A DNA stretch of 64,000 nucleotides, from positions 186,001-250,000 of the IMG/VR virus record IMGVR_UViG_3300042868_007959. One strand, given 5' to 3'. The notes under the pieces were generated by a model. The model had not been told where the DNA came from and did not search any database. It saw only the letters and a list, made by a program, of their open reading frames with translations. Both the position numbers and the translations under genes were made by a program. Numbering within the stretch: position 1 is the stretch's first letter; the number at the start of each line of letters is the position of its first letter. Shown here one piece after another: positions 1-64,000 of the stretch.

Positions 1-86
1 TGAACATCTTGTATATCTTGAGTGGAAATACTTTCTATTAGAATATTTATATCTTCTATAGTTTTTAAATACTTATTTATATCCAT
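1..86 (-). CDS. 5' end of a late gene running off the left edge (MDINKYLKTIEDINILIESISTQDIQDV...)
   Basis: ATG at 86-84, frame open to the window edge, ATATTTAT motif at 102-109; not in ORF track. Confidence 0.6.
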   Translation of the reverse strand, partial: MDINKYLKTIEDINILIESISTQDIQDV

Positions 87-122
87 AACATATTTTTATA
101 TATAAATATTCTATTTTTTAGT

Positions 123-263
123 TTATTCTTTTGGTATTAGATAATCTATATAATATTTACGCATATAAGTTGGCATAATCAGAATATCTGAATATGAAAA
201 ACCTCTATTAACTAAAAATAATATCTCCCTAAGAAGATATTGTTGATGGTTAGATGTCAGGCC
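123..263 (-). CDS. T4 gp51-like / tail-chaperone C-terminal extension, probably reached by frameshift from the upstream gene
   Basis: GLTSNHQQYLLREILFLVNRGFSYSDILIMPTYMRKYYIDYL has the MPxxxR+++ motif; no convincing independent start outside the upstream ORF. Confidence 0.55.
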   Translation of the reverse strand, partial: GLTSNHQQYLLREILFLVNRGFSYSDILIMPTYMRKYYIDYLIPKE

Positions 264-1026
264 AAAATAAATTTTTATTGATTCTAAGAAAGGTATTAAC
301 GGACTCTCCCCCCTGAGTCCTAGCAATGACATTAAAATTAATTCCTGGCTCAATCTCTAACAAATACTTATTAAGATTTCTAATATCCATGATAGGTAAC
401 GCTTTTAAAATATTGGATATTTTAATCTTATCTCTTTCACCGTCTATATCCATTATCGATCTTTCTAATCTTAAAGTTGTTTTAGTAGAAATTTCATTTT
501 TAGACCTTTCCATAATTTGTTGATCTAAAATTTCTATTTCTTCCTCATCTTTACCTGTCAATAATCTAAATTTTAAATTTTTATTTGATTTAGGAAGAAT
601 GAAATCAAATAACCCATTTTCGTCTGGTTTAACAGTTAATTTTTTTTGTTCTAAAGTAGATAAATCAACCTCCCCTTCTACCACCTTTTTAGAAAAAGGA
701 TCAATAATAGGTTGTATATATTTTTCACCAAATGCAGAAACTCTTAAGAAAATAATTATTGCCATTCTATCACCTTCCAAAAGTAACTTATGATCAAATC
801 CTAAATCTTTAACTTTTCTTTCTAATAAAACATCTATAAGTTTCCCACTAGCCAATATATTTGGTGATGTCAATATGTTCTCATCAAAAGCAGTTAAGTA
901 TTCTACTTTAATTTTATCTTTTTTATTTGGGTATAATAAACCTTGTGAAGGTAATTCTATTATATCGTAAGGTACCTTATAATCTTCAGGTACAAAGTTT
1001 GGGTCATTAAAGCTATTTTTATCCAT
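250..1026 (-). CDS. Baseplate hub / tail assembly chaperone, T4 gp26-like
   Basis: N-terminal PYDIIELPSQGLLYP...YLTAFDENIL, FRLLTGKDE, C-terminal FWP; tail-gene context. Confidence 0.65.
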   Translation of the reverse strand: MDKNSFNDPNFVPEDYKVPYDIIELPSQGLLYPNKKDKIKVEYLTAFDENILTSPNILASGKLIDVLLERKVKDLGFDHKLLLEGDRMAIIIFLRVSAFGEKYIQPIIDPFSKKVVEGEVDLSTLEQKKLTVKPDENGLFDFILPKSNKNLKFRLLTGKDEEEIEILDQQIMERSKNEISTKTTLRLERSIMDIDGERDKIKISNILKALPIMDIRNLNKYLLEIEPGINFNVIARTQGGESVNTFLRINKNLFWPDI

Positions 1027-1062
1027 ATTATAAAACTATTTATTAATTATTAAAAGTAAATA

Positions 1063-3231
1063 TTATACTATTTCTATTGGTTCAACAAGAACTTCTATTT
1101 TACCAAACATTTTATCTAATTCATTTTGATCGATAACTTTATTGGTATCTACATCATCATCAAAATCGTCTGGATCTACAATTATACCACCTTCTGATCC
1201 TGCATCAACTTCTCTTTTCTTATTCCAATACTCTGAACAAGTTTGATCTAATTTATTTTCTAAATCTACTAATTTCCCAACAGATAAAGGTTTCCCATCT
1301 ACACTTGTTTTAGGTAAAAATCCCGCTATTAATTCGTCAACTGTTGGGACTTTGGGGAATGCACCACCGACCAATGGGGTATTTCTTAAAAAATCACTTA
1401 TGTCTTTGAACCATTCATTATCTCTTTCTTTACCTTTAAATTGTTCATTAGTTTCTTTTTCAAAATTTTGTAAAGATTCCTTTAAGTATTTTATACGCTC
1501 TCTTAATTTTGTAGATTTACCTTCTTTATCATTACAAAAATCTTCAATTTCTTTTTGATTCCATGAGGCAATATTTACTATATTATTATATTCTACACTA
1601 AATTCTTCTAATGCCGTCATATATTCATCTTTTTTATTAAAAAAAGCGTCTACTTTTTGGTTACATTCACTTATACAACTATTAGTATTAGCATTACCAT
1701 AACCGAATTTACTTTCACATTTTGATCTACATCTAGCGTAACCAATTTTCCTTAAATTTTCTAAATCTCTTTTAACAGATTTCAGTGGTTCTACTACTAA
1801 AAATCCTAAAGGATGATACTTCCATAGTTTACTATTACCATAATCGGCACCTGCAGTCATTATTAAGGATTCTGAATCAGGTAAACTACCTCTTTGGGTT
1901 GATACATAAATTTCATTTAAACTAATTAAAGCGACTTGTTCTACCACAATTATTCTAAGGACATCTTCTATATTTTTCATTCTTTTACCTGACCAACCTT
2001 CAGCATTTTTAGGCATGTTATAGTCAACAAAACTAAATCTTTTATTACTATATAACTTTTTTCCTGAAGTAAGAAAACGAACCACTTTTAAACTTTCAGA
2101 TATTGTTGGGAATATATATCTAAAAGTTTGTCCTAGTTTATCGTTAATTTTACCCGCAAAATTATTTTTTGGGGTATTGTCTACAATTGTTTTTTGTATT
2201 ATTGGGTTTTCACCACTAGTTGGATCTACGTCAAAGTCTTTAATAGGACTCGATGGTGGAGTAACATCTATAGGTTTTAAATTTTTCTGACTAATTAAAT
2301 TTAAATTATCATCAAATATCAATTCAAACCCCTCAACAATATTAACACTTCTATAACCACCATTTGGTAATTTTACTATTAATACTTTCCCACCGTCAAT
2401 TTCTTTTGCTAATCCTTCAGGTGTAATACTTCTCCCTTTTCCGTCACCTAAATTTTTAAGTGCTCGTTCAATAGCATCTATTATTTCACCTTTTATTACA
2501 TCAGGATTACCATTCGCATTTATTTCATCTGTTGTTGCTTTAGTTGGTCCAGCAGAAGAACCACCATCAACACCATCATAATAGTCATTTACTTCCTTAC
2601 TAGCACTATTAGGATCATATGTATCATCTTTTTTAATATTATCACCTTCTATTTTATAAGTTTCTATTTTTTCTTTACCACCCACAGTCTCTACTTTATG
2701 AACAACATTTTCACCTGTATTAGATTTAGTAACTATGGTAGTTTTAGATTTAGTTTTTGGTGGTGTATATTTACCTTTACTTTCTTTCCATAAATCAAAT
2801 ACCATACCTCTTAAATCACCTTCAGCGGGTAAATCATTTATCACCTGTAAGATTAATTTATCATCCGCAGTTTTTAAGAATCCACTATCTGACCATTTTT
2901 TAAATGATAAAATTGCGTCATTTGCGTAATCCCAGTTAATGCCCATAGATCTCCATAAAGATTTATAGTCGTTTAAATGTCTAGCTAAATCATCAAAAGT
3001 ATTAATTTCGGCATTTAAAAAATTAGTTGCAAGTTTTGGGTCAACATTTTTAATAGCTTTTGCAACTGAAGAACTAGCCGTCTCTAATGCATCAGATAAT
3101 CTTCTACCAATACCTTGTTCAGTTAATAGTTTATTTTCTTTTAAATTACCATATAATCTTTCCTCAGTAAATAAAGATTTAATTCTCTTCATTTCTTCAT
3201 TTAAATTATTATATTTTTTTTTCATATTCAT
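1063..3231 (-). CDS. Leader-bearing putative internal virion (ejected) protein, 722 aa; shares ~130-aa domain with 7636..10632
   Basis: LNEEMKRIKSLFTEERLYGNL leader, LLTE|QGIGRRL junction, Cys cluster CRSKC...CISEC. Confidence 0.6.
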   Translation of the reverse strand: MNMKKKYNNLNEEMKRIKSLFTEERLYGNLKENKLLTEQGIGRRLSDALETASSSVAKAIKNVDPKLATNFLNAEINTFDDLARHLNDYKSLWRSMGINWDYANDAILSFKKWSDSGFLKTADDKLILQVINDLPAEGDLRGMVFDLWKESKGKYTPPKTKSKTTIVTKSNTGENVVHKVETVGGKEKIETYKIEGDNIKKDDTYDPNSASKEVNDYYDGVDGGSSAGPTKATTDEINANGNPDVIKGEIIDAIERALKNLGDGKGRSITPEGLAKEIDGGKVLIVKLPNGGYRSVNIVEGFELIFDDNLNLISQKNLKPIDVTPPSSPIKDFDVDPTSGENPIIQKTIVDNTPKNNFAGKINDKLGQTFRYIFPTISESLKVVRFLTSGKKLYSNKRFSFVDYNMPKNAEGWSGKRMKNIEDVLRIIVVEQVALISLNEIYVSTQRGSLPDSESLIMTAGADYGNSKLWKYHPLGFLVVEPLKSVKRDLENLRKIGYARCRSKCESKFGYGNANTNSCISECNQKVDAFFNKKDEYMTALEEFSVEYNNIVNIASWNQKEIEDFCNDKEGKSTKLRERIKYLKESLQNFEKETNEQFKGKERDNEWFKDISDFLRNTPLVGGAFPKVPTVDELIAGFLPKTSVDGKPLSVGKLVDLENKLDQTCSEYWNKKREVDAGSEGGIIVDPDDFDDDVDTNKVIDQNELDKMFGKIEVLVEPIEIV
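2739..3120 (-). repeat. Dispersed coding repeat copy 1 (EQGIGRRL...KSK domain), paralogous to 10185..10563
   Basis: Long identical nucleotide runs, e.g. gcagtttttaagaatccactatctgaccatttttt in both copies. Confidence 0.9.
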
Positions 3232-3241
3232 ATATTTTATG

Positions 3242-3925
3242 TTAATGTTGTAATAATTTTAATATTTCTGTTTTATCCATACCCTTATTGAGAACATTAC
3301 CATTAACAATATTACTACTATTTAGATAATAAGTAAGGACATCACCAAATTTTAATACACCTGAAGGTATATTCATAGAACTAGATTCACTACTACTAAT
3401 TGTCACATCTACTAAACTACCTGAACCATCTTTCTTTTTAAATGGTGAATTTTCCCAATCAGAGCTACCTCCTTTAAAAACACCTACATATTTAAAGGTA
3501 GAGGTTCCGCCTTTTATTTTGATGTCGGTACCATCACATTCGTATTTTGATCGGTACATTAATTTTTTACTACCATTTTCTGGATTTAATAAAAAAGTTA
3601 ATATTAATTGATTATCGGAATAAAATGTTAAATGAAAAGTAGGTATACCACTTGTTTTATAATTACTTTTAGCCAATACGAAACAATCTTCTACAGTATT
3701 ACCAGCAGAAGCAACAGATATTCTACCACTTACATCTGATAAAGCTTGTTTTGTACATTTTATATTGTCGTTACTATCACATATATTTTCAGATTCAGTA
3801 GGATTAAAAACTTTATATCCATTAGATTCTAAATCTTCCTCACATTGTTCTAAATCTCCACCACATTGTTCTTTAAGCAACATTAAAGTTTTAATTCTAT
3901 TTAATTGCTCCGTTAAGTTCTTCAT
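3242..3925 (-). CDS. Leader-bearing putative internal virion protein, Cys-rich
   Basis: MKNLTEQLNRIKTLMLLKE|QCGG; six Cys. Confidence 0.6.
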   Translation of the reverse strand: MKNLTEQLNRIKTLMLLKEQCGGDLEQCEEDLESNGYKVFNPTESENICDSNDNIKCTKQALSDVSGRISVASAGNTVEDCFVLAKSNYKTSGIPTFHLTFYSDNQLILTFLLNPENGSKKLMYRSKYECDGTDIKIKGGTSTFKYVGVFKGGSSDWENSPFKKKDGSGSLVDVTISSSESSSMNIPSGVLKFGDVLTYYLNSSNIVNGNVLNKGMDKTEILKLLQH

Positions 3926-4085
3926 TAAATATTTTTTTTAATTCTTCTTTATATAATTGTATTTCTTCTTGTAAGATTTCAATACTCTCTTTATCATTTA
4001 TATTATAAATATTAAATAAATTATTAATTTCATCTAATCTATTTTTTATAATATCTATTCTTTCTTGTATTTCTAAAACTATCAT
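3897..4085 (-). CDS. Small acidic coiled-coil hypothetical protein
   Basis: ATGA overlap with the upstream stop; fills the gap in the operon. Confidence 0.5.
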   Translation of the reverse strand: MIVLEIQERIDIIKNRLDEINNLFNIYNINDKESIEILQEEIQLYKEELKKIFNEELNGAIK

Positions 4086-5920
4086 TTTTGATTTTTTAAA
4101 TAATCCTCTTGTTGTTGATTTAATAAATCTATTGCATCCGATCCTTTTTTACCGTCATCTACACCAGACACTGCATCCATCTCTTCTTTATTATCAACGT
4201 ATCTAACATTATCTTTTCTATTCTTTTCATCGGTAGGTGCCATTTCTATATTAGATACTTCTTTACCACTTATACTTTTATTCATTAAATCAGAAGTTTG
4301 TGTAGATAACCAATCCTTAAATTTTTTAGTTTGAAATTTAGGGTTATTTAGTAACCACTCTCTTGATTTTTTTATATCGTCTTCAGTTGGTATTTCTTCA
4401 CTTTTTGTCCAAGGTCTCCATCCTTTAGTATAAGCGTTATTAAGTAATGTATTATCTGTAATTGATCCATCAGAAAGAAATATTTCTTTAGTAGACTTCC
4501 AGTCATAACCATCATTTTTAATATTAGTTTGCACAGTTGGTTTAAGAGAATGTTGTACTAAATTAATTTTATCCGATAACCATTTAGCTACTTCAGGTTC
4601 ACTTAAAACCTCTGATAATATAACATACATACCTAACTCTTGTAAAGCTTCTTTTCCTGCAATAGTTTTCATATACGCATTTAATGATGTAACTACATCA
4701 CCATTATTTTGTAAAACTAAATTTTTAAAGTTTTTATTTTTTGAAACTGTAAGTAAGTTAGCCCTACCTACCCTACTTTCTATTTTTGTTAATGCGTCAC
4801 TGTAAATTTTTGCAGATTTAGGATCAATTTTAGCAAAATTATTAATTATATCGTGTCCGACTAATATCTCAGATTGATTAAGTCCGTATTTATCTGCAGT
4901 TTCTTTATAAATTTTTACTAATTTTTGATTTTTTACATCGGTTGATACATTTTTTAAAAGAGGTAATTCATTATCAACCCTTTTAATTACATCATCCGCA
5001 TACTTATAAACTTTAATATTTGCACTACCTTTAGTCAATATTCTATTAGTTTGACTAACACCTCCTCCTAAAAATCCACCAAAAAGTGTTAACCCACCAG
5101 CGAGTATAGCGGCATCTCTTTCTTCTTTTGTTTTCGCATTAAAAGCCTCGACACCATATGTAGAAGCATTCGCAAAATCTATTCCCGCACTTAACGCTAA
5201 CCCAACTCCTGGTATTGCTAGTACTGCAATAGAAGCGATATCCAAAGCACAATGATAGTCACTAAAACAATCCCCAATATACTCCCATACACTGGTAGAT
5301 TTTTCATATTGATTTAAAGTTCCCTTATTGTATGAAATATCATAACTAGCAATTTTTTGTATTCTGTTTTTTATTTGACTGTAATTATCTGACCCAAAAT
5401 ACTTAGTAAAAAAGTTCCACCAACCTTCAGGAAAATAAGACGACCTCCAAGCATTTTTATCATACTTAAAAGTTGCTTCTAATTCTTTTTGAATTTTTCC
5501 CCACTGAAAATAAATAGTATCATTATTTGCGATATCAGATGCTCTCTGTTTACCTATCATTTTATCCGATATTTGATCAGCCAAATCACTGAAATCTTTT
5601 GCAACATATAGTCCACCTCCCGCTGCCACATTACATGTACCTAATTCCGCTTTTGAAATACAAACATCATACATACCTTTGGTACCTGTAATTACTTTTT
5701 CAGCGATATAAACATTATTTAATTCCTTTATAGCATTTAATGCTGATTGAGCAAAAACATGATTGGCAGACAATGAACCACCTATTAAATAATTGGGCCA
5801 ACCATTACTTCTTAAAAAATTTTTAGTAGATTCAACCTCATTACTAATAGATGATTTAGTTTCTTCTTTTAAAAATATTCTTTTATATTGATTTTCCGTT
5901 ATGAAAATTTTTTTTTTCAT
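4082..5920 (-). CDS. Leader-bearing protein with pre-toxin-TG-like hydrophobic hairpin
   Basis: ITENQYKRIFLKE leader; ALDIASIAVLAIPGVGLALSAGIDFANASTYGVEA...AAILAGGLTLFGGFLGGG. Confidence 0.55.
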   Translation of the reverse strand: MKKKIFITENQYKRIFLKEETKSSISNEVESTKNFLRSNGWPNYLIGGSLSANHVFAQSALNAIKELNNVYIAEKVITGTKGMYDVCISKAELGTCNVAAGGGLYVAKDFSDLADQISDKMIGKQRASDIANNDTIYFQWGKIQKELEATFKYDKNAWRSSYFPEGWWNFFTKYFGSDNYSQIKNRIQKIASYDISYNKGTLNQYEKSTSVWEYIGDCFSDYHCALDIASIAVLAIPGVGLALSAGIDFANASTYGVEAFNAKTKEERDAAILAGGLTLFGGFLGGGVSQTNRILTKGSANIKVYKYADDVIKRVDNELPLLKNVSTDVKNQKLVKIYKETADKYGLNQSEILVGHDIINNFAKIDPKSAKIYSDALTKIESRVGRANLLTVSKNKNFKNLVLQNNGDVVTSLNAYMKTIAGKEALQELGMYVILSEVLSEPEVAKWLSDKINLVQHSLKPTVQTNIKNDGYDWKSTKEIFLSDGSITDNTLLNNAYTKGWRPWTKSEEIPTEDDIKKSREWLLNNPKFQTKKFKDWLSTQTSDLMNKSISGKEVSNIEMAPTDEKNRKDNVRYVDNKEEMDAVSGVDDGKKGSDAIDLLNQQQEDYLKNQK

Positions 5921-5931
5921 ATTACTATTAG

Positions 5932-6972
5932 TTATTTAACTTTTGGTTCGACTCTAAATGTACAATCATTAAGATTATTATCTGCATCTATAATTGTAAT
6001 ATTATGTTCCGATGGTTTTAAATTTAATGTAGTATATACCGCATTAAGTGAATCTGATCTAAAACTAATTTTTATTTTCCCGTTTTGAGGATTTTCTTTT
6101 TTCTGCATAAAAGTATAACCTCTTTCACCATTAAATTTATATTGGTTTCCTGTAATTTTCTTTATTTTACCAATTACCCTACCTCTAGTATCTTTGACAT
6201 CATATTTTTGACCTTCTACTCCTTTTGAAACTGAGGCTTCCCCACTTCTATAATCAGATATATATTTATTCTCCTCAAATGAAGATATCATAGTCATAAG
6301 TTTTTCATTACCCTCAAATTTATTATAGAAATTAGCCATACATCTCTCTACAGTTTTATATGCATCTGGATCAAACCCAAATTCTTCTAAATCTCCAGGA
6401 CCAGCCCCTTTAGACCAAGCTTTATACATTGCTTTAAGATGTTCTTTACAACTATCTATATTATTGCTAATATCTTTTCTATCTACTTTTACGTCAGTTT
6501 TAATATCTTTTTTGATACCTTTACCTTCTTTTTTGGACATAAACTGTAATTCCGCATCTTTTGTAATATAAATTTCTACGGGTGTACCACTATCATCATT
6601 AACTCTTTTTTTAACATAATACATATCTTTACCTGGTTTTGGTCTAGATACTGTCCCTAACTTCAATTTAATGTCAACAAATGACATTCTTTTCACATAA
6701 GTCTTTCCACCAATAACTTTTTGTTCATAGAAATCTAATGAATCACTTTCACTCCCTTCTATTTCTTTTTTCTTTTCATCTGTTAATTCAACAAATCCTT
6801 CAGGAATGTTCGGATTAGGTTTACCATCATCCTTTTTACCATCATCCTTCTTATCATCATCAACTGGTTTATCATCCTCACCTTCTACTAAATTCCCAAA
6901 CAATCTCTCTTCAGTAAATAAAGATTTCATTCTCAGTATTTGTTCATTTAAATTTAAAATATTTTTTCCCAT
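5932..6972 (-). CDS. Leader-bearing putative internal virion protein
   Basis: LNEQILRMKSLFTEERLFGNLVE leader nearly identical to that of 1063..3231, then a D/K-rich linker; late motif at 7005-7012. Confidence 0.6.
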   Translation of the reverse strand: MGKNILNLNEQILRMKSLFTEERLFGNLVEGEDDKPVDDDKKDDGKKDDGKPNPNIPEGFVELTDEKKKEIEGSESDSLDFYEQKVIGGKTYVKRMSFVDIKLKLGTVSRPKPGKDMYYVKKRVNDDSGTPVEIYITKDAELQFMSKKEGKGIKKDIKTDVKVDRKDISNNIDSCKEHLKAMYKAWSKGAGPGDLEEFGFDPDAYKTVERCMANFYNKFEGNEKLMTMISSFEENKYISDYRSGEASVSKGVEGQKYDVKDTRGRVIGKIKKITGNQYKFNGERGYTFMQKKENPQNGKIKISFRSDSLNAVYTTLNLKPSEHNITIIDADNNLNDCTFRVEPKVK

Positions 6973-7027
6973 AATTTTTCTATTATATACAATTATTCTA
7001 ATAAATAAATATTAGATAAAAATAAAA

Positions 7028-7049
7028 AATCCCACCTAAAGATGGGATT
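7028..7049 (-). terminator. Likely intrinsic terminator after tail tube gene
   Basis: aatccca-cctaaaga-tgggatt stem-loop with T-run on the minus strand. Confidence 0.55.
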
Positions 7050-7075
7050 AATTAAAATATATGTCATTCTAAAAA

Positions 7076-7564
7076 TTAGAATACACTTATTGCTCTATCA
7101 AAACGAAGTGTTGCAGTAATATCTGCCAAATCAGAAGATGAATAATCTAATGACCCAAAGTCCACATCGTTTAATTGTGTCCCTTGTAAAATCCATTTTT
7201 GAACCACTACACCTGTTGGGTCTAACATCTCTAACTCTATGTCTTTCTTATAACCTGCAGCATAACCTTGTCTACCTGTTACAGATTCAGAGTGTAAACG
7301 AACCCACTCCATTAACGCCTGAGTCGCAGAAGGACCAATAGGGTCTCTAAAAGTTACAGAGATTGATTCCCAGTTAAATCTACCAATTACATATGTAGAA
7401 GTATTTAAAAAAGGTATCTCCACCTCTTGACTCGTATATTTTGGTCGGCTAGTTGTAGATACCCACCATTCTTGAATTCCCAATTCATCTGGAAATCTCA
7501 AAATAAACCTATTCTTTCTTAGCGGTTCGTAAGGAACAGGCATTCTCATTAATAAATCAGCCAT
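7076..7564 (-). CDS. gp19: Tail tube protein (T4 gp19-like)
   Basis: EPLRKNRF, GRFNWESISVTFRD, YKKDIELEMLDPTG, W.LQG, L.FD; near sheath gene. Confidence 0.9.
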   Translation of the reverse strand: MADLLMRMPVPYEPLRKNRFILRFPDELGIQEWWVSTTSRPKYTSQEVEIPFLNTSTYVIGRFNWESISVTFRDPIGPSATQALMEWVRLHSESVTGRQGYAAGYKKDIELEMLDPTGVVVQKWILQGTQLNDVDFGSLDYSSSDLADITATLRFDRAISVF

Positions 7565-7610
7565 CTTAATTTTTTTTTAATTTTTTTTTATTAGTTGTAT
7601 TATTTATTAT

Positions 7611-7618
7611 ATAAATAT
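7611..7618 (-). promoter_or_regulatory. Putative late promoter ATATTTAT upstream of tail tube
   Basis: Same 8-mer on the sense strand upstream of many structural or leader-bearing genes. Confidence 0.65.
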
Positions 7619-7635
7619 TGAATTTTTAGAAAAAT

Positions 7636-10632
7636 TTATTTTTCAATAATAATTCTTTTCTTTTTAGGGTTATTTGGGTCAGATGTATCATACACATTAA
7701 AATGTATCTCTGGATATTTCACACTCAATTCTTTCCTTATTAAATTTTCAATAATCTCTATATTACTTAAATCGTCATCACTATAACCAACACTAATACC
7801 CTCAAAATCAGGGTTATCCTTTATTTCTTCAATTTGTTCTATAACTCTTTCCACAAAACTCCTAAACGCAATTTCTTTTCCTTTTTCGGGATTTGTACTT
7901 GATATATCTAAACCAAAACTATTTAAAAATTCTTTTGAAGATACTGGATGATAATCTTGTAATTTAAGATAATCATTTATTGATGTGTCTTTAAGGTTAC
8001 CCATCATTTTTTCTTTTTCACTATAAGAAAAGTTTTTATCTATTAATACTTTAATACCATCTATTAGTGACTGTGGTGAATTTGATCTGGCAGTAATGAT
8101 AGAGAAGTCATCTCCATTAATTAAAGCCTCTTTAAAATCATTAAAACTAGGTCCGTAACTTCTACTATCTATTGCATATTTAACATCTCTAATAAAAGAA
8201 TCGTACTCTCTAAAATCTTTAAACGCTTCTAATATGTCATTATTAATATATCTAAACTCATCACCTAATTTATGTCTAATAGATCTAAATTGTTCGGTAG
8301 AAACTGAAACAGGTACCCAATGTAATCCACCAACTTTATATTCTAAATGAATTCTTGTTGGCATTTTTAAAATATTATCATCCCAATCGAATGAATATGT
8401 TTTTTTGATTGATTCAGTTAAATAACTTTTTTTATATATAATAGATTCATTTTTGGGAGTTTCATTCTCATCATCGGTTAAACCACTAACAATAAATGGT
8501 AATAACGCTGGAAATCCAGCCTCAATCAACTTATAAGCTTGTCTATATAAATCCTTTTCAAGTTTTTTTGCTTGTTCAGGATAAATTTTTTTCCATTTAC
8601 GTTCTAATTTACCTAGTACATCAAAAAATTCTCTTGGTATATTATTAACCCAAGCATCAACATCTTTTAACTCATTTCCTAATTTAACTTGATCAGTAAC
8701 ATTTTTATTTAAAAATTTATCTATAAATGTTTTAAAATAATCTTTTATTTTTTCTACACCTGTTAGATTATTAATATTTGGTTTTTCTGCACTCAACATA
8801 GTTTTATATTTTTGTAAGTCAATATCTACTAATTTCTGAGATTTATTTGTCCCCCTTAAATAATCAACTAGAAAAGTTGCAAAACCTTTATTTTTTTCTA
8901 AAGTACCTAACTCCAACAAAGTTTTAATATTTGCAGTGAATTCCGCCTCAATTTCCTTAACATGACTCCAATAACTTAAATCACTTGCAGATTCTTTTAC
9001 AATCCTCTCAATTTCGGGTGTAGTTATATTATTCTCTATATATTTTAAAAATTGTCTATCATTTAAATTTTCTGTTTTGTTTTTTATTTTTTTATAATTA
9101 TCCCCAAACTCAGACCAACTATCAATTGATAATTTTAGAGATCTAATTTTAACATCGTTACCAAATAAATTTATATCAAACTTAGTAAGTGGGATTTTCA
9201 CTGTATCCTTACTTATATATTTTTCAGGTATAATTTTATTTTCTAAAGCCCATTTTTTGAATTCATGTACCCAACTGTAATCCTTACTAGTATCTATATT
9301 TTTTTCCACCCCAAATTGACTAACCGCCTTTTCAGCAGCGTCATTATCCTCTCTTTGCCATTGGAAAAAATCTGCGTTATCTACTTCCTCATTTTTTATG
9401 GGTGTCTTTTCTCTTTTACTTTTTAAATAATCCCAAGCCTCTTTCCCATCTACGAATTCGCTTGATTTATAAGTATTAAAACTATGATTACTTTTTTTTT
9501 GTATGACGTGTGTTAATTCATGATAAATCGTATGAAATATAGTATTTTTTAATTCTTCTAAATCTTTAGGATTTCTAGCTTTTTTTATTTCTTTTGTATT
9601 GATTATAACCCATTGACCCCAATTACCATTTATTTCATCTGCATACATTCTTACCCCTAAAGGAACATCGTATCTATAAACATACTTTTCTTTTAATTTA
9701 GGATCTTTTAATATTTTTTCATTTTTAACCCAGTCCTTTATATACGGTTTTTTATCCCAATCAGCATTTTCAAAAGTCTTATCATATTCCTCTTTATATA
9801 GATCAAATAATTTATCATCATCAATTTTTGCATTATTAAACTGCTCAGGACCTTTATCATTTAAAGAAAATTTTACGTTATCACCATTTATCTGTAATGT
9901 AACATAAATAGGTTCACCAGTATTTGTATCATACCCCCATTGATCCTCAAAACCATATTTTTTAAACGACGCATCTATAATATCCCACTCATCTTTTGGA
10001 ATATCAGATAATTTTAATCCAGATACTTGTTGTGGTATTTCTTTAGAATCTGTATCTAAATCTATTTTAGTATCGTCTATATTTGATAAATTACCTTCAT
10101 TATCTATAGTATAATTTTTTATCTCACCACCTTCAGTTTTTTGTACTATATTCTTACCACTTTTTTTATCTTTAACTACAATAGTTTGTGATTTAGGTTT
10201 CGTTGGTGAGTACGTACCTTTACTTTTTTTCCATAAATCAAAAACTATCCCCCTTAAATCTCCTTCAGTTGGTAAATCATTTATCACTTGTAAAATTAAA
10301 TTATCATCTGCAGTTTTTAAGAATCCACTATCTGACCATTTTTTGAAATTAATAACTGCCTTATTTGTGTAATCCCAGTCAATTCCTGTTGATTTCCATA
10401 AAGATTTATAGTCATTTAAATGTTTACCTAGATCATCAAAACTTTTTATTTCAGTATTTAAAAAATTAGTTGCAAGTTTTGGATCAACATTCTTAATAGC
10501 CTTAGCGACTGCGGAAGAACTATCTTCTAAAGCATCCACTAATCTTCTACCAATTCCTTGTTCAGAAATTAAATTATTATTTAAAAATTTTTTTAATTTT
10601 TTAATTTCCTTTTCTGAAAATAATTTACTCAT
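7636..10632 (-). CDS. Multidomain putative polyprotein: leader + shared N-domain + zincin metallopeptidase + C-terminal HAD-like phosphatase
   Basis: LISE|QGIGRRL; HELTH (9508-9522) with downstream EIEA; FDWDDN, ITAR, K, SDDD HAD motifs after an internal YLTE. Confidence 0.65.
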   Translation of the reverse strand: MSKLFSEKEIKKLKKFLNNNLISEQGIGRRLVDALEDSSSAVAKAIKNVDPKLATNFLNTEIKSFDDLGKHLNDYKSLWKSTGIDWDYTNKAVINFKKWSDSGFLKTADDNLILQVINDLPTEGDLRGIVFDLWKKSKGTYSPTKPKSQTIVVKDKKSGKNIVQKTEGGEIKNYTIDNEGNLSNIDDTKIDLDTDSKEIPQQVSGLKLSDIPKDEWDIIDASFKKYGFEDQWGYDTNTGEPIYVTLQINGDNVKFSLNDKGPEQFNNAKIDDDKLFDLYKEEYDKTFENADWDKKPYIKDWVKNEKILKDPKLKEKYVYRYDVPLGVRMYADEINGNWGQWVIINTKEIKKARNPKDLEELKNTIFHTIYHELTHVIQKKSNHSFNTYKSSEFVDGKEAWDYLKSKREKTPIKNEEVDNADFFQWQREDNDAAEKAVSQFGVEKNIDTSKDYSWVHEFKKWALENKIIPEKYISKDTVKIPLTKFDINLFGNDVKIRSLKLSIDSWSEFGDNYKKIKNKTENLNDRQFLKYIENNITTPEIERIVKESASDLSYWSHVKEIEAEFTANIKTLLELGTLEKNKGFATFLVDYLRGTNKSQKLVDIDLQKYKTMLSAEKPNINNLTGVEKIKDYFKTFIDKFLNKNVTDQVKLGNELKDVDAWVNNIPREFFDVLGKLERKWKKIYPEQAKKLEKDLYRQAYKLIEAGFPALLPFIVSGLTDDENETPKNESIIYKKSYLTESIKKTYSFDWDDNILKMPTRIHLEYKVGGLHWVPVSVSTEQFRSIRHKLGDEFRYINNDILEAFKDFREYDSFIRDVKYAIDSRSYGPSFNDFKEALINGDDFSIITARSNSPQSLIDGIKVLIDKNFSYSEKEKMMGNLKDTSINDYLKLQDYHPVSSKEFLNSFGLDISSTNPEKGKEIAFRSFVERVIEQIEEIKDNPDFEGISVGYSDDDLSNIEIIENLIRKELSVKYPEIHFNVYDTSDPNNPKKKRIIIEK
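10185..10563 (-). repeat. Dispersed coding repeat copy 2, paralogous to 2739..3120
   Basis: Direct nucleotide and protein comparison. Confidence 0.9.
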
Positions 10633-10656
10633 ACTAATAAATATTGTGGTTAATTA

Positions 10657-10682
10657 AAAAACCCAATCTAAGATGGGTTTTT
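10657..10682. terminator. Hairpin with A- and T-tails, possible bidirectional terminator
   Basis: aaaaaccca-atctaaga-tgggttttt. Confidence 0.6.
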
Positions 10683-10709
10683 ATTAATGAAAAATAAATA
10701 CACATAAAT

Positions 10710-10740
10710 TTTGTATATTCAAAAAATAATTATATATTTG
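10710..10740 (+). promoter_or_regulatory. Bacteroidota-type sigma-A promoter (-33 TTTG / -7 TATATTTG)
   Basis: tttg at 10710-10713 and tatatttg at 10733-10740, 15 nt before ATG 10756. Confidence 0.7.
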
Positions 10741-10755
10741 TTTAAAATAACTGAT

Positions 10756-11097
10756 ATGTGTAAAATTAAAAAAGAAGCCGAACAATATAAAGATTCGTCA
10801 ACATCTAAATTAAAAAGGGTTATTATTAATTATAAATTTCTATCCTTCTCTAATACAAAAAATTTTAATTTTGTAATTACACTACTTTTTATTTTGATAC
10901 CATTTTTTTTAATGTCAAAAATAACTGTTTTTACATTATCATTAGTTATTGTTTCACATTATTTCATTTTCTGTAAATATCTTTATGAAAAGAAAAAATG
11001 GAAAATGGTTAGTGATGAAGAAAAAAATGAAATAGATGAAATCATTATAATATTAGAATCTTACTTAGAAGATAGAAAAAACAAAAAACCCCTATAA
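10756..11097 (+). CDS. Small two-TM membrane protein (early, moron-like)
   Basis: Two hydrophobic helices FVITLLFILIPFFLM and VFTLSLVIVSHYFIFC; start moved to the ATG downstream of the promoter. Confidence 0.65.
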   Translation: MCKIKKEAEQYKDSSTSKLKRVIINYKFLSFSNTKNFNFVITLLFILIPFFLMSKITVFTLSLVIVSHYFIFCKYLYEKKKWKMVSDEEKNEIDEIIIILESYLEDRKNKKPL

Positions 11098-11109
11098 TAA
11101 GGGGTTTTT
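11084..11109. terminator. Bidirectional intrinsic terminator between convergent genes
   Basis: aaaaacccct-ataata-aggggttttt. Confidence 0.8.
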
Positions 11110-11121
11110 ATATTTTATTAA

Positions 11122-11712
11122 TTATCTTCCTGTTCTTCCGTATTGTCTTGATCTTCCTTTGAAAGCCAATGCTAATCCTGCTGCAACCATAGCCAACGAT
11201 ATTGGTCCACCATAATTTCCTGCTCCAGCCATTTCTACGAAATCATGAATTTTTGTAGTCAACTCAAATTCTGACCAACCAGTTATATTTCCAAGTGCAG
11301 TGATTGCTCCCGATAAAGCTAAACCAGCTCCACCACCCATCATTGCTTTCTCACCGAATGCAGCATTTCTACCACCCATTCTTCTTGGTGTGTCTTCATT
11401 TTCTCTAATTCTTCTTTCAGACATACGACCAGAATTTGGTTCATTTACCTTTCTTTCTAACATTCTAGATTCCTCTGGTGTTAATTCGGGTAAAATTTCT
11501 TCTTTAAAGAAGTCTGAAATTAAATCAACAACTTCACTTTTAGATAATTCACCACCTTCTAAATCATTAAGATCATCATTAGAATATTTCGATAAATTTA
11601 AATTACCGTATGTTGGGTGAACATCATCCATTCCACCCATATCCTCTTTAATAACTCTTTTGACTATTCTTCTTAAATCAGTCTCAGTTAATCTTACTAT
11701 TCTTTTTGCCAT
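11122..11712 (-). CDS. Leader-bearing protein with C-terminal Gly/Ala-rich hydrophobic hairpin
   Basis: LTETDLRRIVKRVIKE leader; GGGAGLALSGAITALG and GGPISLAMVAAGLALAF. Confidence 0.6.
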   Translation of the reverse strand: MAKRIVRLTETDLRRIVKRVIKEDMGGMDDVHPTYGNLNLSKYSNDDLNDLEGGELSKSEVVDLISDFFKEEILPELTPEESRMLERKVNEPNSGRMSERRIRENEDTPRRMGGRNAAFGEKAMMGGGAGLALSGAITALGNITGWSEFELTTKIHDFVEMAGAGNYGGPISLAMVAAGLALAFKGRSRQYGRTGR

Positions 11713-11736
11713 TTTGTAAAATATTTTTTATTTTTA

Positions 11737-12021
11737 TTAGGATTGTACTCCTGAATTTTGTTTGTCTTTAAGACAATTTAGTGCTGCAATAGCTTTCATA
11801 CCTTCACCCATAGGATCCTTAAGTATTATTCCCCCAATTTCCTTAACACATTTAGTATAATCTCCTGTTGTACAAGACATAGGTGCTTTAATACCTGCAT
11901 CCTCACAACATTTCACTAAATCTTCTTTTGGATCTGATTCTTCCTTCAAAAGTTTGTTTACGATTCTCTTCATATCTGATTCAGACAAAGTTATCGTTTT
12001 ACCGTTTTTTCTAATTTTCAT
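11737..12021 (-). CDS. Small leader-bearing Cys-rich protein
   Basis: LSESDMKRIVNKLLKE leader; five Cys in the remaining ~65 aa. Confidence 0.6.
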   Translation of the reverse strand: MKIRKNGKTITLSESDMKRIVNKLLKEESDPKEDLVKCCEDAGIKAPMSCTTGDYTKCVKEIGGIILKDPMGEGMKAIAALNCLKDKQNSGVQS

Positions 12022-12073
12022 CTTTTTTGTTTTTAAAATTGTTAAAAGGGGTTATTACACCCCATATTTATTA

Positions 12074-14923
12074 TTAAATGTTATCAAAACTAGCACCTGT
12101 GTTAGTGATATTAAATTCTATCGAAATAAATTCTAATGATCTAGTTGGTTTGATAAATATTCTTCCGTTTAATTCGTTTCTGTCAATAGATTCTGGTGTA
12201 TCATCTAATGTTACTCTAAAATCAGTTAACCCTCTTTCTTTTCTGATATTATCTAATATTGGATTAACTAAACTTAAGAACTGATTTCTTACAACATCAT
12301 CATTTTGTTCAAACAACAATCTGATAGATACTGCGGATATAAGTTTTCTAGCTTGTAGTAACAATCTTCTAACGTTAATTCTGTTAAGAGCACTTTCTCT
12401 AACTTGTAATGTTTTATTACCAAAGATAACAACCCCTACATCAGAGAATGTCGCCATAGGATTAATTCTACCTTCATATAAATTATCTCTTTCGTCTAAT
12501 TTAAGTTTAACTCTAGCTTTAATTGCGGTAGTTGTACCTCTATTTAAACCTGCTGCTGCGAACCAAGGGAATGCAACATTATCAGTCAATGCGATGTTTC
12601 TTACAACTTCTACAGTTGGTGGTAACCAAACATATCTATTATTTTCTGAATCATTCATTTGTAACCAAGGCCAATATGTAGCGGAATAATTAGAATCTAT
12701 TCCTGAATCTTCTACAACACTAACTGCCTCTTCCGCTGACAATACAACCCCATCCACATCTACGTCAGGTGTGGTAATTATATATAGTGAATCCGCTCTA
12801 TCAGTTTCAACCATATCAACTGCATTTTCAATTAAACTTGTATTATCTCTCAAATCAATACCAGGTGTTGCAAATACATTTATATTTACCGCTTCTGGAT
12901 TATTAAATGTGTAAATACCATTTAAAAATGCGTAATAATCAGAAGTTATTCCGTCATCACCTTCACTAGTGACAAATGTATTAAATATTCCTTTACTTAA
13001 ACCTAAAATTCCTTTAGTTCCGTTTTTAACGTAATTATCACCATTAGTTCTTTTAGTTCTATATTCGTCCCATCCGTCCCATCCACCGTAAGGTGCGAAA
13101 GTGAATTTTCTAGACGCTATCTTTTCATATGGTCCACCTACTAATGATAAGTCAGTTGTAAATGCTGATATACCAACTTGTAAAGTAGGTACATAACTTA
13201 CACTACCTAAATCTATTAAAGAACCAGTTGCGTTCACATCTAAATGGAAACCATCCGTTCTACCTGTATATATACCGTCATTAACTGCATTTAATCCCTT
13301 ATAATCAAAGAAATCTTGATCCACTCCAATATCACTATTTAAACCTAAGTAAGTTTTTCTTAATTTAGATGTATTGAAATCTGAGTATTTAGTTTTATAT
13401 TCTATTTTTGGTGGTAACGCAGTTCTATTAGAACCAACATATGTTCTATTTAACACACCCTCAAATCCTGATGGGAAATGGTTACCTAAATCTGGATCGT
13501 TTCCGTCCCATAATTCAACCATAACACATTTACTTCTTAATGGAAATTCACCATCAATTGTACCAATTTTTCTTCCTATAAATCCAATAGAATTACTATC
13601 CATAGATAAAGAAGAATATTTCTCTATTACATTAGGGTTAGCGTCTGTATCGTTAAAACTTCTAATTAACAAATCAAATGTTTTATTATCAGGTTGAATG
13701 TTTATAATAGAGAACTTAATATCTTGATTTGCAGCATTACCGTCAGATATTGTTACAAACCTAAATAACCTTTGTAATGTTGACCCTACACCGATACCTT
13801 TAACTTCCGAAAGAACCCAAGGAGATAATGCAGTTTTCCAACCCTCTAAATAATTATTAAGGTTATTTGTAATTGTCCCACCTATTTCTACAAATGATGT
13901 ATCTAAACCTCTAACTTTACCTGCACTAATCAAATCTTCCAATACATTAGTATAGATTTCTTCTACCCATAATTCAGTTTCCTTATCTTGTGTAGATTGA
14001 CCGAATACTCTAGGTAAGAAATTCTTTTTAGTTCTATCCATAGAAACTTCATAGTTAAAGTTTACCCCATTGAATGTGGTACCAGTAATATTAAATGAAG
14101 CCAATGAGTTTGATGGTAATAATGATGTATTAGTCATTATTGTGTCAGTGGCACCTGTTACATCATATGTTAATGTTTCTGTCCCATCATAAGATCCTCT
14201 CGATCTTAAAGTAGCAATTACACTACCATCTATATCTGTATAACAAGTTGCAGTATAACTAACAACTGTACCACTTGTAGTTCCTGTTACAAATCCTGTA
14301 GAACCACTCCCTTTTGTAAGGACTGTCATATCAAATGTTGCCCCACTGAAATTACAACCATTTTTAACATAATATGGTGTAGTTACATTAATTGTGTCAC
14401 CAGTACTTAATAAACCTACTGATGTAAATAACCCATTAATTTGTCCATCCGCATATAATGCAGTTAAATTAGGATCATTAAATGTAATAGTAACAGGTAA
14501 TCCCGCAGTAGTTGCAGAATATGTTAATAGTAATGGGTAACTTGTTGTATTTGTAATACCAGTTGTAGTTGGATCCTCTGAAGAATCTAGTGTGATAGAC
14601 CACGCATTACCAGCTTTATATCCTGATAAACCTAAAACTCTACTAACATATAATTGATTAGTTTGAGATAGGAACGATTTTGCGATGTAATTTAATTCAT
14701 ATTTGTTAAAACCATTAGCTTTATATTTTTCGGGGTTTAGTCCACCAAAATAACTAATGAATTCACCGTAATTAGAGATGAATACAGGTTCAAAAGCTGG
14801 TCCTTTAGGTGTCTCACCTAATAGTCCCAACGTAGTAACCCCAACTTGTCTAGTTACGAATGTTAAGTCTTTTTCAGATGTGAACACACCTGGACTCACA
14901 AAAATTCTGTCTGTTGATGCCAT
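12074..14923 (-). CDS. gp18: Contractile tail sheath protein (T4 gp18-like)
   Basis: FVSPGVFTSEKD, GETPKGPAFEP, PWFAAAGLNRG, LYEGRINP, FGNKTL, RINVRRLL, FEQND, IKPTRSLEFI. Confidence 0.95.
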   Translation of the reverse strand: MASTDRIFVSPGVFTSEKDLTFVTRQVGVTTLGLLGETPKGPAFEPVFISNYGEFISYFGGLNPEKYKANGFNKYELNYIAKSFLSQTNQLYVSRVLGLSGYKAGNAWSITLDSSEDPTTTGITNTTSYPLLLTYSATTAGLPVTITFNDPNLTALYADGQINGLFTSVGLLSTGDTINVTTPYYVKNGCNFSGATFDMTVLTKGSGSTGFVTGTTSGTVVSYTATCYTDIDGSVIATLRSRGSYDGTETLTYDVTGATDTIMTNTSLLPSNSLASFNITGTTFNGVNFNYEVSMDRTKKNFLPRVFGQSTQDKETELWVEEIYTNVLEDLISAGKVRGLDTSFVEIGGTITNNLNNYLEGWKTALSPWVLSEVKGIGVGSTLQRLFRFVTISDGNAANQDIKFSIINIQPDNKTFDLLIRSFNDTDANPNVIEKYSSLSMDSNSIGFIGRKIGTIDGEFPLRSKCVMVELWDGNDPDLGNHFPSGFEGVLNRTYVGSNRTALPPKIEYKTKYSDFNTSKLRKTYLGLNSDIGVDQDFFDYKGLNAVNDGIYTGRTDGFHLDVNATGSLIDLGSVSYVPTLQVGISAFTTDLSLVGGPYEKIASRKFTFAPYGGWDGWDEYRTKRTNGDNYVKNGTKGILGLSKGIFNTFVTSEGDDGITSDYYAFLNGIYTFNNPEAVNINVFATPGIDLRDNTSLIENAVDMVETDRADSLYIITTPDVDVDGVVLSAEEAVSVVEDSGIDSNYSATYWPWLQMNDSENNRYVWLPPTVEVVRNIALTDNVAFPWFAAAGLNRGTTTAIKARVKLKLDERDNLYEGRINPMATFSDVGVVIFGNKTLQVRESALNRINVRRLLLQARKLISAVSIRLLFEQNDDVVRNQFLSLVNPILDNIRKERGLTDFRVTLDDTPESIDRNELNGRIFIKPTRSLEFISIEFNITNTGASFDNI

Positions 14924-14954
14924 TTAATTTATTTTTTTTACTTATTATTAATTA

Positions 14955-15101
14955 ATTTCTTTAATTATAAATATGCGGTTTTTTATGAAAAAATATTTTT
15001 TGAGTTTGATAAAATAAATTTAGTATGAATTTTATCATACTTTTGTCATACTTATATATAAAAAGGAAATGAAGAGGGATAAAAATTTAAAAATCACGCC
15101 T
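14955..15101 (+). repeat. Direct repeat copy 1 (147 bp): late promoter, operator and first 11 codons of RHH gene
   Basis: Identical to 17278..17413 apart from an extra 11-bp tttgtcatact. Confidence 0.95.
15022..15052. promoter_or_regulatory. Putative RHH operator: AGTATGA-N6-TCATACT plus extra TCATACT half-site
   Basis: Perfect 7-bp inverted repeat and a third half-site 11 bp on, just upstream of the RHH gene. Confidence 0.55.
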
Positions 15102-15227
15102 CAAACGCATAAACTTCTAAAGGAATATTGTGAAAATAATGGACTTAAAATGTTTGCGTTTGTGGAGAAATTAATAAAAGAAAAGTGTAAACCAAAAACA
15201 GATTTATATGGTGATGAAATTAATTAA
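15069..15227 (+). CDS. Ribbon-helix-helix DNA-binding protein, copy 1 (52 aa; not in ORF track)
   Basis: MKRDKNLKITPQTHKLLKEYCENNGLKMFAFVEKLIKEKC: beta-strand, helix, G-turn, helix pattern; paralog of 17381..17530. Confidence 0.8.
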   Translation: MKRDKNLKITPQTHKLLKEYCENNGLKMFAFVEKLIKEKCKPKTDLYGDEIN

Positions 15228-15243
15228 TAATCACCTTCACCTT

Positions 15244-15570
15244 TTAAATAATAGTTTTAATCTGATTATAAACAGTTACTACGCCTTCACCATAAGAAGT
15301 ATAGGAATCCATTTCAGTTTTAGTTTTATTTAATTCATTTAATTTTGTGCCGTCAGATAAAATATAAAAATTGGCTGAATCCCATTTACCTTGAGTTGAC
15401 ACATCAATATCAATCCTATAAAGTAAATCATTAATCATAGCTTCAAAAATACCATCCATTAACTCTGTTAAATCATTTTGGTTATTTATGGTAAACGTAC
15501 TTTCAGGTAAAGAATAAGTGTTAATAATTAAATTATTATATACTAGTTCTATGTTAAGATAATCATTCAT
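15244..15570 (-). CDS. Hypothetical protein, possible fibre assembly chaperone
   Basis: Small acidic ORF directly after a fibre gene. Confidence 0.45.
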   Translation of the reverse strand: MNDYLNIELVYNNLIINTYSLPESTFTINNQNDLTELMDGIFEAMINDLLYRIDIDVSTQGKWDSANFYILSDGTKLNELNKTKTEMDSYTSYGEGVVTVYNQIKTII

Positions 15571-15575
15571 TTTAA

Positions 15576-17279
15576 TTAATTTTTAATAATCATTATATAT
15601 AATTCACCCTGTCTATTAAGGGTTAAGTCGGAAGAAATTAAACCACTCATTGATATACCAGCAGAAGTATTCCTAAAAATTGCTCTAACATCTAAAGTGT
15701 GGTTACCAACACTTAAATTTAATAGTGCCCCCATTGACCAAAGAGCACTCGTCCAACCAGCGTTTACGGTGTTTGGGTTAGTTGTTGTAATTCTTCTAAA
15801 TGATCCGTTTGATAGTGGTCCAACACCATCCACCCATAACGCTATATCTACAGTAAAACTATTGCTCGAACCATTTGAATTTTGCATACCACCTGATGTG
15901 AAAACATAAACTGAACAGTTATTAGGTACAGTTATTGTTTGTGTTAAACCAGGTATTAACTGATAACCAACAGTAGCGTTAGTCATCGTCAGTGTTGATG
16001 TACCATAAGAAGCATAAGTTGTTTGTCCTAATGTACCTACCCCAGCAACTAACTTACCTCCCGTATCGAATGATGCCACTTGAGATGGTGTCCCCGATCT
16101 ATTTGTTACAGTAACAGTAGATGCGGTAGTACTTTGTAACGAAGTATTTCCGTTAACAGTTAAATTTCCTGATACAGTTCCCCCACTTTTATCATACTTA
16201 TTTGAAATATTAGTTTGAATTGTTTGAATAATAGTACAACCACTTAAAGTATCACAAGTTAAACCTTGTTGTGTCGGTATTGTTGAAACCGCATATGAAT
16301 AATGAGTGGACCCTTCCGTAACCAATGTTATTATATGTGCTTGATTACTCGTATTAGTTGCTCTAACTTTCGCAACTATACTATCACTAACCGTTAATGG
16401 TGTTCCACTAAAATAACCATCAGTAAGTTGCATTGATGGATTAGGTGAATTAGTCGTTACAGGTGTGGGGTCGGTTGCGAATAACAACGTTTCAGTCCCA
16501 CCACTTGTTCTTTTATAAACCTCAACAAATATATTAAAAGATGCATTATTATTTTGTTTATAAGAATGTAAATAAAAACTCCAAATACCTCCTGGTAATA
16601 ATGTTCTGTTTAATGGATTTGTTTGAAAAGAGACAATTGTACCAGTTAAACCAGCATTAATTGTCACACCACTTGTTTGTTCAGACGCAGTGCTAGCAGT
16701 TGTACTCAAAAACCTATACCCATTTTTTGGTTGTGATAAGTTTAAGTAAAAAGTTTGACCTCCACCACCACCTCCCGTTGAGCCAGTAAAATTAATACCA
16801 AAATTTGGATATGTTCCATTCACACTTATATTCGTTCCACCTGTTATAGTTACCGTTTGGTCAGGTGATGTATTTACGATGGTTACAAGACCGTTAGTTG
16901 TGTTTGCAGAAATTCCTGTTCCACCTGTTACACCACTTACAGGTAAATTAAAATATGTTGTAGCCGATATTGTTGTTGCGGTTAATCCATTCGTAAATGT
17001 TGTTGGTCCTGTTACAGTTCCACCACTAAACAATGTATCGGCATAATTAGGTACATTTAAATTATTACCTATATATGTAGATGGTCCTGAAGTTCCTGAT
17101 GTGGTTAGAACTAATGATCCACCACCACCTCCTATTGCATTCGCAAGTTGTTGTACTGTTCCCTTATATGATGATCCATATGGATTTTGCGATGTATCAC
17201 CAGTATTAACTATGTGAATTAAATCATTTAAACCTATACTACTAGCAATTAATCTATCGGTTAATCTTTGTTTACTCAT
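15576..17279 (-). CDS. Tail fibre / virion fibre protein
   Basis: S/T/G-rich, TISATTYFNLP block, KYDKSGGTVSGNL fibre motif, beta-rich C-terminal domain. Confidence 0.7.
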   Translation of the reverse strand: MSKQRLTDRLIASSIGLNDLIHIVNTGDTSQNPYGSSYKGTVQQLANAIGGGGGSLVLTTSGTSGPSTYIGNNLNVPNYADTLFSGGTVTGPTTFTNGLTATTISATTYFNLPVSGVTGGTGISANTTNGLVTIVNTSPDQTVTITGGTNISVNGTYPNFGINFTGSTGGGGGGQTFYLNLSQPKNGYRFLSTTASTASEQTSGVTINAGLTGTIVSFQTNPLNRTLLPGGIWSFYLHSYKQNNNASFNIFVEVYKRTSGGTETLLFATDPTPVTTNSPNPSMQLTDGYFSGTPLTVSDSIVAKVRATNTSNQAHIITLVTEGSTHYSYAVSTIPTQQGLTCDTLSGCTIIQTIQTNISNKYDKSGGTVSGNLTVNGNTSLQSTTASTVTVTNRSGTPSQVASFDTGGKLVAGVGTLGQTTYASYGTSTLTMTNATVGYQLIPGLTQTITVPNNCSVYVFTSGGMQNSNGSSNSFTVDIALWVDGVGPLSNGSFRRITTTNPNTVNAGWTSALWSMGALLNLSVGNHTLDVRAIFRNTSAGISMSGLISSDLTLNRQGELYIMIIKN

Positions 17280-17413
17280 TTCTTTAATTATAAATATGCG
17301 GTTTTTTATGAAAAAATATTTTTTGAGTTTGATAAAATAAATTTAGTATGAATTTTATCATACTTATATATAAAAAGGAAATGAAGAGGGATAAAAATTT
17401 AAAAATCACGCCT
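17278..17413 (+). repeat. Direct repeat copy 2 (136 bp)
   Basis: Matches 14955..15101; contains ATAAATAT (17290-17297) and AGTATGA-N6-TCATACT (17345-17364). Confidence 0.95.
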
Positions 17414-17530
17414 AACACTCACAAATTACTTAAAGATTATTGTGAGGAAAATGGACTTAAGATGTTCTCTTTTGTTGAGAAATTAATAAAGGAAAAGTGT
17501 ATTAAACCTAAAGATATTTATGGTGAATGA
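17381..17530 (+). CDS. Ribbon-helix-helix DNA-binding protein, copy 2 (49 aa)
   Basis: MKRDKNLKITPNTHKLLKDYCEENGLKMFSFVEKLIKEKC; start set by alignment with copy 1. Confidence 0.8.
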   Translation: MKRDKNLKITPNTHKLLKDYCEENGLKMFSFVEKLIKEKCIKPKDIYGE

Positions 17531-17536
17531 AAATCC

Positions 17537-18796
17537 CTAATATAGAGTCCAACCCTGTAAACTACTAATAGACATCTCCACTGAAGATGCAGTGGCACCA
17601 TTAGTTCTTCCTGCCCAAAATGAAAGTAGTGTAGTATTTGATGGTAGGTTTGTTGTTATAGTTCCACTTTCTTGACCCAATTGAGTTGTACCGCTAATAG
17701 AAGTTATTCTCCATTGTACTGTTGATCCACCAAATGCATTATATAATTCCAAAGAATAGAATTTTGTATTGGCAGCACCTGCAGTTCTATTAGATGGGAA
17801 ATTAGTCGCATTTAATGGTATTTTAGTTGCGACACCACTTCCGTCATTATGGAAAATACTCATAAAAGAATCTGCTGGTGCGGAACCGACACCAATAATA
17901 TTTAATAATGAACTTACTGCACTTGCACCTATAAGTGTATCATTTAAAGTACCTGATAAACCTGCAAAAAGAAATGAGTTTGAATTATAAGTAGATTCTG
18001 TACCAAAAGTGAAATTTAAAATTGTATAAAAACCTGTTCCCAAACAAAAATCGGTTGGTGATGCCCCTGCCGAATTTGCACCTCTATATCCACAAGTTGA
18101 GTTTGACGATACGTTACTATTAAAACGACAACGTGGTATTTTTATGGTGCTTGATCCTGCTAAAAAAACAGTTGTTGGTGTACCCATTGCTACACCTGTT
18201 GCTAATCCTGAAACATATACAGTTGTTGTATTAAAACCAAAAGTATAATATCTATCAATATTATAAGCTTGTGGTGTTGTAAGTGAACCATAAGATGAAT
18301 TAAAAGAAGTAGGTAAATTTACATATGTAGTTGCAGATATTGTAGAAAAACCACCATAACCATCTGCCCTAATAAAAGCCGTTTCAGATGATGTGTTATT
18401 TTCAACTATTATATTTTTATCCGTATTACTTCCAGTCCCCCCTTTAAATTGGACACCCCCTAATGTTGAGTTAGTGACAATTTCTGGGTTTACTGAATTA
18501 TTATATGCTTGTTGTAATGTTGTTGTTGATAATGGTAAATTTAAATAAGTTGTTGCGGATATTGTATTAGCCGTTAGACCACCATTAATTACAAAATTAC
18601 CAGTTACTGTATCACCTGTTCTATGTACTCTATCCCAACCAATAGGGATGATATCATTAGCGGTTGTACCTGACGTATATAAAATAACATCTGAGGTATT
18701 TAATGCAATTTCACCTAATTTTATATCACCAGGTAATGGAATTTTACCTGGTACATTAGATCTTTTTAAAAGAAATGTACTCTGTCTTTTAGCCAT
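17537..18796 (-). CDS. Distal tail fibre protein with T4 gp37-like N-terminus
   Basis: LLKRSNVPGKIP...LGEIALNTSD resembles KRS...GELAIN; RVHRTGDTVTG; two TISATTYxNLP blocks. Confidence 0.7.
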   Translation of the reverse strand: MAKRQSTFLLKRSNVPGKIPLPGDIKLGEIALNTSDVILYTSGTTANDIIPIGWDRVHRTGDTVTGNFVINGGLTANTISATTYLNLPLSTTTLQQAYNNSVNPEIVTNSTLGGVQFKGGTGSNTDKNIIVENNTSSETAFIRADGYGGFSTISATTYVNLPTSFNSSYGSLTTPQAYNIDRYYTFGFNTTTVYVSGLATGVAMGTPTTVFLAGSSTIKIPRCRFNSNVSSNSTCGYRGANSAGASPTDFCLGTGFYTILNFTFGTESTYNSNSFLFAGLSGTLNDTLIGASAVSSLLNIIGVGSAPADSFMSIFHNDGSGVATKIPLNATNFPSNRTAGAANTKFYSLELYNAFGGSTVQWRITSISGTTQLGQESGTITTNLPSNTTLLSFWAGRTNGATASSVEMSISSLQGWTLY

Positions 18797-18876
18797 ATTT
18801 ATGACAATTTTTATAAATCCTAATTAAAGGTAATTAAAGCATATGTATGCTATTTTAATAAATATCATAAAAAATA

Positions 18877-18902
18877 AAAAAGGAAAGATTAACTTTCCTT
18901 TT
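18877..18902. terminator. Intrinsic terminator hairpin
   Basis: aaaaggaaag-attaa-ctttcctttt. Confidence 0.7.
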
Positions 18903-18923
18903 ATCTTAATAAAGTATATATGA

Positions 18924-20141
18924 TTAATAAGAACCACCATCTAAAGTGTCAAATTCGGTAAGAACTCTAACACCTTTTATACTACCTGCGGAACCGTTAT
19001 CAGTAACACCCGTACTTCTTATAATTATATCATTTAATTGTGTAATCCACCCTCTATTAGAATATCCTGTTAAAGATGTATATTCTGAAATATTAGGAAC
19101 TTGTGTTGAGGTTAACCCAGTAAGATTTTGTAACCTAACAATATCAAAATTAACATCTCCATTAGAAACACCATTACCATCTTGTATAGCAAAACCTGAA
19201 TTAACAGATGTTAGTGTAGTACTACCAGTTGGGTTATAATTTAATGTTATATTAGGATCCTCAACATATAATTCACTTGTAAAAGCAGATATTGAAGGTC
19301 CAAATACTTTTAAACTACCTTGTATTGTAACATCACCTGAAGCCTCTATATTACCAACACCTAAAGTATTTGTACCATCTTCATATGTAAATTCACTTTC
19401 ATCAACTAACAACCCACCACTACCAACATAAACAACTCTTCCTGATGTTAAATTACTAAATGATAATCCTGAAACAGTATTAATTGATTCGGATAATGGT
19501 AATACACCACCATTTTGTTCAATACTTAATGTATTGGTTGCGGGATTATAAGTAAATCCTGTGACATATGTATCAGTAAAAGTGAGAGAAGATAAACTAA
19601 CTGAATATGGTAAACCCCCATCATTTTTATAAAAATCAATTGAAGTAGTGCCACTATTATATGTACCACCCGTAGTAAAAGTATTTTCTGTAACTAAAAT
19701 AAAAGGACCCCCAGACGGTGATATATTATATTCTAATTGTAGTGTTTGGTTATTGGAGTTATTTGTAGCCCCACTAGTTAAAGTTCCACCAGTAACATAC
19801 GTACCTATTCCTTGAATCGATGATATATCTGCCAATACAAAACCATTTGTTGTACCTGAAAGAAATTTACCTATTAAACCACTACCTGATTGATTTTCAT
19901 ATTTAGTTATTCTATTCCTAATTTTTAACTCATAAAGATTTGATCCTACTTCGAAGAAAGTTGCATTACCTCCCGTACCCGCTGGAGTCCATTCAGATGT
20001 GGATGATGTTACACCTGAGAACATCATTATACCATCCGCAGTGTTTACTATAGGTTCTCCTTTAAGTAATGTTGCCCCCGAAAAAGGTGCATTAGGGACA
20101 GTATTATTTTTTATTACTAATTTAGTCTGTCTATTTGCCAT
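18924..20141 (-). CDS. Tail fibre connector-like protein
   Basis: N-terminal KGEPIVNTADG, C-terminal LDGGSY, S/T/G-rich. Confidence 0.65.
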   Translation of the reverse strand: MANRQTKLVIKNNTVPNAPFSGATLLKGEPIVNTADGIMMFSGVTSSTSEWTPAGTGGNATFFEVGSNLYELKIRNRITKYENQSGSGLIGKFLSGTTNGFVLADISSIQGIGTYVTGGTLTSGATNNSNNQTLQLEYNISPSGGPFILVTENTFTTGGTYNSGTTSIDFYKNDGGLPYSVSLSSLTFTDTYVTGFTYNPATNTLSIEQNGGVLPLSESINTVSGLSFSNLTSGRVVYVGSGGLLVDESEFTYEDGTNTLGVGNIEASGDVTIQGSLKVFGPSISAFTSELYVEDPNITLNYNPTGSTTLTSVNSGFAIQDGNGVSNGDVNFDIVRLQNLTGLTSTQVPNISEYTSLTGYSNRGWITQLNDIIIRSTGVTDNGSAGSIKGVRVLTEFDTLDGGSY

Positions 20142-20172
20142 TTTTTATTTTTTTTATAAATATTTTATTTTT

Positions 20173-20793
20173 TTAATAAGTACCACCCATTAAAGTATCA
20201 TTTTGTATTATAGAACTATCTGCAGTTATAATTCTTAATTCACTATTACTGTCTAAACCTAAATTTAATGTAGGTGTAGTTACACTAATAGATGAAGTCC
20301 AAACCGTAGAATTACCACTAACAGTATTTATTTCTCTAAATCTTTTTAAATGTGTACCGACATCAGATGTTCCGTCATTAGTAGGTGTTATATTCCCACC
20401 CACTTCAGTATTACCCGTCACCAATAAATCACCATTTATAGTAAAACCAGTAACTTTATTTATTGTTGCGGAAAATTCTGCATTATCACCTCTAGTGATA
20501 ATAAAAGTATTTTTATCATCGTATTCAAAATCTATGACACCCGAAGCTCCAGAAATGATAGTATTTATATTCCTATATTGGACTAATCCCGTCAAATTAT
20601 CAATAACTAATATACGATTAAGTGTGTTGTTATTAGATACGGAATTTAATTTTAATTGATCTTGAACAGTTACGGGGGAACAACCATATATATTACTTGT
20701 CCATATACCTGTACACGCAGTAAGTGTCTCAAACTCATTTGTGTTTGTTACAATATAATTTTGTTTTATATTTGAATTATCACAACTACTCAT
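20173..20793 (-). CDS. Virion fibre-associated protein
   Basis: C-terminal LMGGTY; SNIYGCSP block shared with 1714-aa fibre; coupled to upstream gene. Confidence 0.55.
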   Translation of the reverse strand: MSSCDNSNIKQNYIVTNTNEFETLTACTGIWTSNIYGCSPVTVQDQLKLNSVSNNNTLNRILVIDNLTGLVQYRNINTIISGASGVIDFEYDDKNTFIITRGDNAEFSATINKVTGFTINGDLLVTGNTEVGGNITPTNDGTSDVGTHLKRFREINTVSGNSTVWTSSISVTTPTLNLGLDSNSELRIITADSSIIQNDTLMGGTY

Positions 20794-21821
20794 AGTATTA
20801 TTCCACTTATTTCTACTTCTGAAGATTTACTAACATCAGTTTTATTAACCTTAATGTATAATTGATCTCCGTTATTTACGGTAAATGGTAAAGTTACTAT
20901 ACTACCATTTTTCTTAAATAAAACTGAATTTGCATTTGTCACTGTTAAATCATTATACGTTGCAGATATATCTATTGGTATTGTGACATTGTTTGTCCCT
21001 GATTTAAAAATAACATTTAAACATATCCCATTATTTTTAGTATCTAAATTAACTTGATACGATGCCCTATATAATTCTTCACTAATTTCGAAAAAATTTA
21101 TTGCTCTACTTATTGCTGGTGTTACTATAAAATCATCTTCGTCTAATAAGTAACCTAACATTTTTATGGTAAATAGTTGAACATAATATTTCCTCTCATC
21201 TAAGTTTGATATCACACTCTCATCACCAATACTATCCATTATTAATGGTATTGGGTGACCGTTAACTTTAATATATTTTTCTAAAGATGAAAAAGAAGTT
21301 AACATTTTTCTATTCATAAAATTTAAATCCCTCATCCTATTACAAAATAATCTAACTTCATACAGAATATCAACTGATACTGGTTGTGGAATTTTATAAA
21401 TATCGAAACCATTTCTATTACCATCCCATGTCGGTATCTTCATATAAGTGAAGGTAGGTCTACCAGGTATATTAAATTTTCCCGCATAATTAGTACCTTG
21501 TTGTGCATCAGGTTTTCTTACTATGGTAATAAATGGTAGTTTTATATTTTTATCTATATCGGTAAATTGCCAAGTTTTAGAGAATTCCGCCCATCTTTGT
21601 GCACTTAAAAATAAAACAGGAACTTTTTCTCCCGCCAAACTTAAATCTATATCATTATTTACATAGTTAATCATTTCACTATCCATATCTTCATGTAAAA
21701 TACCTTTAGGGAGATAAGTTCCTTTATCGGCAATTTCATCAAGTATACTTTGTCTCTGCTCAAAACCTTGTTTATGAGGAGTTATGTTAACATATTTTTT
21801 ATAATTTTTTGGTAAACCCAT
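20790..21821 (-). CDS. Tail terminator / sheath stabiliser (T4 gp15-like)
   Basis: KVPVLF...RW, KLPFITI, IPQPVSVDILYEV; adjacent to neck gene. Confidence 0.55.
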   Translation of the reverse strand: MGLPKNYKKYVNITPHKQGFEQRQSILDEIADKGTYLPKGILHEDMDSEMINYVNNDIDLSLAGEKVPVLFLSAQRWAEFSKTWQFTDIDKNIKLPFITIVRKPDAQQGTNYAGKFNIPGRPTFTYMKIPTWDGNRNGFDIYKIPQPVSVDILYEVRLFCNRMRDLNFMNRKMLTSFSSLEKYIKVNGHPIPLIMDSIGDESVISNLDERKYYVQLFTIKMLGYLLDEDDFIVTPAISRAINFFEISEELYRASYQVNLDTKNNGICLNVIFKSGTNNVTIPIDISATYNDLTVTNANSVLFKKNGSIVTLPFTVNNGDQLYIKVNKTDVSKSSEVEISGIIL

Positions 21822-21822
21822 A

Positions 21823-22335
21823 TTACATTCCGTTAAATTCGTCTAAGTCAGTTGGTACACAAGTTATTGATCGATAAAACCCTTTATACCCACCAATAGT
21901 ATGTGTGTTATCTGAGAATAATTTACCGTCATTTGAAACTGTAAAATATTTAATTTTTGTTTCTGTTTCAGGATACGCAATATAATCACCATAATTAATA
22001 TCTATACCTAATTCATCCAATTGATCTTGATATACACCTAAAGTAATATTACCCCTTTCAAGTAATCTTAATGAACCATCACTGTTATAACTTTTATTGG
22101 TAGGTGTTGCGTAACTAAAACTAACAGGTATTTCTATTGGTGGTTTGAACCTTATTTCGTTCTTACCTGCCTCACCATAAATATCATCATTGGTGGTATC
22201 AACTCTATCGACACGATAAAGAATTACCTTAATATTGATATCTCCTTCTAACCACTCTCTTCCAAAGTCAATTTCTAATTCAAAATCGTCTTGTGAAAAA
22301 AATTTGTTTAATCTTTCTATTGGTACTTTACGCAT
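21823..22335 (-). CDS. Neck / head-closure protein (T4 gp14-like)
   Basis: LYRVD...DDIYGEA...F.PPIEI, GDYI; context. Confidence 0.55.
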   Translation of the reverse strand: MRKVPIERLNKFFSQDDFELEIDFGREWLEGDINIKVILYRVDRVDTTNDDIYGEAGKNEIRFKPPIEIPVSFSYATPTNKSYNSDGSLRLLERGNITLGVYQDQLDELGIDINYGDYIAYPETETKIKYFTVSNDGKLFSDNTHTIGGYKGFYRSITCVPTDLDEFNGM

Positions 22336-22400
22336 AATTATTAAATCTTATTTATAGATAAATATTTATTTTTAAGAAAAAATTCCCTATAATTATAAAT

Positions 22401-24194
22401 ATGTTAGATATTAACGATATTAACAATTTGGATTGCGAAAGTTTATTGTCATCATATGAGGGTAAAAACCCTTATATACGTTATATGCGTAAAAAATTAA
22501 CCACTGAAAAGAATTATTTTTTAACCAATAGTCAGTCTAATTATATAAAAAATTACTATTATTGTGAACCTAAAATCATAAATAGGGTTGTTGAGTTAAC
22601 TAACTATTTTTCTGATCAACTTAAAGAAGAACATAAATTAAAAATTACACCTAAAAGAATTTTTATTGACACTCTTTTAGCGGAATCTGATAAGGCAATT
22701 CATGTTCTCTGTAAATTTCATAAGAATCAAGAGGATTTTAAACTGATATGGATACCTGTAACTCAACTTTTAGATGACATTCATTATGAAGAATTAACTA
22801 TCGATGTTGATTTTGAAAAATATAAAGATTTAGATAAAAGAGGTTGGAAGGCATTTAAACATCAAGAAGATGGAATTAAATTTTTAATTAATAATAAAAA
22901 GTGTATTCTTGCTGACGATATGGGATTAGGTAAAACTTATCAGTCAATAGTTGCGGCATTAGAAAGTAATTCTGAAAGAGTTTTAATTATATGTCCTTCA
23001 TCACTTAAAATAAATTGGAAAAGGGAAATTGAAAATTTTTGTGAAGATGTATCTATTATTAATGGTAATCAGTGGAATCCTGAACGTTTTACTATAATTA
23101 ACTACGACATTTTAAAAAATTTCCATACCGTAAAGGAAAGGGGAAAAGAGTATGAAGATTGGGAACTTAGAAAAGAATTACTAGATTTTAATCCTGACTT
23201 AATAATTTTAGATGAGGCTCACTACATAAAAAATCATAAAAGTATAAGGGGGAAAATCATTAAGGATATATCTAAAAGTTTTAACAATGCTAGAGTTTGG
23301 TTATTAACGGGAACACCTATCGCAAATAGACCTATGGATTATTATAATTTATTATCTATAATTGATTCTCCTGTCGCAAACAATTGGGTTCATTTTGCAA
23401 AAACATATTGTGAAGGGATGAGGTTTAAAAAAGGTGGTAAATTTGTATGGGTTACTAAGGGTGCGTCTAATTTAGATGAATTATCTTCTAAAACTAGAAG
23501 AACAATACTTAGAAGAAAAAAGGATGAAGTTTTAGATTTACCTGAAAAATTAATTACACCTGTTTATTTAGAATTACAAAATGTTAATGGATATCGAAAT
23601 GTTTGGGAAGACTATTTAAAAAATAGGAAAATTGATGGTAAGAAGGGTAACCCTGCTAAGGATCTTGTTGAGATGACTCTATTAAGAAGTTTTATCGCAA
23701 TGGAAACTGTACCATACTCAATTGAAAAAGCGGAGGAAGCTTTAGAATTAAATAAAAAGGTTATTATCTTTTGTAATTTCAATGAAGAGATGGATACTTT
23801 TATACGACATTTTGGTAATAAATGTGTTTCAGTAAGAGGTGGGATGACAGATAAACAAAAACAACAGTCAGTAGATAGATTTCAAGAGGACGATAATTGT
23901 ATGGTATTTATAGGACAAATAAAAGCTGCGGGTGTTGGGTTAACTTTAACTAAGGCAGAAATTGTAATTATGAATTCTTTAGATTGGGTACCAGGTAATC
24001 ATGAGCAGGCAGAGGATAGAGCATATAGAATTGGACAAAAAGAAACTGTGAATATTTATTATATGTTGATAGATGAAACTATTGATACTTTAATATGGCA
24101 CATATTAAATGAAAAAAGAAAAATTATCGGAACTATAATGGGTGAAGATGAAATAATAAATGAATTTTTAAAAAATATTGAAAATGGAAAATGA
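22401..24194 (+). CDS. SNF2/SWI2-family helicase/translocase (HARP-like)
   Basis: LADDMGLGKT, ILDEAH, LTGTP, GVGLTL, QAEDRAYRIGQ. Confidence 0.95.
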   Translation: MLDINDINNLDCESLLSSYEGKNPYIRYMRKKLTTEKNYFLTNSQSNYIKNYYYCEPKIINRVVELTNYFSDQLKEEHKLKITPKRIFIDTLLAESDKAIHVLCKFHKNQEDFKLIWIPVTQLLDDIHYEELTIDVDFEKYKDLDKRGWKAFKHQEDGIKFLINNKKCILADDMGLGKTYQSIVAALESNSERVLIICPSSLKINWKREIENFCEDVSIINGNQWNPERFTIINYDILKNFHTVKERGKEYEDWELRKELLDFNPDLIILDEAHYIKNHKSIRGKIIKDISKSFNNARVWLLTGTPIANRPMDYYNLLSIIDSPVANNWVHFAKTYCEGMRFKKGGKFVWVTKGASNLDELSSKTRRTILRRKKDEVLDLPEKLITPVYLELQNVNGYRNVWEDYLKNRKIDGKKGNPAKDLVEMTLLRSFIAMETVPYSIEKAEEALELNKKVIIFCNFNEEMDTFIRHFGNKCVSVRGGMTDKQKQQSVDRFQEDDNCMVFIGQIKAAGVGLTLTKAEIVIMNSLDWVPGNHEQAEDRAYRIGQKETVNIYYMLIDETIDTLIWHILNEKRKIIGTIMGEDEIINEFLKNIENGK

Positions 24195-24453
24195 TGTTAG
24201 AGTAAAAGTATTTTCGATGAAAGGTTGCCCTCATTGTGAAAATCTGAAAAATAAATTAAATGAAAACAATATAGATTATATTGAAATCGATATTGATGAG
24301 AATGAAAAGTTATATGAAACCTTTTCTAAAAAGGTTGACAATGAATTTTTACCCGCAATACTAATTGATAGAACCGCATTTGTTCCAGAAAAATCTTTTA
24401 ATACGATTGATGAGGCAGTAGAATTAGTTAAGAACCACTTTCTTCTGGATTAA
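24184..24453 (+). CDS. Glutaredoxin-like protein (CPHC)
   Basis: VFSMKGCPHC...YIEIDID...LPAI thioredoxin fold. Confidence 0.85.
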   Translation: MENDVRVKVFSMKGCPHCENLKNKLNENNIDYIEIDIDENEKLYETFSKKVDNEFLPAILIDRTAFVPEKSFNTIDEAVELVKNHFLLD

Positions 24454-24796
24454 TTTCATCATGTATATTTGAGTCCCAATTTTTGGGTGTATGTTTGTCG
24501 ATAAATTTTGCGATTCTATTGATTAAGTTATTCTCATTCTCATTGTCTTCGACATGACCAAAACCCTCACCGTCATTGTGACCTAAATCATGTACCAAAT
24601 CTTTTTTAAATTCAATGATTTCCTTTCTTTTTTCCTCATCATCGCATTCCTGATAAGCGTTTTCAATTAACCTTAAAGCGTCTATCAGTAATTGTTGTGC
24701 CTTATGTAGTGATGACATACAAGCATTATCTCTACCATTAAGGGGATCACCTAATTCATTTGTATAAGATTCCTTTATGATGTCACCAAATTTCAT
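24428..24796 (-). CDS. Hypothetical acidic protein, possible short IIKE leader
   Basis: ORF coupled to the ferritin-like gene. Confidence 0.55.
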   Translation of the reverse strand: MKFGDIIKESYTNELGDPLNGRDNACMSSLHKAQQLLIDALRLIENAYQECDDEEKRKEIIEFKKDLVHDLGHNDGEGFGHVEDNENENNLINRIAKFIDKHTPKNWDSNIHDEINPEESGS

Positions 24797-25167
24797 TATT
24801 TTAGTGACAACAAGTATCTTAATTTATTTAATTCAGCCATAACTTCATCTCTTATATTTAAAAGGTCACTATCGTTTTCAGAATTAAGTTTTTCGTTTAA
24901 ACTTTTTAACCAAGAAATATTTTCTTTTATAAATGAATTTAAATCTAATGTTTCAGTATTTTTTAAGATAATACTACCCTCACCACTTTCAAAAGTTACT
25001 CTACCATATTTTCCCATATAAGTTTCAATAAACCCATCGATTAAGTCATCTAATGAATCATAAATCCCTCCATAGGCACTATGTTTTGCAAATGATTTAG
25101 TTTGCCAATGCAATACTCTGAATTGTTGTTGCATTCCAACAAATTTTATTACTAGTTCCTCTTTCAT
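24796..25167 (-). CDS. Ferritin/Dps-like protein (DUF5856-like)
   Basis: HWQT..FAKHSAYGGIYD.LDDLIDGFIETYMGKYGR, NIRDE, YLL.L. Confidence 0.8.
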   Translation of the reverse strand: MKEELVIKFVGMQQQFRVLHWQTKSFAKHSAYGGIYDSLDDLIDGFIETYMGKYGRVTFESGEGSIILKNTETLDLNSFIKENISWLKSLNEKLNSENDSDLLNIRDEVMAELNKLRYLLSLK

Positions 25168-25197
25168 ATTTTTTACTATACATTTATCAATTATTAG

Positions 25198-25215
25198 ATA
25201 TTTATTAATAAATAT
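25198..25215. promoter_or_regulatory. Perfect 18-bp palindrome made of two late motifs serving divergent genes
   Basis: ATATTTATTAATAAATAT between 25167(-) and 25223(+). Confidence 0.65.
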
Positions 25216-25222
25216 ATCAGTT

Positions 25223-26365
25223 ATGCCAAATTATTTAAATGATGACTTAAAAAATGAATTATTTACACAAATAAAACATAGATTAGGTGCACCAATTCGA
25301 AAAATTGAGTTAGATTGGGATCAGATGAATTCCCTTTTAGAGACCGCAATTGAGGATTATGCTCAAAGAGTACAAGATTGGTTGATAGAAAACCAATGGT
25401 CTTCAGTATTAGGGAAACAAGCGGATAAAATTGATATTGCATTTGCGTTAACAACAAGATCATTGGATTTTGAAAGTAATTTTTCTTATGCGTATTCTAA
25501 ACAAGTTGGATTACAACAAAGAGGTCCTTGGGAATTAAAGAAAGATTATGTAACTATCATAAGAAATCAACAAGTATATCAGATACCTGCTGGTAGAGAA
25601 ATAAATGAAATATTATGGTTAACACCGAACTCTACTAATCACGCATTATATTCATTTGCGGGATTTGGTGATTATGGTTTTGGTGGTGGTTTTGGTCAAG
25701 TACCTTACGCTGGTTGGGGACAAGGTGGTGGATTAGGTAATGGTGGATTTTATGTAGCACCCGCTTTTGATGTATTACTTAGGGCAGCTGATTTTAGTTT
25801 AAAATCTAAATTATTAAGAAGTGAGTTATCTTATAAAGTTACTGCAGGACCTAATGGTACTAGATTATTACATCTTATGCCGATACCTGGTAGTAGAATA
25901 TCTTTTGCATCCGCAGGTTTACAAGGTGGACAATTAGGGATATCGGGTACAAAAGTTTGGTACCACTACTATGAATCGGGAGATGATAGAGATAAATGTT
26001 TAGCAGAAAACTCTGACATTATAAAATTACCTAATGATGTACCATTATCTAAATTAAGATACTCTGATTTAAATGAACCTACAAAGATTTGGGTTAGAAG
26101 ATATTTAACTGCATTATTTAAAGAATCTTTAGGTAGAGTAAGAGGTAAATTTAGTGGGGCATTAAAAGTACCAGACGCTGAGTTAACTATGGATTTTGAT
26201 AGTTTACTTAATGAAGGTAAAGAAGAACAATTAAAGTTATTAGAACAATTGGATTTAAGATTAGAAAGATTATCTAACGTAAAACAATTGGAGAATAAAG
26301 CTTTAGAGGCAGAAAATTTAAACAAATCATTGACTTATCGACCTTTGGGTCTTTACGTCATATGA
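25223..26365 (+). CDS. Neck / head-tail adaptor protein (T4 gp13-like)
   Basis: RLGAPIRKIEL, WVRRYLTALFKESLGRVRGKF, C-terminal PLGLY. Confidence 0.75.
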   Translation: MPNYLNDDLKNELFTQIKHRLGAPIRKIELDWDQMNSLLETAIEDYAQRVQDWLIENQWSSVLGKQADKIDIAFALTTRSLDFESNFSYAYSKQVGLQQRGPWELKKDYVTIIRNQQVYQIPAGREINEILWLTPNSTNHALYSFAGFGDYGFGGGFGQVPYAGWGQGGGLGNGGFYVAPAFDVLLRAADFSLKSKLLRSELSYKVTAGPNGTRLLHLMPIPGSRISFASAGLQGGQLGISGTKVWYHYYESGDDRDKCLAENSDIIKLPNDVPLSKLRYSDLNEPTKIWVRRYLTALFKESLGRVRGKFSGALKVPDAELTMDFDSLLNEGKEEQLKLLEQLDLRLERLSNVKQLENKALEAENLNKSLTYRPLGLYVI

Positions 26366-29194
26366 GAATTCATCTGCAATTCCATAATCCTCAAACATAT
26401 ATGTAGGAGATACACCTATACGGTTCCAGAATTCTAATTCTTCATCAGTTATAGTTAATAAATCTATTAATTTATCTTGATCACTTTCGTTAAATGGTTT
26501 ACCTGATGTTAAAGTTAATTCTTGTGCAGTAAAATACTTTCTTTCTAATGGTGATGTTATCATTATATCTTCCCTAACAGAAGGATCGAAACATACTAAT
26601 AATGGTTTTACTCTTTTATTGAAGGCATCTAAATATCTTTCTACATTGTATTCACCTGTCGCATTTGGATCATTTTCTAAAAGATTATTTGGTATGTATC
26701 TACAATTTACAACAATATCTACCTTTGAGGTGTCAGGCATCTTACCATTACTAATATAATAAAGTTCAGTTTCTTTTTTGGTAAATTTACTATGTGCCTT
26801 TGTCTGAACATCTCCATGTGATTTTTTACTACCTGTATTTACATAATAAATTGTATCACCTAAATTAACATTTAAATTTTCATTAATAATTAATTCCATA
26901 TGAGCTTGTCTAGCCATTGACCCACCAGATTTATTTGTAGTTTTCATTTTCTTTTTGTACTCATCTAAAGATATCCTTACTCTAGATTTATTGGCAATTT
27001 TAGAAAGTGGTATTTCTTGATTATAAATCATTTCTATTGTTTCATAATATTCAGTCACAAATTCTAATCCGTTACCATCTAAAAGAAGTCTGATACCTTT
27101 ATCGATAAATTCAGAAATATAAACTGGCATTTTTTTAGACTTAATAGAGTTACCCACTAATTTAACTTTACCATCTATTAAATCTGCGTAATTTTTTCTC
27201 GCTAAGTTAATAGTTGCGGAACATATTTCATCTACATCTAATCCCATCACACCTTTCATATACTTATCATTATATTCAGAAACTACTGCAGACATTCCTT
27301 TATATGTTTTACCTAATTTATTGAAGTGATGATTACCATTTGACGTATAAACATATCTATCTACATCGTTTGGTACAGAGAAGTTGAATCCATCTGTATC
27401 TCCCACTAATGGTTTAAATCCTTTTGATGCGAAAAATCTAATCATATGTCTTAGATATTGTCTACCTGTACATGTAATTTTTTCACCCATATCTGAATCA
27501 CCCCAAGGATAAACGTTTGGTGCGGAAATAGAGCCAAACATTCCATTATTAAGAATTTTAAGTGGTAATTGTTTTTTATCATAATATGAAGATTTTTCTG
27601 AATCACCCTCAACCTCATATTTCTTCTTTAATTCTTTATAAAGATTTCTATAGTCATAGTTGTATTGTAATAACCCTCTCATTGCACCCATAACATCACA
27701 ATCAGTAAATACATTATGTGTCAACTGAATAGATGGGTATAGGGAAGCAAAGTCAAATTTAACTACATTTTGACTAAAACCTACTTCTAATAATCTAGAT
27801 AAACCACCTATAAACCCTTTAGATGGCATAGTATGTGGGATTGCAATACCACTTCTATAATACCACCCTAACATAAGTAATTTCCATGTTGCGGCAGTAC
27901 CCATTGTGGATGATCTCATAAATGATGTTGGTAAAACTTTAGATAAAAGAAAAGTTGCTTGATTAAAAATATTATCTACCTTTTCTGTTTCCCATAAGTC
28001 ATCTATTAGATATCGTTCTACAATATCGCAACCTTTTAGTTTAATTAATCCACCATTATTTAATAATTGTTCTACAGTTTCATCAGATAGGTTAACCTCA
28101 CCAGCGATATCCTTTATCTTACCCCAGTTACCATTTTCTTCGTTTAACCAATAATCATTTTCAGTATCTCCATATATTTTACCTAACTTATCACCTTGTA
28201 TATAAACTCGATTTGATTTTGCAACATTGGAGTATTTTGTTATATATTTTAATCCTGCCTCTTTAATAGAAGAATTAATCGCTTGTGCCCTTCTAACTGC
28301 ATGATATACATCCATAATATTATACCCCCACATATGTGTCTGTTCATAATTTTCCATTTCAGGACCCATTTTAAGTGTTTGAGTCTTTCTATAAAATGGG
28401 ATACTTCCTAATGTCTTGGCAATTTTTGTAATATCAATACCTAAAATCCTGCATCTCTCAACTATAAAATACCAGTCAAAGTTCTCTGAATTATATCCTG
28501 ATATAATTGCTGGTTTAAGATGGTTAATAACTTTAAAAAATGTTGTTATTGCTTCTGACTCTCTATCGTTTATTTCTTCTTCTGTATCACCGTTTATAGA
28601 AAGTACATGTTGGAAATCTCTATTATCCTTCATACCAACCTGAAATATCCTACAAGTTTTAGGATCTAATCCAGTTGTTTCTAAGTCAAATGAAAATCTA
28701 TGGACATCATCATATTCGTCCATCCCTTTAAAAAGTCTTTTACCTGATTGTATTAAAAATTGTTCAGTAGGACTGATAGATAAAAAGTTACTTCTATTTT
28801 CTTCTAAGAATATATCCATCTTTCCCTTTTTGAAAAAATTTAATAAATCCCCATAAGTACCTCTCGATCTAACTAAAAATTTATAACCATTTTCTAAACG
28901 TGATACCGTATCATCATTTTCATCTTTTATCGATAATGGTATAAACTTAATTTTATATTCTTTGATTTTGTTTCTAATTTCTCTTCTATCTCCACCATAT
29001 AACTTACTTAAGTCAATACTCTTCATCCATAAAAAGGGAGTAAACTTATGTTTTTCTATACGTTTCCCATTTTCTGGGTCGTGTATGATAAGATAAACTT
29101 TGTTTTCGTAGTATGAGGATTCTACCCCAACTATATATTTTTGTTCATCGTATCCCTCTAAATACTCTTTAATGTCATCTACTGAAGCAAGCAT
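26327..29194 (-). CDS. Family B DNA polymerase with 3'-5' exonuclease
   Basis: FDLETTG, YNSENFDW, DFASLYPS, KILNNGMFG, GDTDG. Confidence 0.95.
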   Translation of the reverse strand: MLASVDDIKEYLEGYDEQKYIVGVESSYYENKVYLIIHDPENGKRIEKHKFTPFLWMKSIDLSKLYGGDRREIRNKIKEYKIKFIPLSIKDENDDTVSRLENGYKFLVRSRGTYGDLLNFFKKGKMDIFLEENRSNFLSISPTEQFLIQSGKRLFKGMDEYDDVHRFSFDLETTGLDPKTCRIFQVGMKDNRDFQHVLSINGDTEEEINDRESEAITTFFKVINHLKPAIISGYNSENFDWYFIVERCRILGIDITKIAKTLGSIPFYRKTQTLKMGPEMENYEQTHMWGYNIMDVYHAVRRAQAINSSIKEAGLKYITKYSNVAKSNRVYIQGDKLGKIYGDTENDYWLNEENGNWGKIKDIAGEVNLSDETVEQLLNNGGLIKLKGCDIVERYLIDDLWETEKVDNIFNQATFLLSKVLPTSFMRSSTMGTAATWKLLMLGWYYRSGIAIPHTMPSKGFIGGLSRLLEVGFSQNVVKFDFASLYPSIQLTHNVFTDCDVMGAMRGLLQYNYDYRNLYKELKKKYEVEGDSEKSSYYDKKQLPLKILNNGMFGSISAPNVYPWGDSDMGEKITCTGRQYLRHMIRFFASKGFKPLVGDTDGFNFSVPNDVDRYVYTSNGNHHFNKLGKTYKGMSAVVSEYNDKYMKGVMGLDVDEICSATINLARKNYADLIDGKVKLVGNSIKSKKMPVYISEFIDKGIRLLLDGNGLEFVTEYYETIEMIYNQEIPLSKIANKSRVRISLDEYKKKMKTTNKSGGSMARQAHMELIINENLNVNLGDTIYYVNTGSKKSHGDVQTKAHSKFTKKETELYYISNGKMPDTSKVDIVVNCRYIPNNLLENDPNATGEYNVERYLDAFNKRVKPLLVCFDPSVREDIMITSPLERKYFTAQELTLTSGKPFNESDQDKLIDLLTITDEELEFWNRIGVSPTYMFEDYGIADEFSYDVKTQRSISQ

Positions 29195-29222
29195 ATTTTA
29201 TTTATTAAAAACTTTTTAAGTA

Positions 29223-29230
29223 CAAATATA
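29223..29230 (-). promoter_or_regulatory. Bacteroidota-type -7 element TATATTTG upstream of DNA polymerase
   Basis: caaatata on the + strand, with TTG about 21 nt further upstream. Confidence 0.6.
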
Positions 29231-29249
29231 CTAAATTATTTTTAATATA

Positions 29250-29618
29250 TCAATTATCTAAAACATTTATAAATAATTCGTCTCTAATAGGTGCGATTAA
29301 TTTACCTGTACCATCTAGAAAATTAATTGTAAAGTACCCATTATATCTTCCAGACTTATTTGTTTGTTGTTCTGTAAACTTATATGTTATAAAATATGTT
29401 GGGGTTTCACTATTTTCACAATCATTGGCAACCGACATTTCTATGTATGATGGTGAACATGAAATTTTTTTGACTTTTGTTTCTACATCGTACATAGTAA
29501 ATGTTATAGTAGCGTTTTGTATTTTCTCATAAAACTTACGAAAATCATTTCTACCGTCATTAACTAATTCCATTTTTAGTTTTGGTAGTGTACTATCTTT
29601 GTTGATAAAAAATTCCAT
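29250..29618 (-). CDS. Small Ig-like virion protein (BppU-like)
   Basis: FFINKDSTLP.L, Y.F...T...GRY.G.F.I.F; late motif 29624-29631. Confidence 0.5.
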   Translation of the reverse strand: MEFFINKDSTLPKLKMELVNDGRNDFRKFYEKIQNATITFTMYDVETKVKKISCSPSYIEMSVANDCENSETPTYFITYKFTEQQTNKSGRYNGYFTINFLDGTGKLIAPIRDELFINVLDN

Positions 29619-29630
29619 ATTATATAAATA

Positions 29631-31295
29631 TTAACCATTATTAATTTCTTCCCTTATTGTTGTAATATCTAAACTACAACCAAATAATTTAAATTTACTA
29701 ATCCCACCTTCAAAAGTACCAGCAAAATTTTCTTGTAGTACTAAGTTTTCGTCCTTAATATCAGGACCATTAACCGTATTAGATTCTATTAATCCTTGAG
29801 TACCTCCACCTAAACTGTAATTAAATGGAACACCTTGTTGTTTTTCTCTATATTCATCTAATTCCCTAAAAATAAACTCATCAAAATCCTCTAAAGTCCA
29901 TTTTAAATATCCATTAACATAAACTGTTAATACACCTTTTCTTCTAGGTTTATTCACTAATTCACATTGGGTATATTGTTCATAAGGTTTAAACCTTATT
30001 GCAACATTTGTCCACACATCTTCTGATATAATACCAGGAGAACTATAACATTCATAAATACTAGTTCCTGTAACATATTTTGTGGTTACCGAAGTTGCCG
30101 TAGTAGTTCCTGTACACCCACATCCACATTGTTCATGACAATCTACTATTGTCGTTGCCGTAACTGCCGAACAAACTCCTGTCAATATTATAGTTCTAAA
30201 CCCTATACTTCCATCATCCTTAATTCTAAACCCTAATGCGTTATCTATAATGTCCGCATTTTTATCTTTTTCTTGTGTTATTTCTGTAGTTATACCACTA
30301 AAACAACAACAACTTGATGGTTGATATACTAAAAAAGGATTATTATTTAACACTTCTTCTGAAATCACAGGTGGGGGTAAAGGATATCCTGATGAGGTAG
30401 TATACCCAGTTTCACCACTAAATAAATCCCAAAACTTATTTTCTGCCCTAGTACCCATATAAAAGAAAAATCCTTTATTATTAGGGTATGTATTATTAAG
30501 TGTATTACCTACACAAGATTCGGAACTTTTATTTAATAAGAACGTTGCCGTCCACCCATCTAAACATTCGACATCTAAACCACCTAATCTTTCAGGTAAT
30601 ATTTGATAATTGTATGGAATTGGTTTTGTATCTAAATAACATTGATACGCCTTATTCGGATCGACAGTACAAGTTTGTCCTGTTGTATCACCCGTACCAC
30701 AACAATCAGTTACGGTGTCTCCACTACAAATAGTAGGACATCTAAACCAATCTAACGGCCAAATAAATTTATTATCACTTATTTCATTGAAATAGGTGAT
30801 ATCAGATAATTTAAAGAATCCTTGATAAAACCCACCACATAATTGAGAATATCTACCTACCTCTAAGTCCGTAAGAACATCTATTGGGTAATCGTATGTA
30901 CAACCAGTAACTCTAGTCATAGAGAACCTTGTATCTGCTGATGTTAATGTTAAAGATGATCCTGTAAACGATGATAAAAAAGTTGCCCCACTGGTTGGTG
31001 TATTACAATCGTATATTATAAAACCATTATCAATACCCGTCAAACCAATATCATTTAATGTGATTCCACTACCATTGATTGTTGCACCTGTCCAAGTAGT
31101 TAAACTATAAAGAGTATTTCCTGAGTAACACGCATCATTATCAATATCAATGTCAACTAAAATACAATCCTCTAATATTTGATCATTATCTTGTTCGTCT
31201 GTACAATCATAACATAAAAATAAGTCCCAGTAGTCACTGTTACTTAATCTCATTTTTAAACAATTGTCAAAATTATGTTGGTATATATTACTCAT
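29631..31295 (-). CDS. Cys-rich virion protein with LamG/concanavalin-like fold
   Basis: WTNVAIRF...LTVYVNG...FEGGISKFKLF; about 27 Cys. Confidence 0.55.
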   Translation of the reverse strand: MSNIYQHNFDNCLKMRLSNSDYWDLFLCYDCTDEQDNDQILEDCILVDIDIDNDACYSGNTLYSLTTWTGATINGSGITLNDIGLTGIDNGFIIYDCNTPTSGATFLSSFTGSSLTLTSADTRFSMTRVTGCTYDYPIDVLTDLEVGRYSQLCGGFYQGFFKLSDITYFNEISDNKFIWPLDWFRCPTICSGDTVTDCCGTGDTTGQTCTVDPNKAYQCYLDTKPIPYNYQILPERLGGLDVECLDGWTATFLLNKSSESCVGNTLNNTYPNNKGFFFYMGTRAENKFWDLFSGETGYTTSSGYPLPPPVISEEVLNNNPFLVYQPSSCCCFSGITTEITQEKDKNADIIDNALGFRIKDDGSIGFRTIILTGVCSAVTATTIVDCHEQCGCGCTGTTTATSVTTKYVTGTSIYECYSSPGIISEDVWTNVAIRFKPYEQYTQCELVNKPRRKGVLTVYVNGYLKWTLEDFDEFIFRELDEYREKQQGVPFNYSLGGGTQGLIESNTVNGPDIKDENLVLQENFAGTFEGGISKFKLFGCSLDITTIREEINNG

Positions 31296-34200
31296 CTAAT
31301 TAAATATAGGGCGATATCATTATTTATATCTTTCATTTTTATCCACCTACTTGGTATCTGTTGATTTTTCAGTACCCTTACTTGACCGACTAACCCAACA
31401 ACATTCCATTCAGGTCTTTCAGATCTAGGGATATATAACATATTAGGATCAAAATTTTGACTTAATTTTGGTGTTTGTTCCGTTATTGTTTTGTAAATGG
31501 TTTCACCACTTTCAGTTATATAATCTATCATATCATATGAATAGTCTTCCATAATATATCTACCCCATTCATCTTTTTCATATTTTCCTACCCATTCATC
31601 TGCGGTACCTCCTTCATTGTTACCGATAAGTGTAGGGTTAGAAGAAATAACACCCATAGCGTTATTTGCGTCAACACATACTTTTATTTTATCATCTACT
31701 AATTCGACTACTGTACCGTAAGGTATTGAATCTCCTGATAAAGATTCAAAGTATTCAGCGTAATCCGCACCAGAGTTATATGTTGCACCAGCACCATAAA
31801 CATTACCAGCCGAATCGACTCTAAATGCATTTGATCTAGAGGCGTTACTGGTACCTTTACCGATAATGAAGTATTGGTTAGCGTTTGTTATATTATTATA
31901 TTTACCAGATACGTGTTGTCCTGCTTCATAAGCAATAGTACCCAAACCCTCTGAGTGAGAATATTGAGTAGTTGCAGATGTTTGGTAACCCTCTGAGTGC
32001 GAATAATCTCCAGTAGATTCTGTGGAATACCCTTCAGCGTGAGAATATTGACCAATAGATTCTGACCTAAAACCTTCAGAATGTGAATATGCCCCAATAG
32101 AATCAGTATCATATCCTTCAGAATGTGAAGCAGTACCTTGAGCTATTGTAAATCTACCTTCAGAATGTGAATATGACCCAATAGAATCTGATCTATCACC
32201 TTCAGCGTGTGAACTAATTCCTGATGCCAAAGTCTGAAACCCTTCTGAGTGTGAATAGGAAGTTGTTGCAGATGTTTGGAATCCTTCAGCGTGTGAAGCA
32301 ATTCCTGATGATAAAGTTTCTCTACCTTCAGCGTGTGAATGTGAATTAGTTGCACTTGTTTGAAGTCCTTCAGCGTGTGAACTTAGTCCTGATGCCAAAG
32401 TTTGTTGACCTTCAGCGTGTGAATAGAAAGTTGTTGCACTTGTTTGATTGCCTTCAGCGTGTGAACTAGTTCCTGTAGCCAAAGTCTCTGCCCCTTCAGC
32501 GTGTGAATAGGAAGTTGTTGCACTTGTTTGATCACCTTCAGCGTGTGAATATACCCCCAATGCTAAAGTAAAGCTACCTTCAGCGTGTGAACCAGTTCCT
32601 GATGCCAAAGTTTGGTTCCCTTCAGCGTGTGAATAGGCAGTTGTTGCAGACGTACTTATACCCTCTGCGTGAGAAGCAGTTCCTGACGCTAAAGTACCTA
32701 TACCTTCAGCGTGTGAAGAGTAAGTTGTTGCACTTGTCGGATTAGGAACTAACCCAGATTTACCGAAAAATACCCCACCTTCTGCGTGTGAAGCAGTTCC
32801 TGAAGCAATATTACCGACACCTTCAGAGTGTGAATATTGTCCTGATGCAGTTGTTCCCGATCCTTCAGCGTGTGAAGCAGTTCCTGATGCAATAGTTGTA
32901 CCTCCTTCAGCATGAGAAACATCTCCAGATGCTAAAGTACTTACACCTTCAGAGTGTGAATTAATACCACTAGCAGTTGTAGTATCCCCTTCAGCGTGTG
33001 AATTTTGTCCTGATGCCAAAGTCACACGTCCTTCTGCGTGTGACCCAAATCCTGATGCAATAGTTGATTGACCTTCAGCGTGTGAATGTCGTCCTGACGC
33101 TAAAGTACCTATACCTTCAGCGTGTGAAGAGTAAGTTGTTGCACTTGTTGGTATACCTACTAACCCTAACTTACCTAAAAATGCCCCACCCTCAGCGTGT
33201 GAAGCAATACCTGAGGCAATATTAAAATAACCTTCAGCGTGTGAATAATCACCACTTGCGGTTGTAATCCAACCCTCAGAGTGAGAACTAGTACCACTAG
33301 CAGTTGTCTGATAACCTTCAGAGTGTGAATAATCCCCACTCGCAATTGTTTGAAATCCTTCCGCATGTGATGTAGCCCCACTTGCGGTTGATAAATTACC
33401 TTCAGCATGTGAATAATCACCGATAGCACTTGTTTGAACTCCTTCAGAGTGCGACATAATCCCAATTGCAAATGTATCCGCCCCTTCAGCGTGTGAAAAA
33501 TCACCACTAGCAGTTGTTTGGAATCCTTCAGCGTGTGAACCAAAGTTTCCACCTGCAATTGTTTGATAACCTTCCGCATGTGATGTATCACCACTTGCGG
33601 TTGTCTGATAACCCTGAGCCAATGATAATAAACCACTAGCGACTGATCCACTATTTTTAACCACTATTGCGTCTACACCTGTTGATGCCGTCCAAAATGT
33701 TACTCCTGATGTGGCACCCGATGCAGATAACCAAGTGGCGTTACCAACAGAGTCGGAAACTAAAACATAACCATTTGTTGCTCCTGATGTAACTTGTAAA
33801 GTTGTTGTTTTTGTCTTACCACTAACATCTAGTTTTTCAGATGGTGTCGTAGTTCCAATACCTAAATAACCTGCAATATAATTATATCCCTCATCTTTTA
33901 TATATATACCCCATCTATTTGTTGGTGGGGGGATATTTCCAGATCTTGTGGATTGATCATCCATATAAAACCCATATATATTATTTGTTGATCCATTATG
34001 GGTTAAAGTTATATCAAAACCATTCATCCAAAAACCAACATACTCATTTATAGTACCACCTGCAGTCAAATTCCTTAATACAGATGACGAACTTTTAACT
34101 ATATCATTGTAAGTTCCTGTGTTTGTTTGAATTTGTACTACATTAATTTCGGATGTTAAAGCTTCATTACTATTTAATAATGATAAATCACCTGTATATA

Positions 34201-36436
34201 ATATTAGATTTGCCTTTGAATAAAATTCCCCATTTGTTGGTGATGTTATGTTTGGATATAATAGTGTACCGTCACCAACAACATTAGATGATGATGTGGT
34301 TGTTGGTCTAAATTCTTTGTATATAGATTTTATAGTAGATGTGTCCGTAGGTGTTGAAACTCCGTCTAAATAATAAAAAGATGGTGATGTACCTGTTGTT
34401 AATGAAGACGTTTTAAAAAACGATGTACCACTAACTGTTAATCTTTCCGTAGGTGAAGACGTACCGATACCAACGTACCCTCTTGTTACACCACTACCTT
34501 GTATATGTATATCGGGTGTATTTCCTGAAGACGCATCTTGACCAGCATAAAATCTTATATAATCTGCACTAGTAGCACCGTATTCACTTATAATATTTAA
34601 ACCGTAAGCGTTTACACCTGCATATAAGTGAACATCTCCCGGATTACCATAGTCTGGATATAGTAAATCATCCCAAGACCTAATACCTAAACTGACAGAT
34701 GCTTGTGGTTTTGTTAAATATGGTGGAATCTCCACGCTAAATCTAGGAACATTTGTTTTTCCACTTATTGCAAATCTACCCCCTACGGATGTTGGATCAT
34801 AAAAAAGTCTAGAATTTGTGTTAACGACATCTAATAAATATTGTGGGTTAGATGTATTAATACCAACGTACCCTCTTGTTACACCACTACCTTGTATATG
34901 TATATCAGGAGTTGTACCATTTGCAGTTTGTCCCGCATAGAATCTAATATAGTCTTCAGTACCCGTACCAGGTGAATTAATTAAGTTTAACCCATTTGAC
35001 GCATTACCCGCATATGTAAACATATCCCCTACTTTACCATACACAGGAGTAAGTGTATCATCCCAAGCCCTCATACCTAATTGACCTCCCGCAACTGGTT
35101 TAGTCAAATATGGTGCAATTGTTATACCTAATCTTGGTAGATTTGTATTTCCACTTATTACAACCAATCCACCAAACGATGTGGGATCATAATAAAGTCT
35201 AGAATTTGTGTTAACAACATCTAAAGAATATTGTGGAGTCTCTGTACCGATACCTAATCTACTATTGGTAACATCAATTGTAACTCCACTAGTGGAACCA
35301 AAATAAACATTTCCTTCATCCAAAGGATTAACATTTAAAGGAGAACAAGAATGTATGTTCGATACATATAAATCATTGACACAATCTCCTGACGAACCTA
35401 TTGTATCTGCAGAAAAATTAATTATTGTCCCTGAATTCGCACTTAATGATGGATCAAATAACCAAACACCGTTTGAGTCCGAATATATTCTAGAATCTAC
35501 ACCATTACTGACACCATCTTCTAGTGTAAAACCACCACCGATTGCGGTTAAATGTGTTCCACTATAATTTAAAATAATATTATTATCTTTAGATCTAATA
35601 ATTTCTGTGTTTATTGTAGTGGCAGAACCATTTACAATTACATCACCATTTATAGTAACATCCGAATTGAATGTAATACCTGAAGAACAATCATTTATTG
35701 TTTCTAAATTAACTATTGGTAAACATGATCCTGAAAGTAATGAAGATAAGGAATTCCAACCCCCTTTACCCGTATCATCTATTTGAGTCAATACATAATT
35801 AGTTGTCGCTGAACTAGCACCATTACTTATAGTAATTTTATTTGTAATTAATCTACCATCTACTGATATATTTTCTTTAGATGATAAATAATCTAACGGT
35901 CCTTTATAATCTAAGGTACCCGCAGAAAAGTTTTCTTGGGAAGCACTTGTGACACCACTAAATACATTGGGATTAAATTGAGATACATTGATAAAACTAT
36001 ATGTTACACTATAACCAGTATATTCTGTACCTATTATATAGTCACCAGTATACCCTGTTTGTGTTAATGTCCAAAACGGACCAACCACTTGTGTGTCCGC
36101 ACTCAGTATTGTAATGGGTAATGTTAACCCCGAAGTCGTAGCCGAAAATAAAGGATTAGTCCAAGTGGTTGCGGTATACCCACTAAAAAGTGGATTGTAA
36201 TAAGGTGATAATGGGTTTGAGACATCGAAAACGGTAGTTCCTGTGTTCCCACTAAACACTGCGTTTTCTGTCGAAACAACCCCTAATGAAACAGTTGTTG
36301 CGGTATTGACACCTGTTGGGTAACTACTAAATGGTATTCCTGATAGTATTTTACCGTCAAAAGTTGCAGTTTCACCAGTTATTATCTTAGCTTGTCTTGA
36401 AAGATCTAATAATGTTGTAAATTTATTTATAGGCAT
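31292..36436 (-). CDS. Large tail fibre/spike with YadA-head-like 14-aa repeats and C-terminal intramolecular chaperone (Peptidase G2-like)
   Basis: GIGTxxP fibre motifs, ~40 SH[AS]EG repeats, GADYAEYFE...YIPRSERPEWNVVGLVGQVRV. Confidence 0.85.
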   Translation of the reverse strand: MPINKFTTLLDLSRQAKIITGETATFDGKILSGIPFSSYPTGVNTATTVSLGVVSTENAVFSGNTGTTVFDVSNPLSPYYNPLFSGYTATTWTNPLFSATTSGLTLPITILSADTQVVGPFWTLTQTGYTGDYIIGTEYTGYSVTYSFINVSQFNPNVFSGVTSASQENFSAGTLDYKGPLDYLSSKENISVDGRLITNKITISNGASSATTNYVLTQIDDTGKGGWNSLSSLLSGSCLPIVNLETINDCSSGITFNSDVTINGDVIVNGSATTINTEIIRSKDNNIILNYSGTHLTAIGGGFTLEDGVSNGVDSRIYSDSNGVWLFDPSLSANSGTIINFSADTIGSSGDCVNDLYVSNIHSCSPLNVNPLDEGNVYFGSTSGVTIDVTNSRLGIGTETPQYSLDVVNTNSRLYYDPTSFGGLVVISGNTNLPRLGITIAPYLTKPVAGGQLGMRAWDDTLTPVYGKVGDMFTYAGNASNGLNLINSPGTGTEDYIRFYAGQTANGTTPDIHIQGSGVTRGYVGINTSNPQYLLDVVNTNSRLFYDPTSVGGRFAISGKTNVPRFSVEIPPYLTKPQASVSLGIRSWDDLLYPDYGNPGDVHLYAGVNAYGLNIISEYGATSADYIRFYAGQDASSGNTPDIHIQGSGVTRGYVGIGTSSPTERLTVSGTSFFKTSSLTTGTSPSFYYLDGVSTPTDTSTIKSIYKEFRPTTTSSSNVVGDGTLLYPNITSPTNGEFYSKANLILYTGDLSLLNSNEALTSEINVVQIQTNTGTYNDIVKSSSSVLRNLTAGGTINEYVGFWMNGFDITLTHNGSTNNIYGFYMDDQSTRSGNIPPPTNRWGIYIKDEGYNYIAGYLGIGTTTPSEKLDVSGKTKTTTLQVTSGATNGYVLVSDSVGNATWLSASGATSGVTFWTASTGVDAIVVKNSGSVASGLLSLAQGYQTTASGDTSHAEGYQTIAGGNFGSHAEGFQTTASGDFSHAEGADTFAIGIMSHSEGVQTSAIGDYSHAEGNLSTASGATSHAEGFQTIASGDYSHSEGYQTTASGTSSHSEGWITTASGDYSHAEGYFNIASGIASHAEGGAFLGKLGLVGIPTSATTYSSHAEGIGTLASGRHSHAEGQSTIASGFGSHAEGRVTLASGQNSHAEGDTTTASGINSHSEGVSTLASGDVSHAEGGTTIASGTASHAEGSGTTASGQYSHSEGVGNIASGTASHAEGGVFFGKSGLVPNPTSATTYSSHAEGIGTLASGTASHAEGISTSATTAYSHAEGNQTLASGTGSHAEGSFTLALGVYSHAEGDQTSATTSYSHAEGAETLATGTSSHAEGNQTSATTFYSHAEGQQTLASGLSSHAEGLQTSATNSHSHAEGRETLSSGIASHAEGFQTSATTSYSHSEGFQTLASGISSHAEGDRSDSIGSYSHSEGRFTIAQGTASHSEGYDTDSIGAYSHSEGFRSESIGQYSHAEGYSTESTGDYSHSEGYQTSATTQYSHSEGLGTIAYEAGQHVSGKYNNITNANQYFIIGKGTSNASRSNAFRVDSAGNVYGAGATYNSGADYAEYFESLSGDSIPYGTVVELVDDKIKVCVDANNAMGVISSNPTLIGNNEGGTADEWVGKYEKDEWGRYIMEDYSYDMIDYITESGETIYKTITEQTPKLSQNFDPNMLYIPRSERPEWNVVGLVGQVRVLKNQQIPSRWIKMKDINNDIALYLIR
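31945..33620 (-). repeat. Coding tandem array of 42-bp units (xASGxxSHAEGxxT)
   Basis: ccttcagcgtgtga core recurring with 42-bp period, in frame. Confidence 0.95.
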
Positions 36437-36495
36437 AACTTTATTTTTAAATAAATATTTAGAATTGTGTTATATTTATATAAAAAAGATTTATT

Positions 36496-37335
36496 ATGAA
36501 TAAAACATTTAAAAAGTCCGATATTAATACGTATTTAGGTAAAAAAAATGTTCTGAGGGAGAATGAGTTAAATGAATTAATAGGTACCAATGGGGCATTA
36601 ATTAATCCTAGTAATAGCTACAAACAAAATAGAAATTTTATAAAATCTAAAAAAACTACTGATGATTATGTTAGAAGTTCTACTCAAGGACCTGAGGCAT
36701 ACTTTATATATGGTGGACCATATTATGGTATCAATTACGCATATATTGTTAATGAAGAAGAAAATATTTTAGATAGTGATACTGAAGAAATCTATGATGA
36801 GTTGGATGTTGTACCATCTAAAAAATATAGTAGAGACGATAAAGAAAGAAAGTATAGGGAAGCCAAAAAAATGGCGGATAAAGATATAAGTTCACATTAT
36901 TTCAGACAATCTGATCCTGTATATGATCATTTACCATCAGATGAGTGGAGAAATTATAAATTACCTAATGACACTAAATTTGATTTTGATATTACAGAAA
37001 ATGAAGATTCTATGAAATCATTGGTTGATGAGATAATTAGAAACAAAAAAGATACTACTAGAGATTTTGTTAAAAAAATGAAAGAGTCTGATATTATAGT
37101 AGGGATGGATAAAATAGCAGACATTAGCGAATTAAAAGATGTACATGAAAAACCAATGGTTATAAGAAAAATAAATAGTCTATTGGATTTAATACATAAA
37201 GAAAATCTAAAAGGTGATGAGTTGGGAATATTATTGAACCACTTAATTGATAATTTAGATATTTATAGTATGAAAGAAGAACATAGAGAAATAATTGGTG
37301 ATAAAATAAAGTATGGCGAGCAGGAAGGAAAATAA
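36496..37335 (+). CDS. Hypothetical late protein, possibly head-associated
   Basis: Late motif 36472-36479; several [ILV]xE sites. Confidence 0.5.
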   Translation: MNKTFKKSDINTYLGKKNVLRENELNELIGTNGALINPSNSYKQNRNFIKSKKTTDDYVRSSTQGPEAYFIYGGPYYGINYAYIVNEEENILDSDTEEIYDELDVVPSKKYSRDDKERKYREAKKMADKDISSHYFRQSDPVYDHLPSDEWRNYKLPNDTKFDFDITENEDSMKSLVDEIIRNKKDTTRDFVKKMKESDIIVGMDKIADISELKDVHEKPMVIRKINSLLDLIHKENLKGDELGILLNHLIDNLDIYSMKEEHREIIGDKIKYGEQEGK

Positions 37336-37861
37336 AGGTGGTAATAGTAAGTTACATGGGAAATATTATAATTGCCCAAATTATGTACTTAATGCAGTTA
37401 CCAATGCCGTAAAAACTTATGAAACTTTAAAAAAGGAAGATATCAGTAATAATAAAGCTACTGAAGGATATAAAAGAGCTAAAGGTATTCTAGAAAATAA
37501 AAAAATAGAATATAAACAAATGAAAAGGATAAAAAACTGGTTCGATAATTATGATGGTAAACATGAGGATATCGAATATAGACTTAATGGTGGTAAAACA
37601 ATGCACAATTGGGTAGACTCAACTCTTAATAAAGAAACACAGTCTATTAAAGCACCTAAAAAAATAAAAAGTGAAACAGGTTTGTCAAATCAATTTATTA
37701 AACAACACGAAAAAGATACTACTAAAGTTAATAGACAAACATTGAAGATAAAATTACCTAAACTTAGTAAAGATATAAGTGGACAATTATCGAGAGGAAA
37801 ACCTGTTTATGAAGAAATTTTAAGAATACAAAAATTAATAATATATGAATCTAAAATATAA
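37313..37861 (+). CDS. Hypothetical basic late protein with leader-like motif at C-terminus
   Basis: Ends VYEEILRIQKLIIYESKI. Confidence 0.55.
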   Translation: MASRKENKGGNSKLHGKYYNCPNYVLNAVTNAVKTYETLKKEDISNNKATEGYKRAKGILENKKIEYKQMKRIKNWFDNYDGKHEDIEYRLNGGKTMHNWVDSTLNKETQSIKAPKKIKSETGLSNQFIKQHEKDTTKVNRQTLKIKLPKLSKDISGQLSRGKPVYEEILRIQKLIIYESKI

Positions 37862-37866
37862 AAACT

Positions 37867-38211
37867 ATGGCAAAGACTAAATTAATGGAATTAGGTGATC
37901 AATTTAGAGTTGATAACGTAATTAAAAACGTATACTTAGATAGTGATGGTAAAAAGTACGGACCTACTCACCCAAACGCATTATCAGATGGTGATAATAA
38001 AGGTAGAGGTACTAGTGGTAATAGTGATCAATTAAATACTATTAATGGTGGAAACGATATAGACATCAATGGTAACCCTACTTATCCAGGTAGTGGTAGA
38101 AAACAATTAATCGCTAGAAATGAATCAAAATATGGTAACCCTACAGGACCTAATGGTTACGGTCCAAGTAAACCTTACTATCCTAACTATATATTTAATA
38201 ATAATCAATAA
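37867..38211 (+). CDS. Gly/Asn/Pro-rich hypothetical virion protein
   Basis: HPNALSDGDNKGRGT; late operon. Confidence 0.5.
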   Translation: MAKTKLMELGDQFRVDNVIKNVYLDSDGKKYGPTHPNALSDGDNKGRGTSGNSDQLNTINGGNDIDINGNPTYPGSGRKQLIARNESKYGNPTGPNGYGPSKPYYPNYIFNNNQ

Positions 38212-38219
38212 TATATAAA

Positions 38220-38588
38220 ATGAAGCTTTACTATTTAGCCGAAGGACTTATACTTGAATTAGCAAATAAAGAAACTGTTAAAAAAATAATGGACGGAAAA
38301 CGTTTAGCTTCTGTTTATTATGACGATGGTGAAGATCCAGGTGGTAAGAATAAAAGATGGATTGAAATATATTGTTATGGAATCTCAAAAAGAAATAATG
38401 ATATGGTTCGAGTTTATCAGATAGGTGGAGATACTAAAACAATCCAACCTGGATGGAAAACGTTTAGGGTTGATAGAATGGATAATTTAGAAATGTTAGG
38501 TGGTACATTTGAAGAACCTAGACCACTATTTAATCCTAGTGGAGACAAGGATATGATACAGATTTATAAAATTTTAAATTTTGATTAA
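38220..38588 (+). CDS. Stand-alone WYL-like domain protein
   Basis: RWIEIYCYG...VRVYQ...WKTFRVDRM matches the WYL R-x-F-R-x-D-R pattern. Confidence 0.7.
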   Translation: MKLYYLAEGLILELANKETVKKIMDGKRLASVYYDDGEDPGGKNKRWIEIYCYGISKRNNDMVRVYQIGGDTKTIQPGWKTFRVDRMDNLEMLGGTFEEPRPLFNPSGDKDMIQIYKILNFD

Positions 38589-38590
38589 AA

Positions 38591-39169
38591 ATGAGTAATG
38601 CAGAAAGATTAAAAGAAATTTTAAGTAGATCAAAAGCGGTTATGCAAATTACGGAGCAAAACCACGGATCAACTTCTAATGGAAGTCAAAGTAATGAATA
38701 TAGTAGTGAAGAAAAAGAAATACCTAATTTAACTGAAAATTTTATTAGGGAAAACCAAAGAACCTCTTCTTCCTCAGTAGCCCCAGTAAATGGTAAATAT
38801 AGAAACATAAATAAATCTAAAATGCCTGAAGCAATTAAAAGGGCGATGATAGATAATCCAATAGATATTCCAGAATCACCATACCATACATTTGAGTTAG
38901 AAGATGTTCCTGAGTTATTGGTGAATGAACAAAGAACTAATAACCAACCTAAAAAAACTAACAAAGTTTCTAATGTAAATGAAACTGTTAAAAGTACTAT
39001 TAACGAAAGTACAATAAGAAAAATAGTTAGAGAAGAAATAGAGAGTGTAGTTAGAACAGTGGTAGAAGAATATTTTGATAAATCACTAGTTACTGAAGAT
39101 ATACAAATCAAAGTAGGACAAACTATATTTTCAGGTAAATTAAAACCGTTACCATCTAAAAGAAAATAA
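38591..39169 (+). CDS. Possible prohead core/scaffold-like protein
   Basis: Many [ILV]xE sites and internal INESTIRKIVREE helix. Confidence 0.4.
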   Translation: MSNAERLKEILSRSKAVMQITEQNHGSTSNGSQSNEYSSEEKEIPNLTENFIRENQRTSSSSVAPVNGKYRNINKSKMPEAIKRAMIDNPIDIPESPYHTFELEDVPELLVNEQRTNNQPKKTNKVSNVNETVKSTINESTIRKIVREEIESVVRTVVEEYFDKSLVTEDIQIKVGQTIFSGKLKPLPSKRK

Positions 39170-39170
39170 T

Positions 39171-39192
39171 AAAACCCTCATTAGAGGGTTTT
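39171..39192. terminator. Bidirectional intrinsic terminator
   Basis: aaaaccctc-atta-gagggtttt between convergent genes. Confidence 0.8.
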
Positions 39193-39201
39193 ATTTTATA
39201 T

Positions 39202-39771
39202 TCACAATTGTGAAACTAATTCATTAAGTCCCTCATCAATCTGAGACTTAGGTAACCAAAAAGTTAAATCTCCGATAGAATCGATTTTTAATCTAAGCAT
39301 TTTTTTAAATACCTCAACATCCTCTTGTTTTTTAACATATGGGATATTTAATGCTTTTGAACATACTGGACCAACACCTGTCGCTTGTGATCTCCAATCA
39401 GTCAAATCTTTACCACAACATCTACAAGAAGATACATCTGAAGTATTCATTCTACCCGTAACTTGATACGCTTTAGTTGTTTCGTTAAGAACTTTAGTGA
39501 TAGTAACTAAAAACGGATTAAATTCTAATTCATTGTCAACGGCAATTCTTTTGGCAATAAATTTAGTGACTTTCAGATTAACATTAACTTCTTTAAAATT
39601 TGGTTCTGTTTTAACCACTACTGTCTTAGAGAAAAATTTTGATGCTGCGTCTAATTGTTTAGGTGTTAGTGAACCATATTTAATAAGACCACCTTTTAAA
39701 GAAAGAATAAAAACATTTGTCCCTACATATTCCTTAACATTTTTTGTAATTACTGAATTTTCCATAGTCAT
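39202..39771 (-). CDS. DUF6011-like zinc-finger protein (early)
   Basis: CRCCGKDLTDWRSQATGVGPVC; host-type promoter TATCTTTA 39787-39794 and TTTG 39814-39817. Confidence 0.7.
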   Translation of the reverse strand: MTMENSVITKNVKEYVGTNVFILSLKGGLIKYGSLTPKQLDAASKFFSKTVVVKTEPNFKEVNVNLKVTKFIAKRIAVDNELEFNPFLVTITKVLNETTKAYQVTGRMNTSDVSSCRCCGKDLTDWRSQATGVGPVCSKALNIPYVKKQEDVEVFKKMLRLKIDSIGDLTFWLPKSQIDEGLNELVSQL

Positions 39772-39859
39772 TTAGTTTTGATATTGTAAAGATACAATAA
39801 TTATTTTAATATACAAATTTTTTATCATTTTTTTATATTTATAGGAAAACTAATTTTTT

Positions 39860-41653
39860 ATGTCAAAAACTAATTTAACTGAAGAACTAAGAAGAATGAA
39901 AAACTTAATGGTGTATAATAATGGACAATATAATAATCCATTAAGGGAGGCAGTTGATACAACTACCCTACCATCGTTTAGTGAAAAGGTGGATTTCGGA
40001 GGAGGATGGTATACATTAGATGGAGAATATAAAGGGACAACTTGGAACATTCCTGATGATTTGAAGGATGAGTTGTCGTCAGTTAAAGAATTTTTATTAA
40101 AAAATCCATCTGGGTATATTGTTGACGTAAGAATAGATTCGGGTGAATCAAAAATACCTAATGTGGATGCGACAGGTAAAAAAGGAACTTATCCTAGTAA
40201 CAAAGTACCACCTAAATATCTATCTAATGAACGAATGAAAACAATTAAAGATTATGTTACAAGCGTTTTTGATACTTGGGTTGAAGAAGGTGTTATAAAA
40301 GATAAATTAAATATTGTTACAACAGAACCAGTTATTGGGGGAACTAAATGGGTTGGTCAGGAATTTTGTCCAGAAGATAAAAGAGCTGGTGATCCTGAGG
40401 GATATAAATGTACAACCGCATTTAATGATGGATTGGCTAAGGGTAAATATGCCGATTTTAAGAAAGCGTATATTGAGGAGCAGTATGTTGAGGTAGTAAT
40501 TAAAGTTAATAAAATTGAGGGTGAAGAAGAGACGCCAAAAGAGGTAACAGGTAAAGATCCATTAGAATGTGCAACAAATTTAAAAATACGAATTTGGGTT
40601 GCGTCACACGACTGTCAAAATGCCGAATTTTTTGTTTATGCAAATAATACCCCATTAAAAAATACAGTGGGGGGAATGACTGCAAATTTAAATAATAGTA
40701 GTGTTGATAGAGGGGTACCTAGAACAAACTCACAACCAACATTTCAGTCGGAATTCTTAAATCCAGGATATGGATATTTACCAAATGGAGATGGTACGTA
40801 TGGTTATAAATACGGTTCAATAAATAAAGAAGGAAATTTAAGGGGGGGTAGATCCGATACATTTATTTTAAGCGAACAACAAGTTAAAGATATAATCAAT
40901 GAAAATCAAAATAAAAATAGTAAATCAATAATCTCTTTATGGATGATAGCCACTACAAGTAATGCACATAAGGATATCCCTCAAGTGACAATAACTTTGG
41001 GTGACGAAGTTATTTACGACAAAGCCCCTAAAATTACTAAAGGAAAACTATTATCTTTTGATGTTTGTACAAAGAAAGTAACTGAAAGTAGTGATACTCA
41101 AGAACCTGATTTAGGGGCACAAATTAATAAAATAGTTAGGGAAAAAAGAGAATTACAGGAAAAAAATATTACATCTGGTAAAGTCACAAAGAAAAAACAA
41201 ATGAAATTAGATCAAAAAGGTGTAGTCTTAGAAAGATCCGAAATTCTAGTAGATAAAATTACATCTTTATTATCTTTTCTATCTAAAAATATAACATCTA
41301 CAACAGAGGTAAGTGATGACGTTAAAAAAAGACTATCAGATGATTTTATTGAGATGCAGAAAGAATTAAAAGGAGATATAGAATCGGGAATACCATCATT
41401 AGAGGCAACTTGGGATGGTGAAAAATTAACATTTGTAGATAAAACTATTAGAAATAGTGATTTATATGGTGATATAAGAATGGATATTACTAAATTTTAT
41501 AAAGGATTTATCTTAGCGTATTATAGATTTAAAAAATTCAACCCAAAAGGGATACCGACTGAATCGGATTGGGCGGGTAATGTAGATGGTAAAAAACTTT
41601 TAGAAAGAATGAAAGTACCTAAAATATCACAAGAATTTGGATTAACGGTATAA
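39860..41653 (+). CDS. Leader-bearing protein with OmpA-C-like domain
   Basis: NLTEELRRMKNLM leader; FLLKNP...I.SGES...LSNERMKTIKDYV...EQYVEV; late motif 39835-39842. Confidence 0.6.
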   Translation: MSKTNLTEELRRMKNLMVYNNGQYNNPLREAVDTTTLPSFSEKVDFGGGWYTLDGEYKGTTWNIPDDLKDELSSVKEFLLKNPSGYIVDVRIDSGESKIPNVDATGKKGTYPSNKVPPKYLSNERMKTIKDYVTSVFDTWVEEGVIKDKLNIVTTEPVIGGTKWVGQEFCPEDKRAGDPEGYKCTTAFNDGLAKGKYADFKKAYIEEQYVEVVIKVNKIEGEEETPKEVTGKDPLECATNLKIRIWVASHDCQNAEFFVYANNTPLKNTVGGMTANLNNSSVDRGVPRTNSQPTFQSEFLNPGYGYLPNGDGTYGYKYGSINKEGNLRGGRSDTFILSEQQVKDIINENQNKNSKSIISLWMIATTSNAHKDIPQVTITLGDEVIYDKAPKITKGKLLSFDVCTKKVTESSDTQEPDLGAQINKIVREKRELQEKNITSGKVTKKKQMKLDQKGVVLERSEILVDKITSLLSFLSKNITSTTEVSDDVKKRLSDDFIEMQKELKGDIESGIPSLEATWDGEKLTFVDKTIRNSDLYGDIRMDITKFYKGFILAYYRFKKFNPKGIPTESDWAGNVDGKKLLERMKVPKISQEFGLTV

Positions 41654-41667
41654 TAAATTAATAAATT

Positions 41668-43725
41668 ATGAAAAAAAACAATTTAACAGAAGAATTAAAT
41701 AGGATAAAGAATCTAATGGTTTACAATAATGGAGACTATAGAAATCCTATATATGAATTTGAGTTATTAAATGAAGCCCCTACTGATGAAGTAAAAGAAG
41801 TTTCTTTACAAGCCAATTTTAAATCAGGTAGATGGAAAGATACATCGTTACCAAAAACAGAAATTTTGGCTGAACTTAAAGAAGCAATAGATTGGCTAAA
41901 ACAAAAATCTAAAGAAATAAAAGATAGTGGTGGTATAATAGGTGGACAAGCAAAAATTTTAACAGTTCAAATAGAAGCTGGAGAATCACAAGTAACCAAT
42001 TACGATGCTGAAGTAGATCCTAAAGTCAAATTAGAAGAAAAAGTTTTATCTGAAAGAAGGGCTAAGACTATACAAACTTTCTTAACTAATTACTTTAAAA
42101 AATTACAAAAAGATAAGACTATTGATGCAATACCTGTATTTGAGGCACCTGTAGTTAAAATTGGTCCAACACCTTGGAATCCTAAAGGAGGTGATGAAGC
42201 GACAGATAAAAAATTTACTAAAGAACAATATATAAAAGTTAATTTTAAATTAACTCCACCTTCAGCTTGTTTGGAGGGATTAGTTATTGAGGTTATGTAT
42301 GTAAAAGAACCGAATCCTTCATTTCCATGTAGAGGAGGACACCAATGTGACGACGCATTATTTGATGTTTATTTGAATGAGACTAAATTAGATGGGGTAG
42401 CTAACTTAAATAATGCCGAAGATGGTGGAAGTAGAAGTTCTAAATTTGTAGTTTCACCACAACAAGCGTTATCGATATTAGGTAATAAACCAGGAAACAT
42501 TATGATATCTTTTGTATGTAAAAACAAAGATAAAAGATGTCACTCAAGTACACCTGAGATTAGATTAAGTAAAGGTGGTACAGTTGTATATCACGAATGT
42601 ACACCCTCAATCAGTGAAACTAATGATTATTCTAAAATAGATGTGATGGAATTAGATGCGTGTGGTAATTTAATTAAAAAGGGTCAAGAAAAGAAAACTG
42701 CACAAAAAGATGAATCTTTAATGAAACCACCTGCAGGTATCAAAAAAGGGTGGGTGGTTTACGACATTGCAACTAAATTACCTGTTTTTAAAGATACTTC
42801 GGCTTCTACAGATTTACAAGAAAATATTTACAAAAAATACTTACCATTATACGGTTATAATTTTGGTGGTTACGAACCTGAGATTTATAAAGGTAATTGT
42901 AATGAAGCAAAAATTTACGGTGGATGGTGTTTGTGGTCAGGTATAAAAATTAATTATGTAAATGATCAATTTTGTGGTGGAGCTGAATCGGGTTCGTCAT
43001 ATAAATTAGGTTCAGAAAGTACGGTTAATACTAATTTAGGTAAAAGTATAACTAATAGTATGAGGAATTATATGTTAGATAATTGTGATAGTTCTACTAT
43101 GGGAGTAGAATTGGGTGACATAATAACAGTTAAAAAAGATGATATACCAAAACAATTTAATTTTAAAAGATTATATTCTCCATTAGGAGTTTATTCTAAC
43201 CCAAAAATTGTCGGTAATGCATCTACACCATTTAAATTAGTTCCAAATGAAAAACCTAATGGTATAAATTTCACACCTAAATTATTTACAGATTTTGTTA
43301 ATAATATATATGGCACAGAACAAACCACAATAAAAACTCAAAACCTAATCAATTTAATCACAACCACTACTGTTTCTGATTTAAGTGATTCGACAAATGC
43401 AATATCATTCTTCATCACCACTACAGATGAAACTTTTGGATCTACAACATTTCCTAATTCAACAAAAATCGATTCGTATGTTAGTAAATATAATACATTT
43501 AAAAATGAAAAATTAACGGGAAGTGTTGTAGTTGGTGGATTTAAAGAAATACAAAATACATTTCTTAGTTTAAGTGTTATCAGAAAATATGAAAAGGGTA
43601 TTTTTAAAAACAATACTTTACGTGTTATGTTATATGGAAATCAACCATATTCATCAGTTGCGCAAAAATTGATATCTTTAGGATTGATTAAAGAAAAAAG
43701 TGGTAAATTAGTTTTATCTAAATAA
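41668..43725 (+). CDS. Leader-bearing paralog with OmpA-C-like domain
   Basis: NLTEELNRIKNLM leader; I.AGES...LSERRAKTIQTFL...EQYIKV; second domain shared with 39860..41653. Confidence 0.6.
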   Translation: MKKNNLTEELNRIKNLMVYNNGDYRNPIYEFELLNEAPTDEVKEVSLQANFKSGRWKDTSLPKTEILAELKEAIDWLKQKSKEIKDSGGIIGGQAKILTVQIEAGESQVTNYDAEVDPKVKLEEKVLSERRAKTIQTFLTNYFKKLQKDKTIDAIPVFEAPVVKIGPTPWNPKGGDEATDKKFTKEQYIKVNFKLTPPSACLEGLVIEVMYVKEPNPSFPCRGGHQCDDALFDVYLNETKLDGVANLNNAEDGGSRSSKFVVSPQQALSILGNKPGNIMISFVCKNKDKRCHSSTPEIRLSKGGTVVYHECTPSISETNDYSKIDVMELDACGNLIKKGQEKKTAQKDESLMKPPAGIKKGWVVYDIATKLPVFKDTSASTDLQENIYKKYLPLYGYNFGGYEPEIYKGNCNEAKIYGGWCLWSGIKINYVNDQFCGGAESGSSYKLGSESTVNTNLGKSITNSMRNYMLDNCDSSTMGVELGDIITVKKDDIPKQFNFKRLYSPLGVYSNPKIVGNASTPFKLVPNEKPNGINFTPKLFTDFVNNIYGTEQTTIKTQNLINLITTTTVSDLSDSTNAISFFITTTDETFGSTTFPNSTKIDSYVSKYNTFKNEKLTGSVVVGGFKEIQNTFLSLSVIRKYEKGIFKNNTLRVMLYGNQPYSSVAQKLISLGLIKEKSGKLVLSK

Positions 43726-43944
43726 TTATTCAGATTCCACACTAAAACGAGTGGATTTAATAATTTTTTTATCTTCTTTAGACATTTCTCTAATAGTCTC
43801 TTTGTATGCACGTTTTAGGATTCTATCGTATTGACGTTCAGTTATACATGTGCCATCCGTCAACTCAATCGATTTTTCAGTCGCACAAGACGTAAGTGAA
43901 AAAATACTTACAAAGAATACTGTTTTAAAAATTAAATTTTTCAT
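43726..43944 (-). CDS. Small lipoprotein (early)
   Basis: Signal peptide with lipobox LTS-C; TACATTTG at 43965-43972 and TTTG at 43993-43996. Confidence 0.75.
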   Translation of the reverse strand: MKNLIFKTVFFVSIFSLTSCATEKSIELTDGTCITERQYDRILKRAYKETIREMSKEDKKIIKSTRFSVESE

Positions 43945-44066
43945 AGTGTTTGATTTTATATAAACAAATGTATATAAAACATTTTAAACTGCCAAATTTT
44001 TAATTAATTTTTTTTTAATATTTAAAAATAAAACTTTAATATCTATACTTAGATAAAAAGTTTATT

Positions 44067-45323
44067 ATGAGTAAAATTAAAGTATTAGTTGTCCCAAGTG
44101 ACAGAACAGGAGTTTCGTATTATAGATCTACAATACCCCATATTAAATTAGAAGAATATTTTCCGAATGACTTTCATGTTGATATTGATTATGAACCTGA
44201 ATTATTAAATGATAATTTTTTAAAACAGTATGACTTAATACATTATCATAGAACTTTAGGTGACTATAACGATATAAAAGGAATATTAGATAGATGTGAT
44301 AGATTAGGTATCGCAACAATTATGGATATAGATGATCATTGGGCACCAGGATCAGATCACCCAGCTTGGGAAATTATTAAGTCTAATGAGTTAGATAAGA
44401 AAATCCTTAACAATATAAAGGTATCTAAAAATGTCACTACTACAACAAAAATATTTGCTGATGAGATAAGTAAACATAATAAAAATGTATTTGTAATACC
44501 AAATGCAATCGATCCTTTAGAAAAACAATATCAAAATAACTCTGAAAAAAGTGAAAGGATAAGAATTGGATGGTTAGGTGGTTCATCTCATTTAAAGGAT
44601 TTGGAAATATTAAAAGGTTTAATGACTAAATTGAGACATGATGGTTTAATCGATAAAGTACAATTTGTCTTATGTGGATTTGATTTAAGAGGTACTATGA
44701 CTTTAATCGATCAAAAGACTGGACAACAAACACAAAGACCGATAAAACCAAAAGAATCTGTTTGGTATTTATATGAAAAAATATTTACTGATGATTATAA
44801 AATTGTTAGTGAAGAGTATAGAGATTTTTTACTTTCTTTTGAAAATAAAGAATATGAAAATGTTATGAATGAGCCATATAGAAGAGTATGGACAAAACCT
44901 ATTACTTCTTATGCCTCAAATTATAATCTATTTGATATATCATTGGCACCATTAAAAGAGAGTAACTTCAATAAAGTTAAATCACAATTAAAAATAATTG
45001 AGTCTGGATTCCATAAAAAAGCGGTAATCGCACAAGATTTTGGACCTTATCAAATAGATGTCATTGATTCATATGAAAAAGGTGGTACTATAAATCAAAA
45101 CGGTAACGGGTTTTTAGTCCCTACATCAAAAAACCATAAATTATGGTATTCGCATTTAAAAAGATTAATAGAAAATCCTGAATTAATTACTAGTATGGGT
45201 GAAAATCTATATAATACTGTTAATGGTAGATACGATATGAAAACAGTTTGTGGACAAAGAAGTGAATTATATAAAAAATTAGTTTCAGAAAAAAAATATG
45301 TCGATGTTGATTTAGTCAATTAA
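44067..45323 (+). CDS. Glycosyltransferase, GT-B fold (GT4-like)
   Basis: YYR...P, DIDD, PNAID, IGWLGGSSH..DL, DISLAPL...FN..KS.LK..E. Confidence 0.85.
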   Translation: MSKIKVLVVPSDRTGVSYYRSTIPHIKLEEYFPNDFHVDIDYEPELLNDNFLKQYDLIHYHRTLGDYNDIKGILDRCDRLGIATIMDIDDHWAPGSDHPAWEIIKSNELDKKILNNIKVSKNVTTTTKIFADEISKHNKNVFVIPNAIDPLEKQYQNNSEKSERIRIGWLGGSSHLKDLEILKGLMTKLRHDGLIDKVQFVLCGFDLRGTMTLIDQKTGQQTQRPIKPKESVWYLYEKIFTDDYKIVSEEYRDFLLSFENKEYENVMNEPYRRVWTKPITSYASNYNLFDISLAPLKESNFNKVKSQLKIIESGFHKKAVIAQDFGPYQIDVIDSYEKGGTINQNGNGFLVPTSKNHKLWYSHLKRLIENPELITSMGENLYNTVNGRYDMKTVCGQRSELYKKLVSEKKYVDVDLVN

Positions 45324-45352
45324 AATCTTTATTCTTATATAAAAATATTAAT

Positions 45353-45919
45353 ATGGAATTAAAAGAAAAAATTATTAAAAACAGAGAAAAGTTCGACAAG
45401 ACTTCAAAGACTAATGATATATTTAGTGAATCTTTAGTGAATTTTTTAGGTGAAGATTTATTCACTGCACCTGCATCTAATATGGAAAGTATGTACAATG
45501 CATTTCCAGGAGGTTTAATCGATCACATTTTAAAAGTCACCAAATATGCAGTTTATTTAAATGATAGTTTACCTGAAAATATAAGGGTAGATAAAAAATC
45601 TATCATTAAGGTATGTTTCTTACACCAGATAGGTAAGACATTTTTATATAAATTTTGTGAATCTGAATGGCATAGAAATAATTTAGGTAAAATGTATGAT
45701 TTTAATGAGGATTTAATCTCTATGAAAATAGGTGAAAGATCCGCATACTACGCCTTATCTAATGGAGTTGAGTTAACAGAAGAGGAATACCAATCGATTA
45801 TTAATTATGATAAATCGGAAGATGATAAACAATCTAAATGGTATGGATCAACATTATCCACTCTACTAAGACAGGCAAATGAATTATCAATAATAGAATG
45901 TAAAAAAATAAATAAATGA
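45353..45919 (+). CDS. HD-domain-like protein with degenerate HD motif
   Basis: APAS...PGGLIDHILKV and LHQIGK (HD changed to HQ). Confidence 0.7.
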   Translation: MELKEKIIKNREKFDKTSKTNDIFSESLVNFLGEDLFTAPASNMESMYNAFPGGLIDHILKVTKYAVYLNDSLPENIRVDKKSIIKVCFLHQIGKTFLYKFCESEWHRNNLGKMYDFNEDLISMKIGERSAYYALSNGVELTEEEYQSIINYDKSEDDKQSKWYGSTLSTLLRQANELSIIECKKINK

Positions 45920-46494
45920 TAGATAACGATGATTTTGACTCTTCTTTTGCGAAAGACCTTAGAGAGTTAGACGAATTAAATGCGTTGATGTCTCAAATAG
46001 AGACATTAGATAACAAAAATTTATTTGATCTTGATATCAATGATTTTAAAATAAGAACAAAATTTACAAATAATTCTAATAATCCAGATCCTGAATACGC
46101 AAAGATTGGTGATAGTGGATTCGATTTAAGGGCATTTATTTCAGAACCGATTACTTTGAAACCTTTGGAAAGAAAGTTAATACCTACTGGTTTACGTTTT
46201 GAATTAACCCCAAATACTGAATTACAAGTTAGACCTAGAAGTGGTATGGCACTTAAATATGGTATTTCTGTTTTAAACACTCCTGGTACAGTGGACGAGG
46301 GTTACAGAGGTGATGTAGGTATTATCGCAGTTAACTTAAGTAACGATGACTATACGATACAACCAGGGGAAAGAATCGCACAAGGAGTTATTGTCAATGT
46401 AATAGGGCAAGGAATTAGTGATCTTTCCAAAGTAAATAATTTATCTGAAACTGAAAGAGGTGAAGGTGGATTTGGATCAAGTGGTAAATATTAA
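45916..46494 (+). CDS. dut: Trimeric dUTPase
   Basis: GFDLRA, RPRSG, GTVDEGYRG, RIAQ, RGEGGFGSSG. Confidence 0.97.
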   Translation: MIDNDDFDSSFAKDLRELDELNALMSQIETLDNKNLFDLDINDFKIRTKFTNNSNNPDPEYAKIGDSGFDLRAFISEPITLKPLERKLIPTGLRFELTPNTELQVRPRSGMALKYGISVLNTPGTVDEGYRGDVGIIAVNLSNDDYTIQPGERIAQGVIVNVIGQGISDLSKVNNLSETERGEGGFGSSGKY

Positions 46495-46500
46495 TGTTAT

Positions 46501-48075
46501 ATGATTAGTGTAGTATTCTCAACAAGAACTGATAACCAAAAACATATTAACCATTTAAAGCATTCATCAGGATTATCTAAAAATATAGAAATTTTACAAT
46601 ATGTTAATAATGGAGAATATTCGTTAACTGAAATATATAATAGAGGCTTAAAAGATTCTAAATATGACATTGTAATTTTCTGTCATGATGATATTCTATT
46701 TAATAAGGATGGTTGGGGTAAAAAAATAATTAATCACTTTAATCGCAGTGACTTTTCTATCTTAGGTATTGCAGGAACTACTGATATACCTTTATCAGGT
46801 AAATGGTGGGAAGATAGCACCAAAATGGTAGGTATTGTAAAACACTCTAATGGTGGTAGAACTTGGGAATCCAAGTATTCATCGAATTTCGGTGATGATA
46901 TTTTAGAAGTGGTAACTACTGATGGATTATTTTTTGCGTGTCACAAACAAAGAATAAAAACAGATTTCGATGAGAATTTAAAAGGTTTTCACTTCTACGA
47001 CATAGATTTTACTTATAACAATCATCTACTAGGTTCAAAAGTGGGGGTAATCTTTGATGTTAAAGTTACACATATGTCTATAGGTGAGACTAATTCTCAA
47101 TGGGAAAGTAATCGTCTACAGTTTGTTGAGAAATATAAAGATAGTTTACCTCATAAAATTGAACCTGAAATAAGGGTAGAACACAAAGAAATCAATTTAA
47201 AAGAAACCCCAAAATTATCGATAATTATACCAACTAAAGGTAATGTTGATTTTTTAAAACAATGTATTGACTCTATATATGATAATGATGGGTATACTAT
47301 GTTTAAAATTTATATTGCAGATACAGGATCAACTGAAGAAGAAATTAATATCATTAAAGAATATATTTCTAAAATGGGTGATCAGATAAAATTAATTGAG
47401 TACGATTATTATAATTTTGCCAAAATAAATAATGATGTAGTCAATAATCATATAGAAAAAGATACTGAAGTTTTATTATTTTGTAATAATGATATTAAGT
47501 TAGTAAATAATGCAATCACTAAAATGATTGATACCTATAATAAAAATAAAAACACTGTGGGTACTATTGGTGCCAGATTACATTATGGTAACAACACCAT
47601 ACAACACTCAGGAATTATAATGTATATATCACAAAATGGTAGAGTTAATGGACAAAAACGTTTAGTAAATATACATTTATCTCATTATGGGTTGCGTTCA
47701 TACTATAACTACCATGTAGACACTAAAAAAGATGTATTTGGTAATACTGCTGCATTTATGATGATATCTAAAAATCTTTTTTTGGATATTGGTGGCTTTA
47801 ATACTTCATACAATGAATGTTTCGAAGATGTCCAATTAAATGTTGAATGCATTAGTAGAAATAAAGTAAATATATTTGTTGGTGAATCTGTATGTTATCA
47901 CTATGAAAGTATAACTAGAAATAAAAGTGAGGAAAAATTAAAAAGAGAGTCAGAAGACTACACAAAAAGAATAATACCTTTTATTCTTAATAATAAAAAA
48001 ACATTTGACTACTTCACTAATATAAAAAGAAAAGATTTTGAAAATTTAATCGGAAATGGAAACACCCCTAATTAA
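46501..48075 (+). CDS. Two-domain GT-A glycosyltransferase (GT2-like)
   Basis: FCHDDI, FHFYDID; SIIIPTK, ADTGS, FCNNDI, FEDV. Confidence 0.9.
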   Translation: MISVVFSTRTDNQKHINHLKHSSGLSKNIEILQYVNNGEYSLTEIYNRGLKDSKYDIVIFCHDDILFNKDGWGKKIINHFNRSDFSILGIAGTTDIPLSGKWWEDSTKMVGIVKHSNGGRTWESKYSSNFGDDILEVVTTDGLFFACHKQRIKTDFDENLKGFHFYDIDFTYNNHLLGSKVGVIFDVKVTHMSIGETNSQWESNRLQFVEKYKDSLPHKIEPEIRVEHKEINLKETPKLSIIIPTKGNVDFLKQCIDSIYDNDGYTMFKIYIADTGSTEEEINIIKEYISKMGDQIKLIEYDYYNFAKINNDVVNNHIEKDTEVLLFCNNDIKLVNNAITKMIDTYNKNKNTVGTIGARLHYGNNTIQHSGIIMYISQNGRVNGQKRLVNIHLSHYGLRSYYNYHVDTKKDVFGNTAAFMMISKNLFLDIGGFNTSYNECFEDVQLNVECISRNKVNIFVGESVCYHYESITRNKSEEKLKRESEDYTKRIIPFILNNKKTFDYFTNIKRKDFENLIGNGNTPN

Positions 48076-48703
48076 CATATTAACTAGAACATCTAATAGA
48101 CCTAAAGGGTTTAAAATTAATGTTGAAAATATAAAAAATCAGACATACAAAAATATTAACCATATTGTCTGTACTGATAATAAAGATTCTATAAACTATA
48201 TTAAAGAAAATGGTATAGAAAATTTTATTTTTATAGATAGAGAGGAGATTATTAAAAATGATAAATCCCCAAACCCGCACACTGGAGTATATTCACCACA
48301 TAACCTTTATTTTAATGAAATGATAAAATTGGTTAATGAGGGATGGGTAATTTATTTAGATGATGACGATAGATTTACTTCATTAGATACAGTAGAAAAA
48401 ATAGTTAATATTATTAATGAATGTAATGAAGATTTTTTAATCTATTGGAGAATGATTTATTCGAATGGTGTAGTGTTACCAGTGGATATGTCAAATGGTA
48501 GATATCCATTCATAGGTGGTATTGGTGGATCGTGTTTTACTTTTAATAGTAAATATCGAAATTTATCTATATGGGATGGATGGAAATGTGGTGATTTTAG
48601 AGTAATCAAAAAATTACATGATAATATACCAAATAAAGTATGGGTACCTGAAAATTTTATTTTTGTACCATCACAGGGTTTTGGATTAAAAGAAGATTTA
48701 TAA
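48056..48703 (+). CDS. GT-A glycosyltransferase
   Basis: NILTRTSNRP, NQTYKN, YLDDDD, GDF. Confidence 0.8.
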   Translation: METPLINILTRTSNRPKGFKINVENIKNQTYKNINHIVCTDNKDSINYIKENGIENFIFIDREEIIKNDKSPNPHTGVYSPHNLYFNEMIKLVNEGWVIYLDDDDRFTSLDTVEKIVNIINECNEDFLIYWRMIYSNGVVLPVDMSNGRYPFIGGIGGSCFTFNSKYRNLSIWDGWKCGDFRVIKKLHDNIPNKVWVPENFIFVPSQGFGLKEDL

Positions 48704-49344
48704 TGGATTTTTTTAACGATAATAACACAGAAATTTTAATAGTAAATTATAATACACCAGATTATATTATAAGATTACATAGTCAAATAAGAGAATATAT
48801 TTCTTCGGAAATAACAATTAATATTATTGACGGTAGTGATGAAAAATTAAAAATTAGGGGTGATGAGTTCCCTCAATTGAATAAAAGAATGGAACTTATT
48901 TTAAAAGAAGATAAGTTTACTAACCACCATTTAATAGGATACAATATCCATCATGGTCCAGGTATGGATTATGGATTAAAAAAAATACAGAAAAAATATG
49001 TCTTAATTTTAGATTCAGATGTTGAAGTTTGTAACAAAGGTTTATTAAATATTTTTTCTAAAAATATCACAAAAGAATTTTATACTATAGGTAGAATAGT
49101 GACAGTTGATGATGGTGGAAATAATACCCATAAAAATGGGTATAAATATGTTCACCCTAGTACAATGATGTTGGATAGGGAATTTTATATGGGATTTGAT
49201 ATACCTTTTATAAAACACGGTGCACCATGTTTGAATTTTATGAAAAAAATAAACCCTAAATTTTTAATAGATATTAAGAATATTGATGATTATGTGAAAT
49301 ACGTTGGTCGAGGTACTAGAAAATTTTTTGGTATGAATTTATAA
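48703..49344 (+). CDS. GT-A glycosyltransferase
   Basis: IVNYNT, IIDGS, HGPGMD, ILDSD. Confidence 0.8.
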   Translation: MDFFNDNNTEILIVNYNTPDYIIRLHSQIREYISSEITINIIDGSDEKLKIRGDEFPQLNKRMELILKEDKFTNHHLIGYNIHHGPGMDYGLKKIQKKYVLILDSDVEVCNKGLLNIFSKNITKEFYTIGRIVTVDDGGNNTHKNGYKYVHPSTMMLDREFYMGFDIPFIKHGAPCLNFMKKINPKFLIDIKNIDDYVKYVGRGTRKFFGMNL

Positions 49345-49360
49345 AAATATTGAATAAGTT

Positions 49361-50053
49361 ATGAAGATAAGTTTTAATATGGCAACTATGCCTGAAAGGT
49401 TGAGTGGGGCAATAAAAACAATAGAATCTATTTATGATCAGGCAGACATAATAAGGTTGTATTTAAATAAATTTGATGAGGTACCTAATGAATTTAAAAG
49501 AGATAAAATTGTTACTCACATAGGAGATGATTTGAGATCGACAGGTAAATTGTTTTGGGCGTTAAATAAAGATGAGTATTATTTTTGTATTGATGACGAC
49601 TTAATTTATCCACCAACGTATTCTAATGATATGATTAGTAAATTAAATGAGTATAATGATGAAATAATTGTATCGTTACATGGTAAAATTTTAAAAGATG
49701 GTATAAAAAATAGTTATTTTAGGGATTTAAAATTAGGTCTACATTGTTTACATGATGTGAATGTAGATACTTGGGTACATGTAATTGGTAACGGTGTTAG
49801 TACATTTAATACTAATAAAATTGTAATTGATTATAAAAAATTTAAATATAACTATATGGACGATATTATGGTATCATTAGAAGTACAAAAACAAAATAAA
49901 GGTGCTTTAGTGATGGCACATAAATCAAACTATCTATTATATAATGCACCAAAAGGGGGTACATTACATGGTGAATATGCCAATAACGATTCGACTCAAA
50001 CAGAAATGGTTAATAGTATTGAGTGGGAAATATTACAAAAACCTAAAATTTAA
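49361..50053 (+). CDS. GT-A glycosyltransferase
   Basis: MATMPER, CIDDDLIYP, MDDI. Confidence 0.75.
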   Translation: MKISFNMATMPERLSGAIKTIESIYDQADIIRLYLNKFDEVPNEFKRDKIVTHIGDDLRSTGKLFWALNKDEYYFCIDDDLIYPPTYSNDMISKLNEYNDEIIVSLHGKILKDGIKNSYFRDLKLGLHCLHDVNVDTWVHVIGNGVSTFNTNKIVIDYKKFKYNYMDDIMVSLEVQKQNKGALVMAHKSNYLLYNAPKGGTLHGEYANNDSTQTEMVNSIEWEILQKPKI

Positions 50054-50056
50054 AAT

Positions 50057-50764
50057 ATGGAAAAATATATTATAGGAACTGGATGGTGGTGTGATGGTAG
50101 CGGCACCCACACACACAGTAAACACCAACCTTATGTAGATAAAAAAACTAGACAAGTAGAATTTTTTGATTTATGGTATAAATCTGTTATGAAATTTACT
50201 AACCCACATAATATTGTTGTTATTGATTCGAATAGTCCAATAAAACCCAATATTATAGATAAAGAAAATGTTAAATTATTTTCTTTAAATCAAAATTATG
50301 GTGCTGCGGTAGATGGTACCAGTAAAGGTATTTTATCGGGTTGGGATAGAAGTGTTTTACTTTCCGCAAGTATTTCTTTTTTGGAAGATGTAGATTATTT
50401 TGTTTACGTAGAACAAGATTGTGTTTTATGGGGTACAAATATAATTGAGGATATAATTCGTAGTATGGGTGATAAAAAAATTGCGTTAGGTAGTGGAATT
50501 GGTACACCTCAGCCAATACAACAGTCTTTAATTGTAGTAAAAAGAGAATATATTCCTACATTTTTAAAACTAGAGTTTGATAATGATAAAGAAAATTTAA
50601 AAATATCGCCAGAAAATAGATATTATAAACATTTTACAAACGATATAAAATTTTTAGAAATAGATTATGGTAGAAAAAGACCCATAGATTTCAATAAAAA
50701 ACAATTCTATATACAACATTTAAACACTAGTGAATTAGAGCAATATAAAAATAAATTGTTATGA
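50057..50764 (+). CDS. Putative GT-A glycosyltransferase
   Basis: VVIDSNS, YVEQD DxD-like motif; inside GT cluster. Confidence 0.55.
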   Translation: MEKYIIGTGWWCDGSGTHTHSKHQPYVDKKTRQVEFFDLWYKSVMKFTNPHNIVVIDSNSPIKPNIIDKENVKLFSLNQNYGAAVDGTSKGILSGWDRSVLLSASISFLEDVDYFVYVEQDCVLWGTNIIEDIIRSMGDKKIALGSGIGTPQPIQQSLIVVKREYIPTFLKLEFDNDKENLKISPENRYYKHFTNDIKFLEIDYGRKRPIDFNKKQFYIQHLNTSELEQYKNKLL

Positions 50765-51330
50765 GTAAATTTAAGATAAATACGAAGGGTTATTGGGAAA
50801 GTGATACATCATATGGGCATCATTTTGACGGTGGTATATATAATGGTATTGTTTCTTTAATTGAAAAATTTGGGGTGACAAATGTAGTTGATTTTGGATG
50901 TGGGATGGGGGATTATATAAAACGTATTATGGATTTGGGATATAAATGTGAGGCGTATGATGGTAACCCTAACACACCTTTATTAACAAATGGAATAGGT
51001 AAAGTTTTAGATTTTTCCGAAAAGTTTAATCTTAACAGAAAATTTGATTTAGTTATCAGTTTAGAGGTTGGTGAACACATTCCGAAAGAGTATGAAAATA
51101 TTTATATCAATAACATATGTAATCATAGTAATAATTATATACTCATTAGTTGGGCAATTATTGGTCAAAGTGGTGATGGGCACGTAAATTGCCAAAACAA
51201 TGATTATGTCATAAAAGAAATGGATAAAAACGGTTTTGAGTATGACGAATTAAACAGTACCAACTTAAGGAACTTAACCACAAATGCGTGGTGGTTTAAA
51301 AATACAATAATGTTTTTTAAAAAAAAATGA
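50761..51330 (+). CDS. Class I SAM-dependent methyltransferase
   Basis: VVDFGCGMG, FDLVISLEVGEHI, GQ.G.GHVN. Confidence 0.9.
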   Translation: MSKFKINTKGYWESDTSYGHHFDGGIYNGIVSLIEKFGVTNVVDFGCGMGDYIKRIMDLGYKCEAYDGNPNTPLLTNGIGKVLDFSEKFNLNRKFDLVISLEVGEHIPKEYENIYINNICNHSNNYILISWAIIGQSGDGHVNCQNNDYVIKEMDKNGFEYDELNSTNLRNLTTNAWWFKNTIMFFKKK

Positions 51331-51483
51331 GAATAAGTTGATACCCCTTATACTATTCATTTGTGGTATGAAAGAGTGAGTAAAAACATAACTCAAAACA
51401 GAAATCAAATTTATAATAACTTAATATTTAAATTAAAATGAATTTATAGTTTATAAATTGAAAAAATATATTAATATTTAAAT

Positions 51484-52239
51484 ATGAGTAGAAATAGAAG
51501 AAAAAATAAACAACTTTCAGAGGAAGAAATCTTAGAAATGGAAGCGTTTCTTAATAGAAACAATATTGAGGAGGAAAAAGTTTTTAAAACTATAACCATC
51601 AATGTAAAATGTAAGACAGAAAATCAAAAAAAATTAGTAGACTCTATAAAAAATAATGAAATTACTATATGTAGTGGTTTACCTGGATCAGGTAAGACTT
51701 TTTTATCTTGTGCAGAGGCATTAAAACTGGTTACTCTCGAAGAAAGGTATAAAAGAATTGTACTAATAAAATCAATAACCCCATTAAAGAATGAGGAGAT
51801 TGGGCATTTACCTGGAGATTTAAAAGAAAAAATGGCACCGATAATGGAATCTTTTACTGATAATATTAGAAAATTAATTGGTAAAAGTAGAATGGATAAA
51901 TTAATTGAGTTAGGTGTGATAGAAATTGTACCAATCGCATTTGCTAGAGGTAGAAGTATCGATAACTCAGTAATATTAATCGATGAGGCTCAAAATATTA
52001 CATTAGATAATATACGCACACTTATGACTAGAATTGGAGATAATTCTAAAATGGTTATTATGGGTGACGTTAAACAAAAAGATTTAAGAAATAAAAAAGA
52101 TAGTTCTTTAGGTGTAGTATTAGAAAAATTTAAAGATGTTAAAGATTTTGGTTGTGTTGAATTAAGAAATCCAGAGGATGTTATTAGAAATCCTATAATA
52201 AAATTAATCGAAGAGATTTTTGAAACGTTAGAACCTTAA
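51484..52239 (+). CDS. phoH: PhoH-like ATPase
   Basis: GLPGSGKT, GHLPG, RGRS, IDEAQN, TRIG, GD..Q.D, RNP. Confidence 0.95.
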   Translation: MSRNRRKNKQLSEEEILEMEAFLNRNNIEEEKVFKTITINVKCKTENQKKLVDSIKNNEITICSGLPGSGKTFLSCAEALKLVTLEERYKRIVLIKSITPLKNEEIGHLPGDLKEKMAPIMESFTDNIRKLIGKSRMDKLIELGVIEIVPIAFARGRSIDNSVILIDEAQNITLDNIRTLMTRIGDNSKMVIMGDVKQKDLRNKKDSSLGVVLEKFKDVKDFGCVELRNPEDVIRNPIIKLIEEIFETLEP

Positions 52240-52240
52240 T

Positions 52241-52621
52241 ATGATTTTTATAAGTAATAAAATTGAAGTTAGGGATTCGTTAACACACGGTAGAGGTGTT
52301 TTCGCTAAAGAAGATATTAATGAAGGTGAAATCATAGAAAATTGTCATTTTACTATTTTAGAACAACCTTTCATTTCTATCGATAAAAAATTGCAAGAAT
52401 ATGTGTTTGCTTGGCCAAAAACTTCTTTTGCATCAAAATCTGTTGTAGTTTGGGGTTTTGGGTCAATCTATAATCACTCTAAAAATAATAATGCTGATTG
52501 GGTGACTAGTGAAGAAAATAATTTATTTACATTTTTTGCGATAAAGAATATTAAATCGGGTGAAGAGATTTATACTAATTATGGTGAGGGATATGAAAAA
52601 GTAGTAAAAACTGTACAGTAA
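52241..52621 (+). CDS. SET-domain lysine methyltransferase
   Basis: GRGVFAKEDI..GEII, YNHS...NA, IKSGEEIYTNYG..Y. Confidence 0.9.
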   Translation: MIFISNKIEVRDSLTHGRGVFAKEDINEGEIIENCHFTILEQPFISIDKKLQEYVFAWPKTSFASKSVVVWGFGSIYNHSKNNNADWVTSEENNLFTFFAIKNIKSGEEIYTNYGEGYEKVVKTVQ

Positions 52622-52788
52622 TGGGTAAGTATCTATTAAAAACAAAAAAAGACGAAGTGATAAATAATACCACACAAGAAAATTTAGAAGTGGCATTAGA
52701 ATTTTTTTCGTCATTAAAAAAAATAACCGTTAAAGAGTTATTAAAGATATATAAAGTAGAAAAATATGAAAGTAGGAATAACAATTAA
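52621..52788 (+). CDS. Small hypothetical protein, 55 aa (not in ORF track)
   Basis: TAATG coupling to the SET gene; MGKYLLKTKK...LLKIYKVEKYESRNNN fills the gap. Confidence 0.6.
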   Translation: MGKYLLKTKKDEVINNTTQENLEVALEFFSSLKKITVKELLKIYKVEKYESRNNN

Positions 52789-53377
52789 TGGGGTAGTAAG
52801 AGATTTTATGACTAAGTTTGAATCTGTCTACGATAAATACTATCCTTCTGAGTTAGATGAGGAACCAATCAAAAGAGAAATAACTACATCTAACCTGTTA
52901 GATCATTTTAATTTTACTGGTGGAACTGAGGAGTTAAATAAATTTCTTTATGTCGATTCATCGTTAGAGATATTTGGTCACGCTGGTGAAACTAAATTAA
53001 ATTCTGTAGAACATTTAAATCAGTTACATAACCTAATAGAGGATATGGGACATACACCTATTGTAGTTAGTAGGGAATTAAATAATAGTAAACCTGCAAC
53101 TTTATTTTTCTTATCTAAATTATCTGCAAAAATTAATAAAATTATTTTTATTAAAGACTATGATAAAGTTTGGGATTATGTGGATGTAATAATAACTGCA
53201 GATCCTGAAATTTTAGACAATAAACCAAATAGTAAAATAACTATAAAAGTTATTAATCACTATAATAAAGATAGTGAATCAGACTATACTATTTTGGATC
53301 TAAAAGAAATTTTAGACGATAAAAAATTATTAGAAAAAATATTAAATACTAAAACAATCGAATTTGAAGATGTTTAA
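52766..53377 (+). CDS. HAD / 5'(3')-nucleotidase-like protein with degenerate motif I
   Basis: VGITINGVVRD where IGIDxDGV is expected; VVSRE; KPATLFFL. Confidence 0.6.
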   Translation: MKVGITINGVVRDFMTKFESVYDKYYPSELDEEPIKREITTSNLLDHFNFTGGTEELNKFLYVDSSLEIFGHAGETKLNSVEHLNQLHNLIEDMGHTPIVVSRELNNSKPATLFFLSKLSAKINKIIFIKDYDKVWDYVDVIITADPEILDNKPNSKITIKVINHYNKDSESDYTILDLKEILDDKKLLEKILNTKTIEFEDV

Positions 53378-53421
53378 TATTTACTTATCTAAATTTTATA
53401 ATAAAATAATAATAAAAACTT

Positions 53422-53760
53422 ATGGAAAACGATAATTTACTTTTAGAGATTGGCGGAAAAGAACTTTATTTCGATATTGACAAACTTTCAGATGTTGTTA
53501 AAATAGAAAATAAAGTAGTAGACAATGTTATAATAAAAAAAGAATCCATCGATAATGGTGATGATGATATTATGGATGAAAGTGCAATCCAGATAGACAT
53601 CACTAAATATGAATTATATAGAGAGATGATTGCAACTATATTAGGATATATGGACGAAATCGATGATAAAATGGGTTCAGTCGCACTTAATAAAACAAAT
53701 ATCCCATTTAAAATGGCGTATAATACTTTACTAATGAAGGGTATTATAAAAGAATTATAA
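53422..53760 (+). CDS. Hypothetical protein
   Basis: Intact ORF in operon. Confidence 0.6.
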   Translation: MENDNLLLEIGGKELYFDIDKLSDVVKIENKVVDNVIIKKESIDNGDDDIMDESAIQIDITKYELYREMIATILGYMDEIDDKMGSVALNKTNIPFKMAYNTLLMKGIIKEL

Positions 53761-53782
53761 TAACAAAAAAAAATAAACTATT

Positions 53783-54907
53783 ATGAGTGAACAATTAGAA
53801 AAAATTAAAGAATCGATCGAAAAAATAAATAATAAGGATTTTGGTATTTATTTTTTCACTATCGACACAAAAGGTAACCCAACTGCGGGAGTTGCAACAA
53901 TTTACGAACACGTAAAAAAATTAAGAGATTTAGGTTACAACGCACAAATCTTACATGATAAGGATGACTATAAACTTAGGGAAGATGAAAATGGTATTGG
54001 TATTGCGGACTGGTTAGGTGAAGAATACGCTAACTTACCACACATATCTATAGAATCCCAAAAATTACAAGTTGGGACTTCTGATTTTGTTGTTATACCT
54101 GAAGCGTTTGCTAGTATTATGAAACAAACAGTCAACTTCCCATGTAAGAGAATCGTATTTTTACAATCATATGAATATATTTTTGAAATGTTAGAGATCG
54201 GTGAGGGTTGGGAACAGTTTGGTATTAAAGATGTAATTACAACTAACGAAAATTTAAGTAAGTATGTAAATTCATTATTTAGAGGAATGACAACTGATAT
54301 TATTCCATTAGGTATCCCTTCTTATTTTGAGAATGATGGTAAACCTAAAGTACCTACCGTTGCAATGGTTGCGAGAGATAAAAGAGAATTACTGAAAATA
54401 GTAAAAATATTTTATCAAAAATATCCACACTATAGATTTCTTACCTTTAGAGATATGTCAGGGTTACCTAGAAAGACTTTTGCTAATGAATTATCCAAAT
54501 CCTTTTTAAGTGTGTGGATTGATGAGTTATCAAGTTTTGGCACATTCCCATTAGAATCGATAAAAACTAACACACCTGTTATCGGTAAAATACCTAGAAT
54601 GGTTCCTGAGTGGATGGGGACAATCGATGAAGCAGGTAATCTTAATTTAAATGATAATGGTATATGGACGGCAAATCTTAATTCTATACCAGATATCATT
54701 GCTACTATGGTAGGACTTTATTTGGAGGACGCTTTACCACAAAATATTATGAATGGTATGGTTGAATGGTCAGATAAATATTCTACAGAGGACTCAGATA
54801 AAATTTTGGGTGAAGTTTATGACAAAATTTTTAAGAGAAGAATTGTTGAATTGGAATTTAGTTATCAACAAATTTCTAATACAGAAGAAAACGTAGAGGT
54901 TAAGTAA
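53783..54907 (+). CDS. Glycosyltransferase, GT-B fold
   Basis: G...IYEH, VVIPE, SFGTFPLE. Confidence 0.7.
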   Translation: MSEQLEKIKESIEKINNKDFGIYFFTIDTKGNPTAGVATIYEHVKKLRDLGYNAQILHDKDDYKLREDENGIGIADWLGEEYANLPHISIESQKLQVGTSDFVVIPEAFASIMKQTVNFPCKRIVFLQSYEYIFEMLEIGEGWEQFGIKDVITTNENLSKYVNSLFRGMTTDIIPLGIPSYFENDGKPKVPTVAMVARDKRELLKIVKIFYQKYPHYRFLTFRDMSGLPRKTFANELSKSFLSVWIDELSSFGTFPLESIKTNTPVIGKIPRMVPEWMGTIDEAGNLNLNDNGIWTANLNSIPDIIATMVGLYLEDALPQNIMNGMVEWSDKYSTEDSDKILGEVYDKIFKRRIVELEFSYQQISNTEENVEVK

Positions 54908-54937
54908 AATAATAACATAAAATTAAAGTAAAAAAAT

Positions 54938-55714
54938 ATGAATAGTATTTCATTAATAGTACCAGTACATAAATTAGAAAAAACATATTTAGATTCTTGT
55001 ATAACAAGTATTAAAAATCAAAAAGAAAAACCTGATGAAGTTTTATTTGTCACATCAAATGATACAGAATTAAAAGAATATCTTAATAGTTATGATTTCG
55101 ATCAAATTAAAGATATTGTTAGAATTGTAGAAAATGAAAGTGGAGATTACGGATTCCAATCACAAATGAATTACGGTGTAAAAGAAAGTAAATCAGAATA
55201 TTTTACTTTTGTAGAATATGATGATGAAATATCCCCAATATGGATTAAAAATGGTAAAGAGTATTCTGAACATTATCCTGAGGTAGGAGTATTTTTACCT
55301 ATAATATATGAAACAGATGAAAATGGTAGATTTATCTCATTCACTAATGAGAGTGTTTGGGCAAAAGATTTTTCTGAAGTAAGTGGATACTTAGATAACA
55401 ACGCACTACAAAGAGTTCAAAACTTTAATTTTGACGGTATGGTTGTTAAAAAAAGTATTTATGAAGATAATGGTGGGTTAAAATCAAATATGAAATTAAC
55501 ATTCACATATGAATTTTTATTAAGAATGACATATTTTTCTGTTCCAGTTATGGTAATCCCTAAATTAGGTTATAAACACACAAACAATAGAGAAGGTTCA
55601 CTTTTTGTGGAATATAAATCAACTATAGATGTATTAGAAAGTAAATTTTGGGTTAACAAAGCTAAAAAAGAATATTTTTACACACAAGATAGGGGAATAA
55701 CATACGAAGTATAA
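54938..55714 (+). CDS. GT-A glycosyltransferase (GT2-like)
   Basis: SLIVPVH, MNYG, VEYDD, EFLLR, GYKH. Confidence 0.8.
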   Translation: MNSISLIVPVHKLEKTYLDSCITSIKNQKEKPDEVLFVTSNDTELKEYLNSYDFDQIKDIVRIVENESGDYGFQSQMNYGVKESKSEYFTFVEYDDEISPIWIKNGKEYSEHYPEVGVFLPIIYETDENGRFISFTNESVWAKDFSEVSGYLDNNALQRVQNFNFDGMVVKKSIYEDNGGLKSNMKLTFTYEFLLRMTYFSVPVMVIPKLGYKHTNNREGSLFVEYKSTIDVLESKFWVNKAKKEYFYTQDRGITYEV

Positions 55715-55721
55715 ATTTTTT

Positions 55722-56456
55722 ATGTTAGAAGAACCTAAGAAAAGAGGTAGAAAGAGAACAAACAATTTATATTTTGGTCCTGAACAGGAAGAAGCAGTAG
55801 TTAAATTTTTAACATGTGAGTCATATAACGAAAGAAATAAAATTTATAATGAATATCTAAAAGCCCCAATAGATAAGATGGTAGAATCCATCATAAGACG
55901 ATATAAATTATATAGGAAAGAGTATGAGTATGAAGATGTTCATTCAGACACTCTTTCTTTTTTAATAACTAAAATGCACAATTTTAAACCAGATAAGAAT
56001 AAAAAAGCTTATTCCTATTTTGGTACGATATGTAAACATTATCTTTTAGGTCAACTTATAAAAGACGATAAGAAGTTAAAATCTGATGTATCCTATGAAG
56101 ATGTATATCGGACTGTAGAAACTATGGAAGAATTTACTTATACCATAGATGATGACAAAATACAATTAGATACTTTTATAGATGAAATTTCTGCAAGTAT
56201 TAAAGGTGAAATGAAATATAATAAATTATCTGAAATAGAACTTAAAGTTGGTTTAGCATTGACTACTATTTTAGATAACTGGGAAACTATATTTGAACAA
56301 ATTGAAAGTGGTAACAAATATAACAAAAATTTAATTTTATCTTATATAAGAGAAATATCTGATCTATCTACTAAAGATATAAGAGTAGGTATGAGAAGAT
56401 TTAAGAAGATTTATGGTTTATTGAAAAACGATAAATTAGAAGACGATTCTTTGTAA
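55722..56456 (+). CDS. Late-transcription sigma factor (T4 gp55-like)
   Basis: FKPDKNKKAYSYFGTICKHY resembles gp55 region 2 FDP..S.NPFAYFT.I. Confidence 0.7.
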   Translation: MLEEPKKRGRKRTNNLYFGPEQEEAVVKFLTCESYNERNKIYNEYLKAPIDKMVESIIRRYKLYRKEYEYEDVHSDTLSFLITKMHNFKPDKNKKAYSYFGTICKHYLLGQLIKDDKKLKSDVSYEDVYRTVETMEEFTYTIDDDKIQLDTFIDEISASIKGEMKYNKLSEIELKVGLALTTILDNWETIFEQIESGNKYNKNLILSYIREISDLSTKDIRVGMRRFKKIYGLLKNDKLEDDSL

Positions 56457-56493
56457 AAATTTATTATTAGATATTTATAGTTAAACAATAGAC

Positions 56494-56877
56494 ATGAGTA
56501 GACCTAAAAAAACTAAAATCAATTTAGATAAAAATAGTTTACAGGAATTAATGCAAGAAATTTATAATGATTGTAGTAATATAATGAATAGTGCTAGAAG
56601 AGAAATAAATGAAAGAAAAGTTAGAGTTAATATAGAAGACGTTAATGACGAATACCAAATTGGTAAAGTTAATAATGAAACTCTTAAAATTTTAGAAACC
56701 ACTATTGATAAAAAAATAGCTTTAGCAAAATTACAATCTCAGATACTTGGTAATAAAAGTAATGAAGATGATGGCAATAATGTAGGTAATGGTATTACAG
56801 AAGAAGATAAAAATATTCTAAGAGAATTATTTAAAGAAAAGGCTGGTAATAAAAATACTAAATACGATATAGATTAA
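56494..56877 (+). CDS. Hypothetical coiled-coil late protein
   Basis: Late motif 56471-56478. Confidence 0.55.
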   Translation: MSRPKKTKINLDKNSLQELMQEIYNDCSNIMNSARREINERKVRVNIEDVNDEYQIGKVNNETLKILETTIDKKIALAKLQSQILGNKSNEDDGNNVGNGITEEDKNILRELFKEKAGNKNTKYDID

Positions 56878-56878
56878 A

Positions 56879-58585
56879 ATGAACGAAAAATTTAAGAATG
56901 TTGTTTGTGAACCTAAAGATGCTATTGGAGATGTTAAGAGAAATATTCTAGAGTTAATATCACTGAATCAGACTATATGTAATAATTTACCTAATTTATC
57001 TATACCTACTGCAATTCCAGATGTACCCGATTTAAATTTTAGTCAGAGAGTTGTTGACTTATTAAATGATATTTTAGCAACTGTTTCAGGTATTAATATT
57101 GATGAGATGAGGATGCAGTTGATAAATTGGCTAGTTGAACAATTACAACCACTTTCTGAGGATTTATCCATTACAATGATAGATACTATAAAATGTTGTT
57201 ACGCTTGTAAGATTAATCCTCAGATACCAAATTGGTTATTTGTGACTGACCCATCAACTATAACATTTGATGCAACTGGAACCCCTATACCAAATAGTGG
57301 ATCACCTGGGTTAGGTATAAATATTGAGTTAAATAAATTAGATTTAACTTGTTTATTTTCGGTTGACCCTAATTCTACAGTAGGTAAACTATTTTATGAT
57401 GGTACTGCAATAGATGATATAAATGTGTTCCTATGGGAAGTGATACAAGAAAATGGTAACCCTTTAATATGGAAAGATCCTACATCTGGTAAAGAGATTA
57501 TGGAAGTTAGATATATTGAGGATAGTCCTACCTCATTTGTTGAAAATAATGGATCTAGTGAATTTCAAAATATAGAATCTAGACCTAGAGTTTTTAATAT
57601 TAGAATTGTTAATCAGACATACCAAAGTAAAACACTTATAACTTTTTTAGTGGATTATTTTAATAGTCAAAATCCATTATTCAATCCTGATAAAGTTATA
57701 CCAAATGTAATAGATTTAATTTATGGTAGTTTAACTAATAAAGTTAATTTACCTGATGAATGTTTAAACAAAGTAGTTGAAACCGAAAAGGCAATAGAAG
57801 ATTATATAGATAAAGGTATCGATAATCCAGATGTTGAATTTGATGAAAGTTTCTATACTTTTACAACTGCACAAATTGTTAATATAAAACAAACTGTAAA
57901 TGAAAAAAAATTAGGTGTTAAACAATTTAAAAAATGTTGTGCAAAACAAATTAGTAGTATTTCGTTTGAAACTTTAAAAGAGATAGATGATAACATTAAA
58001 GCAACTTCCACTCTTCAAGAAAAAATTCAAGTATATACAAAATCTCTTAATAATTTAATTTCTGAATCTTCAGAAGGTGTAAAAAATTTAGATAAAAATA
58101 GTGCGAATGGCGAATTTTTAGCCAATTTTATAAGTGCATTACAAGTTGCATTAACTAAAATTGTATTGTCACCAAAAAATCTATTAATGTTAAATACGTT
58201 CTATTATTTGGTTAATTCTGAACCCGTTAAAAAAGTAAAAATAAAAGAATTACTTAAGGAATTTGAATGTATTATTGCGGTGATAATTGGGAATTTATTA
58301 AAAAAGATAATTTATGAATTTCTTTTACCTATGATATTAAAAGCTCTGAAACAAATTGTATTATGTGCGATTAGAAAAAAAATAAAAGAAATAAATGAAA
58401 ATTTCTTAAAAACAAAAAGAAGTTTATTACCTCCTTTTGTTAATGATACTTTAAATGCGATAGAAGGTTTATTAGGTAAAGCTGAAAATGTTGTAGATAA
58501 AGCTAGAGGTTTTACGGATAAAGTTAATTTAGATTCATTGAGTAATGTGAGTCTATTCAATAAGAAAAATAGATTTTGTGATTAA
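56879..58585 (+). CDS. Hypothetical protein, probably baseplate-associated
   Basis: Late operon upstream of the spike gene. Confidence 0.5.
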   Translation: MNEKFKNVVCEPKDAIGDVKRNILELISLNQTICNNLPNLSIPTAIPDVPDLNFSQRVVDLLNDILATVSGINIDEMRMQLINWLVEQLQPLSEDLSITMIDTIKCCYACKINPQIPNWLFVTDPSTITFDATGTPIPNSGSPGLGINIELNKLDLTCLFSVDPNSTVGKLFYDGTAIDDINVFLWEVIQENGNPLIWKDPTSGKEIMEVRYIEDSPTSFVENNGSSEFQNIESRPRVFNIRIVNQTYQSKTLITFLVDYFNSQNPLFNPDKVIPNVIDLIYGSLTNKVNLPDECLNKVVETEKAIEDYIDKGIDNPDVEFDESFYTFTTAQIVNIKQTVNEKKLGVKQFKKCCAKQISSISFETLKEIDDNIKATSTLQEKIQVYTKSLNNLISESSEGVKNLDKNSANGEFLANFISALQVALTKIVLSPKNLLMLNTFYYLVNSEPVKKVKIKELLKEFECIIAVIIGNLLKKIIYEFLLPMILKALKQIVLCAIRKKIKEINENFLKTKRSLLPPFVNDTLNAIEGLLGKAENVVDKARGFTDKVNLDSLSNVSLFNKKNRFCD

Positions 58586-58587
58586 TT

Positions 58588-59037
58588 ATGGCAGCAAGTG
58601 ACGGATGTAATAGTAATAAAGGTGATATTTACAAAAATATTGGCATTGCGGGTGCATTAGTAACTATCGCATTACTCCTTAAAAAGGCATTTAAAACACC
58701 TAAGAAATTACCACCTATATCTAAAGAAGAAATTCTAATAGGTGTTAAATTTAGAGAGGGAATGAGTTCTATTGAAATCGCCTCTAGAATTATAGAAAGA
58801 AAAAAGGAGATCGGTATTGGTATCGGTCCATTACCTAGCGGTGCGGAGAATCTCGAATTAAAGATGGAAGTAATACGAGTAGAAGAAATTGTTAATGCGA
58901 TACAAACAAAAATGAAAATAGAGGGTGCATTTCCCGCAGGTGTCGCAATAACTGCAACAGGTGGAAATGCTGGAGGACCAATTGTTGTACAAGGTGCAAC
59001 AACACAATCAGTTAAAGTAGAAGGTATTGCAAGATAA
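58588..59037 (+). CDS. Hypothetical baseplate-region protein
   Basis: GGNAGGPIVVQG; operon context. Confidence 0.5.
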   Translation: MAASDGCNSNKGDIYKNIGIAGALVTIALLLKKAFKTPKKLPPISKEEILIGVKFREGMSSIEIASRIIERKKEIGIGIGPLPSGAENLELKMEVIRVEEIVNAIQTKMKIEGAFPAGVAITATGGNAGGPIVVQGATTQSVKVEGIAR

Positions 59038-59041
59038 AATT

Positions 59042-59233
59042 ATGGAAAATAGTGTAATCAATTGGGAAAATATAGGTAATTCTTCTATTAAAATGAAATT
59101 AGAAGAATTATTACATGAACAAACGGCATTAAAGGATAGGATAATAAAACTTTCTGAAAAGTTAGAATCTGTAGAAAAGGAATATTACTATGGGAATAAA
59201 GTTTTAGTAAAAAGATATAAAGGAGAAGAGTAA
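59042..59233 (+). CDS. Small coiled-coil hypothetical protein
   Basis: ATG at 59042; TAATG-coupled to the spike gene. Confidence 0.55.
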   Translation: MENSVINWENIGNSSIKMKLEELLHEQTALKDRIIKLSEKLESVEKEYYYGNKVLVKRYKGEE

Positions 59234-60537
59234 TGAATAATTATTATACAGACAGTACTAATACTAACGTAATACCAATTATAAGGGTTGGTGAAGTTAT
59301 TTCTGTGGTAGACACAACTAAATCGGGAAGAATAAAAGTTAGAATTACAGGCGTTGATGACACAGAAAGTGATAAAAATTTAATAGATTGTGTACCATTA
59401 TTACCAAAATATTTAATAACATTACCTAAAGCTGGAGAATGTGTTTTCGTATTCCAATATGAATATAATGACTCATCCCCAACTGCCTCATTTAAAAACA
59501 AAAGATTTTGGATTGGACCACTAATAACTCAACCAAATAGGTTACCTGAAGAAACATATAATTCAGCACTTTCGATATTACCCGATGGATATACCAAATT
59601 AAAGGACCCAAATTTAGAAATTGGTGCCTATGGGGAAGATGAGGATATTATTTTACAAGGTAGATATAATACTGATATCTTACAAAAAGATAGACAAATT
59701 TGGTTAAGAGTTGGGAAGAATATTGAGGGTGAACTTAATAAATTTAATAACAAAACTTTAGGGTATGTACAGTTAAAGTTTGGTGGTGAAAAATTAAAAA
59801 GAAATTTAGTAGATAAAGAAATAGTTACGTATGTGGAACAACAACCTGATAAAATTATTAGTGTAATTTTAAATACTATTACAAATAATGGTAATATTTT
59901 ATCTGGTGATTTACCTGCAGACACTTATAGAAAGGATGATATTAATAGAACTGAAATAAGTGTAGTCATAAATGATGCAAAAAGTGGTGCGGAGATCGCT
60001 AGTTTCTCCAATAGTAATTCCTTTTTAGGTAGTTCCTCTAGGGATTCCTCATTGGAGGCGGCTAAGTCATTTATAGACGTAAATAAAGGTGAACGATGGA
60101 GAATAAAATCAAAATCGAATGATATAATTGCAATATATAAAGGGGATAATGGTATCGCAACATTTACAAGTAAACCTATTGAGGTTAGAAAGAAAATAAA
60201 AGAAGTTAAATTAGAAACTAATAAAAGTGATAAAACTAGTGTTGTTAACATTGTAGCAAATAAAATTAATTTTATTAGTCATGACGGTGAACACACATTT
60301 AATTTAACTGATCCTAAACAGTTGATAACTGATGATGAACAACAGAAGATAAATAATGAGGCTCATCCAGTAGTTTATGGAGATATTCTAGTAGAATTTT
60401 TACAATTAGTTAAAAAATATGTAGAGTTACACGTACACCCTTATCATGGATTAACTGCGGACCCAAGTACTGTTACAACAAACGTATTAAGTTTTGATTT
60501 AAATAAATTATTAAATAAGAATATTAATACTAATTAA
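59233..60537 (+). CDS. Baseplate central spike (gp5/gpV/VgrG-like)
   Basis: OB-fold GEVISVVD...GRIKVRI...PKAGECV...WIGP; C-terminal HVHPYHG metal-binding tip. Confidence 0.75.
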   Translation: MNNYYTDSTNTNVIPIIRVGEVISVVDTTKSGRIKVRITGVDDTESDKNLIDCVPLLPKYLITLPKAGECVFVFQYEYNDSSPTASFKNKRFWIGPLITQPNRLPEETYNSALSILPDGYTKLKDPNLEIGAYGEDEDIILQGRYNTDILQKDRQIWLRVGKNIEGELNKFNNKTLGYVQLKFGGEKLKRNLVDKEIVTYVEQQPDKIISVILNTITNNGNILSGDLPADTYRKDDINRTEISVVINDAKSGAEIASFSNSNSFLGSSSRDSSLEAAKSFIDVNKGERWRIKSKSNDIIAIYKGDNGIATFTSKPIEVRKKIKEVKLETNKSDKTSVVNIVANKINFISHDGEHTFNLTDPKQLITDDEQQKINNEAHPVVYGDILVEFLQLVKKYVELHVHPYHGLTADPSTVTTNVLSFDLNKLLNKNINTN

Positions 60538-60558
60538 GATATTTATTTATAAAAAGAA

Positions 60559-61965
60559 ATGGTATACAGAACTTATATAGATAAAAATAATACAATTATT
60601 TTTGGGACAAGTATTAACACAGGAAGAAATCCCATCGTAGAGTTGTATTATGGTGGTAAAGAAACACAAACTGATTACACAAGACATTTATTATATTTTG
60701 ATGTTTCCGATTTACAGGAAAAATATAATAATGGTGAATTAGGTGATTTATCTGAAGTAACTCACATATTAAGAATGACAAATAGTTCATTTTTTGATAA
60801 AGATTTGCAGGCACAAAAATTATTAGATGGTAAACAAAGAACATCTTCTTTTGATTTAGTACTATTTAAAATAAATCAATTTTGGGATGAGGGTTGTGGT
60901 TATGACTATAGAGAAACAAAATATGAAAATTATAATAGTGATATTACCTTTGTTGAATCCGCAAGTAATTGGTTAAATGCAACAACAGTAAATAGTTGGT
61001 TACAACCAGGTGTATATTCAGGATCACCCACATCAATTACAATTAATACACAACATTTTGATAAGGGAAATGAGAACATCGAAATGGACATCACTAATGA
61101 AGTTAATAAACTTATAACTGGTGGTAGTATAAATTATGGGTATGGGTTATCATTTGAAAGACCATTAGAGTTAAAAGAAATTGTACCCTCACAGTATGTA
61201 GGATTTTTTAGTAGACACACTCAAACTTATTATGAACCATTTTTAGAAACTATATGTGATAATACTATTAGAGATGATAGAAAAAATTTCTATAGGGGTA
61301 AATTAAATAGATTATATTTTTACACTAATTTAGGTAGTGAACCTACAAATTTAGATACTAAACCTACTGTAACCGTTAATGATAGTAATGGTACTATTAT
61401 ATCCGCATATACTAGTAGTGATGTTAAACAATCAGATAAGGGGGTTTATTATATTGAACTATTCGTACCTATATCAAACACCCAATGTGGATTATTTACC
61501 GATGTATGGTCAGATATAGTAATAGATGGTAATATACGTCCAGATGTTACATTAGAATTTGAGGTAAAAGACGATACTGAATATTATAACTTCGGAGATA
61601 GCGAATCTCTACCTATAGAATATATGGTTAATTTAAGTGGTATTATGAGGGATGAAAAAATAAAAAGAGGAGATAAAAGAAAAGTATTTGTCAATGCTAG
61701 ATTACCCTATACAGTTAATGAAAGTAGTGTAATCGATGGTTTACAATATAGATTGTGGGTTAAAGAAGGTAATGCAGAAGTTAATGTAATAGATTGGTCA
61801 GATGTTAATAGAGCCTATTTAAGGAATTATTTTATTTTAGATACTTCTTGGATGATACCTAATGAATATTTTATCGATATTAAATTAAAATCTAATCAAT
61901 TGGTAAAAACCTATACTAATACTCTCAAATTTAACATTATCAATCAAGTAGATTATTCACATTAA
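60559..61965 (+). CDS. Virion structural protein
   Basis: Late motif 60539-60546; beta-rich, W.EG.G and NYGYGL.F motifs. Confidence 0.55.
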   Translation: MVYRTYIDKNNTIIFGTSINTGRNPIVELYYGGKETQTDYTRHLLYFDVSDLQEKYNNGELGDLSEVTHILRMTNSSFFDKDLQAQKLLDGKQRTSSFDLVLFKINQFWDEGCGYDYRETKYENYNSDITFVESASNWLNATTVNSWLQPGVYSGSPTSITINTQHFDKGNENIEMDITNEVNKLITGGSINYGYGLSFERPLELKEIVPSQYVGFFSRHTQTYYEPFLETICDNTIRDDRKNFYRGKLNRLYFYTNLGSEPTNLDTKPTVTVNDSNGTIISAYTSSDVKQSDKGVYYIELFVPISNTQCGLFTDVWSDIVIDGNIRPDVTLEFEVKDDTEYYNFGDSESLPIEYMVNLSGIMRDEKIKRGDKRKVFVNARLPYTVNESSVIDGLQYRLWVKEGNAEVNVIDWSDVNRAYLRNYFILDTSWMIPNEYFIDIKLKSNQLVKTYTNTLKFNIINQVDYSH

Positions 61966-62798
61966 TCAGTAATATTGATAGGTTCAATTCCTTCTGGTAA
62001 TTTAAAATTAGTTTCGGACAGTTTATTTAAAACATCTTTTATAGTTAAATCAAATGTCTTAAATATATTTTCCTTTGTCATAGGTGTAGGATATGGGACA
62101 TTAAATGACATTAAATCTATTTTATCTCTGTCATTAATTTCTCCCAATACGTTAGAATATGTACTAATAACCTTAAATTCATTTTGATTTATATTTTGAT
62201 ATCCATTCCTATCAAATTCCCAAGGTAACCGTTCTATCTTATTACCATCCCCATCAATAGAGTAAAAATCTATTGACACTGATAATGTTCTACTACTAAT
62301 TGCGTCCATAGTAAGATAATGTCTTCTATAAGTCCCATCTATTTGATAATTTGGTAAGGATATGTACATATAAAAACCTCTAAATCCGCTACTAAGACTA
62401 ACTACCCTACCTTCAATCGATTCTGCTCCCACATCTCCATCAAAATGTAAATTAACTTCGTAATTATTTTCATTTAATTTAGAAAATTCACTTGATAAAG
62501 AAGATAAATTTTCGTGAAATAATCTATAAATTGGTTCTTTTTTACGTATCGATTGATGTGGTGCAAATAATTCTCTAGCTGACCATGAAAATGTTTTGGT
62601 TAACGAATAAGCACTTTCATAATCTAAATTAAAATCCTCTATCAATTCTGCCGCAACATCCCACTGGTTAAAGTTGGTATTACTATCCCCGTATTTTTTA
62701 TACAACATCTCTAAAATTCTTTTTTCTTGTGGACTGAATTCAGATGACACATCAATTAACCTAGATTCTAAAATTACGTATTTCTTTTTTATTCTCAT
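61962..62798 (-). CDS. Hypothetical protein after major capsid gene, possible short VILE leader
   Basis: Both TATATTTG (62804-62811) and ATATTTAT (62815-62822) upstream. Confidence 0.6.
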   Translation of the reverse strand: MRIKKKYVILESRLIDVSSEFSPQEKRILEMLYKKYGDSNTNFNQWDVAAELIEDFNLDYESAYSLTKTFSWSARELFAPHQSIRKKEPIYRLFHENLSSLSSEFSKLNENNYEVNLHFDGDVGAESIEGRVVSLSSGFRGFYMYISLPNYQIDGTYRRHYLTMDAISSRTLSVSIDFYSIDGDGNKIERLPWEFDRNGYQNINQNEFKVISTYSNVLGEINDRDKIDLMSFNVPYPTPMTKENIFKTFDLTIKDVLNKLSETNFKLPEGIEPINITD

Positions 62799-62835
62799 AA
62801 TTACAAATATACTAATAAATATTTTAAAAAATAAA

Positions 62836-62860
62836 AAAGGGTAGAAAAAATCTACCCTTT
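62836..62860 (-). terminator. Intrinsic terminator after major capsid gene
   Basis: aaagggtaga-aaaaa-tctacccttt with T-run on the minus strand. Confidence 0.8.
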
Positions 62861-62883
62861 AATAACTTTATTTTAAATTAAGA

Positions 62884-64000
62884 TTATCTTAATTCGTTAA
62901 GATCAAAAGTTTGAACTCCATCAACAGTTACAGTTCCGTAGAATCTGTTGTTCACCATTTTCTTAGCGTATCTCGTCATGATACCTTTAGTTGGTGCAAA
63001 GTTAAACGGATTTTGTAATGTAGGTGTCAATTGTAGAGGTACATACGGTGCGTAAATGTATCCTGTATCTAACAATGATTTACCTTTGTGTCCAATAATG
63101 ATTGAGTTAGCTGGTGCATAAGGGTCTCTAAATACAGTATATCTACCACCTAATGAACCGATTTTCTCAATACCCATATTGTATTGGTCTTGCTCTGGAG
63201 AAGCGTTTGATACGTGGAAGTATTCTAAATCGTCAAAAATTGCTGATACCTCAGAAGATACAACGATAAAGTTAGCTCCACCTCTCAAAGTAGACTTATG
63301 AATTTGAGCAGATACTTGATTTACTTTTGTAATCAATGTCTGATTCCACTCTTTTTGAGTGTATGCGTTGAAACCACCACCGTTGTTAGCTCTCTTCCAA
63401 CCGTTGTAATCCCATCTCAATTGCCATGCTGCTCCTTTTCTTAAATCTCTTAAGATCTCTCTATCAATCTCAGCAGCTACCTGCTCAGACAATAAAGCCG
63501 TAAGTTCAGCTTCAGCATCGATGTTATGGAATGCACTAACGTCTTGTGCTAATTCAGGTGACCAAGTAGCTCTTAGTTTTCTTTCTGTAACCGATACAAC
63601 TACTTCATCCAATTCAAAAGATACTTCACCCATTTCTGTAGCGAATTCTAATGTTGCATATTGTGCCCAAGATACAGATAAATTTCCCCACTGTTCTGCC
63701 GTTGTAGCTGAAGTAGCACCTACATAACCATCGAAGTTTGAAGATGTACAATTGATACAAGCTGGGTGAGTTAAATCTAATTCGATTAATAAACATCCGT
63801 CAGGTTGACAAATATTAGTATAATCAACAATACCTCTACCATATTTTTGAGATACTAATCTGAATGGTACTACACCACCTGCAGCGATAATAGTTTTACC
63901 ATCTTTATCTAAGATAGCGTCATCACTAGTTACTGTTAAAGAAGCTAAGAAAGACTCAGTATCCATTTCGTTTCCGTCTGGTCCTGTCAATCTACCTGCA
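62884..64000 (-). CDS. gp23: Major capsid protein (T4 gp23-like), 5' part outside window
   Basis: RKLRATWSPELAQD..AFHNIDAEAEL...EIDREI, RGGANFIV.S, YAPYVPL, GIMTRYA. Confidence 0.97.
   Translation of the reverse strand, partial: AGRLTGPDGNEMDTESFLASLTVTSDDAILDKDGKTIIAAGGVVPFRLVSQKYGRGIVDYTNICQPDGCLLIELDLTHPACINCTSSNFDGYVGATSATTAEQWGNLSVSWAQYATLEFATEMGEVSFELDEVVVSVTERKLRATWSPELAQDVSAFHNIDAEAELTALLSEQVAAEIDREILRDLRKGAAWQLRWDYNGWKRANNGGGFNAYTQKEWNQTLITKVNQVSAQIHKSTLRGGANFIVVSSEVSAIFDDLEYFHVSNASPEQDQYNMGIEKIGSLGGRYTVFRDPYAPANSIIIGHKGKSLLDTGYIYAPYVPLQLTPTLQNPFNFAPTKGIMTRYAKKMVNNRFYGTVTVDGVQTFDLNELR

What the first reader, a model, noticed from the sequence alone, without database searches (positions are those of the whole stretch)
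44067..55714. Eight glycosyltransferases plus a methyltransferase directly upstream of the late sigma factor
Seen: two GT-B and six GT-A-like genes, none with an obvious TM anchor and with no flippase, polymerase or nucleotide-sugar synthesis gene in the window. A tight run of four short GTs plus a SAM methyltransferase (48056-51330) looks like an exchangeable block. Inference: a soluble pathway building a methyl-capped, variable oligosaccharide on virion proteins or DNA, rather than host serotype conversion.
Basis: partly seen in the sequence, partly recalled or inferred. Interest (0 to 1): 0.6.

Follow-up and report, generated by a model that had tools for sequence, protein, structure and literature searches.

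The report
Swappable sugar-transferase island in jumbo phage
A large freshwater-type phage carries four conserved soluble sugar-transferase genes flanking a hot spot where small cassettes of further sugar-modifying genes are exchanged even between near-identical phages; such islands are already known in big aquatic phages, and what they glycosylate is still unproven.

Summary
Window 44067-55714 has eight glycosyltransferase (GT) genes carrying nine GT domains, plus a SAM methyltransferase. None has a TM anchor. The 254-kb phage record has no sugar-nucleotide, flippase, polymerase or priming gene.

The run is not uniform. An HD protein, a dUTPase, PhoH, a SET protein and two unknown ORFs are interspersed. 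It splits into two parts:
- **Core frame.** GT-B 44067, the N-terminal domain of 46501, Agt/AmGGT-like GT-B 53783 and GT2 54938 are kept at 30-99% identity in about 40 related contigs.
- **Hot spot.** The stretch between the dUTPase/46501 N-domain and PhoH varies freely.

A sister contig that is 96-97% identical on both sides replaces window 48704-51461 (three GTs plus the methyltransferase) with an aminotransferase-like, acetyltransferase, GT92-like and unknown cassette. Other relatives carry GDP-fucose synthesis, GT10/GT11, sulfo- and methyltransferases there: 162 protein clusters from 28 loci plus the window, none polytopic.

So a soluble pathway with an exchangeable block is supported. The target is not shown. 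I favour a phage-made (virion) protein (about 0.45) over host envelope precursors (about 0.3). DNA is unlikely, as no hydroxymethylase was found.

Hypervariable GT islands are published for pelagi- and cyanomyophages, and four core GT groups for "moraphages", probably this lineage. This is a new member of a known kind.

The parts
44067..45323 (+). Core soluble GT-B glycosyltransferase (GT4-like, retaining type). First gene of a 9-gene operon-like run.
   Evidence: PHROG 7162 at E 4e-39. More than 7,700 metagenome homologues, the best 120 listed at 71-99% identity. AF2 pLDDT 80; Foldseek hits ManT, GlgM, MshA, BshA. Present at 39-99% identity in relatives wherever the locus reaches that far.
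45353..45919 (+). HD-domain-like protein. Core left-flank gene, probably nucleotide metabolism rather than glycan work.
   Evidence: Pfam HD at 17.7 bits, below the cut-off. Conserved at 44-98% identity in relatives.
45916..46494 (+). dUTPase with an N-terminal extension of about 50 aa. Left anchor of the island.
   Evidence: PF00692 at 1e-23; NF001862 at 2e-49. Used as anchor.
46501..48075 (+). Two-domain GT-A glycosyltransferase. The N-terminal PF13712 domain (to about 47160) is core. The C-terminal GT2 domain is variable.
   Evidence: PF13712 at aa 14-212 and PF00535 at aa 240-381. In L018, L019, L020, L032, L035, L066 and L069, tblastn homology covers only aa 1 to about 217-229. DNA homology ends at window 47150-47162.
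48056..48703 (+). Small GT2 glycosyltransferase, accessory. Shared only with the sister contig.
   Evidence: PF00535 at 25.2 bits against a 23.3 cut-off. Among the loci fetched, found only in the sister contig: L013 at 96% among the 55 loci, and again in L062.
48703..49344 (+). Probable small GT2 (sub-threshold), cassette gene.
   Evidence: PF00535 at 21.4 bits over profile positions 2-129. DSD motif aligned to the DXD region of the core GT2. Absent from all related loci.
49361..50053 (+). GT45-like GT-A, cassette gene. Related to the KfiA-like C-terminal domain of heparosan synthase, which I recall to be an alpha-HexNAc transferase type.
   Evidence: PDB 8vh7 residues 301-526 at E 3e-23; KfiA 5z8b at 3e-13. 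Absent from all related loci.
50057..50764 (+). GT-A-fold protein of no named family, cassette gene.
   Evidence: No Pfam, PHROG, NCBIfam or PDB hit. The Atlas model resembles Nucleotid_trans, GT8 and GT2 at TM 0.62-0.74. Only 67 homologues found. The Aeromonas homologue sits in an O-antigen-type cluster.
50761..51330 (+). Class I SAM-dependent methyltransferase, cassette gene.
   Evidence: PF13489 at 3e-7. Atlas neighbours are viral Methyltransf_23/11 clusters. Only a 30% relative, in L017.
48704..51461 (.). Cassette that is swapped relative to the 96-97% identical sister contig.
   Evidence: blastn gives 96% identity over 41655-48703 and 96-97% over 51462-62242. Between them lie an unrelated 2,851 bp in L013 (7127-9977). 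The L013 cassette is DegT-like, PglD-like acetyltransferase, GT92/GT2_4 and one unknown.
51484..52239 (+). PhoH-like ATPase. Right anchor of the island, core gene.
   Evidence: PF02562 at 8e-60. 49 related loci found.
52241..52621 (+). SET-domain protein. Accessory gene, not part of the glycan pathway.
   Evidence: PF00856 at 1e-17. Present only in L013 (95%) and L018 (71%).
52766..53760 (+). Two core ORFs of unknown function (203 and 112 aa) preceding the core GT pair.
   Evidence: No family hit. Conserved at 29-99% identity in about 40 loci.
53783..54907 (+). Core GT-B glycosyltransferase related to Actinobacillus Agt/AmGGT, a cytoplasmic glycan-elongating alpha-glucosyltransferase.
   Evidence: 1,969 homologues at E<=0.001, the best 120 listed all at 81-98% identity. 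Profile A2 against 8xsg at E 8e-21, near full length. AF2 pLDDT 88; Foldseek hits 8xsg, then GtfA, BshA, SdgB. Function of 8xsg taken from PMC12159676.
54938..55714 (+). Core GT2 glycosyltransferase.
   Evidence: PF00535 at 1e-15. Conserved at 33-98% identity in 31 loci. Best PDB hit is GalT1 5hea at 1.5e-6.
55722..56456 (+). gp55-like (late) sigma factor, core gene. Downstream neighbour, not part of the pathway.
   Evidence: PHROG 234 at 3.7e-5. Sigma70_r2 sub-threshold in 15 of 19 family members. The only PDB hit is T4 gp55 at E 0.35.

Best explanation
The region is a two-layer cytoplasmic glycosylation locus of a T4-like jumbo phage, probably a 'moraphage' infecting Bacteroidota.

**Shown.**
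- Four GT genes form a frame conserved throughout the lineage: GT4-like 44067, the PF13712 domain of 46501, Agt/AmGGT-like 53783 and GT2 54938.
- Between the dUTPase/46501 N-domain and PhoH lies a recombination hot spot. Cassettes of tailoring enzymes are exchanged there, even between phages 96-97% identical on both flanks, and once inside a gene at a domain junction.
- In this genome the island is a minimal version. It holds the GT2 C-domain of 46501, two small GT2s, a GT45-like enzyme, an unnamed GT-A and a SAM methyltransferase.
- All of these are soluble, and the phage has no sugar-nucleotide genes.

**Inferred.**
- The core enzymes build a conserved inner glycan on a conserved acceptor, using host UDP- or GDP-sugars.
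- The cassette enzymes add a strain-specific, possibly O-methylated outer part. This would give co-circulating phages different glycan 'serotypes'.
- The acceptor is most likely a phage-made protein that ends up in the virion, as in chloroviruses, mimiviruses and mycobacteriophages.

My confidence in the core-plus-cassette architecture is about 0.9. The 0.45 given below is for the whole statement, including the virion-protein target.
For: **Architecture**
- Presence/absence matrix over 55 loci.
- Sharp breakpoints against the sister contig.
- Island length runs from 407 bp (an empty site in L051) to more than 12 kb.
- 321 island proteins fall into 162 clusters, 104 of them singletons.
- Island content in relatives includes GDP-mannose dehydratase, epimerases, GT2/10/11, FkbM and other methyltransferases, DegT, sulfotransferases, FdtA and PIG-L.

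**Soluble, cytoplasmic pathway**
- No TM segment in the window GTs.
- No polytopic protein among 312 island proteins of relatives, nor in the whole 254-kb record.
- No Bac_transf.

**Acceptor conserved and probably phage-borne**
- The four core GTs are kept at 30-99% identity whatever the island holds, and even where the island is absent (L051).
- Homologue counts are 1,969 and more than 7,700 for the core GTs, against 67 for cassette gene 50057.

**Nearest characterised relatives of the core enzymes**
- These are cytoplasmic enzymes that extend protein-linked or soluble glycans: AmGGT/Agt at E 8e-21, with GtfA and SdgB as fold neighbours, and GalT1 of the Fap1 pathway.
- For 44067 they are ManT, GlgM, MshA and BshA.

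**Viral fold neighbours**
- For 44067 these are GT1-family proteins of uncultured tailed phages and giant viruses. The one entry named DNA alpha-glucosyltransferase ranks 39th.

**From my own knowledge, not tested here**
- Soluble virus-encoded GT sets whose target has been shown experimentally act on virion proteins (PBCV-1 Vp54, mimivirus fibrils, mycobacteriophages Che8 and Corndog) or on DNA.
Against: - No glycan, acceptor or activity is observed. Everything about the target is inference.
- GT4 and GT2 are huge families and the PDB is biased, so the 'protein-glycosylation' flavour of the best hits is weak evidence.
- No recognisable protein-priming enzyme was found, such as a GT41/NGT.
- No Ser/Thr-rich acceptor tract stands out in the proteome.
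- The upstream regions of the GT operon, PhoH and 52766 lack the ATATTTAT motif. That motif precedes the structural genes and 50 of 138 upstream regions overall. The core GT pair appears to be co-transcribed with the sigma gene. The GTs are therefore probably not late-class genes, which fits host remodelling at least as well.
- Cassette genes have homologues in bacterial O-antigen-type clusters.
- Published opinion for analogous islands in pelagi- and cyanomyophages favours host surface modification (PMC7029224, PMC12801897).
- The record is only 78% complete.
Confidence: 0.45

Rival explanations
1. Host envelope remodelling. The soluble phage GTs and the methyltransferase act at the inner face of the membrane on the host's own undecaprenyl-linked O-antigen, capsule or O-glycan intermediates. 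The host flippase and ligase then export the altered glycan. The surface change blocks superinfection or stops progeny sticking to debris. The cassettes differ because host strains offer different acceptor glycans.
For: - Bacterial O-antigen GTs are also soluble or peripheral, so the lack of TM segments does not exclude this.
- The cassette gene 50057 family occurs in an Aeromonas cluster with an O-antigen ligase/polymerase-like gene, GT4s and a pyruvyl transferase.
- The island chemistry in relatives (GDP-fucose synthesis, GT10/GT11, acetamido-sugar enzymes) is typical O-antigen or capsule chemistry.
- The GT operons lack the putative late-promoter motif.
- This is the interpretation given for pelagimyophage and cyanomyophage islands.
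Against: - Four GTs are conserved across the whole lineage at 30-99% identity, regardless of island content and presumably of host strain. That is hard to reconcile with strain-variable host acceptors.
- No phage-encoded priming transferase, flippase, polymerase, ligase or Gtr-type membrane protein occurs in about 30 islands or in the 254-kb record.
- No experimental precedent known to me exists for a lytic phage doing this with soluble GTs. Known serotype converters are temperate and use membrane Gtr proteins or O-acetylases (own knowledge).
Confidence: 0.3
2. DNA hypermodification. The GTs glycosylate hydroxymethyl-pyrimidines in phage DNA to evade restriction. The neighbouring dUTPase and HD protein would shape the nucleotide pool.
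For: - A GT-B gene sits beside the dUTPase and an HD-like gene.
- Distant homologues of 44067 in phapecoctaviruses lie next to DNA polymerase genes.
- DNA glycosylation is a proven role of soluble phage GTs (own knowledge; cited in PMC12619734).
Against: - No thymidylate-synthase-family hydroxymethylase in the record. The Tet_JBP model found nothing either, but it rang in no control genome, so that result is uninformative.
- Both GT-B models match GT4 enzymes best. T4 alpha/beta-GT are not among the listed top PDB hits. An entry named DNA alpha-glucosyltransferase ranks only 39th among viral models.
- Nine GT domains here, and fucosyl-, sulfo-, methyl- and acetyl-transferases plus deoxy-sugar pathways in relatives, far exceed the mono- to trisaccharide DNA modifications I know of.
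- The dUTPase is an ordinary dut (NF001862 at 2e-49).
Confidence: 0.05
3. No single pathway. The GTs are an accumulation of independent auxiliary genes in a permissive insertion site, a general 'plastic region' between replication and late modules. They may act on unrelated acceptors, make a free or secreted methylated oligosaccharide, or be partly non-functional.
For: - The same hot spot and its surroundings take up unrelated cargo: a SET gene, the 39860/41668 pair, an IMPDH-like gene and a DUF6794 protein in L076.
- The GTs show no paralogy with one another.
- The best fold hit of 44067 is ManT, which makes a cytoplasmic methylmannose polysaccharide.
Against: - The island cargo is overwhelmingly glycan-related in about 30 independent loci.
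- The genes are packed with overlapping or short-gap junctions on one strand.
- All GT2 matches of the genome are concentrated here.
- All ORFs are intact. The core GTs are highly conserved, including invariant catalytic-region columns.
Confidence: 0.12

Closest known systems
Hypervariable glycosyltransferase/LPS-gene islands of aquatic T4-like myophages: the pelagimyophage 'host recognition cluster' (PMC7029224), and the large cyanomyophages P-SSM2, S-SCSM1 and S-SCSM2R (PMC12801897)
   Same: - T4-like (gp23) aquatic phage with a conserved core and a non-syntenic island.
- The island is rich in GTs (GT2, GT10, GT11 and others) and nucleotide-sugar epimerases or dehydratases.
- Function is untested in all cases.
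   Different: - The position differs. Here it lies between the dUTPase and PhoH, upstream of the sigma gene, not between VrlC and gp14 among tail fibres.
- There are no tail-fibre genes inside it.
- Four lineage-wide core GTs flank it.
- The host is probably Bacteroidota, not SAR11 or cyanobacteria.
- This genome's island is a minimal GT-plus-methyltransferase version without sugar-nucleotide genes.
'Moraphages' (Perez-Hernandez et al., Arch Virol 2025, PMC12619734)
   Same: - Jumbo size of 200-307 kb, aquatic and mostly freshwater, with Bacteroidota hosts predicted.
- Core genes include dUTPase, PhoH, a sigma factor, and T4-like sheath, baseplate and major capsid protein.
- Four core orthogroups are annotated as GTs.
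- Hc1 (histone H1-like) and DnaJ genes are present, and both occur in this record.
   Different: - In the passages I read (sections 11 and 13, plus the places matching glycosyltransferase, glycosylation, PhoH and sigma), the paper lists the GT orthogroups but gives no analysis of a variable island, cassette exchange or GT classification. I did not search it for 'island' or 'hypervariable'.
- Membership by phylogeny could not be tested, because their sequences were not at hand.
Chlorovirus PBCV-1 capsid glycosylation machinery (A064R, A111/114R, A075L; GMD and GMER), and mimivirus fibril glycosylation clusters (from my own knowledge)
   Same: - Virus-encoded soluble cytoplasmic GTs, some with several domains.
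- A methyltransferase that caps a sugar.
- GDP-mannose dehydratase and GDP-fucose synthase type enzymes, seen here in relatives.
- A conserved inner glycan with variable, clade-specific outer decoration.
   Different: - Those are eukaryotic giant viruses.
- The glycan on their capsid or fibrils has been shown chemically, whereas nothing is shown here.
- No detectable sequence relationship was tested.
Mycobacteriophage virion glycosylation (Freeman et al. 2023; known to me from citations, paper not held)
   Same: Lytic or temperate tailed phages with small sets of soluble GTs that glycosylate capsid and tail-tube proteins.
   Different: - Gram-positive-type host.
- Fewer GTs, placed near the structural genes.
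- No hypervariable island with sugar-nucleotide pathways, as far as I know.
Actinobacillus NGT/Agt cytoplasmic N-glycosylation (Agt, AmGGT; PDB 8xsg; PMC12159676)
   Same: The core GT-B 53783 is a full-length homologue (profile E 8e-21, best fold match) of this GT4 enzyme. That enzyme elongates glucose chains on glycopeptides or oligosaccharides in the cytoplasm.
   Different: - Only 18-19% identity.
- No NGT (GT41) partner in the phage record.
- Donor and acceptor are unknown.
Heparosan synthase PmHS2 / KfiA (GT45) and chondroitin synthase K4CP
   Same: - 49361 matches the KfiA-like domain at 3e-23.
- 46501 is a two-GT-A-domain protein like these bifunctional synthases, with a weak K4CP hit at 7e-5.
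   Different: - The phage proteins are separate, small and soluble.
- There is no evidence for polymer synthesis or export.

Membership tests
Hypervariable GT island of aquatic T4-like myophages (pelagi-/cyanomyophage type) | T4-like core genome (gp23-type capsid, sheath, gp55-like sigma) | tested here: met
   PF07068 Gp23 in syntenic relatives. The gp23 fragment is 43-45% identical to the capsid proteins of Flavobacterium and Microcystis T4-like phages. Sheath and DNA polymerase PHROGs match.
Hypervariable GT island of aquatic T4-like myophages (pelagi-/cyanomyophage type) | Non-syntenic island between conserved modules, differing between close relatives | tested here: met
   162 clusters from 28 loci plus the window, and a cassette swap in a 96-97% identical background.
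Hypervariable GT island of aquatic T4-like myophages (pelagi-/cyanomyophage type) | Island lies in the structural region with tail-fibre genes (the HRC between VrlC and gp14) | tested here: not met
   Here the island lies between the dUTPase and PhoH, with no fibre genes inside. The definition is taken from PMC7029224.
Moraphage lineage | Jumbo genome with four core GT orthogroups, plus dUTPase, PhoH, sigma, Hc1 and DnaJ genes | tested here: met
   Record of at least 254 kb. Four core GT genes. Hc1 at 3e-21 and DnaJ at 2.5e-28. Paper content.
Moraphage lineage | Placement inside the moraphage clade in MCP, TerL and PolB trees | not testable with these tools
Virus-encoded virion-protein glycosylation systems (chlorovirus, mimivirus, mycobacteriophage) | Soluble virus-encoded GTs without a membrane or lipid-carrier step | tested here: met
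Virus-encoded virion-protein glycosylation systems (chlorovirus, mimivirus, mycobacteriophage) | Glycan covalently attached to a capsid, tail or fibre protein | not testable with these tools
   Needs virions and mass spectrometry. A proteome scan for Ser/Thr-rich tracts gave nothing distinctive.
Virus-encoded virion-protein glycosylation systems (chlorovirus, mimivirus, mycobacteriophage) | Co-expression with structural (late) genes | tested here: inconclusive
   The ATATTTAT motif precedes structural genes but not the GT operons.
T-even-type DNA glycosylation | dCMP/dUMP hydroxymethylase (ThyA family) or TET/JBP oxygenase to create the acceptor base | tested here: not met
   No PF00303 match. 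PF12851 also found nothing, but that model rang in no control genome. The record is 78% complete.
T-even-type DNA glycosylation | GT of the T4 alpha-GT/beta-GT type | tested here: not met
   Both GT-B models match GT4 enzymes best. An entry named DNA alpha-glucosyltransferase ranks only 39th in the viral library.
Gtr-type serotype conversion of temperate phages | Membrane proteins GtrA (flippase), GtrB and a polytopic type-specific Gtr | tested here: not met
   No protein with more than 3 TM-like segments in 254 kb. None in the islands of relatives.
NGT/Agt cytoplasmic N-glycosylation | Agt-like GT4 elongating enzyme | tested here: met
   Profile A2 against 8xsg at E 8e-21. Best Foldseek match, TM 0.67/0.73.
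NGT/Agt cytoplasmic N-glycosylation | HMW1C/NGT (GT41) priming enzyme | tested here: not met
   No PF13844 match in the record.
CAZy GT45-like (KfiA / heparosan synthase C-domain) for ORF 49361-50053 | Sequence homology over the catalytic domain | tested here: met
   8vh7 residues 301-526 at E 3e-23; 5z8b at 3e-13. Activity and donor were not testable.

The most novel reading that the evidence does not exclude
A jumbo phage lineage of Gram-negative (Bacteroidota) hosts runs its own cytoplasmic protein-glycosylation system. Four conserved GTs would lay a common inner glycan on virion proteins. A recombination hot spot would shuffle tailoring cassettes (GTs, methyl-, sulfo- and acetyl-transferases, deoxy-sugar pathways), even by swapping a domain inside a GT gene. 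Co-occurring, otherwise near-identical phages would then wear different glycan coats. This would be a phage counterpart of bacterial O-antigen diversity and of chlorovirus and mimivirus glycan clades.
Probability: 0.4. Interest if true: 0.7.

Novelty: new member of a known kind. Interest (0 to 1): 0.45.

Why it matters
GT-rich islands are among the most common unexplained cargo of large aquatic phages, and their target has never been shown.

This locus offers a clean handle on the question:
- A small all-soluble set of enzymes that needs only host nucleotide sugars.
- A conserved four-gene frame that can be expressed on its own.
- A natural pair of phages, 96-97% identical on both sides of the island, that differ in one 2.8-kb cassette.

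If the acceptor is a virion protein, tailed phages of Gram-negative hosts would have strain-variable glycan coats. That would bear on adsorption, on recognition by defences and grazers, and on phage typing.

If the acceptor is the host envelope, this would document serotype conversion by a lytic jumbo phage without any membrane component.

Either result would re-annotate thousands of metagenomic genes. The two core GT-B families have 1,969 and more than 7,700 homologues.

Tried and rejected
- **Near-identical DNA in GenBank phages.** None found.
- **T4 late-promoter consensus TATAAATA.** Not enriched: 27 found against 25 expected. I replaced it with a de novo k-mer analysis. The variant AATATTTAAA upstream of 44067 and PhoH is not conserved in relatives, so I dropped it as a promoter call.
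- **Conserved element TTTAAAC(Y)(R)CCAAA upstream of 44067.** Too few other copies to interpret.
- **Close relatives of cassette genes 49361 and 50057 in IMG/VR.** None found.
- **hhalign of the small GTs against the core GT2 profile.** Not significant. It served only to locate the DXD motif.
- **PDB sequence searches.** Nothing for 44067, 50057 or 48703.
- **Paralogy among the eight GTs.** None, so they are not a recent tandem expansion.
- **Scan for a Ser/Thr-rich acceptor protein.** Nothing beyond ordinary fibre-like composition.
- **Sequencing-run search** for expression or recruitment data.
- **Freeman et al. 2023.** Not held in the library.
- **Complex prediction and the large representative-protein search.** Not used, because no specific binding claim or absence claim depended on them.

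Full report
**Context.** The window is bases 186001-250000 of a 253,879-bp IMG/VR virus record. CheckV puts it at 78% complete, with linear ends. GC is about 28%. It is a distant T4-like myovirus.
- Syntenic relatives carry a Gp23 capsid gene just downstream.
- The capsid fragment at the window's end is 43-45% identical to those of Flavobacterium phage 'immuto', a Microcystis phage and a metagenomic huge phage.
- Sheath and family-B polymerase PHROGs are present.
- The record also encodes an Hc1 histone-H1-like protein and a DnaJ protein.

Those two genes, together with jumbo size, core dUTPase, PhoH and sigma genes, and four core GT groups, match the published description of 'moraphages'. These are freshwater jumbo phages with predicted Bacteroidota hosts (PMC12619734). 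A Bacteroidota host also fits the promoter data: the -7 promoter element TAnnTTTG occurs in 27 of 138 upstream regions, and TATATTTG occurs 16 times against 1.7 expected. That this element is the Bacteroidota -7 consensus is my own knowledge.

**Checking the observation.** Fifteen + strand ORFs fill 44067-55714 with overlaps or gaps of tens of bases. The exceptions are three intergenic gaps: upstream of 44067, of PhoH and of 52766.

| ORF | Call | Evidence |
|---|---|---|
| 44067 | GT-B | PHROG GT at 4e-39. AF2 pLDDT 80. Best PDB folds are GT4 retaining enzymes ManT, GlgM, MshA, BshA, PglA |
| 53783 | GT-B | No family hit as a single sequence. A 25-sequence profile hits 8xsg at 8e-21 over nearly its whole length. 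The pLDDT-88 model matches 8xsg best, then GtfA, BshA, PimA, SdgB |
| 46501 | GT-A | Two domains, PF13712 and PF00535 |
| 48056 | GT-A | PF00535 above the cut-off |
| 48703 | GT-A | PF00535 at 21.4 bits against a 23.3 cut-off, with a DSD motif in the expected place |
| 49361 | GT-A | Heparosan synthase B residues 301-526 at 3e-23; KfiA at 3e-13. GT45-like |
| 50057 | GT-A | No sequence family. The Atlas model resembles GT-A folds at TM 0.62-0.74 |
| 54938 | GT-A | PF00535 at 1e-15 |
| 50761 | Methyltransferase | Class I SAM methyltransferase |

None has a hydrophobic stretch that could be a TM anchor, and none is a paralogue of another. All five PF00535 matches of the 254-kb record fall in this region.

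- an HD-like protein;
- an ordinary dUTPase (NF001862 at 2e-49);
- PhoH;
- a SET-domain protein;
- two unknown ORFs.

ORF 55722 is a plausible gp55-like sigma factor, on moderate evidence.

**What the comparison with relatives shows.** I fetched 49 loci anchored on PhoH, 13 anchored on the dUTPase, and six metagenome contigs carrying the 53783 family. I then scored every window ORF against them. Three classes emerge.

1. **Core.** ORFs 52766, 53422, 53783, 54938, 55722 and the genes downstream are present in about 40 loci at 30-99% identity.
   - On the left side, 44067, 45353, 45916 and the first 220 or so residues of 46501 are present wherever the locus reaches that far.
   - Core status also shows in the database counts: 1,969 homologues for 53783 (the best 120 listed all at 81-98% identity) and more than 7,700 for 44067, against 67 for cassette gene 50057.
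2. **Variable.**
   - 48056 occurs only in one sister contig.
   - 48703, 49361 and 50057 occur in none.
   - The methyltransferase has only a 30% relative.
3. **Accessory and unrelated.** The SET gene.

**The sister contig.** IMGVR_UViG_3300042878_001709 (L013/L062) compares with the window as follows:

| Window stretch | Comparison with the sister contig |
|---|---|
| 36042-39943 | 99% identical |
| 41655-48703 | 96% identical |
| 48704-51461 | replaced by 2,851 unrelated bases |
| 51462-56397 (compared in L062) | 97% identical; 96% over 51462-62242 in L013 |

The replacement encodes a DegT-like fragment, a PglD-like hexapeptide acetyltransferase, a GT92/GT2_4 transferase and an unknown protein. 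This is a clean cassette exchange.

In more distant relatives, homology stops inside 46501 at window 47150-47162. That is the junction between its two GT domains, so the C-terminal domain is itself exchangeable. The homologues are 511-811 aa long with different C-terminal parts.

**Size and content of the island.** The distance from the dUTPase to PhoH ranges widely:
- 407 bp in L051, an empty site where the core GTs are still present;
- 4,990 bp in this window;
- more than 12 kb in others.

Across 28 loci plus the window, 321 island proteins form 162 clusters, 104 of them singletons.

The cargo in relatives is overwhelmingly glycan chemistry:
- GDP-mannose 4,6-dehydratase, the largest cluster, present in 17 loci;
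- a second epimerase/reductase;
- NTP transferases, DegT aminotransferases, FdtA and PIG-L;
- hexapeptide acyltransferases;
- GT2, GT10 and GT11;
- FkbM and other methyltransferases;
- sulfotransferases.

This genome's island is therefore a minimal, GT-only version. The record has no Epimerase or NTP_transferase family. No homologue of any relative's island protein occurs elsewhere in the record. It must rely on host nucleotide sugars.

**How it probably works.** The following is shown.
- The pathway is cytoplasmic and soluble.
- No polytopic membrane protein exists among 312 island proteins.
- No protein with more than three TM-like segments exists in the whole record.
- There is no phosphoglycosyl transferase.

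The following is inferred.
- Four GTs are conserved irrespective of the island, and even where the island is absent. They should therefore act on an acceptor that is itself conserved in the lineage, most simply a phage protein.
- The island enzymes would add a strain-specific outer part.

The closest characterised relatives of the core enzymes are cytoplasmic enzymes that extend glycans on proteins or soluble acceptors.
- AmGGT/Agt belongs to the Actinobacillus NGT/Agt adhesin N-glycosylation system (PMC12159676).
- The fold neighbours GtfA and SdgB are protein O-GlcNAc transferases.
- The best PDB hit of the core GT2 is GalT1 of Streptococcus parasanguinis, which I recall belongs to the Fap1 glycosylation pathway.

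This is suggestive only, because GT2 and GT4 are vast families.

The parallel with chloroviruses and mimiviruses is close, but it rests on my own knowledge, not on a test here. Those viruses have soluble multi-domain GTs, a sugar methyltransferase, GMD/GMER enzymes, and a conserved inner glycan with clade-specific outer parts.

**Against the virion reading.**
- No priming enzyme such as NGT was found.
- No obvious acceptor tract was found.
- The GT operons lack the ATATTTAT motif. That motif precedes the sheath, fibre and other structural genes, and occurs in 50 of 138 upstream regions against 3.4 expected.
- The core GT pair seems to be co-transcribed with the sigma gene, so expression is probably pre-late.
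- Cassette gene 50057 has a bacterial homologue inside an O-antigen-type cluster.
- For the analogous islands of pelagimyophages and cyanomyophages, authors favour host surface modification against co-infection.

The host-envelope model therefore remains a serious rival. DNA glycosylation is unlikely:
- no ThyA-family hydroxymethylase, and no hit to the TET/JBP model, which also rang in no control genome;
- GT4-type rather than T4-type folds;
- a glycan chemistry far too elaborate.

**Comparison and novelty.** The kind is known. Hypervariable GT islands in aquatic T4-like phages are published (PMC7029224, PMC12801897). The four core GT orthogroups of moraphages are listed in PMC12619734.

What I found here, and did not see in the passages of those papers that I read:
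- the core-frame-plus-cassette architecture at a dUTPase-PhoH hot spot;
- an exchange between phages 96-97% identical on both flanks, with base-level breakpoints;
- a domain-level swap inside a two-domain GT;
- the family assignments: Agt/AmGGT-like, GT45-like and GT4-like.

I rate it a new member of a known kind, of moderate interest. The value lies in offering a compact, all-soluble system in which the long-open question of the target can be tested by heterologous expression.

**Limits.**
- The record is incomplete.
- All functional statements beyond fold or family are inferred.

Noticed in passing
window 39860-43725: Two paralogous large ORFs (597 and 685 aa, similar N-termini) with no Pfam or PHROG hit lie just upstream of the GT operon. 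They are preceded by the putative late motif ATATTTAT, 25 nt before the ATG. ORF 39860 is replaced by a divergent version in the sister contig that is 99% identical up to 39943 and 96% from 41655. It is absent from L063. Both ORFs are absent from L035 and L028. ORF 41668 has a Thr/Ser-rich tract near its C-terminus. They may be variable structural or receptor-binding proteins, or a candidate glycan acceptor.
   Followed up: partly
window 52241-52621: A 126-aa SET-domain (lysine methyltransferase-like) gene overlaps the PhoH stop. It is accessory: present only in the sister contig (95%) and L018 (71%).
   Followed up: partly
whole record; window examples upstream of 12074-14923(-), 7636-10632(-), 31292-36436(-), 26327-29194(-): Two upstream motif classes. 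ATATTTAT occurs in 50 of 138 upstream regions against 3.4 expected, before structural genes, so it is a putative late promoter. TAnnTTTG occurs in 27 of 138, for example before the DNA polymerase. It matches what I recall as the Bacteroidota -7 element, so these are putative host-sigma early promoters and a clue to the host.
   Followed up: partly
G000:C1:115887-116051(-) and 105610-105798(-), outside the window: An Hc1 histone-H1-like gene (3e-21) and a DnaJ-domain gene (2.5e-28). Both were reported as hallmarks of 'moraphages'.
   Followed up: partly
L051:9594-10001: A distant relative has the dUTPase only 407 bp from PhoH. This is an empty island site, yet it keeps homologues of the core GTs 44067, 53783 and 54938.
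   Followed up: partly
L076:5978-14473: The island of a related phage carries three sulfotransferases, a GT10 fucosyltransferase with FucT_N, FkbM and Methyltransf_24 methyltransferases, and an 836-aa GT2. This implies sulfated, methylated, fucosylated glycans.
   Followed up: partly
window 31292-36436 (-): A 1,714-aa protein with about nine tandem copies of a PHROG 25468 domain and a pre-neck-appendage-like C-terminus. Local GC rises to 42% against 28% elsewhere. Probably a repeat-rich fibre.
   Followed up: no
window 43984-43998: The element TTTAAAC(T/C)(G/A)CCAAA, about 80 nt upstream of 44067, is conserved in L013, L035, L028 and L019 despite an otherwise diverged spacer. Only one other exact copy exists in the record. 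Function unknown.
   Followed up: partly
L006 (Klebsiella phage KP2025, 34574-36116 of PP919962.1): Distant homologues (22-27% identity) of GT-B 44067 occur in phapecoctavirus-like phages of Klebsiella and Escherichia and in some Campylobacter phages. In KP2025 the homologue is paired with a second GT, and the pair lies just upstream of DNA polymerase genes.
   Followed up: no
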